A stretch of DNA of 64,000 nucleotides from Mobula hypostoma (Eukaryota): assembly GCF_963921235.1 (NCBI RefSeq), contig NC_086107.1, positions 110,672,001 to 110,736,000 on the forward strand. Reading direction: 5' to 3'. The position numbers and the translations under genes are program-made. Positions 1-64,000 of this stretch are shown here, piece after piece. The notes beneath the pieces were generated by a model that was not told where the DNA came from, ran no database searches, and saw nothing but the letters and a program-made list of their open reading frames with translations. Within the stretch, counting starts at the first letter, position 1. The number at the start of each line of letters is the position of its first letter.

Positions 1-117
1 CATGGTTACGGGAAGAACGTGCAAACTTCTTGCAGATAGCAACAAAATTGAACTTTGAACTCCGATGGCCCGAGCTGTAATAGTGGTGTGCTAACTGCTT
101 CACTACAATGGCGCCCC

Positions 118-380
118 TAATGTATCCGCCTCTACTATCACCCCTGGTGGGGTTCTCCACGCACCTACTCTCAATGTAAAAAGACTTAACTCTGACAACC
201 CTCCCCCATACTTTCTTCAAATCTCATTGAAATTATGCCCCTTGTATTAGCCTTTTCCAACCCGGGAAAAAATCTCGGGCTGTCCATTCTATCTATGCCC
301 CATATCACCCTGTGCACCTTTATCTAGTCACCTCTCATCCTCTTTCTCTCCAAAGAGAGAAGCCCTAGCTTACTATCCGA
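118..380 (-). mobile_element. CR1 LINE 3' fragment
   Basis: Encodes LGLLSLERKRMRGD, the CR1 ORF2 C-terminal motif seen in many copies in this window. Confidence 0.75.
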
Positions 381-699
381 CTTCCACTGCCCCCTGGTCT
401 GCTGGTTGCTAAGGGAGTTGCGGCCTATTGCCAGAGAGTAAGTGTGGAGGGATGCCAAGTGGCTGTGAAAGGTTTGGTGCTCGGTGCTAGTAAGGCCAGT
501 GAGAGAATGCGTTTGAACTGTCAGAGAACAAGTACAACGGCAGGTGCTGGAACCACAAGTGAGAGCAGAAACGCTGGAAGAACTCAGCCAGTCGAGCAGC
601 ATCTGCGGAGGGGTAGCTCAGTCAACGTTTTGGGTCTGCAAGCCTTCTCAGAAAGTGCAGCCTCTTGTTGGTGATGGGCCGCTGCTCGGCACTTTCGTG

Positions 700-915
700 G
701 CGCAAAGGTGACTTGGTACTTATCAGCCTGTGCCGGAGCATTGTCTTAAGTCTTGGCTCAGGCCAACATGAGCTGCTGCGCTTGCTGAGGGGCTGCGGAC
801 GGAGCTGAGTGTTCGCAAGCAGCCCCGTTTCTGACCTTATGATGCAGGACAGGTCTTTGATGAAGCAGCGGAAGGCGATTGGGTCAAGAGCACCCATGTG
901 AGGATACACCACACT
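700..915 (-). mobile_element. Ancient CR1-group LINE reverse-transcriptase remnant
   Basis: Minus-strand translation ...GALDPIAFRCFIKDLSCIIRSETGLLAN resembles the RT motif GSVLGP..F.CFINDLP.IIRSEVG.FADD. Confidence 0.55.
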
Positions 916-1162
916 CACTCATGTAAAGATAAAAATAAAAATGAGCTTTTTTTTTGTCACACGCACATCAAAGCGTAGTTTGCGTCAAAGACCGACGTAG
1001 TCTGAGGGTGTCTTAGTGTCACCATGCTTCCAACGCCAACTTGGCATGCCCACCTGACCCATACACATTTGGAATGTGGGCGGAGACCCGAACACCTGGA
1101 GTGAACGCAGGCGGTCACATTCAAAACTACAAACTCCTTGCAGGCAGCGTTGGAATTGGCGC

Positions 1163-1432
1163 CACGGTTAGCACAATCGCTTTACAGCACCAGCAATCAC
1201 CATCTGGGGTTCAATTCCCGTTGCCGTCTGTAAGGAATTTATGCATTCTCCCCGTGACTGTGTTGGTTTTTTTTCCATGTGCTCTGGTTTCCTCCCACAG
1301 TCCAAAGACACACGGCTGGGGTTAGGGTCAGTAAGTTGTTGGTACGCTAAGATGGCATCGGAAGTGTGGCGAGGCTTGTGGCTGCCCCCAACACAATCCT
1401 CGCTGATTTGAATTGACACAAGTGACAGATTT
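1163..1432 (+). mobile_element. tRNA-derived V-SINE (HE1-like)
   Basis: Head with GGTTCAATTCC B-box followed by V-domain-like ttctccccgtg...ggtttcctcccacagtccaaaga. Related copies near 1-120(-), 4860-5030(-), 21910-22440, 24130-24360(-), 36050-36190(-), 36900-37100, 41190-41420 and 46630-46880. Confidence 0.75.
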
Positions 1433-1940
1433 CAAAGTTCAAAGTATGTATATCAATCTATCTATATCTATATATCTATGGTATATCTATCTATTTACTG
1501 ATCTATATCTATATTTATCTATCTATCAAAGTACATGCATATCACCACATACAATCCTGAGATTCATTTTTCTGCAGGCATACTCATCAAATCTATGGAA
1601 TAGTAACTATAACAGCATCAATGAAAGATCAACCAGAGTGCAGAAGACAACAAATTGTGCAAATGCAAATATCAATAAAGAGCAATAAATAATGAGAACA
1701 CGAGATAACAAGATAGAGTCCTTAAAGTGAGATCATTGGTTGTGGGAACAGTTCAATGATGGGGCAGGTGAGTGTCGTTATCCCCTTTTGTTTAAGGGCC
1801 TGATGGTTGAGAGGTAGTGACTGTTCTTGACTTGGTGGTGTGAGTCCTGAGGCTCTTGTACCTTCAACCTGATAGCATCAGCGAGAATGGACTGGGTGCT
1901 AAGGATCTCTGATGATGGATGCTGATCTCCTACAACAGCA
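1430..1940 (-). mobile_element. Rex/Babar-type LINE 3' end
   Basis: (TTCAAAG)n tail, 3' UTR and LPSGRRYRSL...RFKNS-like C-terminus shared with copies at 46880-47310, 42430-43070 and others. Confidence 0.7.
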
Positions 1941-2039
1941 TTTGAAATATCTTTATTGCCATTGCATAGTACAAGTTGTCATGCACCAATACAGCGAAAA
2001 TGAGTTTGCAACTCTCGTACTCAATGAGAGAGATCCTGT

Positions 2040-2200
2040 TCCTTCTCACGCTTCGTGGTGCGTTGGGCAGCACCTGACTGTCTTTTTACGAGGTCGAGTT
2101 GCTAGCTTGACGCTCAACCCAGCACGGTTGGAAAGCATGCAAGGAGCTGGCCTACTCGCCTCGAAATCTGGTGCTGATGCCTCTACACCACCGGCTGACT
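2040..2200 (-). mobile_element. tRNA-derived SINE, partial (same head as 61215-61470)
   Basis: Reverse complement matches gccggtggtg...gcatcag...gctttcc...gggttgagcgtc...gcaactcgacctcgtaaaa of the 61215 copy. Confidence 0.6.
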
Positions 2201-3109
2201 ATCCTTGTGGATGTGCTCACTAAGAGTCAGTAGCTTCACTTGAAATATATCTATTTATGTAACTTATAGCAATTTTTTATGTACTGCTACCACAAAACAT
2301 CAAATTTCATGACATATGTCAGTGATAATAAACGATCTGGATTCTGATTTTGATTAAATATTTAGCCTCAATCAATATCACTAGGAACAGATTACCTGAT
2401 AAGGGTGGGAGCTGGTGACTTGCAAACACTTTGCCAATCTTTTCATATTATAATATTGATCTGGAACCGTATATTTGCTGGGACCTCGTGGCTGGGGATG
2501 TTGCTAGACAAAAGGAACTGTTGTCTTCTCTGGTCACTTGGATTCTAATTACCATAGTTACCACGTCTTGTTGGCTGTGAGTGCAAGTTTGGATGGAATA
2601 TTAGTTGCTTTTCTGCATTATGTCTCATTAAGATTCAAATTAAGATCATATCACAATTTACAGCACAATTATTCTGTGATGAGAATAGATTGGTAATCAG
2701 TAGCTTCACTCGGAATATTCCTCCAGACATGAACTCAGTTTAGTGTTGGCATTAACAATATAAACCTATGGATGCATTGCTTATTATGTATGTAGTAGAG
2801 TTGGTATAAAGGACAACCAGTGTTTTATATTCAAATGAAAATCAGTCACAATAAACCGAGCTGTAGTCAGTCCTGGCGATAGCAGCCTGGAAGCGAAGAA
2901 GAAACATTGATTAAAATGCTGATTGAGTTCTTGTAGCATGATTAAAAATGGAATTGCTCGGAAAGAAATATAATGGGCAGCTTAAGCGGGCATTGTTCCA
3001 TTTTGCAGCTCTGGTATTGGGAGTTTCTGGTCCGGGCAGTGCTGTTGTGATCGCGTTCTCGTAGAGCTCTACAGCCCGACAGAAACAGGCCCTTTGGCCC
3101 TCTCTGCCC

Positions 3110-3385
3110 ACGCTGAAGGATGTCTTCACGGGGCAGTGGTACAAGAAGGCAGCGTCCCTCACCAAAGACCTGCACCATCTGGGACAGGCCCTCTTCTCAT
3201 TACTACCATCGGGGAGGAGGTACAAACCCACAAACACTACCTCACTATGACTCCCCCCTCCCCAACTATTTATTTACTTTTATTGCAACTACAGTGATTT
3301 TTAAAAAATGTTTGCACAGTACTGCTGCCACAAAACAACAAATTTCAGGACATTTGCCAGTGATATTAAACCTGATTCTGATATC
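3110..3385 (+). mobile_element. Rex/Babar-type LINE 3' fragment
   Basis: ctcattactaccatcggggaggaggtac motif plus the taaacctgattctga tail. Confidence 0.65.
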
Positions 3386-3649
3386 CATCCAATGTAAACT
3401 TGCTTTGGTCCCTATCCCTCTGGGCCCTTCCTATCCATGTACCTGTCCAAGTGACTTCTGAACATTTTTGTGCCAGCCTCATCACTTTCTCTACCAGTCC
3501 GTTCCATATATGTATCACCTTCTACTTAAGGAAGTTGCCCCTGAGAGGCCCCTTTTAAATCTTTCCCTTTTCACCTTAAAACGATACCCTTTAGTTTTTG
3601 AATCCCTTTCCCTAGGGGAGAAAAAAACTGTGTCTATCCACCTCATCTA

Positions 3650-4211
3650 CACTAAGTTGCTCCTTTATTAGACATCTCCTGTACCTAATAAAGTGGTCAC
3701 CTGGTGTTTATTCATGGTCTTCTGCTGCTGTAGCCCATCCACTTCAAGGTTCAATGTGTTGTGGGTTCAGAGATGCTCTTCTGCACACCACTGTTGTAAT
3801 ATCTGGTTATTTGAGTTACTGTTGCCTTCCTGTCAGCTTGAACCAGTCTGGTCATTCTCCTCCGACCTCGCTCATTAACAAGGCATTCTTTTACCCACAG
3901 AACAACCGCTCACTGGATTTTTTTCTTGTCTTTCACACTATTCTCTGTAAACTCTAGAGAGTGTTTTGTGTGAAAATCCCAGATCAGCAGTTTCTGAAAT
4001 ACTCAAATCACCCCGTCTGGCACCAACAATCATTCCACAGTTGAAGTCACCTAGATCACATATTTTCCCCATTCTGATGTTTGGTCTGAACAACAACTGA
4101 ACCTCTTGACCATGTCTGCATGCTGTTATGCATTGAGTTGCTGTCACATGATTGGCTGATTAGATATTTTCATTAATAAGCAGGTGTCCCTAATAACATA
4201 GCCACTGAGTG
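3650..4211 (-). mobile_element. Tc1/mariner internal-deletion derivative inserted in a CR1 fragment
   Basis: TA-flanked TIRs (CACTCAGTGGCCACTTTATTAGG-like). Encodes MGKICDLGDFNCGMIVGARRGDLSISETADLGFS..TLSRVYRE, a Tc1 transposase N-terminal HTH. CR1 sequence resumes on both sides. Confidence 0.85.
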
Positions 4212-5436
4212 TATGCCCCATGATTTTATACATTTCTATAAGGTCACCCCTTAGCCTCCTACACCCCTAGAAATAAAGTTCTATCCTGTCCAACCTGCTC
4301 CTATAATTCAGGCCATTGAGTCTTGGTAATGTTCCTCTTAATCTTCTTTGCTAAATTTTTTGTTCAATGGAATCTTTCCTATAACAGGTTGACCAAAACT
4401 GTGCACAATACTCCAGGTGTGGCCTCACCAACGTCTTGTGTAACTCATCTCCTGTACTCAGTGCACTAACTGATGAAGGTCAGTGTGTCGTACACCTTCA
4501 CCACCTGTCTACCTGTGACACCACCTTATCGGACCCATGCATTGTACTCCTAAGACCATCTGTTCTTTCCACAATGAACACCGATCCCCCACCCCCTGAT
4601 CCTGCTATTGGCAGGGATGCCTGCCTAGAGTTGGCGGGGGTGGGGAGCGGGGCTACAGGGCATCCTCAACATGAGCTCTGGTGGGATGTTTAACCCTGAG
4701 TCAGATCTGGCCCTGTCCTCGGGAGATGGGAATTGATGGGCTGACCATTGTGGCTTGGCTAACTTGCTTGCCTGTTTTTATTGACTTAGAAGTACAGCGC
4801 AGAACAGCCTCTTCCGGCCCTTTGAGCCGCGTTGCCCAGCAACCCCAGATTCAACCCCAGTCTAATCACAGGAGAATTTACAAAGTTACTAACCGGTACG
4901 TCTTCAAGCTGTGGGAGCAAACTGGGACAGCCGGCGGAAACCCACGCTTTCCACGGGGGAGAACGTACGGACTCCTTACAGATGATGTCGGAATTGACCT
5001 CCGGACTCCCACGCCCCTGGGCTGTGCTAACGGCCTCGCTATTCCCCAGCCCTCGATTCTGATGTGCCTCACACCTGGGGAGCCGGGACCATTTGCGACA
5101 AAGCTGTGCTTTCTCCGGTGAGGGTGACTGGTTCATTGCTCCCTGGCTGTCCTGGCTGACTGAGTACAAAGCTGAGCCACTGGGAGCTTTCCAGCTCATG
5201 TGTTGTTAATTGGATACTGATCCTAGTCGCTGGAGGAGCGGGTGGGGAATGAAGCCTCTCGAGGACTTATGTGCTGTTGTGATACACACTAAGTAGATTA
5301 TTTTTACTCAACTTAACTTTCTGACATGCGTCCTATTGCACCGCACAGTGTTTTCGAAGTACAATCAGATTGATTGTTGTGTTTCTCCTCCTTCTCCCCT
5401 GTTTGACTTCATTACATTCCTCTCATATAAATCCCA

Positions 5437-5755
5437 ATTGAAACCTATCGAATATTGAAAGGCCTAGATAGAGTGGATGGGAAGACAATGTTTCCCATAG
5501 GGGGAGAGTCTAGGACCGGAGGGCACAGCCTCAGAATACAAGGATTGAAACCTGCTGAATAGTGAAAAGCCTAGATAAAGTGGATGTGGAGAGGATGTTT
5601 CCTATCGAGGGAAAATCTAGGACCGGAGGGCACAGATTCAGAATACAAGGACATCCCTTTAGAGCAGAGATGAGATGAGGAGGAATATCTTTAGCCAGAT
5701 GGTGGTGAATCTGTGGAATTCATTGCCACAGACAGTTATGAAGGCCAAGTTATAT
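5437..5755 (+). mobile_element. CR1 LINE 3' fragment with internal ~107-bp tandem duplication
   Basis: RRNIFSQMVVNLWNSLP motif; attgaaacct...cagaatacaagga occurs twice. Confidence 0.8.
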
Positions 5756-5761
5756 TTTAAA

Positions 5762-6070
5762 CTACTACTACTACAACTACTACATCGACTCAGGCCGAAG
5801 GGGGCCGGCATCGGGCACGATGATGGACTCTCCACTTCTCCCTCTCCCTCATCAGTGTGTCCAGTTCATCTACATTAGCCGTGCTGCTGTCTTCTAGGAG
5901 CATGTCGACCATGGTCTTGGGAGGGGTGCCCGGGGTTCATCCTCCCGTGCTTGGGCTCCCATATGACGACTAGGCTGGCAGGTAGCTCGGGGTGGCGTAG
6001 ACAGTGCCCCGCTAGTTGCAGTCTTCTCCCCTCGATTTTAGTGGAGAGCATCGGTAGGTTGTTATAGAGC
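5762..6070 (-). mobile_element. RTE-clade LINE 3' fragment with (TAG)n tail
   Basis: Minus strand encodes RRLQLAGHCLRHPELPASLVVIWEPKHGRMNPG...; (cta)n tail at 5762-5783. Confidence 0.75.
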
Positions 6071-6254
6071 CCGACAGAAGTTGGGAAGTTCTCGATTAGG
6101 AAGGGAGAAGACAGGAGAATGGGGTGGAGAGGGGATGGAAGGAAGAGCAGACTTGATGGGCTGAGTGGCCTTGTGCTGCTCCTATCTCTTATGGTCTAAT
6201 AGTCATATACTTGTTCACCTTCCCCTTAAATGGGCTGATCTTATTGACCTCTTT

Positions 6255-6585
6255 TTTGACTTGATAGAGATGCAGTGATAGAATGGACAACGAGTACCCT
6301 TTCCCCAGGGGGAAAATGGGTAATACGAAAGGGCATAGTTTTAAGGTGATTGGAGGAGAGCATGCGGGGGCTTTCTTTACACCGAGTGGCAGGTGCATGG
6401 AACACCCTGCTGGGGTGATGGTAGAGGCAGGTACATCAGGGACATTTAAAAGACTCGTAGATAGGCACATGGATGAAAGAAGCATGGAGAGCTATGTGGG
6501 AGGGAAGGGTCAGAGTACTCGTGGAGTAGGTTAAAAGGTCAGCACAACATTGTGGGCCGAAGGGCCTGTGCTCTACCTTTTCCAT
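6255..6585 (+). mobile_element. CR1 LINE 3' end
   Basis: FPRGKMGNTKGHSFKV...TFKRLVDRHM plus the gggccgaagggcctgtgct 3' stem. Confidence 0.8.
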
Positions 6586-7589
6586 GTGGAGAGCCACATT
6601 CTCACCCCATGTAGATAAATAAGTTCCTTCTTGGGTCCACTGAAGGGTTTATTCCTGACTTGGTCACACTTATTCCTCTGTTCTGGTCTCCATGTAATTG
6701 GAACAATGTCCTTCTGCTCACCCTGACAAACCCATTGTCTGCAAGGCGTTCATCCCTTCTGTTTTCTAGATCACTCCATCTTAGGCATTGAATTATTCCT
6801 GCTCTGTCCTTGCAATAACTTCTCTGCATGTTCTTTACAACGTGGATCCAGGAACACTGTGGTAAAAGTCTGAACAATGTTCTGCAGAAGTTTAGCATAA
6901 CTCCTCTACGTTTCAAATCTGTTCATATGGTCGTGAACTGCGGTACATCATCACTTCTGTGGATTTATTAACCTGCATCGTGATCTTCAAAGGTCTGAGC
7001 ACCTTCGCCCCAAATCCCAACAATTCCCTCCATTGAGATCTTTATTTTCTCTGTGATATAAAAGCTTTTGCCTCTCACCAGAATCAGGCACCTCACTACA
7101 ATCTATGTTGGATGCCAATTTAAACATGATAATTACAAAAGCGAAGCCCAGAGCAGATAGTGGACTGGGTTGTGGAGAAAGACTTCAGACAAAGTCAGGA
7201 ATCAAAAGGTTGAGCATGATGGGACGAATGTTATGAGTTGCATATATTTCAGTGTAAGAAATATTGTAGGAAAGGCAGATGAACTCAGGGCATGGATCAG
7301 AATCAGAATCAGGTTTAATATCACCAGCATATGTCGTGAAATTTGTTAACTGTGTGGCAGCAGTACAATGCAATACATGATAAATATAGAAAAAGAACTG
7401 CATTATAGTAATTATATGTACTATATGAATATTAAATAGTTCATTTAAAATAACTAGTGCTCGTGGGTGTAGTATCCATTTAGAAATCTGATGGCAGAGG
7501 GGATGAAGCTGTTCCTGAGTTGTTGTGTGTGTGCCTTCAGGCTTCTGTACCTCCCTTCTGATGGTAACAGTGAGGAGAGGGCATGTCGC

Positions 7590-7760
7590 AAGTTAGAAAC
7601 TGTTTGGCAACAGTCTTCTGTCCCAATTAAGTGGAATAGTATCCCAAATAAACAAAGTGAATACCGGCTATTTTCTCGATTAGTTTTTCTTCTTTCAGAA
7701 TTGTCCCAAATAAGTGTCTGTCTGATTAACTGATGGCCTAATTAACTGGATTCCACTGTA
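7590..7760. mobile_element. Tigger/pogo-like DNA transposon end (single TIR)
   Basis: Ends ...aattaactggattccACTGTA, i.e. TA-CAGTGGAATCC on the other strand; the partner TIR is not found. Confidence 0.4.
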
Positions 7761-8164
7761 CTTGGCTGGAAAACTTACAGTGTATCTTCCATTCAGTTCT
7801 CTATCTCATTCACCTAAAATGCTCCCCTGAAGAGGTCGAGGCTGCCTCTGTAGATGGACAATGGAATACAGCCTCTTTTGAAACTTCTCTCATGGACGTT
7901 CTTAACTCTACTATGCCTGTTTAGATGAATGGGGATTAAGTTACTTGGGATCTTTCTGAGATTTGTAAATCACAGTTTCAACATCTAAAGCCTGGATTAG
8001 CTCGATCCATCACCCCTTCTTTCCAAAATCACCACCAATAGTTATTCTGTCATGCTACATAATTAGAGGGTTATGGGCTGAGTGCAGGTCAGTGGGGCTA
8101 GGTGAGAGTAAGCGTTCAGCATGGACTAGAAGAGCTGAGGTGGTCTGTTTCCATGCTGTAATTG

Positions 8165-8422
8165 TTATATGGTTATATGGTTATACGGTCCTGGGTGGTG
8201 GTGGGGGTCCTTAATGATGGATGCCAACTTTTTGAGGCACCGACACTTGAAAATGTCTTGGATACTATGGAGGCTAGTGCCCATCATGGAGCTGACTAAT
8301 TTTACAATTTTCTGCAAGTTACTTCGATCCTGTGCAGTAGCCACCTCCCCCCCCCCCGACCCCCGCCAATACCAGACAGTGATGCAGCCAGTTAGAATGC
8401 TCTCCTCAGTACGTCTGTAGAA
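8165..8422 (-). mobile_element. Rex/Babar-type LINE ORF2 C-terminal fragment
   Basis: FYRRTEESILTGCITVWY...LQKIVK...ASIIKDPHHP. Confidence 0.8.
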
Positions 8423-8424
8423 TT

Positions 8425-9650
8425 CACATGGAATTATGATATTGTAGCCATTACTGAGACTTGGTTGTAGGAGGGGCAGGACTGGCAGCTCAATATTCCG
8501 AAGATCCGTTGTTTTAGACATGACAGAGCGGGAGGGATTAAAGGGGGAGAGGTAGAGTTACTAGTCAGGGAAAATGTCACATCATTGCTCAGTTGGGACA
8601 GACCAGAGAACTTGTCTAGTGAGGCTTTATGGGTGGAAATGAGGAATAAAAAAGGTATGACCATGTTAATGTTAATAAAGACCACCCAACAGTCTGAGGG
8701 ATTTGGAGGAACAAATTTTGTAGAAAGATCGCAGGTTGTTTTAAGAAACGTTAAGATTGTTGTGATTTTAACTTTTCACATATTGACTAGAACCCCTATA
8801 CTGTAAAAGGACTGGAGGTGATAGAGTTTGTCAAACGTGTTCAGGAAAGCTTCCTTAATCAGTGCATAGAAGTCCCAATGAGAGAGTGTGTGATACTTGA
8901 TCTGCTATTAGCGAATGAGACAGGGCAGGTGACAGAAGTTTGTGCAGGGGATCACTTTGCATTTAGTGATCATAATGCCATTAGTTTCAAGGTAATTACA
9001 GAAAAGGATAGGTCTGGTCCTTGGGTGGAGATTCTAAATTGGAGAGAGGCCAATTTTGACGGTATCAGAAAGGATCTGGCAAAAGTGGATTGGGACAGAC
9101 TGTTTCCTGGCAAAGGTGTACTTTGTAAGTGGGAGGCCTTCAAAAGTGTAAAACTGTATATACCTGTCAGAATAAAAGGCAAGGATAACAGGTTAAGGGA
9201 ACCTTGGTTTTTGAGAGATGTTGAGGTGCTGGCTAAGAAAAAAAAGGAGGTGCTTAGCAAGTATAGGTGGGTAGGAACAAATGAGGTACTTGAGTAGTAT
9301 AAGGGAACGCTTAAGAAATAAATCAGGAGGGCTAAAAGAAAACATAAGGTTGCTCTTACAGACAAGATGAAGGAGAATTCTAAGGGTTTCTACGGATATG
9401 TTCAGAACAAAAGGATTGCAAGGGGAAAAATTGGTCTCTTGGAAGATCAGAATGGTAATCTATGTGTGGAGCTGAAAGAGATGGGCAAGATCTTAAATGT
9501 TTTTATTTGTTTTTATTTGCATCTGTATTTACTCAGGAGACAGATACTAAGTCTATAGAAGTGAGGGAAAGCTGCAATGAGGTCACGGACCCAGGAGAAG
9601 AAGGTGTTGCTGTCTTGAAGCAAATCAGGGTGGACAAATCCCCTGGGATG
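8425..9650 (+). mobile_element. CR1 LINE ORF2 apurinic-endonuclease/linker region (decayed)
   Basis: YDIVAITETWL, FLNQCIEVP.RE.VILDLLL and SDHNAISF motifs, with stops and frameshifts. Confidence 0.85.
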
Positions 9651-10344
9651 GAAGGATTTGTTGGTCTTATGGGCCAGCACAGTCGTGTAGCAGTTGCCAT
9701 AATGCCGAAGCTGTGCCAGCGACCCAATTTCAGTTCCTGCTGCTGTCTGTAAGGCATAAACACAAGAGATTCTGCAGACGCTGGAAATCCAGAGTAACAC
9801 ACACACAAGGTGCTGGAGGAACTCAGCAGGTCAGGCAGCATCCATGGAGAATCTGAATCAGGTTTAATATCACCGGCATGTGCCATGAAATTTGTTGTCT
9901 TTGTGGCAGCAGTCCATTGCAGTACATAATAATAGAGAAAAAGGTTGTGAATTACATATGTGAAAAGTATATACATTGTGAAAAGTATATATATATACAA
10001 AGTATATAAAATAGTTAAATTAAATAAGGGGTGCAAAAATAGAAATAATAAAGTAGTGAGGTCGTGTTCATGGGTTCAATGTGCATTCAGAAATCAGATG
10101 GCAGAGGGGAAGAAGCTGTTCCTGGGTCATCGAGTGTGTTCCTTCAAGGCTTCTGTACCTCCTTCCTGATGGTAGCAATGAGAACAGGACTGGTGAAGGG
10201 TCTCGCTCCGAAACGCCAGCTCTTTATTGCTTTCTATAGACGCTGCCTGACCTGTGGAGACCCTCCTCCAGGTTTATGTGTGTGTCTGTAAGGAGGTTGT
10301 GCGTTCCCCCCGTGACCACCTGGGTTTCCTCTGGGTCCTCCACT

Positions 10345-10583
10345 TTTTCACACAGAGCGTTGTGGTTCTGCGGAATGCTCTGCCTCAGAAGGCAGTGGAG
10401 GCCAATTCTCTGGATTCTTTCAAAAAAGAGTTAGGTAGAGCTCTTAAAGATGGCGGAGTGAAGGGATATGGGGAGAAGGCAGGAACTGGATACTGATTGT
10501 GGATGATCAGCCATGATCACAGTGAATGGTGGTGTTGGCTAGAAGGGCCGAATGGCCTACTCCTGCACCTATTGTCTATTGTC
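10345..10583 (+). mobile_element. Young CR1 3' end inserted in a V-SINE
   Basis: Nearly identical to the 3' part of 13620-14108; (attgtct)n tail; V-SINE sequence on both sides. Confidence 0.85.
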
Positions 10584-11162
10584 CTCCAATTTCCTCCGAC
10601 ATTCTAAAGACGTATGGGTTCGTAGGCTAATTGGTCACATAGGTGTAAATGAGTGGTGAGGCCTCGTTGGACCGTGAGGACCGGTCACTGTGTGGTACCT
10701 CTATATAAATGTTTTCCCTGGAACTCAAGTGCAAGGTCAGTTTCTCAGCAGAGCCACAAGTTTCAGCTGTGTACATGCGTCAGGACTGCACTCTGGCTTT
10801 GGCAGGGTGAGGGTGGGGGTGAAGAGAGGAGGGGGTGGGCAGTTGGGGAGCAGGGTTGGGAACAGGAGCGGGGTATACCTTCATTGGGAGGAGAAGTGCA
10901 GGAGCACTAGACCAGCAGCTTGCAAGGCCGGGTTGGAGTTGAAGAGTCTGGGAGGGGTGGTGGGTGGCTGGACTGGCGGACAGTTGCTGGGGAGTTAACA
11001 TCAACAGGGAGTTAGTGGGGAGGTGGCTGTATATCTGAGTGGTAGGTATTGGTGGGGAACAATTTTGAAGTGGGGTCTGCAGATGAAGCCAGTCTGAAGG
11101 CAGCTGGGAGTGGCCAGTAGGGGGCTCGGAGGCCATTCTGTGGTGTTGGAGGTGGGGAGTAA

Positions 11163-11372
11163 TATACTTCATACTTTATTGTCGCCAAACAATTGATACT
11201 AGAGCGTACAATCGTCACAGCGATATTTGATTCTGTGCTTCCCGCTCCCTGGATTACAAATCGATAGTAAAATATTAAAAATTTAAATTATAAATCATAA
11301 ACAGAAAATAGAAAAATGGAAAGTAAGGTAGTGCAAAAAAACCGAGAGGCAGGTCCGGATATTTGGAGGGTA
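11163..11372 (-). mobile_element. 3' UTR of Rex/Babar-type LINE with (AAAGTAT)n tail
   Basis: Reverse complement matches 33050-33290 and 61860-62075. Confidence 0.8.
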
Positions 11373-11734
11373 GGGATATCATCTTAAGAATCAGTTCAAA
11401 GTTCAAAGTGCGAAAAAAATTTATTATCAAAGTACATATATATACATATATAGCACCATGTACTACCCTAAGATTCATTTTCTGATGGGTAATCACAGTA
11501 GATCAAAGAAGTACAACAGAATCAATTAAAACTACAGCCCCAAAAAATGACAAAAAACCAATGTGCAAAAGAAGACAAACTATGCAGATACAAAAAAAAC
11601 AAATAATAATGATAAATAATACTGAGAACACGAGTTTAAAGAGTCCTTGAAAAAAGTGAGTCTAAAGCATGGGTTCCCAACCGTCTTACTGCCATGGACC
11701 AGTATCATTAAGTAAAGTGTCTGTGTACCCCGTG

Positions 11735-12008
11735 GCGGGCGCTGGGCTCACGACCTAAAGGTCGTGGGTTCGAGTCTCGGCCAAGGCAGCGTGTTGTGTC
11801 CTTGAGCAAGGCACTTAACCACACAGTGCTCCAGTCCACCCAGCTGAAAATGGGTACCGGCAAATGCTGGGGGTTAACCTCGCGATAGACTGGCGTCCTT
11901 TCCGGGGGGGGGGGTGGTGGGGGTGAGTCTCGTACTCTCAGTCGCTTCACCGGCATAGGCACCGGCCTAATGGGCCACAAAGGCTCGGGATAGACTTTGA
12001 CTTTGACT
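11735..12008 (+). mobile_element. tRNA-derived CORE-like SINE
   Basis: B-box GGTTCGAGTC followed by tgtgtccttgagcaaggcacttaacc...ccacccagctgaaaatggg (MIR-CORE-like); (gacttt)n tail. Confidence 0.7.
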
Positions 12009-12829
12009 GTGGATCCCAGGTTGGGTCTGTAGGCTTTATTCAGTAATCATTTCAGAGTTGAGGTGAGTGAAGTTATCCGCGCTAGTTCAGGAGCCTGATG
12101 GTTGAGGTGTAATAACTATTCCTGAACCTGGTGGTGTGGGACCTAAGGCTCCTGTACCTCCTTCCCGATGGCAGGAGCGAGAGGAGAGCAAGGCCTGGAT
12201 GGTTACATGTGGGGTGGGGGTTCCTTGATGGTGGATACTGCTTTCTTATGGCAGTGGTGGAAGGTGCTTTGCCCATGATGGACTGGACTGTATCACCAAA
12301 CCTCCTGATTGGCGAATATCCTCCAGATTTTGTGTGTGTTCCTCTGGATTTCCAGCATCTGCAGAGCATCCTATGCCCCTGATTGATGACCCAGCGGTAG
12401 TGGAAATAGTCATTCACTCCAGGAAAAATAATTTTGAATGGCAGCTGCTGAAGAAAGCAGAACTCTGCAACTGAATTGCAAGCCTGCACTGCTTTTGTGG
12501 ATGTTATTTAATCCTCCGGCTCGCTCAACACCCTTGAGGGATGCCCAGGTGCTAGTGGGCACTCATTCCACTTGCCCAGTGCAATGAGACGCAAGGCTGA
12601 CGGCTGGTTCTCCATCACAGCAGCTCGTCCCTCCCGCCGAGTGCCAATTATTCCTGGATCAATAGCAGCGGCAGCTGCGCGCACACGTAACCCAGAGAGC
12701 CAGATTTGGAATGTTCATGTGCACCTATGTGTGAACATGTGAGATAGTCAGTGTGCAATGCAGCTGAGAAACTGGAGTTGGAATTGACCTTAAAAGGCAG
12801 GGAATTCTTCATTTTGCTTCCTCTGTAAT

Positions 12830-13380
12830 AGAACCTAGAACATCACAGCACAGTACAGGCCCTTCAGCCCACAATGTTGTGCTGACCATCTAAACTACTC
12901 TAAGATCATTCTAACCCTTCCCTCCCACATAGTCGTCCATTTCTCTTTCATCCATGAGCCTTTCTAAGAGCCTCTTAAATGTACCAAGTGTATCTGTGTC
13001 TACCACCACCCCTAACAGTGTGTTCCATGCACCCACCACTCTCTGTGTAAAAAGATTTACCTCTTGATATCCCCCTATAGTTTCCTCCAACCGCCTTAAA
13101 ATTATTCCCTCTTGTATCATCCATTTCTGCCCTAGGAGAAAAGTTGCTGGTTGTTCTACTCTGTCGATGCCAAAAACCATCTGTTAAGTCACCTTTCATC
13201 TTCCTTTGCTCCAAAGAGGAGAAAACCCAGCTTGCTCAACCTCTCCTCGTAAGACATGTTCTCTAATCCAAGAGCATCCTGGTAAATCCCCTCTGCACCC
13301 TCTCTAAAGGTTCCACATCCTTCCTCAAACAAGACAACCAGAACTGAGCCGATATTCCAAGTGTGGACTGACCAGAGTCT
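12830..13380 (-). mobile_element. CR1 LINE 3' fragment
   Basis: LFTQRVVGAWNTL...TFKRLL and MSYEERLSKLG motifs. Confidence 0.85.
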
Positions 13381-13619
13381 GGCTGATCTCAAAATCATAA
13401 TCAGGTTTAATATCACCGGCATGTGCTGTGAAATGTGTTAACTTTGAGGCAGCAGTACAATGCAATACCTGATGATGTAGAGGAAAGTAAACTGTGAATT
13501 ACAGTAAGTATATTAAATAGTTAAGTAAGTAGTGCAAAAGTAGAAATTATAAAATAGTGAGGCAATGTTCGTAGATTCAATGTCCATTCAGAAATCAGAT
13601 GACAGTGGGGAAGAATTAA

Positions 13620-14108
13620 TTAATCAATTGACTTAATTCCCAGGATGGCGGGACTGTCATATGTTGAAAGATTGGAGCGACTGGTGTTGTATACACTGGA
13701 ATTTAGAAGGATGAGAGGGGATCTGATTGAAACATATAAGATTATTAAGGGATTGGACACGCTAGAGGCAGGAAACATGTTCCCGATGTTGGGGGAGTCC
13801 AGAACAAGAGGCCACAGTTTAAGAATAAGGGGTAGACAATTTAGAACGGAGTTGAGGAAAAACTTTTTCACACAGAGGGTTGTGGTTCTGTGGAATGCTC
13901 TGCCTCAGAAGGCAGTGGAGGCCAATTCTCTGGATTCTTTCAAAAAAGAGTTAGATAGAGCTCTTAAAGATAGCGGAGTGAAGGGATATGGGGAGAAGGC
14001 AGGAACAGGGTACTGATTGTGGATGATCAGCCATGATCACAGTGAATGGTGGTGCTGGTTCGAAGGGCTGAATGGCCTACTCCTGCACCTATTGTCTATT
14101 GTCTATAA
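13620..14108 (+). mobile_element. Young 5'-truncated CR1 LINE
   Basis: Uninterrupted 123-aa C-terminus LSYVERLERL.LYTLEFRRMRGDLIETYKI...RTRGHSL...FFTQRVV.LWNALP; (attgtct)n tail. Confidence 0.9.
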
Positions 14109-15119
14109 GGAGCTGTCCCTGAATCAGCTAGGCTTCTGTACCTCCTTCCTGATAGTAGCAATGAGAAGAGGGCATGTCCTGGCTGATGGGGGTCCTTAAT
14201 GCCACCTTTTTGAGGCATCGCTCCTTAGAGATGCCCTGGGTACTATGGAGGCTAGTGCCCATGATGGAGCTGACTGACTTTATATCTCTCTACAGCTTTC
14301 TTCGATCCTGAGCAATGTAACCTGGCGGCTTTTGAACTCAGTCCCCCAGCTAATGAAGGTCAACGCACCATACGCCTTCTTAACCGCCCTATCAGCAACT
14401 TTGAGGGATCTGTGGACGTGGACCCCAAGATCCCTCTGTTTGCTGTTCGCAGTTGCAAAAGGACGTTTCTGGAGAATCTCTATTCAAAGTGATCCAAGCG
14501 TGTTTCTTCCTCTGTTAGCGCTACCGGTCTGAAAGAGCACAATAGCTTTGTGAGGACCGCAAGCTTCCCCACTGTGCTGGTGCTGTTGACAGCACAGACA
14601 CACACACTGCATTGCATCGCTGCCCTTTGCCAGAGATGAAAGCGATTCCACCTGTGTCCAGTCAGTGTGTGGTCAGTGCGGATCAATGTCCAATACCCTG
14701 GCAACAGGCCTGATCCCTTTGTGGGGCTGGGGCTGGCGTGAGTCTCTTGTGCCAGCCGCAGTGACAAGCCGTGGGGTGTCAGTGGGTGAGAGGGTTTTGT
14801 CTCCTGACGACATCACCGGCTGTGCAAGCTCAAACCGGGACGCAGAATCCAAAAGAGCGGATCGCTGCTGCGCCTGGGCTGCGGCCCCGTTGAACCCTGC
14901 GTCACGAGGGGGTTGCCTTTGCTTCCCACCCCCATGCTTGCTGGGCAGCCGGGGGACCAGAGATTTGTGCCCCGCTGCCCCCACGTATGCGTGAACAAAG
15001 CCGACCACTGCTCCCGCACCCGAGCGGACGAGTGCCTGGTGTCAAAGATGGTGCCATGCCCCTCGATGGCGACAGCAGGCACTCCTTTCTGGCATCTATC
15101 CCTGCACGTGGAGGCTTTG

Positions 15120-15945
15120 TAGGAAACGGTACGGTAGGGCTATGGTAGGAAACTTTGTCACATGGTGTGAGCAGAATTATCTGCAGCTTAATGTGAAAAA
15201 GACTAAGGAGCTGGTGGTAGGCCTGAGGAGAGCTAAGGTACCGGTGACCCCTATTTCCATCCAGGGGGTCAGTGTGGACATGGTGGAGGATTACAAATAC
15301 CTGGTGATACGAATTGACAATAAACTGGACTGGTCAAGAACACTGAGGCTGTCTACAAGAAGGGTCAGAGCCGTCTCTATTTCCTGAGGAGACTGAGGTC
15401 CTTTAACATCTGCCGGACGATGCTGAGGATGTTCTCCGAGTCAGTGGTGGCCAGTACGATCATGTTTGCTGTTGTGTGCTGGGGCAGCAGGCTGAGGGTA
15501 GCAGACACCAACAGAATCAACAAACTCATTCATAAGGCCAGTGATGTTGTGGGGATGGAACTGGACTCTCTGACTGTGGTGTCTGAAAAGAGGATGCTGT
15601 CCAAGTTGCATGCCATCTTGGACAATGTCTCCCATCCACTACATAATGGACTGGTTGGGCACAGGAGTACATTCAGCCAGAGACTCATTCCACCGAGATG
15701 CAGCACAGAGCGTCATAGGAAGTCATTCCTGCCTGTGGCCATCAAACTTTACAACTCCTCCCTTGGAGGGTCAGACACCCTGAGCCAATAGGCTGGTCCT
15801 GGACTTATTTCCTGGCATAATTTACATATTACTATTTAACTATTTATGGTTTTATTACTATTTAATTATTTATGGTGCAACTGTAACGAAAACCAATTTT
15901 CCCCTGGATCAATAAAGTATGACTATGACTATGACTACTATGACT
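15120..15945 (+). mobile_element. Rex/Babar-type LINE 3' region
   Basis: WCEQNYLQLNVKKTKELVV, YKYL..IDNKLDW, LRRLRSF and RKSFLPVAIKLYN motifs; AATAAA followed by (TATGAC)n tail. Confidence 0.85.
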
Positions 15946-16091
15946 TTCCTCAGTCTGTAGACGGGCCTACAAGCCCCCGGCTGGATCAGGGGTATGTGTG
16001 TGCCCACACCCTCTGCCGAACCATGCATATTATTTATTTAGTGATTCAGCACAGGTAACAGCACCTTGCAATCGCAAGGGAAGCATCACTC

Positions 16092-16770
16092 AAAAGGAGG
16101 AGGAGAAGATGGTGGTGCGACGCAGCGCGCCCGGCCGCTCTGAAATGATATCATATTTGTAAGTAGGTACTGTGCACAATCCTGACTTGATGCAGACAGA
16201 CGTGAGAAGCACGGAGGAGCATCTGGAGGAACTTCTGAAATGCCCACTTCGCTGCCGCTGCTACTGTGCGATCGAGAATCTCCGGAGGGGAAGGCCCCAA
16301 ATCCTCGGCTTTGCCTATTGCCCGTTGTCGGGGTCGAAGCGCTCGGCAGGGATGGTGCTCGGTGCTCGGTGTCGGAGGGCTGGCCCTAGGCTCGAAGTTT
16401 TCGGACGGACTCAGGGTCGGACTGTGGTCGGATGTTTCCAGGGTGCTGCATCAGCAAGTTTGCGGCACTGGAGGTTCATGGCAGGGAGAGTTTTTCTTCC
16501 TTCTACCGTCTGCGTGAGATGTTGGGGCTATCGGGACTTTGAGACTGTTTTTTACCGTGCCCATGGTCTGTTCTTTATCAAATTACAGTATTGCTTTGCA
16601 CTGTTGTAACTATATGTTATAATTATGTGGTTTTTGTCAGTTTTTCAGTCTTGGTTTGTCTTGTGTTTCTGTGATATCATTCTGGAGGAACATTGTATCA
16701 TTTCTTAATGCATGCATTTCTAAATGACAATAAAGGAGGACTGCGTGTCCTCATAATCTAATCTAATCTA
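16092..16770 (+). mobile_element. ~680-bp non-autonomous retroelement (GC-rich head, (AATCT)n tail)
   Basis: 7-bp TSD ATCACTC (16085-91 / 16771-77); full-length relatives at 52810-53440(-) and 60330-61005(-). Confidence 0.8.
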
Positions 16771-17069
16771 ATCACTCTCTGTCAGACCGCACGCCGCCTT
16801 CACGCACTGACTCCGATGCCTTCCTGTAGCAGGCAGTCACACAGTCCGCACCAATTCCATCTCCTCCAGCTCCTCCACCAACAAGTAGCTCGCTCTCAGG
16901 GTAGACCTGCAGTACCTGAAGCCTCCCCTCCTGTATAGCTGCAACAGGCAAGCCCGTGGCACGAGACCTACTCCTCCTTCAGACCCAGGATAGATCTTCA
17001 GAGATGGGTCAATGGTCCACTGAGTTCTGTCACTTCGTCAAGCATCAAGTCTCAAGGGCATATTGACCT

Positions 17070-17410
17070 GTGGAATATTGAAAGGCCTTGACAGAGTGGA
17101 TGTGGGGAGAATATTTTCTATAGTGGGGGAATCTAGGGCCGGAGGGCACAGCCTCAGAATAGCGGGACGAGATGAGGAGGAATTTCTTTAGCCAGAGGGT
17201 GGTAGAGCTGTGGAATTCATCGCCACGGACAGCCGAGGAGGCCAAGTCGTTGGTGTATTTAAAGCAGAGTGTGATAGGTTCTTGATTAGTCAGGGCGTCA
17301 AGGTTACGGGAGGATGGGATTGAGAGGGAAAATGAATCAGCCTTGATAGAATGGAGGAGCAGACTAGCTGAGCTGAATGGCTTAGTTCTCTGTTCCTTTG
17401 TCTTGTGCTC
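17070..17410 (+). mobile_element. CR1 LINE 3' end
   Basis: gggcacagcctcagaat...aggaatttctttagccagagggtggt motifs. Confidence 0.8.
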
Positions 17411-18281
17411 TTCATGAATGGGACTTGGCAGCTGAAACATAATGTGGGAAAATGTTTTGCTATCCACCTTGGCAGAAGGAAAAAGCGATACAACATCCTT
17501 TTTTTAAAAATTGTGTGAGATTGAAAGTAGTTTAGAATGGTTGGGTGTAATGGACACAGATATACAGAAGTAAACATCTTACTGTGACTACGTAGAGCCT
17601 GCCGATATTCCGTCTGAATTACTGCGCATAATTCTGTACTCGGTATCCAAAGCACATTGTATTTACAATAGCAACACACACAAAATGCTGGAAGAACTCA
17701 GCAGGTCAGGCAGCATCTATGGAGAGGAATAAACAGTTAATGTTTCTGGCTGACACCCCCAATGAAGCCATTACCTGGCCACCCGTTTGTCTTGTGGCAG
17801 TTTTGGTCTGTGTTCCGCCGCTAGTTCTGAGCACCTTCATAGTGATTCATTTGCCTTGGCTGAATAACAATGCTCACCGCCTCAGACCTAAAAACAGTAA
17901 GCAAATTCAAGGCTGGCACAAATGAAAGGAATCTGTCAAGTACTGAGTCCAAGGTACTTGTATCCCTTAAGACCAGGCATTTTTAAATAGACTCCAGCCC
18001 GCACGAGGGATGGATCATTTCCTTCACACTTCACATCTCCTCTCTCAAAAAGTGCCGTGGTTGATTTGGGAGGTTGGAATGGAAGTGTGTTCTCCTAGGA
18101 GCTGGTGTCACTGTAGTATTAAGTCCTAAAGCAAGCCTCCTCAGAAGTGTCTTGTGCTGTGTTGACACCGGTGTCTCAAATCACAGTCACTGGAGCTGTG
18201 CCCCGAGGCACAGTAGCCTGTTGCCGATTTTTTTTCCCAATAATTTGTCTGCTGTGAAGTCTTGGAAATAAGGGTTCTTTT

Positions 18282-18963
18282 AACACACATCAAAGTTGCT
18301 GGTGAACGCAGCAGGCCAGGCAGCATCTCTAGGAAGAGGTGCAGTCGACGTTTCAGGCCGAGACCCTTCGTCAGGACTAACTGAAGAAAGAGTGAGTAAG
18401 AGATTTGAAAGTTGGAGGGGGAGGGGGAGATCCAAAGTGATAGGAGAAGACAGGAGGGGGAGGGATGGAGCCAAGAGCTGGACAGGTGACTGGCAAAAGG
18501 GATACGAGAGGATCATGGGACAGGAGGTCTGGGAAGAAAGACAAGGGGGGGGACCCAGAGGATGGGCAAGGGGTATATTCAGAGGGACAGAGGGAGAAAA
18601 AGGAGAGTGAGAGAAAGAATGTGTGCATAAAAATAAGTAACAGATGGGGTACGAGGGGGAGGTGGGGCATCAGCGGAAGTTAGAGAAGTCGATGTTCGTG
18701 CCATCAGATCCCTTTTGCCAATCACCTGTCCAGCTCTTAGCTCCATCCCTCCCCCTCCTGTCTTCTCCTATCATTTTGGATCTCCCCCTCCCCCTTCAAC
18801 TTTCAAATCCCTTACTCACTCTTCCTTCAGTTAGTCCTGACGAAGGTTCTCGGCCTGAAACGTCGACTGCACCTCTTCCTAGAGATGCTGCCTGGCCTGC
18901 TGCGTTCACCAGCAACTTTTATGTGTGTTGCTTGAATTTCCAGCATCTGCAGAATTCCTGTTG
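18282..18963. mobile_element. Penelope-derived fold-back insertion (inverted pLTR arms) carrying two hammerhead ribozyme motifs
   Basis: 13-bp TSD TAAGGGTTCTTTT (18269-81 / 18964-76); arms ~18282-18505 and ~18710-18930 are near-perfect reverse complements. Confidence 0.85.
18833..18868 (+). ncRNA. Minimal type-I hammerhead ribozyme motif (Penelope-type)
   Basis: AGTC-CTGACGA-AGG(ttctcgg)CCT-GAAAC-GTC^GACT: stem I AGTC/GACT, conserved core, stem II AGG/CCT, palindromic ACGT stem III. Mirror copy on the - strand at 18343-18378. Confidence 0.75.
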
Positions 18964-19254
18964 TAAGGGTTCTTTTGAACGTTTTCTTTTAAACTCCAAT
19001 TCTGAGAATGTTCAAGTAAAAACTGAAATGAGGTTAATAAAAGAAATGTTTCCTTTGATATGTCAACAACCAGCGGTTCTTTGACTCATTCTGGGAAAAC
19101 CAACCAGACCATGATCTGTGCCGTCTTGAGAAGCTCCATGTGAAAACCTTACATTGTTTCAGAGAGAGAGAGAGAGAGAGAGCTGGACCTCTGAATCAGC
19201 CACTCTTTCAGATACAGGAACTTATTTGTAATGTGGGCGTTGGTGGCAAATCCA

Positions 19255-19845
19255 TGCTTATGTTGAAACTTTATAAAACTGTTTTAAGGCCACATCTCAA
19301 GTATTGCATGCAGTTCTGGTCGCCTCATTTTAGGAGGGATGTTGAGGCTTTGGAGAGGGTGCAGAGGAGGTTCACCAGGATGCTGCCTGGTTTAGAGGGC
19401 ATGTACTGTCATGGGAGGCTCGATAAACTTGGGTTATTTTCTCTGGAGCGTCGGAGGCTGAGGGGAGAGAGGTTTACAAGATTATGAGAGGCATAGACAG
19501 AATGGACAGAGAGTATCTGTTTCCCAGGGGTGAAATGTCTAATACCAGAGGACATACGATAAAGGTGAGAGGGGGTAGGTTCAAGGGGGATGCGAGGGGT
19601 AAGTATTTTACTCAGAGAGTAGTGGATGCCTGGAATGTGCTGCCTGGTACGGTGGTAGAGGCAAATACATTAGAGGCTTTTAAGAGATGTTTGGATAGAA
19701 ACATGGATGTGAGGAAGATGGAGGGATATGGACATTGGGTAGCTAGGAGGGATTAGTGTTTGAGTGTTTTTGATTTGCTTTTTAGCTGGGTCAGTACAAC
19801 ATTGTGGGCCAAATGGCCTGTTCCTGTGCTGTACTCTTCTCCGTT
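19255..19845 (+). mobile_element. CR1 LINE 3' region
   Basis: LYKTVLRPHLKYCMQFWSPHFRRDVEALERVQRRFTRMLPGL and NTRGHTIK...FTQRVVDAWN. Confidence 0.9.
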
Positions 19846-20039
19846 CTGTAAACATTAGAGGTTTCGCAGATGCTGGAAATCCAGAGCACCGCACACAAAA
19901 TGCCAGAGGTCTCAGCTGGTCAGGCAGCATCTATGGAGAGGAATAAACGGTGAACGTAGTTGAATACAGGCCAACAACCTCGAGTCAGATTAATTCCGAG
20001 TGTGGTTGCTGATGTCAGCAGCTTCAGATTTATCACGTG

Positions 20040-20546
20040 TGTGCTCAGTGGCTGCTTTATTAAGGACCTCCTGCCCCTAATAAAGTGGCCACTGGGTGTA
20101 TGTTCATGGCCTTCTGCTGCCGCAGCCTTTCCACTTCAAGGTTTGACATGTTGTGCGTTCGGAGATGGTCTAATACACACCACTGTTGTAACGCGTGGTC
20201 ATTTGAGTTACTGTCGCGTATCTGCCATCCTGAACCAGTCTGGCCATTCTCCTCGAACCTCTCACACCACACAAAACAAAAATAGAAAATGAGCTGCAGT
20301 TCTGTGGGTGAAAACGCCTTGTTGATGAGAGAGGTCAGAGGAGAATGGCCAGACTGGTTCAAGCTGACAGGAAGGCGACAGTAACTCAAACAACTACACA
20401 ATAGTGGTGTGTAGAAGAGCATCTCTGAACGCACAACACGTCAAACCTTGAAGTGGATGGGCCACAGCAGCAGAAGACCATGAACATACACTCAGTGGCC
20501 ATTTCATTAGGTACAGGAGGTACAGAATAAAGCGGCTACTGATCGT
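20040..20546. mobile_element. Tc1-derived fold-back (two opposed copies of the same element end)
   Basis: 20040-20262 and 20325-20546 are imperfect reverse complements of the segment seen at 3650-3880, each ending in a double-TIR mini-hairpin. Confidence 0.8.
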
Positions 20547-21384
20547 ATAATCCGTTAGTTATTTTAACATGACGTGATGGTAAGTACTGTTGAAAGGAGA
20601 GAACTTGAACGTAACTGAGGTTATGAACACTTGCTGGACGGGTAATTAATCAACTTTATAGCTCTTACTGATTCTTCCTGCACAGTCTGGAGAAATTGAA
20701 GTAGAGTGTCTTAGCAAGGCACCAACGTCTGGTCCAAGTACCAAGGGACTCTATTGTTAGGATTCTGGGTTACGCACAGGTACACAAAATGTGAGTCACG
20801 TTGCATGGGAGGGGCTCAGTTTCTGGGAGAGAATGGTGTCACTGCAGGTAAGGAGGTTTCTGCACCAGCTAATTAGTAGAGATAAAGGCTCGAGCGATGT
20901 GACGAAGGCAAAGGACGGGCGTTTGCCTCCGCAGCATCGCTTAAGCACGGCGCGGAGCGAGACGGTTGGGCGCAGTGAGCTCCCATGAACGATGATGCGA
21001 TAATGTCCACCCTCCCTGCTCTTCTTCCACATAGTGCCATGGGATCCTCTACACGCGGCTGAGGGGAGGGACAGAGCCTTGGACTGACATCTCGTCCCTG
21101 AGAACGGTACTTCCGACGGTGCAACCCAGTTCCAGTACTCCCCGTACTGCAGAGAAACGTCTATGCTTCGACCAATTCCACGACCCTGCTTCGCAACTCG
21201 CTGTAAGTTTTGCTCTTTGATTGCAGGAAACAGGAAAGTAACGCTTGTGACTGCTTTGGGGGAATCACTCTGAGGTGATGGTGGCCAGTTTAGTCCTGAA
21301 AGTGGCTCTCGGGAAAGCAGTACTTTGCAAAATGAGACGCCGTGGACAATGACCTTCAGTTATCCTGCTGAATGTTGGTCTGAA

Positions 21385-21845
21385 ACATAGAACATAGAAC
21401 AGTACAGGCCATTTGGCCCGCAGTGTTGTGCTGACCTTTTAGTTTACTCCTAGATCAGCCTAACCCATCCCTATCAACCACAGAACATTACAGCACAATA
21501 CAGGCCCTTCACCCACAATGTTGTGCTGACCTTTTTACCTGCTCCAAGATCAATCTAACCCTTCCCTTTGGAACATAGAACAGTACAGGCCATTCGGCCC
21601 CTAGTGTTGTGCTAACCTTTTAACTTACTCCAAGTTCAATCTAATCCTTCCCTACCAAACACAGAACACTACAGCCCAGTACACGATGATGTGCCGATCT
21701 CATAACCTACTCAAGGATCAATCTAATCCCTCCCTATAGAAAATAGAACAGCACAGCACAGTACAGGCCCTTTGGCCCACAATTTGTGCTGACCCCTTAA
21801 CCAACTCAGAGATCAATCTAACCCTTCCTTCCCACACAGCCCTAA
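21385..21845 (-). repeat. Head-to-tail array of ~5 CR1 3'-terminal units (~75-100 bp)
   Basis: Repeated agaac...tacaggcc...tgttgtgctgacc...gatcaatctaaccc. Confidence 0.75.
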
Positions 21846-22054
21846 TCTCCCTAAAGCCCCCTAACGTATGTTCCTCCACTTCCACCCCCGGCAGGTGCAT
21901 TTCACGGATGGCACGATAGCATAGTTATTGCTTTGCAGCGCCAGCGATTCGAAGCTCGGAGGTCAATTCCTGTCACTGTCCTGTAAGGAGTTTATACATT
22001 CTCCCTGTGCGTGGGGTTCCTCCCACACTCTAAAAGACGTATGGATTAGAGTTA

Positions 22055-22277
22055 ACAACAGGAATTCTGCAGATGCTGGAAATTCAAGCAACACACATCA
22101 AAGTTGCTGGTGAACGCAGCAGGCCAAGCAGCATCTATAGGAAGAGGCGCAGTCGACGTTTCAGGCCGAGACCCTTCGTCAGGACTAACGAAGGGTCTCG
22201 GCCTGAAACGTCGACTGCACCTCTTCCTATAGATGCTGCTTGGCCTGCTGCGTTCACCAGCAACTTTGATGTGTGTT
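22055..22277. mobile_element. Short Penelope-derived hairpin insertion with hammerhead motif, inside a V-SINE
   Basis: TSD GTATGGATTAGAGTTA (22039-54 / 22278-93); ~90-bp inverted arms; complete hammerhead on the - strand (~22151-22188); the + arm lacks CTGA. Confidence 0.85.
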
Positions 22278-22554
22278 GTATGGATTAGAGTTAGTGAGTT
22301 GTGGCCGTGCTGCGTTGGGGCCGGAACATGACGATGCTTACCCGCTGGCCCCAGCACTATGCTCGCTGATTTGACGCAAACGCCACACTTCACTGTGGGT
22401 TTCGATATACATACATGTGATAAATGGAACTAATCTTTAGTCTTTAGTCATTCATGCAGAGGCCTGTTCAAATGTGGGGAAAGCGTTCTCTCCAACCCCC
22501 TTTCAGGCAGGAGCTCCAGGCTCCCACCTTCTTAATCTCCATCCAATTCTTCTA

Positions 22555-23060
22555 CCTTGTCCCGATCCAAAATGTCAACTGCCTACTTCCTTTCACAGAT
22601 CGAGACCGTATCTTGATCCAAAACATCAACTGTCCATTTTCTTCCACAGATCGAGACAGTGTCTTGACCTGAAATGTCGAATGCCCATCTCTTTCTACAA
22701 ATCGAGACCATGTCTCAACTCGAGACATCGACAGCCCATCTCCTTCCACAAATCGAGACCATGTCTCAACTCAAAACGTTGACTGTCCATCTTCTTCCAC
22801 AAATCGAGATCATGTCTCAACTCAAAACGTCGACAGCCCATCTTCTTCCACAAATCGAGATCATGTCTCAACTCAAAATGTCGACAGCCCATCTTCTTCC
22901 ACAAATTGAGACCATGTCTCAACTCAAAATGTTGACTGCCCATCTTCTTCCACAAATCGAGATCATGTCTCAACTCAAAACGTCGACGGCCCATCTTCTT
23001 CCACAAATCGAGACCATGTCTCAACTCGAGACGTCGACAGCCCGTCTCCTTGCACAGATG
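22555..23060 (+). repeat. 51-bp minisatellite, ~10 copies
   Basis: Unit ~tccacaaatcgagaccatgtctcaactcaaaacgtcgacagcccatcttct; gives the 17-aa QIETMSQLKTSTAHLLP periodic ORF. Confidence 0.9.
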
Positions 23061-24379
23061 CTGCCTGGCGCACTGAGTTCCTCCAGCAATTTGTTATTGG
23101 CTATTTCCACTTTGCTAATGGAAACAGTTCCCTCCTGGTCACCCCGCCATAATTTTGCACACCGCAGTTACCTCTCCCATCACCTCCTCCTATGATGTTT
23201 ATACTTAGGATTGGGATCTATTTACAGATCCCTCACTCACTGTTTACTATTTCACACTCGATAAGCCGAACGGCCTAATTCTGCTCCTAGGTTTCACAGT
23301 CTTACGGCCAACTCAGTTCCAAAAGAGATAGCCCTGTGTCTTGACAGACCACCTCATCAGGTTCAAGGTTGCTTAACGTCATTTCCCATACACAAGTGCA
23401 AGGGAGAATGAAATAATTGTTACTCCAGATCTGATGCAGCATAAAAATCGTCACTAGCCTTGCTCACAATTCCTTTGTACCCTCTCCTCTGCATCTTCAG
23501 AAGCGTTACAATGCTCCAGTCATGGTCTTCTGGTCCTTATCCTCCATGCACCTTAGCCAATAAAGACATGCCTTCTTCCCCATCTTGCCCACCTGTCCTG
23601 CTTACCTGCAGGAAATTTGTGAAAAACACCTTTTGTCAACAACCTTCTAAAATTCATCAACGTTGCTTCAAAGTTTCTTCTATTTATTTAGTGATACACT
23701 GAAATGGAGACACCTCTTTCTCCCTTATTAGAGAGAGAGAGAGAGAGCCTGTGGTATGTCGAATACCGGGTGAGCACATAGTCTTTGGAGTACTGCAAGT
23801 CTGTGTCTTTGCTGTTGCTTTGCTCGCGCTTGAGTGCTCGGTGGCGGGTGCCGATACTTTTTTTTGCCGGTGGGGGGAGGGGGGATCATTGCTTGCTGCT
23901 GCTTACGCGTGGGAGGGAGGGGAATGGGGGGGAGACTTTGGGGTTCTAACATTTAACTGTCATTTATTTTTGGGGCACTCCTCTGTTTTCGTGGATGGTT
24001 GCGAAGAAAAAGCATTTCAGGATCCAATAAAAGCATTTTGTTGAATATATTTCTCTGACATTAAATGTACTTTTGAAACTTTTTGAAACTTTGAAACAAT
24101 GTGGAATAGGCCCTTTTGGGCCTTCGAGACGTGCCGCCAACAACCCCCAGCAACCTTGATTTAACCCTAACTAATCTCAGGACAGTTTACAAGGACCAAT
24201 TAACCTACTGACTGGTATATCTTTGGGCTGTGGAAGGAAGCCGTATAAACCGGTGAAAACCCATGCATTGCACAAGGAGGATGCACAGATGATGTCAGGA
24301 TTGAACTCCAAACTTCGATGCCCCGAGCTGTAACAGCATCGCGCTAACTGCTGCTGTGGTGCCCAATGTAACTCCTTGT

Positions 24380-24800
24380 CAATTCTTCAGAAAGAGAGAG
24401 ATTGCCTTCATTTAGCAAAACCCCGCTGTCTTTATTAGATTAACCTGTGTCCCTATAAATGATGATTAATGCCATCCTTCAGGGCTTTTTCCAATAATTT
24501 TCCTGCACCTGGTGTCAGGCTATCTGGCCTGCAGTGAGTCCATCTGCCCTCCTCTCCCTTATTAAGCAATCGGCAGCTTTTGAGGCCTTTAGCACTAGGC
24601 CTGAGGCCAAAGAGCACAGGGAAACGATATCTGAGTCTGCGCTAGTTCCTCACTTGTTTCCTTTGAGATCCTGGGGTACATTTCATTTCAGCCTGGTGTT
24701 TTAGCCATTTCTAGAAATGCTGAAACCTTCAATAAATCCTTTCTCTCTATGTTAATACCACTCATTACTTCTCACTGATGATGCCTCAGTCATCTCCATT
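24380..24800 (-). mobile_element. Ancient CR1 RT remnant
   Basis: Reverse complement actgcaggccagatagcctgacaccaggtgcaggaaaa resembles the codons for N(Y)RPVSLTS..GK. Confidence 0.5.
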
Positions 24801-25012
24801 TCCCATGAAGACAATGCAAAGTGTTCTCCCAGAAGTTTGTACGTCTCTCCCAGTCCCAGACTTAGTTTAATGCAAAGGTCAAAAAGTCAAAATAAAGTTA
24901 TCATCGAAGTTCGTAGATGTCAACTATTTTAAGATTCATTTTCTTGCCGGCATTTACAGGAAATTATAGAAATAGAATAGATTTATGAAAAACGATACCT
25001 AAACAAAGACTG

Positions 25013-26030
25013 TTTCTTTGTAAGGCTGTTCGACAAGACTGGAGGTTAGGTCGCAAACGTTTCATTACCAGATGAGGTGACATCATCAGTCTGCAATCGA
25101 GAGTGCTCGTGTTTATAATGGTTCAACTCATTCTGATTGGTTGGCTGCGGCGCTGGCCGCTAGTTTCCGCTGGGCCCCAGCCATCTGGATAGCCGACGGA
25201 TCTCCGCTGGCCCTTATCTCCGGTTGTTGTGGTGTTGGTTCCTTGGGTGTCCGTGGCTCACCCCAGACCCTGATTCCGCATCTGAAGTGACCGCAAGACC
25301 GTTCTTAACCACGTGGAATGACGGTAGCACAGAAAACCAGCACAACCATCAGAACGCTCGTCTCAAGACCCAAAAATCCAACAGCCCACATGGAGAGAAC
25401 AAACGTAATATATCTAATCCAATGTGGAGACTGCCCCAAACATGATGTAGGACAGATGGGCAGAAACTATCTATGAGGCTACGTAAACATCAACTAGCTG
25501 AAAGCTGACATGATCCTCTGTCACTTATCTCAATACATGAAGACCAAGAAGGACACAAATTCATCTGGGAAGCTACAAAAATCTTGACAGAAGCACAAAA
25601 CGAGAAATCAAGAGAATTCTTAGAAGCTTGGTTCTCAACGGAAGATTCTATTAACAAGCATATTGAACTGGACCCAATTTACAAATCTCTGCATCTGCAG
25701 GATCGGAGCTGAGGGTTGAGTCATGGACGCCCAAGGACCAATGCTCACAAGGACTGATGACCAGGGCCATGGCCAACGGTGATCACTCAGACACCCACTT
25801 GGCCGGAACCCAGCAGAGACTAGCGGCCAGCGTGACAGCCAACCAGTCAGAACAATGAGTTAGACCAATATGAACATGAGCCCTCAGCAGAAATAAAAAA
25901 ACTCAATTGTGCACAGATGATGTCACCTCGACTGGTGACGGAACGTCGGCAACCTAACCTCCAGGCTCAGCGAACAACCCTACAAGCAAGTAGCCAACCG
26001 GAGCTCCCGATCTTCCCTCTCATTCCACAA
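25013..26030 (+). mobile_element. Penelope-like element 3' part: GIY-YIG endonuclease remnant between an inverted and a direct pLTR
   Basis: ~25390-25695 translates NVIYLIQCGDCPKHDVGQMGR / LSMRLRKHQLA / SLISIHEDQEGHKF.WEATKIL...REFLEAWFS...SINKHIELDPIY. 25015-25200 and 25790-25985 are inverted; each carries a decayed hammerhead. Confidence 0.85.
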
Positions 26031-26039
26031 AAAAAGGCT

Positions 26040-26490
26040 GACAAACAACCATTGTGCTCAAGAAGACAAACTGTGCAAATGAAAAATAAATCAAACCGAG
26101 AACGTGAGTTGTAGAGTCCTTGAAAGTGAGTCTGCGGGTTGTGGAATCAGTCCAGTGTTGTGGTGAGTGAAGTTATCCACACTGGTTCAGGAGCCTGTAG
26201 GGTAATAACTGTTCCTGAACCTGGTGGTGTGGGACCTAAGGCTCCTGTACCTCCTTCCCAATGGTAGTAATGAGAAGAGAGCATGTCCTGGATGGTGGGA
26301 GCCCTTAATGATGGATGCTACTTTCTTGTGGCAGACTCTTTGGAGATGTGCTCAGTAGGTGGGAGGGCTTTTCCTATGATGAACTGGGTTGTATCCACCA
26401 CTTTCTGCAGGCTTTTCCATTCCTGGGCATTGGTGTTTCCATACCAAGCTATGGTCCAACCAGTCAGGATATCCTACACTTGCATCTATA
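26040..26490 (-). mobile_element. Rex/Babar-type LINE fragment (continuation of 24880-25012, split by the Penelope element)
   Basis: ctgttcctgaacctggtggtgtggg...ccataccaagct motifs. Confidence 0.7.
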
Positions 26491-29400
26491 GAAGTTTCTC
26501 ATTTCCTTAATGAAGTTATATAACATCTTAGGGAATTTTCTTGACTTCACCTAACCATTTTCCCCTTCACAAACATGAGAAAATCTGCTGATGCTGGAAA
26601 TCCAAAGCAACACACACAAAATGCTGGAGGAACTCAGCAGATCAGGCAGCATCTACGGTAAAGAGTGAACATTTGATGTTTCGGGCCAAGGCCCTTTATC
26701 AGGATTCATGATAGGAAATGTCCTCTCCACGTCCACTCTACATAGCCCTTTCAATATTGAATAGGTTTCAATGAGATCCCACCCCGCCAACCTTCTAAAC
26801 TCCAGAGAGTACAGGCCCAGAGCCTTCAACGTTCCTCAAATGTTAACCCTTTCATTCCTGGGATCATTCCTGTGAACCTTCTCTGGATCCTCTCTGATGC
26901 CAGTACATAATTTCTTAGATAAAGGCCCAAAACTGTTCACAATACTCCAAGTGTGGTATATATGCACTTTCAAAAGTTATTTGATGAACTGCTGATCATT
27001 GGGAGTGGAGCCCATGAAATACAATGGCAGAAGCAAACTTGGTAAAAAATCAGCTTTCCGACAGGAGACAATGAATGAGAATGAGACTGGTGGGAAAGTT
27101 CTAGGGCAAGTGCTTTCCTTATTAGAACACTCAATGGCCACTTTGTTAGGTACAGGAGATCCTCAAACATATATACACACATATAAGTTTAGCTAGGGTC
27201 CCTAAGACTTTTGCACAGCACTGCAGTAATTTTATGCACTGCATTGTACTGCTGCCACAAAAGCAAAAACAAATTTCATGAGATACGTGAGCGATGATAA
27301 ACCTGATTCTGATATGGGTCTCTGTTGTGGTCTGAGAGTGGGAAGGGGGCAGGGAGAGGGGAATCATGGTTGGGAAAAGGGGAAGAGAGAGGGGAGGGAG
27401 TGGGATGACATTCTGTAATGATCAATAAACCAATTGTTGGGAACCAAAACACCTTGTCTGGTGTCTCAGGGCTGGGTGTGTCTGCACCCACACCACACCC
27501 TGCCTCCCCTTCTCTGCAACCTGTCCCACCTCCCTCCCAAGTGCCCACCATTCCCAACATCCTTTGCTCCCAGCAGATTTACAAACTCATTCTCCGCCCC
27601 GTGTTGACAAATACAGTACTGTGCAAAGGTTTTAGCGATATATATGTGCCTAAGTCGTTTGTACAGTTATGCACATGTAGTAGGGTTTTGTTGTGGTGTG
27701 TTGATCCATGCAGACCATGCGACACAAAACAACATTCAACAATGATAAAGAATTAGATAAAAATAAAGTTAGAGTTTAAAGTATAGATATGGAATAAATA
27801 CCAGTGTGTATTTACAATGTAAATAACATTATAAAAAGTGGTGTAAAGTGTTTACAGAGCAGTGACTGATGTAATAGATAGAGGGACTGGGTGGGGCGGG
27901 TGGCTAACTAGAATGGTTAATCAGATTAACTGCTTGGGAGAAGGACTTTTAAGTTGGTGTGAAGTTTTTTGTTGTAATAGTCCTATAATGTTTTCCAGAA
28001 GAAAGCTTTTGGAAGAGGTCATTTGCTGGGGTTGGTAGCAATGGCAATGATGTCTTTTCCTGCTGCTTCTTTGTCCTGCACTAGTTCAAGCTCAGCTGGA
28101 CAATTATGTCCAGTCCAGGCCAGCATACTTTTGGGAAAATGTGAATGTTTTAGAGAGGATGTGGATTTAATGAAAACAGAGCATAGAACTTAGAACAGTA
28201 CAGCACAGGGACAGGCACTTTGGCACACAATGTTGTGATGAACGAATAAAATTAGCCATCAAATGTATAACTAAACTGATCTCTTCTGTCTGCACAGTGT
28301 CCATATTTTTCAATTTTCCTCACATTCATGCGCCTATCTAAAGGTTCTTTAAACATCTCCAATGTTTCTGCCTCTACCATCACCCCATGCAGCGTAATCC
28401 AGGCACCCACCACTCTCTGTGTGAAAAACTTGCCCCTCACATCTCCGCCCGGTCCGCTGGAGCTGACTTCGAATGCTAGGACAGGCATGGGAGGTATAAA
28501 GAATGAAATACACAGGAGTTTGGTATTTTCACATCAGGATGGGACTGGCTGGGTTATTTTGACACTGATCCAGTACTGACTCATTGGGCCAAGAGGCCTG
28601 CCTCTGGGCTGTAGCTGTTTGGCAATTCCATGATTTCAACTTATCTCTAATTGTGCTCTTGATGTCAATCATATTTTTTATTGCTCTATCCCGCTGAAAT
28701 TTCCTTGAATCCAAGCATTTAGGAGCATATCCCTTCCTCTTAACTTCCTGAATAATTGTCCGAATCCTTCAAACCTCCTCGATTAGATAGTTAGAATAGA
28801 CCAGCCATTACTGCACAGTACTATCCTTCTACAGGTCCTGATGAAGGGTCTCATCCTGAAACATCGAAAGTTTATTCCTCTTCATAGATGCTGTCTGACC
28901 TGCTGAGTTCCTCCAGCATTTTGTGTGTTGCTCTGGATTTCCAGCATCTTCTGCATCTGCTAAAGTCTTTTTGTGCGGGTCCTTCAGACCATGATGTTGT
29001 GCCTGCAGTATATTCCATATTTCAGTACTATTAATATATTGTTTCATTAAGCATTCTTTGTCTGTTTATATAATTCAGTATGGGCGGTACGTAAGAAGTA
29101 TGTGAGTAACACACTTCATTACATCACCACGTCATGTGTGAGCACCTCACTGAAAGAAGCAAAACTAAGTAGATATGAATCCCGGCTCCCCTGTTTTTCT
29201 TTTGCTTAGTTTCTGGAGTTACAAAACATAACAGTGGCCATGAGTAAGTCTTAAAACAAACCCGAGATGACTACCTACCTGTTGAAGTGGAGCACGTTTT
29301 TCTTCAGAAGGGAAGAGAGGCATCCAAGTTAAAAAAAAAAGGCAGAAAATAGACAAAGTTAACAAGCAGCATACAGAGTTTATAAACAGTGAGTGCCAGG

Positions 29401-32400
29401 TGATAATAATACTTAATTAAAAAAGCAGAAATGGCTGGTTACATTGGAAAGATTGATGCGTTCGATTGCACAGCAGATAACTAGATTATGTGCATTGAGC
29501 AGTATGTTGAAGCAAAAAAAAAAGCTGATGAAACACAAGTACTGGTGTTGCTGAGTGTAATGGGTGGAAAAGCATAGAGTTTGCTTATAAGTTTACCTGC
29601 TCCAACTAAACCAGCTGAAATGAGCTTTGCTAATATTGTGCAAGGAATGCAGGGACATTTAGAACTGAAACCATTGTTGGTTGCAGAACGCTTTAGGTTT
29701 CATAAGTGGAGGGGAGTTCATTTCAGCTTACATGGCTGAATAGAAGAAATTGTATGAACATTGTCAGGTCAGTGATAGGCATAATGATACACTAGGAGAT
29801 CATTTAGTGTGGGGCATCTTACAAGAAAACATTCAGAAACATCTCCTAACTCACATTTAAAAGAGCAGTTGAAATTGCTGTATCAATGGAAACAGCAGCC
29901 AGGAATGAAAGTGAGCATGAACAAACCTGCAATGTCTAAACAAAAACTTGCCTGGTCGAACAACTTGTGTTACCATTGTGGGAGGGGCTCACTATACCAG
30001 ACCATGCAGATTTAATCGCAAAACTTGCATAAAATGCAACAGTTTAGGTCACATGCAAAGAGCATAATAAATGGACTGCACAGTGAAGGGAAAAAGATGA
30101 AAAGTCATATTGCAGTTGCAAAAGGAGCACTAATCTGCATGCTGTTGATGAGAAGTCTGATAATGATGAGAGTGACACAAGACTGAGTAGTCTTGAGATT
30201 TACAACGTGAAAACTAACAAGAGATTAATAATATGGCTTACACCAGAAGTGAATGGAAAATTAATTAAAATGGAATTGGACTCTGGCTTGGCAGTTTCAG
30301 TCATTCCACAAAAAGAAATAATAAGGCATTTCAAAGATGCTAAACTGAAGCCTGCAGGTGTTCAACTAAGAACTTATACCAAAGAAAAGATGACTCTTGT
30401 GGGAATAACATTCGTAACAGTGAAATATAACAACCAACAAGCCATACTGGGCTTGTATCTGGTAAAAACTGAAGGATCAGCATTACGGGGCTATGATTAG
30501 CTGACACAACTACAACTTGCTTGGAGATCCATCCACCATTTGCATACCGCATTCCCTGCAATAGAGTGAACTGAAAGTGAATTAAGAAGGTACTGGATGA
30601 TGCTACAGCAGTGTTCAAGGATGGCATTGGAAAACTCAATCATATCAAGGGTAAAATAGTGTTAAATGAAAATGCCTCACCCACATTTTACAAAGCCCAT
30701 CCGGTTCCTTATACTGTCCATGATAAAGTAGCCAGTGAGCTAGATCACATAGCTGAATGAATTCCTTCCAAAGTTGAGGGGAGTCCATGGACAATGGAAT
30801 ATCTCTGCAAACCTTTCTGGAGGGAAACATTTCAGCAAAGTGGACTTAGCTGAGGCCTACCTACAGATGGAGATGGAAGATGAGTCCAAAGTGTTTCTCA
30901 CCATAAACACTCAGTATATTGCTATAGTAGGCTTATTTTTGGAGTAGCATCTGCACCTGCACTCTGGCAAAAAGCTATGGACCAGGTACTGCAAGGCTGA
31001 CCAGGCACTCAGTGTTACCCAGATGACATCATTATTGCCAGCGAGGATGACAAGGAACATCTCCAAAATCCCAAGACAGTGTTAAAAAGATTAGAGGATT
31101 ATGGGCTCAGATCATAACATGGCGAGTGTGATTCTTTAAACCAAGCATCACTTACTGTGGTCACACTATTGGTGTACAAGGATTACGCAAGTGTGCTGAG
31201 AAAATTTGAGCAGTGGTGGATACGCCGAGACCAAAGGACGTGTCAAAGTTGGAGTCCCTTTAGAACTTGTCAATTGCTATAACAGGTTCCTGCCAAACCT
31301 GGCTGCTGTGCTCCAACCCTTGAACTCATTACTACATATGGGGAGGAAATGGCAATGGACAAAGCAGTGTGAGGTGGCTTCCTGAAAGACAAATGAAATG
31401 GTGAGGTCAGACACTGTGCGCACACATCATGATCCACATCATCCAGTGAAACTTGCCTGTGATGCTTCACCTTTTGGTATAGGTGCAGTTCCGTCACAAG
31501 TTATGTGCGATGGAAGTGAACGTCCCGGAGCCTTGGCATCACATTCCCTTACTGCTGCAGAGAAAAATTGCACACAGATTCATAGGGAGACCTTCAAACT
31601 TGTGTGGGAGAGAGTTTACTCTCTTCACTGATCATCAGCCACTGGTGTCCATTTTCAGTCCACAGAAGTGTGCTCCACGAAGAGCAGTAGCACAAGTGCA
31701 GAGCTGGGCCCTGTTCCTAGGAGGACACAATTACAAGTTCACATTCAAGAGGAGAACTAATCCTGGAAGTGCTGATAGATTGTCCCTTTTACCCTTGGAA
31801 AAGGAAATACCTGAAAAATTCACGAAAGAGGACACTCCTCTCGATGTGTTCTCCTTAAGGCAAATCAAAAATAAAAAATCTTCCTGTTATGGCAGAGATG
31901 ATCCAAAGGGAAACTAGGAAAAGGCCCCACACTGTCTCAGGTCTACTTGGCAACCCAAAATGGCTGGAACGTGCAGCAGAAATTCCATTTCCCCCATTTT
32001 ACCAATGCCGGGGTGAATTTGCCCTTGACAGGGGTTGCCCTATATTGTGGATTGAGTGTCCTTGTACCATCCAAGCTAAAGTATTGGTGGAGCTTCATGC
32101 TGGTTATCTAGGCATGGCCAAAAAGAAAATATTGGCTTGGAGCTTTGCCTGGTGGCCTGGGATAGATCAGCAGATCGAGCAGCTTGCCATGCACTGTTTG
32201 GGATGTCAGCACGTCCAGAAGATGCCAAGAGCAGTATCCCTCTAGCCCTGGAAATGGCCTGCATTGCCCGGCAGAGGATTTGTTTGGATTTTGCTGGACC
32301 ATTCATGTCCTCAAATTTCTTGGTAGTCATGGATGCAGCTACAAAGTGGCCTGAAGTGTTCCCAATAGCCTCCACGACAGCCTCGCACACTGTTGATGTC

Positions 32401-32639
32401 CTGAGAAGCCTCTTCTCAAGGACTGGTGTTCCAGAGCACTTAGTCAGTGACAATGGACCACCGTTTGTTGTGGAACATTTCAGTCAGTCCTGAAAATAAA
32501 TGTAATTAGATGTATTACATCTGCATTGTATCACCCAGCTACAAATGGCTTGGCGGATAGGTTTGTCCAGACTCTCAAGAACGCACTGTGAGTAATGTTA
32601 GCAGAACACACTGCGCTGACACTGAATCAGAAGCTCACC

Positions 32640-33290
32640 AAGAAGCGCCTTTACTTCCTGAGAAAACTAAAGAAATTTGGCCTGTCCCCTAAAACCCTCA
32701 CTAATTTTTATAGGTGCACCGTAGAAAGCATTCTTCTAGGGTGCATCACAACCTGGTATGGAAGTTGTCCTGTCCAAGACCAGAAGAGGCTGCAGAAGAT
32801 TGTGAACACAGCCCAGTACATCACACAAACCAATCTTCTGTCCGTGGACTCACTTTACACCCCACGCTGTCGGAGCAGTGCTGCCAGGATAATCAAGGAC
32901 ACGACCCACCCAGCCAACACAGTCTTCGTCCCTCTTCCCTCCGGGAGAAGGCTCAGGAGCTTGAAGACTCGTACAGCCAGACTTAGGAACAGCTTCTTTC
33001 CAACTGTGATAAGACTGCTGAATGGATCCTGACCTGGATCTGGGCCGTACCCTCCAAATATCTGACCTGCCTCTCGGTTTTTTTGCACTACCTTACTTCC
33101 CATTTTTCTATTTTCTATTTATGATTTATAATTTAAATTTTTAATATTTACTAATTTTTACTATTTTTAATATTTATAATATGTAATATTTGTTATCCAG
33201 GGAGTGTGAAGCGCAGAATCAAATATCGCTACAATGATTGTACGTTCTAGTATCAATTTTTGGCGATAATAAAGTATAAAGTATAAAGTA
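32640..33290 (+). mobile_element. Young Rex/Babar-type LINE 3' fragment inserted into the Gypsy integrase
   Basis: KRLYFLRKLKKFGLSPKTLTNFYRCTVESILLGCITTWYG...LPSGRRLRSL...RLRNSFFP; (AAAGTAT)3 tail; the integrase frame resumes (LLAYR) afterwards. Confidence 0.9.
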
Positions 33291-33933
33291 TATCCTCCTT
33301 GCATACCGCAGTGCAGCACACTCCACATCCAACAAGTCACCAGCTATGCTGTTCCTGGGTCGTCCCCTGTGCTCGCGCTTGGATCTCCTCATACCCTGTC
33401 TCAGGAGGTGTGTGCAGGATCAAGCAGCTGAGACAAATTGAAAACTCCTCAAACAAGGAGGTTCGATGTTTCACTCCTGGACAAGCAGTCCTGGCGAGAG
33501 ACTACAGAGGTGATCAAAAGTGGGTTTAATGAAAGATTAAGGACGGAACTGGACCACTTTCCTACACAGTGGAGATTGCATCTGATGTCATCTGGAGACA
33601 ACACATTGATCAGTTGAGGAGATCAGAGTTAATTGTTGGAGAAGAAAGGAGTCCAGAGCTGTCAGAACCACTTCCTGCAGTCCCAGAGTCAACTCCTACA
33701 ACCACCAGGGAGGAGGCCCCAGAACCTGAGATTGTTTCACAGCCACAAGTCCCACCTACTAGGCAGAGTGACCTCACTTGTCAGGAAAGGCGTTGTCCCA
33801 CAAGAGTAAGAAATTGTCCACTGCGATTAAATCCTGAATGGAACAATTTAAAATTTACTGTGCTGTAGATGTCTATATAGTAGTTGCATTATTTGATTAA
33901 GCATTCTTTGTTTACATAATTCATTATGGGTTA

Positions 33934-34231
33934 TTTTAGGCATCCGCTAGTCTTGCGAGACCGTGGATCTGCGCCTGGAAAGTCTTCACTCTCCAGGGCG
34001 CGGTTGTATGGAAGACCAGCAGTTGCCCATGCTGCGAGTCTCCCCTCTCCACGACACCGATGTTGTCCAAGGGAAGGGCATCAGGACCCATACAGTTTGG
34101 CACCAGTGTCGTCGCAGAGCAATGTGTGATTAAGTGCCTTGCTCAAGGACACAACACGCTGCCTCGGCTGGGGCTCGAACTCACGAACTTCAGGTCGCTA
34201 GTCCAATGCCTTAACCACTTGGCCACGTGCC
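33934..34231 (-). mobile_element. Full-length tRNA-derived SINE in the Gypsy 3' LTR
   Basis: 12-bp TSD CATTATGGGTTA (33922-33 / 34232-43); A-box TGGCCAAGTGG, B-box GTTCGAGCC, short A tail. Confidence 0.88.
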
Positions 34232-34243
34232 CATTATGGGTTA

Positions 34244-34492
34244 CTTTATGTTTTACAACCTCAGAGCATTAAACTAATTCAGAGAAACTCAGGGGAGTCC
34301 GAAACGTGGCATGTTGAAGTTCACTTTAAGCGAGGCACACCTGTATCACGAGGTGGCGTGATGACATAAGCATTTAAAGCATTTTTATATATGACCCGTA
34401 ATTAAATATTCAAAAGAACTGGAATGTTCAATCAACCACTATATGTATATATGCAGAATTACTCAAATATAACAAATATTAAGTACACAACA
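34244..34492 (-). mobile_element. Solo LTR of a related Gypsy family inserted antisense in the 3' LTR
   Basis: 5-bp TSD GGTTA (34239-43 / 34493-97); the reverse complement starts TGTTGTG and aligns to 28995-29233. Confidence 0.75.
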
Positions 34493-35179
34493 GGTTATAT
34501 GTAAGAAATACGTGAATGGCACATATCAGTACGCCACCATGTCTCACTAAAAGAAGAAAAACGAAATAGTTACAAATTCCAGATCTCATGTTTTTTTAAT
34601 TAGTTTCTAGAGTTACAAACATAACAGTGTTGACCACTCAAACGACTGTAAGATCAATCTAACCCTTCCCTCCTCCATAGCCCTCCATTTTTCTGTCATC
34701 TCTGTGCCTATCTAAGAGTTTGTTAAATGCCCCTAATGTGTCTGGCTCGACCAAACCCTGGCAGTGCGTTCTATGAACCTCTGCGTGAAGAACTCACTTC
34801 TGGCATTCTCCCTAAGATTTCCTCAAATGATATTAGATTTATACTCCCTTGTATTATCCATCTGAATTTCCTCCTTGAATACCTTCCACAGAGTCTCATC
34901 TCAGCCTCCTAAACTGGCCGTGTAACAAAAATTATTTTAAAATTTGCTGTGTGTTCTTTTCTGATCCAGCAGGATGAAGTATTCGCAAACAAAGGAGACA
35001 TGGTACACATGTTGAAGGCCACAAGAATTCACTTTATTAGAGTTATATAATGCACATAATACAGGGAGAAATACAAATAATTTGCTGAGGTAATAATACA
35101 GAAAACAAAATAGTACTTAACATCCATTTAATGAGCTAATCTGTGCCATGCTGGAGGGAACCGCAGATCCCACTACCTC

Positions 35180-35620
35180 TCACGCAGCTTTTTCTCTCTC
35201 TTGCTTTCTCTCTCCCTCTCTCTTCCCCCCTCCACTCCTCTCTCTCTCTCTTTCTTCCCCTCTCCCTCCCTCCCTCCCTCTCTCCCCTCTCTCTTTCCCC
35301 CTCTCTTCCCCCTCCCCTCTCTCTTTTCTTTCCCTCCCTTTATCTCACCCTCTCTCTCCCCCACTTTCCCCCTTCTCTCACTTTCCCCCCTCTCTCCATT
35401 CCCCAGTCTCTCTCTTCCCCTCACTCTCTCTTCACCTCCTCTCTTCCCCTCTCTCCTGTCTTCTCTCTCTCTTCCCCCCACTCTCTCTCTTTCTCCCCTC
35501 TTTCTCTCTGCCCTCTCTCCATCCTTCTCTCTCCTCACTCTCTCCCCTCCCTCTTCCACCTCTTTCTCTCTCCCCCCTTTCTCTTTCTCTCTCCTTCCTC
35601 CACTCTCTCTCTTTCTATCA
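35180..35620. repeat. CT-rich polypyrimidine low-complexity tract
   Basis: ~440 bp almost entirely C/T. Confidence 0.95.
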
Positions 35621-36539
35621 GTGTCCTTGATGCTATCTCCAACTCTTGACACGAGCACTAGTTGTGTGAAGAAACTTGCCCCTTTTATATCCTTCAAGGC
35701 CCCTTTTATCTCTCGCAACTTTCAGCCTAGACACACGCAACTTAGAGATCGAGCCAGCAGGAGCGGGGGTAAACATTGTTCACCGGTATCTAATCTTAAT
35801 GGTGCATGTTCAAAATAAAGCAACAATATTGGTCAATAAGTAGGTAAACAGGCTATTACCACATTCCAAACTGACACCATTTTGACTTTCAAACCTCCAT
35901 TTTATTTTATTTTAAACAGGCCATTACCACATTCCAAACTGACACCATTTTGTCTTACAAACCTCCATTTTATTTTATTTGGAGTTAAAGCACAGAACAG
36001 GACCTTCTGGCATTTCGAGCCGTGCTGCCCAGCAACCCACTGATTTAACCCCAGCCTAATCATGGGATCACTTACGGTGACCAACTAACCTACTAACCGA
36101 TATGTCTTTGGACTGTGGGAGGGAACTGGAGTAGCTGGAGATAAAACACGCACACACATGGGAAAGAGCGAACAAACTTGCTTACAGAGGACGCCGGAAC
36201 CGAAAAGAATCCAAGTGTACAGACGGACATAGTCTAGGGGATATTTCTGATGGAATAGAAATATATTGCGCATGGTAGCCAAGCATTTGCTGATACCCTG
36301 AGGTCTGGACGATTGAACAAGTTTGCATCCTTCAATTCAAGATTCAAGATTAAAGATTGCTTAATGTAATTTCCTGTACACAAGTGTAAAGGGGAACAAA
36401 ACCACAAAAAAGACACAAAAGATTAAGAACTCAATAATAATAATAATAAAACACAATAAATATTAATACATTATTCACATAGAATGGTTGTATGTCCATA
36501 CAATGATGCTAGGCACAGGAGTGTCTGTACATAAGGTGA

Positions 36540-36900
36540 CTGACTGACTTACTTACTGTCCATTACACCGCTGGTGTTTAGGGCAGCAATGAAGGTCCTC
36601 CATCTCTGGGGGTGTTCAGGGCTTCCTTCATCGTGTCAGTAGCTTCCCCTCGGTTTTCACTACTGTCAGTCATGCAAGTCCCAGGTGGAGACTCAGGAAA
36701 ACCGTCACACACTCAGATGTAGGATTCTTCATTACTGTTTCTGTAACAGTGTTTTTCATTTGACCAGTCAGGGCTGAACCTCCGAAGCTGGATGACCGGT
36801 GGACCACTCTTAGTCTGGCCTCTACCCTTTGACCTGTTTGGCATGGGTGACCCTACCAAGAGCCAAAGCATAAATCCTTGACTCCAGCCAACACAGCTCA
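36540..36900 (-). mobile_element. Non-autonomous RTE-derived (Expander/Rex3-like) element
   Basis: Reverse complement has ggtagggtcacccatgccaaacaggtc (RTE 5'UTR-like) joined to an RTE-like 3' end with a (TAAG)n tail. Confidence 0.55.
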
Positions 36901-37114
36901 ATTCCCGTCGCTGCCTGTGAGCGGTTTCAACGTTCTCTCCGTGACCGCGTGGGTTTCCTCCAGGTGCTCTGGTTTCCTCCCACAGTCCAAAGACCTACCA
37001 GTTGGTCGGTTAACTTATCATTGTAAATTGTCCCGTGATTAGGGTAGGGTTAAATTGCTGCATGGCGTGGCTCGAAGGGCTGGAAGGATCTATTCTGCGC
37101 TGTATCCCAATTCT

Positions 37115-37525
37115 AACTGGCTGCATCACCGTCTGGTATTGAGGGGCCGCAGCACAGGATTGCAAAAGCTACAGAAAGTTGGAAACTCATTCTGCTCCAT
37201 CATGGGCACCAGCCTCCCCTCCACCGAGGACATCTTCAAAAGGCGATGTCTCAAAAAGTTGGCATCCATCGTTGAGGACCCCCATCACCCCTTTCTCATT
37301 ACTACCATCAGAGGGAGGTCTAGGAGCCTGAAGACACACACTCAACGTTTCAAGAACAGCTTCTTCCCCTCCGCCATCATATTTATGAATGGACCATAAA
37401 CCCACAAACACTACCTCAGTGGCTTTGCTCTCTTTCTGCACTACTCAACTTAATTTTTAAGATATATTTCTTTTTATCATTTATAATTAAAAAAAATCAT
37501 CAGTGATATTAAACCCGATTCCGAA
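37115..37525 (+). mobile_element. Rex/Babar-type LINE 3' fragment
   Basis: IMGTSLPSTEDIFKRRCLKK.ASI..DPHHP...TQRFKNSFFPSAI. Confidence 0.8.
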
Positions 37526-38025
37526 TCCTCTCCATTGATGTTCAAGCAACATTACTGTTTTGAGACGGGCATCTTATTCCTATGGCATTAATTCGTGGTT
37601 CAAGATTACTTCAGACTTCTGACGGAAAGGCACAGGGGTGTCACTGAGGCAAATGGAGCTGCATTAAACACTGCTAAAGCAGTGTGTTGTCACCAATCCA
37701 TCAACGCTCTTTCTCATTCTGAACATGTCAGGAAGGAGGAACTCTGTAATGAAGGCATATGTTATGCCGCTGTCAGGACTGCAGAGAGTGATCACTGGCG
37801 TACGGCTTTCTGATTATCTTTAGTGGGACACGCACCTTTTTAAAAATCTCTTATTGTGATGGATAACGTTTATTTCTTACAATTGATAAATTATGATTAA
37901 AATTGAATAGTCATCTTAGCTGGAAAGAATTGTTCACAGTTTGTTGTCTTTTACCTACAAATATAGGATTAGAGATGAACGGTGCAGATTCTCAATGTTA
38001 CAGTATCGTTTGGACTGCCCTCATT

Positions 38026-38657
38026 GGTGTGTGTGTGTGTGTGTGTGTGTGGTGTGAGTGTGGGGTGTGAGTGTGTGTGGTGTGAGTGTATGTATGTGTG
38101 TGTGTGTATGTGTGTGTGTGGGGGGGTGTGAGTGTGTGTGTGGTGTGAGTGTGAGTGTGTGAGTGAGTGTGTGGTGTGAGTGTGTGTGTGTGGTGTGAGT
38201 GTGTGTGTGGTGTGTGTGTGTGTGTATGTGTGTGTGGTGTGAGTGTGAGTGTGTGAGTGAGTGTGTGGTGTGAGTGTGTGTGTGTGGTGTGAGTGTGAGT
38301 GTGTGAGTGTGTGTGTGGTGTGTGTGTATGTGTGTGTGGTGTGAGTGTGTGTGTGGCTGTGTGTGGTGTGAGTGTGTGTGTGTATGTGTGTGGGGTTTGA
38401 GTGTGTGTGTATGTGTGTGGGGTGTGAGTGTGTGTGTGTCTCTGTGTGTGGTGTGAGTGTGTGTGTATGTGTGTGGGGTGTGAGTGGGGTGTGAGTGTGT
38501 CTCTGTGTGTGGTGTGAGTGTGTGTATGTGTGTGTGGTGTGAGTGTGTTTGTGTCTGTGTGGGGTGTGAGTGTGTGTATGTGTGTGGGATGTGAGTGTGT
38601 GCGTGGAGTGTGTGTGTGTGTGTGTGTTTGTGTGTGTTTGAGAGAGAGAGAGAGAGA
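38026..38657. repeat. Compound (GT)n / (GA)n microsatellite
   Basis: ~630 bp of gtgtgt/gtgagt units ending in (ag)n. Confidence 0.95.
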
Positions 38658-41594
38658 AAATTCATCCTGTTACTTCCATTGCTTCCTGCCAGACAATGAA
38701 TCTAACTTCATTATAAATGCAAGAGAGCAATGTATGTGAGATAACATTGTATTGGCATCAGGGAGAATGGGAAGTGTTAAAGAAACACTTCAATCCCATC
38801 TTGGAAGCTTATGAATTGCCTGATGTTTGTTGGATATACTGTTACACCTCGATCCGTGGCTAAATCATTGGAGAGGGCAGGAGAATGGGGTCGAGAGGGA
38901 TAATAAATTAGGAATGATGGAATGGCAGAACAGACTCGATGGGCTGAATGGCCTGATTCTGCTCCTTTGTCTTATAGTCTAAATGTAAAATCCCTAGCTT
39001 CTATCAGAAGTGAGTTCTCACAGAGTAATTTAAGTCTGTGTGGAGCAATGCCTTTTGAAGTGTGGTATGTCTTTTGAAGCAGCATGAGATGGTAAATTTA
39101 AGGTTCATATTGTACTGTGTATTCAGGCCGTGAAGCAACAGCATTGTTAAAGTCGTTCCAATTCCCATTCAGATTTAGTTAGTGCATGCATATGTTAACG
39201 TGCAGTGAAATGTGTCGTTTGCCTCAGCAACCAACACCCCCAAGACGTGCTGGGGGCAGCCCGCCAGTGTCCCCACACATGCCAGCCCCACCATCGTGTG
39301 GCCATGATGCTCGGCAGAACAACACAAACTGCAACAGCAGCAAAATAAAGCAACAACAGTGAAACAAGCTCCTTTCCCACCCTATCTGACACACACAGAC
39401 AGATCCTACTCCTCAACCATCGGGTTCTAGGACTAGAGAGGACAACTTCACTTGCCCCATCACTGAACCACTCCCACCACCTATGGACTCACTTTCAAGG
39501 ACCTGTCATCTCATGTTCTTGTTTTTTTGCTTAATTAATAATAATAATAATAATAATTATTATTATTTTTTCCCTTTTTGTATTTGCACTGTTTGTTGTC
39601 TTTGCACATCGCTGTTTGTCTGTCCTGTTGGGTGTGGTCTTTCATTGATTCTATTGTGTTTCTTGTACTTACTGTGAATGCCCGCAAGAAAATGAATCTC
39701 AGGGTTGTACGTGGTGACATATACTGTACTTTGATAATATATTTAATTTGAACTTTGAACTTTGTGAAGCATTCTACTACAATATTGTATCACATCTGTG
39801 GTAAATACTGTGTAGGACAAACATCCTCTGAAAAATGAAGAAATTTCTTCCACTGTTGTGCAGCTTCTGGAAGGAATTATTCCCTGCAGATACTTAGTGC
39901 TGCCCTCCAGTGTTTGCTCAGTGGACACTGTCATTCAGGGGCTTGGGCTATATTACCTTTTTTATTTTGTGAATGTATGTTTTTCCGAAATAACCTTATG
40001 TGTTTTTTGTGCTGTGTGCTGTTGGTAACGTGTTTTGCACCTTGGCACCAGAGGAACACAGTTTTGTTTGGCTGTATTGAATGATAATTAAACTTGCACT
40101 TGAACTCCTTTAGGCTGTTGATCATGGAGTGGGGAGCAGGTGTGGAATAACTGGGGGGAGCAGAGAAGGCTTGTTTGGACAGGAAAACAGAAACTCTGGG
40201 GACTGATAAACAGCATCAGACATGTGTAGAGGGATCAGGGTTCTGGGTCAGACAGTGGTCGAAGGGTTAGCATTGGACTTCAGCATCAGGGATCGAGGTC
40301 AGAAGGGTTTGGACAGCAGGATTAGTTGTTGCGAGAGCATATATGAATTTGAAAAGATTACCTTTATTTGTCACACGTACAGCGAAATATGTAGTTAAGT
40401 GCTTCATTCGGGTCAAATCAAATCTGCGAGGATTATGCTGGGCAGCTGATTGGAGGATGGGCTGAATGCCTCCTTGGAAGAATTGTAACATCTCTGCTGA
40501 TTCCAGGGGGTGAGTGGCTTATGGCTGCTGAAAGTGTGGATGAAGCATTTAAGATGGCCACATGTTAACAGTGGAAGGGGTGCACAAATGACCTATATGC
40601 CTACCTATTGGCACCTCCGACCTCAGAATCCACAGATCTTCAGTGGATTGTCCTCTTTGATCTGGGAGAGACTGACAAAGATGGTATAAGACCATCAGAT
40701 ACAGGAGAAGAACTTAGCCATTCAGCCCATTAAGTCTGTTCCACCATTCCATCATGGCTGATTTATGTTCTCTCTCAACTTCATCTTCCTGCCTTCTCCT
40801 CATAAACTTTGACTAATCAAGAACCAATTGTCCTGCCCATTAAATACTGTATAGCCAATGGATTGGTCCTAGACTCCCCCACATCCTCTCTATGTCCACG
40901 CTATCTAGATCTTTCAATATTCAATAGGTTTCAGTGAGATCCCCCACCCCCAGTTCTCTAAACTCCAGTGAGTACAGGCCAGAGCCATCAAACACTCCTC
41001 ATACCCTTTCATTTCTGGGATCAACCTCATGACCCACCTCTGGACCCTCTCCAATGCCAACAGAGGTCCAAAACTGCTCAGAGTGCTCCAAGTGAGGTCG
41101 GCCCAATGCCTTATACCTCCTCAGCATTGCATCCTTGCTTTTATATTCTAGTCCTCTCAATGCCAGCATTGTCCTTTCTTAGATATGGGCAGCATGGTAG
41201 CGTGGTGGTTAGCACAACGCTTTATGGTACCAGCGATTCAGGCCACTTTTCCTCGTGACCATGTGGGTTTCCTCTGGGTGCTCCGGTTTCCTCCCACAGT
41301 CCAAAAGATGTACTGGTTGGTAGGTTAATTGGTCATTGTAGGTTGGCTCACGATTAGGCTAGGGTTAAATCGGGCGTTTCGTTGAGCGGCCTACTCTATG
41401 CTCTATCTCAATAAATAAATAATACCTTGCAAAGTTGGTCTTGAACCTTTGGGATTTAGATGGCAGATTTTCCATACCATTTAATATTGCTCCTATTAAT
41501 ACATCAAGTTTAATTTGCTGTTATTTACGTATTACACAATAGTGTAAGGGGTTTAGTTTAAAATGAGCATGAGAAATAAGACTTTGATATATAA

Positions 41595-41983
41595 ACTCTT
41601 CTTGGGGCTTTCAGCCGGGTCCAGGTGTTGCTCTTAACTGATGTTTCGATGACAAACTCTGCCGTCTTCATCAGGGATGATACCTAGACATGTCTAGTCC
41701 AGTGGTATATGTACTCAACTTCAGCCTTCCATCCGCCTGATTGGTTAGTCCTCAACCAATCAGATTTCTGCTCTCCTGGTTGAGAACTAACCAATCAGGT
41801 GGATGGAAGACAGGAGTTGAGTATATTTACCACCAGACCAGACATGCCCAGACATCATCCCTGATAAAGATGGCAGAGTTTGTCCTTAAAACATCAGTTA
41901 AAGTTGCCACCTGGACCCTGCTGAAAGCCCAAGAAGAGTGTATGTGTCATATACACCGGGGAAACACCAGGTCCTTTTCCAGG
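41595..41983. mobile_element. Fold-back Penelope-type pLTR pair (third family) with hammerhead motif
   Basis: 41595-41760 vs 41777-41939 are inverted. The - strand reads CTGATGA-AGACGGCAGAGTTTGTCATC-GAAACATC. Degenerate TSD gactttgaYatat on both sides. Confidence 0.75.
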
Positions 41984-43119
41984 ACTTTGACATATTTAAA
42001 AAAACGAGGCCTTGGTAGCTTTAAAGGGAGTGCTGACGGAAACGAAACCTAGTGAGACATACTGAACCTTGGGGACTTCTTAACATCCAGATGGAGGATT
42101 ATTGGCGTATCATTACACCAGGTACAATGTAGCGTAGTTATTTTAAAGAATTATTTAGCCTCAGTTGCTTCATGTGAGCATTTTAATGCACACCAGTGAC
42201 AGCAAAAGGTAGAGTTATATTGTAACATTACAGGACTATTGATCCAGAAATAAGAGCTTGAATTCCTCGCAAGTGCATGAGGGGAAATTACATTAAAGTA
42301 CAAATATTGAACTAGTAAAAGAGATAATCTCAGTAACGGTGACCACAGAACTACTGGTTACGGCTAAACCTATATCTGGTTCACCAGTGTTCTTAGGGGT
42401 AGAGTGCCTTCCATATCCAGTGTCTCCCAAAGTTCAAAGTTCAGAGTAAGTTTATTGTCAAAGTACATAAATGTCACCACATATGACCCTGAGATTCATT
42501 TTCTTGCAGGCATACTCAATAAATCCAATACCCATAATAGAATCAATGAAAGACCACACCAACGGGACGGACAACCAGTCTTCAAAAGAAGGCAAACCTT
42601 GCAAATACATAAAGAAGTAAAGAGTAATAATAAATACATAAGCAATAAATATTGAGAAGGTGAAATGAAGAGTCCTTGAGAGTGAGTCCATAGCTTGCGG
42701 GAACATTTCAATGATGGGTTACGTGAACTTGAATGAATTTATCCCTTTTGGTTCAAGAGTCTGATGGTTGAGGGTTAATAACTGTTTCTGAATCTGTTGG
42801 CGTGAGACCTGAGGCTCTTGTACCTTCTTCCTGATGGCAGCAGTGAGAAGAGAGCTTGGCCTGGATAGTGGGTGGTCTCTGATGATGGATGCTGTTTACT
42901 TGTGACAACACTCCATGTAGATGTGGTCAGTGGTGGGGAGGGCTTTACCCATGATGGACTGGGCCGTATCCACTACTTTCTGTAGGATTTTCTGTTTAAG
43001 GGCTTTGGTGTTTCCATACTAGGCTTGATGCAGCCAGTCAATATACTCTCCACCACACATCTACAGATTAGGTGTAAAACTCAGTTTGACTCCTTCCTCA
43101 GTTGAAGAGTGCTTAGGGC

Positions 43120-43540
43120 TTAGCCCCCTGCTCTATTCGCTTGATACTTATGGCTGTGAGGCTAAGCACAGTCCCAATGCCATATTCAAGTTTGCTGATG
43201 ACACCACTGTCATGGGACCGACTCAAAGGTGGTCATGAATGATCATATAGAAGGGAAATTGGAAATCTGGGTGAATGGTGCCACAACGACAGCCTTTCAC
43301 TTAATGTCAGCAAGACCAAGGAGCTGATTATTGACTTCGGGAGGAGGAAACAGGACGTCCAAGTGCCAGTGCTCATCAGGGGATCAGAGGCGGAGAGGGT
43401 CAGCAACTGTCAATTGCTCAGTGCTATCATTTCAGAGTATCTGTCCAGTGTTAGGGTGATTGTCTGCAGGAAAACAAATCTCAGGGTTGTAATGGTGACA
43501 GAAATGTACTTTGATAGTAAATTTACTTTGAACTTTGAAC
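43120..43540 (+). mobile_element. Rex/Babar-type LINE RT fragment with 3' tail (internally deleted)
   Basis: KFADDTTV, WCH..SLSLNVSKTKELIIDFGRR motifs; (TTTGAAC)n tail. Confidence 0.75.
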
Positions 43541-43639
43541 AACTGCTGGCATTGCTAGTGAAGTTCATATAATGTACACATACAACGGCACGCATCCAGA
43601 GTATGCAATGGAATATGTCTGAAGTCATGAAGGCAATTA

Positions 43640-44190
43640 CACTCACTGGTCTCTGTATTAAGTCCCTCCTGTATGTAATAAAGTGGCTGCTGAGGGCACG
43701 TTCATGGTCTTCTGCTGCAGTAGACCATCTGCTTCAAAGTTCCACGTGTTGTGCAATTGGAGATGGTCTTCTGCTCACCACTGTCGCAACGCATGGTTAC
43801 TTGAATTACTGTCGCCTTCCTATCATCTTGAACCAGTCTGTCCATTCTCCTCTGATCTCTCTCATTAACAAGGCATTTTCACTCACAGACCTGCTGTTCA
43901 CTGCATGTTGCTTTCTGTTTTTTTTTGCACCACTCTGTGAAACTCTAGAGATTATTGTACATGAAAATCCCAGGCGAACGGCAGTTTCTGAGATACTCAA
44001 ACCACCCAGTCTGGCACCAACAATCATTGCACGATCAAGGTTACTTAGATCACATTTCTTTCCCGTTCTGATGTTTGGTCTGAACAACAAATGAACCTCT
44101 TGACCATGTCTGCATGCTCTTATGCATTGAGTTGCTGCCACCTGATTGGCTGATTAGATATTTGCATGGACAAGCAGGTGTACCTAATAA
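43640..44190 (-). mobile_element. Tc1/mariner deletion derivative (same family as 3650-4211)
   Basis: GKKCDLSNLDRAMIVGARLGGLSISETA; TIR tacactcactgg... Confidence 0.85.
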
Positions 44191-44276
44191 TGTTTCAATT
44201 CAGTGGGCTCATTGGGACTGAATGCATGTCAATAAGTCCACAGGGCAAAATCAGCCAGTCAACCTGCCCTGTTTTA

Positions 44277-44730
44277 TAAGACCATGAGATATAGGAGCAG
44301 AATTAGGCAATTTGTCCCACCAAGTCTGCTCTGCCATTTCATTATGGATGACGCATTTTCCTCTCAGCCCCAATCTCCTGCCTTCTCCTTGTATCCCTTC
44401 ATGCCCTGATCAATCCAGAATCTATCCACCTCTGTCTTAAATATACATAAAGACTTGGCCTCCGCAGCTGCCTGTGGCAAAGAATTCCACAGATTCACCA
44501 CCCTCTGGCTAAAGAAATTCCTCCTCATCTCCGTTCTAAAAGGACGCCCCTCTATTCTGAGGCCGTGTCCCCTGGTCTTAGACTCGACCACCATAGGAAA
44601 CATCCTCTCCACATCCAAGGCCCTTCACCATTCAATAGGTTTCAATCAAGTCACCCTCAATCTTCTGAATTCTGGTGAATACAGGCCCAGAGCCATCAAC
44701 TGCTCTTCATTTGACTCGTCATTTAATCCT
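44277..44730 (-). mobile_element. CR1 LINE 3' end, immediately upstream of the GluN2 exon
   Basis: ERMFPMVVESKTRGHGLRIEGRPFRTEMRRNFFSQRVVNLWNSLP. Confidence 0.9.
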
Positions 44731-44797
44731 GGACATTTGAGATATGCTGCTTACTTTGTTTTAACGCTTGGATTCTCTATTGCAGGGAATAAATTCA

Positions 44798-45205
44798 ATG
44801 AAGATGAGGCACATGGGCTTGCAATTCCTGAAGGTTTTATTAATTCTCGTGTCTCATGTGGTTTGGGCGAAAGGGATCATGAAGAGCAACCCCACCCTGA
44901 ACATTGCCGTGATCCTCGGAGGCACATCCTGCGAGATGGACATCAAAGACGTTCTGAACAAAGATGACTTCCAACACTTGCCCATCGACCCCAACGTGGT
45001 ACAGGTCACGGTCAACGAGACCGACCCCAAGAGTATCATCACACGCGTGTGCGACCTCATGTCGGGGATGAAGATGCACGGCGTGGTGTTTGGCGATGAC
45101 ACCGATCACGAGTCCATTGCAGAAATTTTGGATTTTATTTCCGCTCAGACTATGATCCCAATTCTTGGAATACACGGTGGTTCTTCGATGATTATGGCAG
45201 ACAAG
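44798..45205 (+). CDS. GRIN2A: First coding exon of an NMDA-type ionotropic glutamate receptor GluN2 subunit (signal peptide + N-terminal part of ATD); GRIN2A favoured, GRIN2B not excluded
   Basis: Translation [26 protein letters not shown]...LNIAVILG...[18 protein letters not shown]...[10 protein letters not shown]...[26 protein letters not shown] matches GluN2A/2B. Acceptor ...ttctctattgcAG (44784-85) with a TTAAC branch-like motif at 44761. Phase-0 donor AAG/GTAAG at 45206 after ...MADK, the exon end known for GRIN2A/B. In-frame ATGs at 44798, 44804 (best Kozak) and 44813. Family call is very secure; paralog call ~0.6. Confidence 0.93.
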
Positions 45206-45339
45206 GTAAGAACTGGTTCTTTCCCTGTTTGTGCTATGGTTGGTGGAAAAGCCTGGATACTTTCTGTTGATACCCATCCCAGGATGGGATGGAATAAGCA
45301 GTCCTATAAAACACAATCTACAAGTACCTGTTATGTACA

Positions 45340-46060
45340 TTGACTGTATGAACATACGCTGACACCTAATGATGCCGATGTATTGGTGATGGAGTGTGTT
45401 AGAGGGTGGAGGTGTTAATCAGCTTGATGACCTGCGGGAAGTTTTGTTGCCCTGGCGTGTATGCAGTGTAGCCTCTTCCTTGATGGGTGTGGGACAAACA
45501 GTCCATAAGCAAGGTGGGTTGCCTTCATAATATTGCTGACCCTATTTCCTCTGGCACCTTTCTGCATATATGTGCTCGATGGTGCTTGCAATGTGTTGGG
45601 CAGTTTTGCCTACTTGTTGTAGATGCCTTGCTGTCTGCTGCAGTGCAGTATTCGCTCCGCGCGGTGACGTGTCATGTTCGGATGCCCTCCACTGCGCGTC
45701 TGCAGAAGGTCGTGAGAGTTGATGCGTGGAGCCCAGCCCTCTTCAGCCTCCTCAGGAGGTACAGGGTCGATGAGCTCTCTCGGCTGTGGAGGGCTTGTTC
45801 TGGCACTGTGAGACGTCGTACGAGATGGGCACTCCCAGCAGTTTGAAACTTCTTGTAGTTTCCACCGCTGAGCCGCCGATATAAAGGTGGTGTGGGTTTT
45901 CCTGAAGGCAATAACCATCTCCTTTGTCTTGTTGGCATTGAGGAAGAGGTTATTTGTTGGCATCAGGACTTGCACCTCCTCCCTGTAGGTCGTCTCATTG
46001 TTGTTGGTGAAGATCCCCCACCACGATTGTGACATTGGTGAACTTGACAGTGTGATTGCT
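45340..46060 (-). mobile_element. Old Rex/Babar-type LINE fragment
   Basis: NNETTYREEV, LFLNANKTKEMVI and LYLLRRLKRAGL motifs. Confidence 0.75.
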
Positions 46061-47907
46061 CGGGTATTTGGCTTGCAGACATGAGAAAGTTTAGAAAATG
46101 GCAGTAGCCTTGAGAAGGACAGATGATATATTGTTCTAGAGGATGCAGTAAGTATCATCAGTTCACTGTGTGACCAACAGAATGGGCCTCACTTTGCTCT
46201 GTGATTCTAGGACGACATAAAACTCGAAAGGGTCCAGAGAAAAGTTCAGCGATGTTACTGTAACTGAAAGATTTTAATTCACTGGGGAGGCTGAAGTCCA
46301 GAGTCTGCAGGCCTGAGTCCACGTGTGCTGGAGTCTGGGGGCCCGTCCTGGGATTAGGGGATTGTATTTGTTTGGGTAGGGGGCTTGATTTTGCCATTGT
46401 TGTCTATTGCTTGTTGTGTTCTGTGTTGTTCTGTGGGCATGCTATGTTGATGCTGGAATGTGTGTGTCGACACTTGTGAGATGCCCCCGGTACGTCCACA
46501 GGTGCATAGGCTGTTTACACAAATGACGTATTTTACTAGATAGACTCATGACTAGTAAACTTCAATCTTAAATCTTGATTTATGAGGACCGGCTGAGACT
46601 TTTTTTTACCCTGAAGCACGTTCTGAAACAACGGTAGCCTAGTTGTTAGCATGCCGCTATTAGAGCTCAGGGTGTTCCAGAGATCAGAGTTCAATTCCAG
46701 TGTCCACTATATCTTCCCCATGGAATGTGTAGATTTCCTCCAGGGTCTCTGGTTTCCTCCCACAGTTCAAAGTCGTACCAGTTAAGGTTAATTGGTCATT
46801 GTAAATGGTCCCGTGATTAGTTTAGGGTTAAATAGGAGTCGTTGTGTGTTGCTATGGCAGCACAGCTTGAAGGGCCTACTCAAAGTTCAAAGTTCAAAGC
46901 AAATTTTATTATCAAAGTACATATATGTCACCGTATACAACCTTAACATTCATTTTCCCGCAGGCATACTTGGCAACTCTGTAGAACAGTAACTATAACA
47001 GGATCAGTGAAAGATCAACCAGAGTGCAGAAGACAACAAACTGTCAAATGCAAATATGAATAAATAGCAATAAATAACGAGAACATGAGATAATGAGATA
47101 AAGAGTCCTTAAAGTGAGATCATTGGTTGTGGCAACATCTCAATGGATGGGCAAGTGAGTGTAGTTATCCCTTTTGTTCAAGAGCCTGACAGTTGAGGGG
47201 TAGTAACTGTTCTTAAATCTGGTGGTGTGAGTCCTGAGGCTCCTGTACCTTCTACCTGATGGCAGCAGTGAGAAGAGAGCATAGCCTGGGTGGTGGGGAT
47301 CTCTCATGATGAATATGACTCTGTGCGTATCTCTAAATAAAATAAGACAAAATACATAAAGAGACCTGAGGAGAAGCTTTTTCACTCAGGCAGGAGAGGG
47401 GGGAGGGGGTATATGGAACAAGCTGCCAGATAAGGCTAGAGAAAGCTAAATAGCAACATTTTTGAAGGATATAGGCCAATTGCAGACAAATGGGACTATC
47501 CCCAATAGACATCTTCGCGGGCACATTGATGAGTTTTGCTGAATGATCCGAGACTCAGACACACAGTTTTTTTTTAAAGCCAGTAGAGAGAGGTACCCTT
47601 CCACTGAGCCTTGGGGGTTACATCCATTAAATACTGGCAGAACTCAACAAGTCACGCCACATCTCCGGAGAGGAATAGGCAGTTGACATTTTCTGGCCAG
47701 GCCCTTCATCAGAAGGTCTCGGCCCAAAACATCAACTCTTATTCCTCTCCATTGGTGCTGCCTGACCTGCTAAGTTCCTCCAGCATTTTAAATTCAAGAT
47801 TCAAGAGTCGAGATTGCTTAATGTCATTTCCAGTACACAAGTGTAAAGGGGAATGTGTTACCCTGGGTCTGATGCAGCACAAAAAACCCATAATAAGATA
47901 AAGAACA

Positions 47908-48334
47908 GTCAGTCAGTCAGTCAGTGGGTACCGTCCCGAATCCGCAGTTGGCGGCTATGAACCTCCATCTTCTTCGATCTTGCGCTCTTTTTCTGGCCTC
48001 GGCGTAACTCAACTCAGTCCATTGCCTCACATTATCATACCAAGTGGTTTGCTGCCTTCCTCTTTCCCTCTTTCCTTCTATCATCCCTTCCAATAACAAT
48101 TTCTGCAGCCCACCACCTCTTAACAAGTGCCCGGCATATTCCAGCTTCCTTTTCTGCACTTCTTCAGCAAATCCTTTTCTCTCCTCACTCTCTTCAACAC
48201 TTCCATATTACTGACCTTCATCGCCCACCTAATTTCCTGCATGCTCCTTAAACACCACATTTCAAATGCCTCCAGTCGTCGTCGCATTTCCTTGCATAAG
48301 GTCCACGATTCGACTCCATACAACAGACTGCTCC
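47908..48334 (-). mobile_element. 5'-truncated RTE (BovB/RTE-like) LINE
   Basis: LLYGVESWTL..EMRRRLEAFEMWCLR and KRKLEYAGHLLR...LLEGMIEGKRERGRQ...AQDRRRWR; (ACTG)n tail; 12-bp TSD AGATAAAGAACA (47896-907 / 48335-46). Confidence 0.9.
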
Positions 48335-49139
48335 AGATAAAGAACACAATAATAAAAACACAATAAATATAAATACATAAGATCACTTATGTGCATAAAA
48401 TTGATTGAATGCACATAGGTAACGTTAGGTACAAGAGTGTTTGTACAAAAGGTAACTGTCAGGAGATGACAAAGTAGTGGTGGTTGGGGGTGTGGAGGGG
48501 TGGAGGTGTTGATCAGCTTTTCCGCTTGGGGAAAGGAACCGTTTTTGAGTCTGATGGTCCTGACGTGGATGCTTTGTAGCCTCCTCCCTGATGAGAGTGT
48601 TTTCCGATATCTGCAGAATCTTTTGTGTTATGGATTTCCTCCCGAGGTGATGATGTGCCAACTGATTGGACTGACATAACTACCTAACTGATTGATTATC
48701 TGAGGCCGCACAATGGGATGGATTGAGCTGGGCCAAGCACGGTGCCCAGAGTTGCAGCCTGTGCTCCCTGCCTCTTGATGCTCAGCTGGGCTCTATGTTT
48801 AAAGTTTCAAGTTCAAAGTAAATTTAGTATCGAAGTACATTTATGTCACCATATACTACACTGAGAAATATCTGCGTACTCTCCTGCCGAAGGGTTTCGG
48901 CCTGAAATGTCAACTGTTTACTCTTTTCCTAGATGCTGCCTGGCCTGCTGAGTTCCTCCAGCATTTTGTGTGTTTTACTATCCTGAGATTCATTTTCTTG
49001 CTGGCCCGCTCAATTAATCCAATGGCCACAATAGAATCAATGAAAGAGTGCACCAGCAGGGCTGATTAGAAAATTAGAAATAATAATAATGATATTATAT
49101 ATATTAATATACTGTATGTATTAATATATACACATTAAT

Positions 49140-51289
49140 AGATCTCAACAATTTTCTTAAAAATCCTGAAGACGCACCTGATGTTCTGACAGAAGCTAAA
49201 CCTTATCTCTTAGCTAAAGGGGAAATCACAAATGACCCATCAAAACATCTTCCTATTACTTGTTTACAAACTATATAGAAAATTGTAGCATCATGCATCT
49301 CGCAACTAATTACCACTCACTTCGATAACCACGATATACTCACAGAAGAGCAGAGAGGATGCCTTAAGGGTATGAAAGGATGTAAAGAACATCTGATAAT
49401 AGATTCTGTAATTCTAAATCAAGCCCGGTGGAAAAGCAGAAATCTTTCATGTTGCTATATTGACTACCAAAAAGCATTTGATTCTGTCTCACATTGATGG
49501 TTAACAGAAGCTCTTAATATATATAAACTACATCAAGTACTTGTTAAATTCCTGCAACATCTGATGGAGGATTGGCTACTGTAATCACCCTATCTATTAA
49601 CAACCAAAAACGAACAACCATGGTTATTAAACTAAACTGAGACATTTTCCAGGGCGACTCTCTAAACCCACTATGGTTTTGTCTAGCTTTAAACCTGCTC
49701 TCTAATTTACTGATGAAAATACCCAGTATCAAATCGGAGACAGCCAAACAAATTATACCTTGACGCACCTTCTATAGGTGGATGATTTGAAATTATACAC
49801 TCCTTCATCAGTAAAGTGAAAACAATTAATTCAAATAGTAGGGCTATTTTCCCGAGATATAAACATGAACTTTGGACTAGATAAGTGCAGAATATTAAAC
49901 ATAAAGGAAGGTGCAATAGAGCTAATAGAATATAAAACAGAGCAGCAGGAAACAATACAACCGATGGATGAAATGAAACATACAAGTATCTAGGATACCA
50001 AAAAGCAAAGAAAATAGATCATAATGCAATAAAAGGAAAACTTTCTACAGAGTTTACTTCAAGGCTTAGGAAAATCTGCCAAATAGAACAAAGGCAATAA
50101 GCACTTTTCCTCTACCCAGATTAATGTAGTCTTTTAGCACAATATGGTCTGAAAACCAGTCTGGAAAATTTACAAAGAAAAATTAAAACTGAAATGACAG
50201 ATTTTAGAAAACTCTATGTATACTTGAACACACTTCGATTAACACTACCAAGGACAAAAGGAGGAAGAGGGATAACAAGACATTAAAAATTTACACAATG
50301 AACTTCTAAGTATATACCTTCATCAATAAAAACAGAACTCAGCACTCCATGTGAGCATATGTAATTTTGATAAGGAGTCCACACCACTAAACTTAAATGA
50401 AAGCACAGCCCAGAAAAATGAATAAATTATCACTATAGAGGAAAAAGTGAACCAATGGAAGAGCACGACCCTCCATGGAAGACATTCCCATGATCTGAAC
50501 AGACTAGATGTTGACAAGGAAGCTTCGAATGACTGGCTCAGAGTTGGAGACCTCTACCCAGAAACAGAAGGGTTTTCTTTTGACAATATAGAACTAGGTG
50601 GCTAACACTAAGAAATGATGAAAAGTACATAGTAGGAGGCCGACAAATTCAAGATGGTAAATGTGGAAAATGCAAAGAGAAACCAGAAACAATCCAACGC
50701 ATTGCAGGATCCTGCAGTAGTTTAACTCAATCTGATTACTTACACAGGCACAGTCAAACATCATTCTCCAAAATCTTGCTTTAAAGTACAAAGTTATAAA
50801 AGACTCCATACCTTACTATATATACGAGCCTGATCCAGTTTTATAATCGAAGTCCCGCAAATTATATTATGACTGATCCATTATTATAGATAGGACAATC
50901 AATAATAACCATCTGGATATAATATTACAGGATAAACAAGCAAGAATAACTCACTTAATAGATCTAGCCATTCCAAACCCACATAACATACAGAAATCAG
51001 TGAAAAACACCAGAAATATGCTGAATCAAAAGAGGAAATTGAAAGACTATGGAACATGAACAGGGTATACATTGTCCCGATGGTAATATCTACACCTGGT
51101 AACATCCCAAAGTCACTACATAATAGCATTAAACGATTAGGTTTACACAGCAATATTTTTGTAAATCTTCAGAAAGCCACAATATTAAACACCACTAGAA
51201 TAGTCTGGAAGTTCCTAGCAATTGAGAAGGAGTGTACTTGGCTATGCCTGTACCTCAGGTTTTACTAGCTTGAGCTGAGAAAAAAAAAC
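49140..51289 (+). mobile_element. 5'-truncated R4/Dong-clade non-LTR retrotransposon (RT + CCHC + restriction-like endonuclease), decayed
   Basis: PITCLQTI*KI, EEQRGC.KG.KGCKEHLIID, IDYQKAFDSV, IFQGDSLNPLWFCLALN, HLL*VDDLKLY, FGLDKC, YKYLG, LPRTKGGRG, KCGKCKEKPETI...GSC...YLHRH, IDLAIP, VPMVIST.G.IPK, LQKATILNTTRIV; A-rich tail; preceded by (TAA)n. Confidence 0.9.
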
Positions 51290-52260
51290 AATAAATATCA
51301 AGAACATGAGATGAAGAACCTTTGAAAATGAGTCCATAGATTGTGAGAAAAGTTCAGTGATGGGGCAAGTGAAGTTGAGTGAAGTTATCCCTCTGGTTCA
51401 GAAGCCTGATGGTTGAGGGGTAGTAACTGTTCCTGAACCTGGTGGTGAATCCTGAGCCTCCTGTACCTCCTCCCTGTTTGCAGCAGTGAGAAGAGAGCAT
51501 GACCTCTTCAAGGTGGGGTTCCCTTATGATGGATGCTCCTTTCCTGTAACAATGCCCCACGTAGACGTCCTCAATGGTGGGGAGGGCTTTACCTATGATG
51601 GACTGGGCCATATCCACTACTTTCTGTCGGACTTTCTGTTTAAGGGCATTGGTGTTTCCATACCAGGCTGTGATGCAGCCAGTCAGTATACTCTCCCCTC
51701 CACATCTATGGAAGTCTGTCAAAGTTTTAGATGACGTGCCGAATTTTCGCAAACTTCTGAAGAAGTAGCTTTGCTGTAGTGCCTTCTTTGTAGTTGCACT
51801 TATGTGCTGGGCCCCAGACAAGTCCCCTGAAATGATAAATGAGGAACTTAAAGTTGCTGACCCTCTCCACCTCTGATCCCCTGATGAGGTCTGGCTCGTA
51901 GACCTCAGGTTTTCTCCTCCTGAAGTCAATCATCAGCTCCTTGGTCTTGCTGACGCTGAGTAAGAGGTTGTTGTTGTGGCTCCACTCAACCAGATTTTCA
52001 ATCTCCCTCTTCTATGCTGAATCATCACCGCCTTTGATTCAGCCTGTAACAGTGGTGTCATCAGCCAACGTGAATATGGCATTGGGGCTGCACTTAGTGT
52101 AAAGCGAGTAGAACAGGGGGCTAAGCACTCAGCCTTGTGGTGCTCTTGTGCTGACGGAGATTGTGGAGGAGATGTCGTCGTCGATCCGAACTGACTGGGG
52201 TCTGCGAGTGAGGAAATTGAGGATCCAGTTGCACAAGGAGGTATTGAGGCCGAGGAAGGA
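51290..52260 (-). mobile_element. Rex/Babar-type LINE (host of the R4 insertion)
   Basis: [18 protein letters not shown]...APQG, ESILTGCITAWYG, TTRFRNSYYPSTIRLLN. Confidence 0.85.
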
Positions 52261-52809
52261 CAGTCTTTCTGGCTGTCTGCGCCCCAGGGCCAGATGGTGT
52301 CGTCTGAACAGCAGTGAGGCCTTGGGTGGTGTTCTGGGCTGAGACAGAAGGTATCGCTGGTGGTGAGTCTCTGCCACCTGTTAAAGCTATCAGCGATCTC
52401 TACAGTTTTTAAATGTCTCTGATTATCAGGGCCATCTAAAAACTAGTCAGTTAAAGAAAGTAATTAATATGAATAAATGGAGGCATTGAACACTTAGAAA
52501 TCATTTGAAATATTAATCAGAATCAGAATGAGTTTTATTATCACTGGCATAAAATGTGTTGCTTTGATGCCAGCAGTACAGTGCAGGCATAAAACCTTAC
52601 AATAAGTTACAATAAGAGTATATAAAAAATAAATTAATCTTACAAATGAGATCAGAATAGTGAGGTAGTGTTCATTGGTTAGTCGTGCGTTGAACAGATA
52701 GTGGAGGGAAAGAAGCATTCCTGACGTGTGAGCCTTCAGGCTCCTGACCCACCTCCCTGATGGTAGCAATGAAAAGAGGGCATGTTCTGGGTGATGGAGG
52801 CCTTTCCAG

Positions 52810-53440
52810 TTTAGATTATGAAGACACGCAGTCCTATTTTATTGTCATTTAGCAATGCATGCACTAAGAAATGATACAATATTTCCTCCGGTGTGATATC
52901 ACAAAACACAGGACAGACCAGGACTGAAAAAACTGACAAAACCACATAATTATAACATATAGTTACAACAGTGCAGCAATACCATAACTTGATGAAGAAG
53001 TCCATGAGCACAGCAAGAAGTTCAAAGTCTCTGAAATGTCCCACATCTCACGCAGACGGGAGGAGGAAGAAAAACTCTCCCTGTCATGCTGACCACAATC
53101 CGACTCTGAGTCATCCGAAAACTTCGAGCTCCGATCAGCTCTCTGACACCGAGTACTGAGCGCCATCTCCGTCCGAACGATTCGACCTCAATCTCGGTCG
53201 CCAACAGCAGGCAAAGCCGGGGATTTTGAGGCCTTCCCTCCGGAAGATTCCCGACCGCGCAGTAACAACAGCAGAGAACTGGCGTTTCAGAAATTTCTCC
53301 AGATGTTCCTCTGTGCTTTCACATCCATCTCCATCAAATCAGAATTGTCCACGGCCCCTATTTAACGGATACGTTATCATTTTTCACCGGAGGGCTGCGC
53401 ACGCACGGCGCGCTGATCTCTCTCCTCCCGCCTCTCTCCT
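52810..53440 (-). mobile_element. Non-autonomous (AATCT)n-tailed retroelement, copy 2
   Basis: Homologous to 16092-16770; sits inside a Rex/Babar fragment (52515-53640). Confidence 0.8.
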
Positions 53441-54909
53441 CTCATGACGGATGCCACTTTCCTGAGGCATCACCTTCAGGAAGATGCCCTCGATGTTGGG
53501 GAGGCTTTTGCCCATGACGGAGCTGGCTGAGTTTACAACCCTCCGCAGCCTTTTCCGATCCCGTGCACTGGCCCCTCCGTACCAGACGGTGATGAAACGA
53601 GTCAGAATGCTCTCCACAGTGCATCTGTAGAAATTCGCTAAGAAAGGCAAAATAATTAAAAGTTAACTGACCCTCCAGCTTGCCAACCCATTTCCAAAGC
53701 CAGGCCTGACATCTGAAGAGTCACATCTCAAAACATCATCCATCCACTCCCTTCACAGATGCTGCCTGACCCACCAGCACTTCGCGTTTTGCTCTAGATT
53801 CCAGCATTTGCAGTTTCTTGTGTCTCCATAAATTCAAAACCGTCCAAGTGGTTGTCTTTGTTAAACGCTGGTCTGTTTCAGCAACCACAGGCAGTAATGG
53901 TGGAATTCATTTTTAAAGTTTTTTTTTACAATGTTTTAGGGGTTTTTTTTAGGTTCATAGGCTTGGATTTGGGGACAGAGAGGGGAATTAGGAGTCAGGG
54001 GCAAGGGTGTGGGGGAATTTGAGGACTGGCGGGAGTTGAAGGCAATTGGTAAGGGAGTGGTCAGACGTCGGGCTAGCAGGACGGAGAGAATGTTCAGGGT
54101 CCTGTAATTGGTGACAACACAGCTTGAGGCCTAATGTCGGGGTCTTGTCATCGGCGAGTCTCCATTTGAGGCCTCAAGGTCAGGTCCTCATTCAGATTCC
54201 TTGTTCAAAGTTCAAAGTAAATTTATTATCAAAGTACATATGTGTCAGCATATACAATCCCGAGGTTCATTTTCTTGCAGCCATACTCAATAAATCCTTT
54301 TTCAATCTTTTTATTAATTTCATAAAAATAAAGATATCATGTTAATGGTACAAATCCATAATTCACAAATCCATAAGTCCATAATAGAATAATAGCCATA
54401 ATAGAATCAATGAAAGACTACACCAACTTGCGTGTTCAACGCCATTCATCATCACCTGTGAGTGCTGGGTCAATACTGAAGATCGAAGCCTGAAATATGA
54501 CTTAAAGTCCGGATCAAAGACCAAAGGTCAATTGGAAATCGAGATCAAAGCCTGAACGTCAATCAGAGATATAGATTGAAGACCAAAAGTCGATTGGAGG
54601 TCTGGAACAAAGTATGAATTCCATTGGAAGTCTGGAGGTCGAGGCCCAACGGCTGGACCCTGGGTCTGCAAATCTCTGCGCGTCCGCTGGGGACCCTGGG
54701 TCCCAATGTCTGTGAATCCACAAGTCTGCTGGAGGCTGGAGACTAATGGTGGCCTGTCTTGGATTAGAGGACTGTGTATGTGTATTGGTAGGGAGGAAGG
54801 GACAAGGTTTGTTTGCCTGTTGTTGCTTTGTTGCTGTTATGTTCTGTCTTTGTTGTGTTATGTGTCATTTTGCTGAGCGCTGTGGGCATGGTGTGTCGGC
54901 TCCAGAATA

Positions 54910-55355
54910 GAAACATAGGTGCAGGAGTAGGCCATTCGGCTCTTTGAGCCTGCACCGCCATTCAGTATGATCATGGCTGATCATCCAACCCAGAACCCTG
55001 TACCTGCCTTCCCTCCATACCCCCTGATCCCTTTAGCCACAAGGGCCATATCTAACTCCCTCTTAATGAACTGGCCTCAACTGTTTCCTGTGGCAGAGAA
55101 TTCCACAGATTCACCACTCTCTCTGTGAAGAAGTTTTTCCTCATCTCGGTCCTAAAAGGCTTCCCTTTTATCCTCAAACTGTGACCCCTCGTTCTGGACT
55201 TCCCTAACATCATGAACAATCTTCCTGCATCTAGCCTGTCCAATCCCTTTAGAATTTTATACATTTCAATAAGGTCCGCCCTCAATCTTCTAAATTCCAG
55301 CGAGTATAAGCTTAGTCGATCCAGTCTTTCATCATATGAAAGTCCTGCCATCCCA
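54910..55355 (-). mobile_element. CR1 LINE 3' end
   Basis: MAGLSYDERLDRL.LYSLEFRRLRADLIE...RTRGHSL...FFTERVVNLWNSLP. Confidence 0.9.
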
Positions 55356-55469
55356 GAATGTGTGGAAACCTTGGGTGTGTTGGTTGTTTACTAGCTTTTC
55401 CTTTTCAAATCTCAGGGCGAACTCTATCATATTGTAATCACTGCCTCCTAAGAGTTCCTTTACCTTAAT

Positions 55470-56610
55470 ATTAGGGAGCTTAAAGTCAAGGAAGCCTTAG
55501 GGGGAAGTGATTATAATATGATAGAATTCATCCTGCAATTTGAGAGGGAGAAGCTAAAATCAGATGTATCAGTATTACTAAAAGGAACTACAGAGGCATG
55601 AGAGAGGAGCTGGCCAAAGTTGATTGGAAGGGGACACTAGTAGAGATGACAGCAGAATAACAATGGCTGAAGTTTCTGGGAGCAATTGAGAAGGCACTGG
55701 ACAGATACACCACAAAGAAGAAGTGTTCTAAGGGGAGGATGAGGTAATGGTGGCTGACAAGGGAAGTTAAAGGCAGCATAACTGCAATAGAGATGGCATA
55801 TAACCTTGCAGTGTAGGGAAGCATATGGTCATGCATTTTGATAGAAGGAATAAAGGTGTAGACTATTTTCTAAACAGGGAGCAAATTCAGAAATCAGAGG
55901 TGCAAAGGAACTTGGGATTCCTTATGCAGAATTTCCTTAAAGGTTAACTTGCAGGTTGAGTCAGTGATAGGGAAGGCAACTGCAATATTTCCATTCATTT
56001 TGAGAGGACTAGAATACAAAAGCAAGGATGTAATGCTGAGGCTTTATAAGGCATTCATCAGACTCCATATGGAGTATTGTGAACAGTTTTGGGCCCCTTA
56101 TCTAAGAGAAGATGTGCTGGCATTGGAAAGTGTCCAGAAGAGCTTCACAAGAGTGGTCCCAGGAATGAAAGAGTTATTGTATGAGGAGATTTTGATGGCT
56201 CTGGGTCTGTACTCACTGGAGTTCAGGAGAATGAGGGGAGATCTCATTGAAACCTATTGAATATTGAAAGGCCTAGATAGAATGGACGTAGGGAGGATGC
56301 TTCCTGTAGTGGGGGAGTCTAGGACGAGAGGGCGTAGATTCAGAATACAGGATGTTTCTTTAGAACAGAGAGGAGGCGGAATTTCTTCAGGCAGAGGATG
56401 GTGAATCTGTGGAATCCATTGCCACAGACGGCTGTGGAGGCCAAGTCGTTGGGCATGTTTAAAGCGGAGGTTGATAGGCTCTTGATTAGAAATGGCATCA
56501 AAGATTATGTGGAGATGGCAGGAGAATGGAGTTGAGGGGGGATAATAAATCAGCCATGATGGAATAGCAGACTCAATGGGCCGAATGGTCTAATTCTGTT
56601 CCCATCTCTT
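55470..56610 (+). mobile_element. CR1 LINE fragments (endonuclease end + RT C-terminus)
   Basis: GSDYNMIEF; YKSKDVMLRLYKAFIRLHMEYCEQFWAPYLR...LYSLEFRRMRGDLIETY. Confidence 0.85.
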
Positions 56611-58435
56611 ACCGTCTTTTGGACACATTTCACTGTACGTGTGATAAACAAAATATGAATCTGACATCTATGTGTAGCCCCCAGTATTGATACATCGGAG
56701 CAGAGGCGAGGGTTCTGAGAGTGACCCGACCCGAGAGTGGCGCCGAAGCTCGTATAGCAAGCAAACACCCGTGCATGCACCACGGGAGTCAGGGTCACCT
56801 TCATTCTTAGGAACCTTGCCTCAGGATCCCTCCAGGCTGTCTCGGCTGGTTTGCCACACACGTCCAGGACTGTGTGAAGCTCTGCGCAGTCTCTGAAAAT
56901 CACAGCCTCTCCATTCGCTCCGACTCATTCAAGTATTAACCTCAGCTGTATCTCTAAAGCGACCAATGCCGAGGGCAATTAAACTAATATCTGTGCAACC
57001 AGAACAGCCAGCAGATAATTGGCCTGGGCTGCAGTGATTGACAGATGTGGCATCAACAGCTCCTTCCAAAGTCCTGACCTCTACTATTACAGACCCCTTG
57101 CTTCATGGTATTGGTCCATAGCACATAAAAAAGGTTGGGAACCCCTGACTGAGAAGAACAAAAGCCCAACATATATGTAGAACACCTAGTAATGAAACAC
57201 TAGTAATCAAAGTTTATACATCTAACCATATACAGCCCTGAGATTCATTTTCTTGCGGGCATTCACAGTAAATACAAGAAACACAATAGAATCAATGAAA
57301 GGCCGTATCCAACAAGATGGATAAACAACCAATGCACAAATACAGACAGAAAGAAAAAAGAAATAATAATAATAACACATAACCAATAACTATCAAGAAT
57401 ATGAAATGAAAAATCCTTGAAAGTGAGTCTATAGGTTGTAGGAATAGTTCGGAGATGAGGTGAGTGAAGCTGGGTGAAGTTATCCCCTCTAGTACAAGAG
57501 CCTGATGGTTGAGGGGTAATAACCGATGGTGGGGGTTCTAACGCTCCTGTACCTTCTTCCTGCTGGCAGTGAGAAAAGAGCACGGCCTGGATGGTGTGGG
57601 CCCCTGACGATGGACGCTGCTTTCTAGCGACAGCACTCCATGTAGGTGTGCTCAATGGCGAATAAAGGGAAGGCATTCGGTTAAAGAAGGCATTTTATGA
57701 GCTTTGAAGATAGATCATACAACATAGACTATGGAAGTGTACCGCATAGTACAGGCCCTTCAGGTCATGATGCTGTGCTGAAAATTAACCAACGCCAAGA
57801 TCAATCTAACCCTTGCTTGTCACCCTCCATTTTTCTATCATCCATGTGCCTATTTGAGAATCTCTTAAATGTTGCTAAATATCTGTGTCTACCACCAACA
57901 CTGGCAGAATGTGCTTACCACTTTCTGTGGAAAAAATCCTACCCCTGACAGCCCTCCCCATACTTTTCTCAAATCAGCTTAAAATTATACCGCTTCATAT
58001 TAGCTATTTTCGCCCTGGGGAAAATGTTTGGCCGTCCACTCTATCCATCCTCTTATAATCTTACACATCTCTATCAAGTCACCTCTCATCCACATTGTCT
58101 CCAAAGAGAAAAGTCTGAGCTCACTCAGTCTATCCTCATAAAATGTCCTTTCTAATCCAGGTGGCATCCTGGTTAATCTCCTCTGCACCCTCTCAAGTGC
58201 TTCCACATCCTTCCTATAATGAGGCAACCAGAACTGGACACAATATTCCAAGTGTGGTCTAAGCAGAGTTTTATAGACCATAAGACACAGGAGCGGAATT
58301 AGGCCATTTGGCCCATCGAGTTTGCTTCACCATTCAATCATGGCTGATCCTTTTTTCTCGCCTCCTCAAACCCAGTTCACGGCCTTCTCCCCATAACCTT
58401 TGATGCCATGTCCAACCAAGAACCTATCAATCTCT

Positions 58436-58735
58436 CAAACACGAGAAATTCTGCAGATGCTAGAATTTCAAGCAACACACATCAAAGTTGCTGGTGAATG
58501 CAGCAGGCCAGGCAGCATCTCTAGGAAGAGGTACGCCGATGTTTCAGGCCGAGACCCTTCGTCAGGACTAACTGAAGGAAGAGCTAGTAAGAGATTCTCT
58601 TACTCTTACTAAATCTCTTACTAGCTCTTCCTTCAGTTAGTCCTGACGAAGGGTCTCGGCCTGAAACGTCGACTGTACCTCTTCCTAGAGATGCTGCCTG
58701 GCCTGCTGTGTTCACCAGCAACTTTGATGTGTGTT
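58436..58735. mobile_element. Penelope-derived fold-back insertion with hammerhead motifs, inside a CR1
   Basis: 14-bp TSD ACCTATCAATCTCT (58422-35 / 58736-49); ~120-bp inverted arms. Confidence 0.85.
58639..58674 (+). ncRNA. Minimal type-I hammerhead ribozyme motif (Penelope-type), sense to the GluN2 gene
   Basis: AGTC-CTGACGA-AGG(gtctcgg)CCT-GAAAC-GTC^GACT with all core nucleotides intact. Confidence 0.75.
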
Positions 58736-59209
58736 ACCTATCAATCTCTGCCTTAAATACACCCAACAACCTGGCCTCCACAGCTGCCTGTAGCAACAAA
58801 TTCCACAAATTCACCAGTCTCTGGTTAAAGAAATTTCTCCGCATCTCTGTTTTGAATGGACACCCCTCTAACCCGAGGCTGTGCCCTCTTGTCCTAGACT
58901 CTCGCACCATGGGAAACATCCTTTCCAGATCTACTATGTCTAGGCCTTTCAGCATTCTGCAATGTTACCTTGCGGCTCTTGAATTCAATCCCCCGATTAA
59001 TGAAGGCCAACACGCCATAAACCTTCTGAGCCACCCTGTCGAAGTGCGTGGCAACTTTGAGGAATCTATGGATGTGGGCCCCATACTCTACCTTCAAGTT
59101 CGATCTTCCAAAGTGTACGAAGTGTGACGTCAAGAGCTGTGGCATGTAAGAGGGTGTGGTGGAGTCCTTTGGAAGAGATGTATCTCCACCCCACCACTCA
59201 ACTAACGTA

Positions 59210-59272
59210 TAGTACTGTGTAAAAGTCTGAGGCATATCAAGCTAGGGTGCCTAAGACTTTTGCACAATACTG
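59210..59272. mobile_element. Tc1-type mini-MITE (~63 bp)
   Basis: TA-flanked TIRs (C)AGTACTGTGCAAAAGTCTTAGGCA; similar copies at 27614-27671 and 61039-61110. Confidence 0.7.
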
Positions 59273-59283
59273 TATGTTGGTTA

Positions 59284-60242
59284 TGTCACGTACCCTGTGA
59301 CCGGGATAAAGAAACCAGCAGAGATAGAAACCACTTTGGAGTCTCGTATTGCTATAAACTACTAATATTTATTAGTAACTACACAATACAGTAATATAAA
59401 TGTAAATAAATCAAACAGGTTAGCAATGAGTGTATATAAAAGTAAGTGTGGAATATATATGTATGAAAAACCAAGCTTCTTTAAGTCTAGGGGTAAAAAG
59501 ATACAGTCTTACGATGTTGAGTAAAGTTCAGTTCAGTTCGTGGTATTTAGTTGAGTAGTGATGGAGAGAGAGAGAGAGAGAGTTGAGTCCTCAGGTGAGC
59601 TGATGCCGTCAATCCTCTCGTCGTCCTCCGAAATCCTTTACAAGTCACCGACTGTGACTTTAACCAGCGGGACTGGTCTTCCGTGGTGGAGCTATCACCC
59701 AGGCGAGGGTGGACACATAGACAACTCCCCACCAGTCAACCCCTTCTTCACACGGTGGAATAACAATTTGGATTGATCCGCCTGATCGATCCTCCAAAAC
59801 CCACTTCTCTGCGGGCACAACGATGCTCATTCAGTGTCCAGATCATGTGTCCTGAGGTCTGTATCATCTGACCTCCCATTTATTTCACCAGGCTGAGCAT
59901 CACCTGTCATTCAAAGAGTCCCTCCCTCCTTTATCTGTAAAGGAAATGCACAAGCAGGCAACAAGTCCTTGAAGAACTATCAACAACCCGCTGAAAATCA
60001 TAACATCGAGTGTCCGTTAAATAACACCGCCTTCGGTCACCATAGCAACTTACGAGCTGCTCGGTGCTGTCTCCAACTCCAAACTCAGTAAAAATCCAAA
60101 GTTACTTCCAATGCCTTAAAGTGACAGTCCAACCGTTAATCTTCGTCTCTCTCTCTCTCTTTTCAAACAAACCATCAATGATGAATGTATCTCTCTGTCT
60201 CTCTTCAAACAGTTAATAGGGGCACTCCTGGATCCCCTCACA
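59284..60242 (-). mobile_element. Solo LTR (Gypsy-type), 959 bp
   Basis: TGT...ACA termini; 4-bp TSD GTTA (59280-83 / 60243-46); AATAAA on the - strand near 59370. Confidence 0.8.
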
Positions 60243-60329
60243 GTTAAAACAGGGTTGGGAAACAGAAATATGAATGCTTAGTTTTGTATTAGCTCAGTAG
60301 TATTGTGTTATTAGATTAGATTTTTAAAT

Positions 60330-61005
60330 TTTTTGTTTAGATTAGATTATGAGGACACAACGCCCTCTTTTATTGTCATTTAGTAATGCATGCATTAAGA
60401 AATGATACAATGTTCCTCCAGAATGATATCACAGAAACACAAGACAAACCAAGACTGAAAAACTGACAAAAACCACATAATTATAACATATACTTACAAC
60501 AGTGCAAAGCAATACCGTAATTTGATGAAGAACAGACCATGGGCACGGTAAAAAAAAGTCTCAAAGTCTCTCGAAAGCCCCATCATCTCACGCAGACGGT
60601 AGAAGGAAGAAAAACTCTCCCTGCCATGAGCTTCCAGCACCGCAAACTTGCCGATGCAGCACCCTGGAAGCACCCGACCACAGTCCGTCCGAAAACTCCG
60701 AGCCTCCAACCAGCCCTCCGACACCGAGCACCGAGCACCGAGCACCATCTCTGCCGAGCGCTTCGACCCCGGTCCCAGCAACAGACAATAGGCAAAGCCG
60801 AGGATTTGGGGCCTTCTCCTCTGGAGATTCTCGATCGCACAGTAGCTGCGGCAGCGAAGCGGGCATTTCAGAAGTTTCTCCAGATGTTCCTCCGTGCTTC
60901 TCACGTTCGCCTCCATCAAGTCAGGATTGTGCATGGCCCCTACTTCACAAATACGATATCATTTTGAAGCGGCCGTGTGTGCTGTGTCGCGCTGCCATCT
61001 TTTCC
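60330..61005 (-). mobile_element. Non-autonomous (AATCT)n-tailed retroelement, copy 3
   Basis: Collinear with 16092-16770 over its whole length. Confidence 0.85.
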
Positions 61006-61214
61006 TCCCCTGCTGTACGTGGAAAGACATAACATACAAAGTATTGTGCAGAAGTCTTAGGCACCCTAGCTATACATACAGTATATGCCTAAGATTTTTG
61101 CACAGTATTGTATATTTTTGGAATGTGGGAGGAAGCTGGAACAGTTGCTGCAGAATTGAACCCCGGTCACTGACGCTATAATAGTGTCAGACTAACTGCT
61201 ATACTATTGTACTG

Positions 61215-61477
61215 GCCGGCTGGTGGCGCAATGGCATCAGTGCCAGACTCCGGAGCAAAGGCTCCCGAGTTCAAATCCAAGTCGGGCCACCCCCCCCCGG
61301 AGCGCGCTTTCCATCCGTGCCGGGTTGAGCGTCGAGCGAGCCACTCGGCCTCGTTAAAAGAAGAGTCGAGTCAGGAACGTTCATATCGTGACCCGGTCAA
61401 TCCGAAAGGAGACCAATCCTGACGCCACGTGCCAGACAAGAATGGCTGATTGTCTGGTGCGACACGCTAAAAAAACA
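61215..61477 (+). mobile_element. tRNA-derived SINE
   Basis: A-box TGGCGCAATGG, B-box GAGTTCAAATCC, A-rich end. Confidence 0.7.
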
Positions 61478-61546
61478 GACAGGTCGATATGGGATGGACT
61501 AAGTGAGTGGGCGAAAACCAGGCCAAATGAGTTTTATTTGGTGAAG

Positions 61547-61629
61547 CAGGGGTTCTCAACTTTTTTTAATGCCATGGAGCCTTACCATTAACCAAGGGAT
61601 CTGTGGACCCCAAGTTGGGAAACCCCCTG
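61547..61629. mobile_element. hAT (Charlie-like) mini-MITE
   Basis: CAGGGGTTCTCAAC...GTTGGGAAACCCCCTG termini; partial relatives at ~11668 and ~57085-57148. Confidence 0.6.
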
Positions 61630-61784
61630 GGGAAGTGTGAGGTCATATATTTTGGTTAGAATAATCAAAAGGTGGATTATTATCTAAATTGCGACTTTGA
61701 ATGAGTGTAATTCAGAGGGATTGAGGTGTTCTAGTGCATGAATCATAAAAACATAGTCGGCAAGTCTAGAGTAGTTAACAAAGA

Positions 61785-62075
61785 CTTGTACGGCCAGATT
61801 GGGAACAGCTTCTTTCCAACTGTGGTAAGACTGCTGAACGGATCCTGACCCGGATCTGGGCCGCACTCTCCAAATATCCGGACCTGCCTCTCGGTTTTTT
61901 TTTTGCACTACCTTACTTTCCATTTTCTATTTTCTATTTATGATTTATAATTTAAATTTTTAATATTTACTATCAATTTGTACTCCAGGGAGCAGGAAGT
62001 GCAGAATCAAATATTGCTGTGATGATTGTACGTTCTAGTATCAATTGTTTGGCGACAATAGAGTATAAAGTATAA
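61785..62075 (+). mobile_element. Rex/Babar 3' end (same young family as 32640-33290) inserted into an old CR1
   Basis: Near-identical 3' UTR and AAAGTAT tail; CR1 remnants flank it (61630-61780, 62080-62700). Confidence 0.85.
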
Positions 62076-63739
62076 ATTAGGAATTAAGAAGGCATGTGGC
62101 ATATTTGTTTTTATTGAGAAGGATTTGGAGTTTAAGAATGGGGAGTTCTTGTTACAGTTGTACAGGATATTGTTGAAGTTATACCTGGAATACTGTGCAT
62201 AGTTTTGGGCACTCTACCTTAAAAAAATGGAGTCAGTCCAGAGGAGATTCACCAGGCTACATCCTGAGTTAAGAGGATTGTCCTATTAAGAGAGGGTGGA
62301 TAGGTTGGGTCTACATTCTGTGGAGGCTAGAAGAATGGGGGGAGGGAAGTAGTGGGGTAATGACCTTATTCAGACATGTAAGGTGAGTTTAACAGAGTAG
62401 ATTATGAGATCTTTCCACTTGTGGGAGGATTGTAAGTAAGGGGACATAGTTGCAAAATAGTTAGAACTCAGGTATCTGGTAATTACTTCTCAGACGGTGT
62501 GAATCTCTGGAATTCTCTGTCTGAGAAGCTGATGGAAGCTGGATCTTTGGCCATCTTTTAGTTGGAGTTAAGTACTTGAAAGATTGAGCCATCGTGGGGT
62601 TATGGGGAACTGACGCAGAAGAGGTGTTGATGCAAGCATAGACCAGCCATGATTGTATTGAGTGGCAGGGCAGACTTGAGGGGCCAATTATAGCTCCTTT
62701 TTCCTTCTGTTGTTTTGTAAAAAATGCATTAGAGGACAAAAAAAGTCAGGAATATATTTGATTTAAATCTTTTCACTGCTAATCAGTCTTGATGAAGCAC
62801 CATGAAGCTCTGCTTTTTACTTCTACATGAAAATACAACATTTTAACATATTTTATTGAAAAGTGTGATAAGTATAAATCACACACAGAGCAGGCTGAAG
62901 TCACTTTAATTTGTATCGATGGGAATTGCTACTGTGGATAAAATTCATTCTAAGCACATTAATCATGACTCAAAAATAATATTGGATAAACCAAATCATC
63001 ATCAGACCACTGACATTTAGATAAATGGTCACTGCTTTTGCTCTGAGTCAGACAAGCCATTGGAGTTGGTTAGTTCACACTGAAACTGAAGCCCTGTATT
63101 TGCCTTGTCTTTTCATCCTGTGTCAACTCTGTCTTTTTACTGAGATACAGCGCTCAAAAGACAGGGTGCCGCGAACCGAGGCGAGAGCCGATGTCCCTCG
63201 CTCTCCTCCCTCCATGGCTCTGAGGCGACGAAGACTGCCCCGGCTGCTGTGCTCCATGCCCACTAATATGATGAACTGATAATCGAGTCCTTGGGCCTAC
63301 TCCGGGCTGCTCCAGGGTTCGGATCTAAGGACTCAATTTGGTTCAGAATGCTGTCATTCGCGTCAATCGCTCGCATGATTTGTGTGTTTTTTTTCCCTCT
63401 TAACTTGCACATTGTGTATTGGTCTTTTTTTCAAATTGGGTTCTTTTGGGTTTCTTGCTTTGTGGCTGCCTGTAAGCAGACAAATCTCAAGGTTGTACAA
63501 TTTATACATTCTTTGATAATAAATGTACTTTGAATATTTGAAATTGGCCCTTCTGACCATTTGAGCCATGCCACCCTGATTTAACACTAGCCTAATCCCA
63601 GGGCAGTTTACAGTGACCAATTCACTTACCAACCACCACTCTGAGCTACCCACACAAACCTTAGCTGCTCATTTAGCCCTTCTGAAATCCATGAGGCGAG
63701 TGCCCCTCCCTGCACCCCATCCTAACCCAAGTTTATAGG

Positions 63740-64000
63740 AGCACCGTCGGGAGTGTTCTGACCAGCTGCAGCACCGCCTGGTGCAGGAATTGCGAGGCAC
63801 CTGACCGCAAATCCATACAAAGGATTGCGAGGGCTGCTGAGGGGATCGTTGGGGTCTCTCTTCCACCCATCAGAGATAGTTATCAGGAGCACCTCATACA
63901 CAGGGCAGTGATCCCTCTCATCTGTCCAAGAGTCTCTTCAACACCCCCCCCCCGCCCCACCATCAGGCAGGAGGTATTGTAGCATCAGGACAAGGGCTCT
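63740..64000 (+). mobile_element. Rex/Babar-type LINE fragment (runs off the window)
   Basis: gagtgttctgaccagctgcagcaccgcctgg and ccatcaggcaggaggta motifs. Confidence 0.6.

Follow-up and report, generated by a model that had tools for sequence, protein, structure and literature searches.

Short hairpin insertions in a Mobula hypostoma sequence are probably doubly truncated ends of an abundant Penelope-like element

Three short fold-back insertions lie within a 64,000-nucleotide stretch of the genome of Mobula hypostoma (NC_086107.1, positions 110,672,001 to 110,736,000; hereafter the window) and are, with a probability that we put at about 0.82, dead-on-arrival, doubly 5'-truncated copies of a very abundant Neptune/Nematis-type Penelope-like element of a cartilaginous fish. 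The hammerhead motif that they carry is a passenger in the terminal repeat (pLTR) of this element, the part that is copied first.

Three head-to-head insertions with exact target-site duplications

An earlier note on this DNA had described three separate insertions of one family (18282-18963, 22055-22277 and 58436-58735), each of them a fold-back of its own arm length set between clean target-site duplications of 13 to 16 bp. We indeed confirmed these coordinates, the fold-back structure (blastn self-matches with E values of 3.7e-101, 4.8e-87 and 2.5e-103) and exact flanking repeats of 13, 16 and 14 bp, a variability in length that is shared with endonuclease-positive Penelope-like elements. 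Exact direct repeats with matching length and spacing are found at 1 of 63,292, 1 of 63,745 and 7 of 63,672 window positions for copies 1, 2 and 3, respectively (the observed ones counted), and this rarity shows that the target duplications are not due to chance. The features of the three copies are the following, with hammerheads as called by motif scan in copy 1:

18269..18281, no strand: copy 1 left target-site duplication, 13 bp, exact repeat of 18964-18976
18282..18707, minus strand: copy 1 left arm (1L), 3'-terminal 426 nt of the element, without tail at its 18282 terminus, 5' truncation at 18707
18343..18378, minus strand: minimal type-I hammerhead of arm 1L, intact, predicted cut between 18347 and 18346
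18670..18705, minus strand: last 11 codons and stop of the RT/GIY-YIG ORF in arm 1L
18708..18963, plus strand: copy 1 right arm (1R), 256 nt, tail-bearing, 96% complementary to 18282-18503
18833..18868, plus strand: minimal type-I hammerhead of arm 1R, core intact, one change in loop II
18930..18963, plus strand: copy 1 tail, 34 nt, right arm only
18964..18976, no strand: copy 1 right target-site duplication, pairs with 18269-18281
22039..22054, no strand: copy 2 left target-site duplication, 16 bp, exact repeat of 22278-22293
22055..22189, minus strand: copy 2 left arm (2L), tail-bearing, with a 35-nt tail (22055-22089) and an intact hammerhead (22151-22186)
22188..22277, plus strand: copy 2 right arm (2R), tail-less, begins within the hammerhead core, strand without ribozyme
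22278..22293, no strand: copy 2 right target-site duplication, pairs with 22039-22054
58422..58435, no strand: copy 3 left target-site duplication, 14 bp, exact repeat of 58736-58749
58436..58596, minus strand: copy 3 left arm (3L), tail-bearing, with a 38-nt tail (58436-58473) and a hammerhead (ca. 58535-58569) with damage to stems III and I
58597..58610, no strand: copy 3 centre insertion, 14 nt, between the arms
58611..58735, plus strand: copy 3 right arm (3R), tail-less, intact hammerhead at 58639-58674
58736..58749, no strand: copy 3 right target-site duplication, pairs with 58422-58435

Aligned in one orientation, the six arms are all 3' ends of one element with different 5' cut points, and in all three insertions they face outward in a head-to-head inverted arrangement. 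At the outer termini of each insertion, the tail-less arm stops at one common base while its partner is longer by 34, 35 or 38 nt. The insertions had been called palindromic, but none is a true palindrome given that the tail sits on one arm only and that copy 1 additionally contains a 204-nt unpaired stretch, the upstream part of its longer left arm. The tail belongs to the shorter arm in copy 1 but to the longer one in copies 2 and 3. No centre joint is common to any two copies: The joint of copy 1 (18707/18708) is blunt and free of microhomology, copy 2 comes close to a perfect palindrome, its 2-nt centre being a microhomology at the joint, and the 14-nt centre insert of copy 3 consists of a snap-back copy of the left arm end plus a short repeat of the same sequence. 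This snap-back hairpin (58586-58604) has an 8-bp stem with a 3-nt loop, and the insert probably arose by templated end-joining.

The two arms differ from each other at 8/222 positions in copy 1, 1/90 in copy 2 and 5/115 in copy 3, so that the earlier description of the insertions as young holds loosely: They are recent, but not freshly inserted, with copy 2 as a perhaps exception. Variants that are common to both arms of one insertion and absent from the others (two in copy 2 and three in copy 3) imply that the three insertions stem from different source subfamilies. In copy 1, six of the eight arm differences look derived on the right arm, and this lopsidedness may reflect two different templates rather than one RNA. 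Inspected by eye, the arm differences are a mixture of G/A, C/T and G/T without an A-to-G excess that would be the signature of editing.

The parent element

The insertions had been thought to lack coding sequence, but on the minus strand, arm 1L starts within the element ORF, whose final 11 codons and stop it contains (18705-18670). With 11 residues, this ORF end is too short for a protein search, and we instead used the adjoining 129-codon frame after the stop, which retrieved a single protein among 613 candidates, the uncharacterized Mobula hypostoma protein P0001. Residues 359-369 of P0001 are identical to the ORF end at 9 of 11 positions, and the match extends to 49 of 54 positions when the sequence after the stop is included; P0001 continues past the stop into the terminal repeat that is found in the arms. 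Upstream of this end it carries a YIDD motif (residues 16-19), a CX4CxxC motif (236-244) and a GIY-YIG motif with an inner CxxC (272-288). The Pfam GIY-YIG model matches P0001 with an E value of 0.00046 at 20.9 bits, under its cut-off of 22.6, and comparisons with solved structures (best E value 0.67) and NCBIfam (0.1) gave nothing significant. Among 63 longer relatives of P0001, RVT_1 is found in 48, GIY-YIG in 18 and both in 13; none of them is a full-length protein of this exact family, the best identity being 52%.

Sequences from two public runs (X1 and X5) lead further into the same ORF: Loose ends behind 18707 extend its frame upstream in 89 and 85 contigs, respectively, and their translation by eye agrees with P0001 in 10 of the 11 residues just before the 54-position match. 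When metagenome contigs were scanned with patterns of the ORF end and of the hammerhead, 0 stretches were returned in either case. In the window itself, a motif scan in six frames revealed no other remnant of the nuclease domain, its four matches all lying in an unrelated repeat.

The previously proposed Penelope origin is therefore borne out by a terminal repeat that is continuous with an RT/GIY-YIG protein, so that the condition named earlier for its refutation, arms without homology to such an element, does not apply. The proposed retro-insertion with target duplication is supported as well. The arms are 5'-truncated ends of a protein-coding Neptune/Nematis-type Penelope-like element. A CX2-5CxxC linker before the GIY-YIG domain and a CxxC inside it mark the Neptune and Nematis clades (PMC8557442, in excerpt), and it is P0001, not the window sequence itself, on which these marks are seen. 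The suggestion of a separate non-autonomous family was not supported, because the longest arm enters the ORF matching P0001 and each insertion has its own joint and subfamily variants. Different subfamilies, joints and tail placement point to independent truncation instead of amplification of a hairpin unit.

The family in public sequencing runs

An arm of the family is present in 20 of 24 listed runs that span five organism codes, none of them on record as RNA. Using 18504-19300 as a query, 140,337 of 29,819,287 records matched in X1 and 114,555 of 34,216,178 in X5, nearly all of them within the element, and one contig per run accounts for most of the flank. The element family is very abundant, though the summed contig depth in these two runs is not a copy number. 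Run X1 may be the window's own source. The flank contig of X5, a run under another organism code, departs from the window by five letters plus gaps and still extends 22 letters into the tail, a hint (below the 31 letters required for bridging) that copy 1 is common to more than one species.

Across family copies in these runs, the joint between 18504 and 18708 on opposite strands, which corresponds to the uninterrupted element, was found in 18 and 11 contigs; since it occurs in other copies, arm 1L is collinear with the sequence of the right arm. Among the 12 of 1,022 loose ends that were listed, those on the 3' side cluster at 18931-18932, the tail-less terminus, and at 18959-18964, the tail terminus, but with older subfamilies mixed in, these counts give no ratio of the two kinds of ends. 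Of the 15 joints listed out of 149, 5 clearly lead from antisense to sense as in copy 1, each at a place of its own and in a single contig; three joints ending at 18917 were excluded, as the alignment of an older subfamily begins there. The tallies of joints and loose ends are incomplete, with some of each left uncounted. As a rough estimate across family copies, ca. 8-12% of the summed contig depth shows changes at the CpGs of stem III and the cut site, and ca. 7-15% at CpGs outside the hammerhead core.

The hammerhead and its computed antisense lock

The arms had all been credited with a hammerhead. This is true for four of the six (1L, 1R, 2L and 3R), in which the motif scan indeed found the proposed minimal type-I form with palindromic stem III, i.e., conserved core, stems I and II and an NUH cut site, but not for 2R, which begins inside the core and lacks the 5' strand of stem I together with C3-G5, nor for 3L, in which both the stem III palindrome and the 3' strand of stem I are missing. 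An Rfam search of the insertions returned 0 hammerhead families among 25 matches up to E 5. The minimal form is defined by a descriptor rather than by Rfam (PMC4209133). The best Rfam matches were generic miRNA-hairpin models below their gathering scores, and annotators should mask these hairpins as retroelement ends instead of scoring them as miRNA precursors.

The idea that each ribozyme is sequestered by its antisense twin fared well in structure prediction. Stems I and II have a computed probability of 0.000 in each of the five full-length strands with a sense core, and imposing the hammerhead fold would cost 59-69 kcal/mol in fold-back strands versus 5-9 kcal/mol in the four intact single arms (arm 3L was left out because its fold forces non-canonical pairs). 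Single arms on their own are not predicted to favour the active fold either, with a stem II probability of at most 0.02. In the computed fold of the monomer, the hammerhead core (18833-18868 and its copies) can pair with stem III and the cut site of the same motif, which gives an alternative to the active form even where no antisense arm is present. Cleavage by minimal hammerheads as dimers has reportedly been described by Lunse and colleagues. The hammerhead dimer modelled here reaches -10.9 kcal/mol compared to -30.3 kcal/mol for the best dimer fold, i.e., it lies 19 kcal/mol above it in a nearest-neighbour calculation without tertiary contacts or Mg2+. Published minimal hammerheads are weak and need dimers or protein, as stated in PMC4209133, PMC6765202 and PMC11167929.

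The antisense lock is thus real in computation and would follow automatically from the head-to-head geometry: Since the arms face outward, any read-through transcript would contain the antisense arm first and only one sense ribozyme after it, which leaves the latter buried in the duplex with no partner in cis. On the plus strand, which is also the strand of the GluN2B-like exon described below, copy 2 is entirely without a ribozyme. The lock looks like a by-product and not like an evolved switch, and nothing suggests selection on the ribozyme or the lock in these copies.

Window context and other repeats

The window contains a coding exon:

44801..45205, plus strand: GluN2B-like NMDA receptor coding exon, best match GluN2B with an E value of 1.1e-44

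No further GluN2B-like exon was found among window ORFs of at least 120 aa. Copies 1 and 2 are located 22-26 kb upstream of this exon and copy 3 13 kb downstream of it, probably within the intron that follows, where its transcript could form duplex RNA according to the computed fold. The exon is flanked, one on either side, by a repeat that is present at 16161-16771 and 60332-60945 in opposite orientation, with 86-95% similarity over a distance of 43.5 kb.

Several older fold-backs and repeat remnants are found in the same window. An older fold-back at 41593-41982 belongs to a second hammerhead-bearing family, which looks unrelated to the first, and its arms are ca. 80% complementary; it is flanked by a 13-bp duplication with one mismatch (41580-41592/41983-41995), has an extension of ca. 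33 nt on the right arm only, and both of its hammerhead cores are damaged. A decayed fold-back at 47629-47788 (70%) belongs to an older subfamily of the first family's terminal repeat and is joined at its centre within the hammerhead; it is not flanked by any clear target duplication. Only 230 bp from copy 2, a tandem array of 51-nt units spans 22507-23110 (7.2 copies by TRF at 22676-23043). Its units look like the 3' half of the hammerhead region, none of them was found to contain a hammerhead core, and the array runs out into an old terminal-repeat end; it is a minisatellite grown from a Penelope-like end. In addition, there are at least eight single older fragments of the first family's terminal repeat, with and without tail, that show ca. 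77-89% identity where this was measured:

9769-9842, 10190-10290, 12329-12365, 17670-17718: terminal-repeat fragments
19866-19932, 26578-26704, 28824-28949, 48882-48974: terminal-repeat fragments (rest)

Other repeats comprise a 500-bp element with long terminal inverted repeats (78%) at 20045-20542, presumably a DNA-transposon miniature, with relatives at 3652-3874 and 43642-43864; a short fold-back (76%) at 55392-55556 within LINE-like reverse transcriptase debris, which is perhaps an inversion from LINE twin priming; and broken LTR-retrotransposon pol-like frames at 30087-32493 on the plus strand, in which protease-, RNase H- and integrase-like stretches are seen by eye.

Origin of the inverted arms

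For the way in which two truncated ends were joined, we favour, as somewhat better than an even bet, a series of staggered nicks, priming at two sites, an early stop and end-joining. The nuclease of the element would nick the two target strands 13-16 nt apart, and each nicked 3' end would separately prime reverse transcription within the pLTR RNA, one cDNA starting at the tail-less site and the other 34-38 nt further downstream. Both cDNAs would stop early, and their free ends would be end-joined head-to-head, bluntly in copy 1, via the 2-nt microhomology in copy 2 and with snap-back fill-in in copy 3. In copy 1, neither arm derives from the other by fold-back copying, because each has private sequence (the 204 nt upstream on the left and the 34-nt tail on the right), and in combination with the blunt joint, this argues that they were templated separately. 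For copies 2 and 3, the centres have the appearance of free ends joined together. Purified protein of a lizard element (PAc) cuts and extends both strands in vitro, starts reverse transcription at two internal sites bounding the tail and is a predicted dimer, and the hammerhead is dispensable for insertion in vitro (PMC11167929). Speaking against twin priming, PAc is of the Poseidon clade and showed no start-site difference between strands, from which a one-sided tail does not follow by itself (PMC11167929), the lopsided arm differences of copy 1 may point to two templates, and the joints of copies 2 and 3 are also compatible with self-priming. In the literature that we searched, mostly outside subscription papers, no direct statement of twin priming for Penelope was found, though it may be published.

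A strictly asymmetric form of twin priming, in which a dimeric RT uses the tail site on one strand and the tail-less site on the other with the same pLTR RNA, is a doubtful extension. The rule of one tail per insertion holds for all three copies and for one fold-back of the second family, and it would arise by chance in 1 of 8 cases, or 1 of 16 with the second family, if the sites were independent and equal. If asymmetric twin priming were true, every clean insertion would be a hairpin with exactly one tail and arms of a single subfamily, the origin of Penelope inversions would become a counting experiment given the large pool of copies in the ray, and the element would seed self-silencing double-stranded RNA at nearly every insertion.

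The most serious competitor of separately primed cDNAs is self-priming, in which a nascent strand would fold back on an antisense template, as proposed for rotifer Penelope elements, and the tail would result from nuclease resolution. This has been proposed in PMC3846280 and, for the tail, in PMC8557442 (both in excerpt), and it would account for the near-perfect palindrome of copy 2, the snap-back hairpin at the centre of copy 3 and the subfamily variants common to both arms, which fit a single template. We nonetheless regard it as unlikely, since simple self-copying fails to explain copy 1 with its blunt joint, a tail-less arm that is 204 nt longer upstream and a tail on the opposite arm, and since the tail ends coincide with the start sites of reverse transcription in vitro (PMC11167929). 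Much less credible is a family of non-autonomous fold-back mini-elements that are transcribed and mobilised as hairpin units in the manner of retrozymes or SINEs. All three copies are short with clean target duplications, no intact master element was seen in this analysis, sequences between pLTRs can be mobilised in trans (PMC3846280, in excerpt), and non-autonomous derivatives of Penelope-like elements exist (bioRxiv 10.64898/2026.07.22.740005, in excerpt). Yet hairpin units should share a centre joint, which none of the three copies does and which the scattered single-contig joints among 15 of 149 listed do not reveal either; the longest arm holds an ORF end, the tail changes between the shorter and the longer arm, and retrozymes are head-to-tail tandem arrays, which the insertions here are not.

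RNA editing of intronic inverted repeats is well established, and one may ask whether the hairpins are kept for a host function as edited or diced double-stranded RNA, e.g., in the GluN2B-like intron. Copy 3 is probably intronic with a computed fold of ca. -254 kcal/mol, and Penelope inverted repeats give rise to siRNAs in transformed Drosophila (PMC3681739, in excerpt). To be a substrate is not a function, though, and a function of this kind seems highly improbable: Arms are diverging (8/222 in copy 1 and 5/115 in copy 3), the older fold-backs have fallen to 80% (second family) and 70% self-complementarity as neutral decay predicts, and CpGs of stem III and the cut site have changed about as often as those outside the core. 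Finally, inverted repeats are known to cause assembly trouble for Penelope-like elements (PMC8557442, in excerpt) and no listed run contig spans a whole insertion, but we give hardly any credence to fold-back chimeras of assembly or sequencing, as chimeric reads do not produce exact duplications at both ends, arm-specific differences and one-sided tails, and a flank contig reaches into the tail in two runs.

Comparison with known systems

LINE-1 twin priming resembles the mechanism favoured here in that both target nicks prime and that the inversion is joined internally with microhomology, but its two cDNAs cover different parts of the RNA. In our copies both cover the same 3' region, and the product is therefore a hairpin. 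Inverted 5'-truncated copies with a one-sided tail of 30-40 bp are typical of Penelope-like elements, and the complex insertions of endonuclease-positive members share the head-to-head arrangement, the one-sided tail, 5' truncation, a target duplication and a hammerhead in the pLTR (excerpts of PMC3846280 and PMC8557442). The copies described here differ from these by arms so short that little but the pLTR is left and by target duplications of 13-16 bp compared to 8-10 bp in the rotifer examples given in the same excerpts. With Neptune and Nematis, P0001 shares the order of RT, CX4CxxC linker and C-terminal GIY-YIG domain with inner CxxC, whereas the targets here are not microsatellites (PMC8557442, in excerpt); the element may belong to either clade.

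PAc, the Poseidon element of Anolis carolinensis, is similar in its two internal termini bounding the tail and in the use of both target strands, and its hammerhead lies upstream of the start sites and is dispensable for insertion in vitro, a layout to which we liken the one seen here (PMC11167929). However, it belongs to another clade without the CX2-5CxxC linker, and its ORF starts inside the hammerhead, whereas by eye no ATG-led frame runs from the hammerhead through the tail in our sequences (PMC11167929). The candidate ribozyme itself shares the core, the short stem I and the loopless palindromic stem III with minimal type-I hammerheads of metazoan Penelope elements and differs by a stem II of 3 bp with a 7-nt loop; pairs of hammerheads on opposite strands at distances of ca. 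100-700 bp have been reported, and most motifs are truncated elements (PMC4209133, in excerpt). Non-LTR retrozymes are likewise hammerhead-bearing, non-coding and pLTR-related, but they are arranged head-to-tail with at least two sense ribozymes (bioRxiv 10.64898/2026.07.22.740005, in excerpt). We rejected this identity for our insertions, which are head-to-head with a single sense motif per strand.

The structure, the tail, the hammerhead, its opposite-strand pairs and siRNAs from Penelope inverted repeats are thus all already in print, while the origin of Penelope inverted structures was called still undefined in 2021 (PMC8557442, in excerpt). What the present insertions offer is a set of clean copies from a copy-rich genome, with target duplications that are exact and centre joints that can be read, and such material could settle whether Penelope inversions arise by twin priming or by self-priming.
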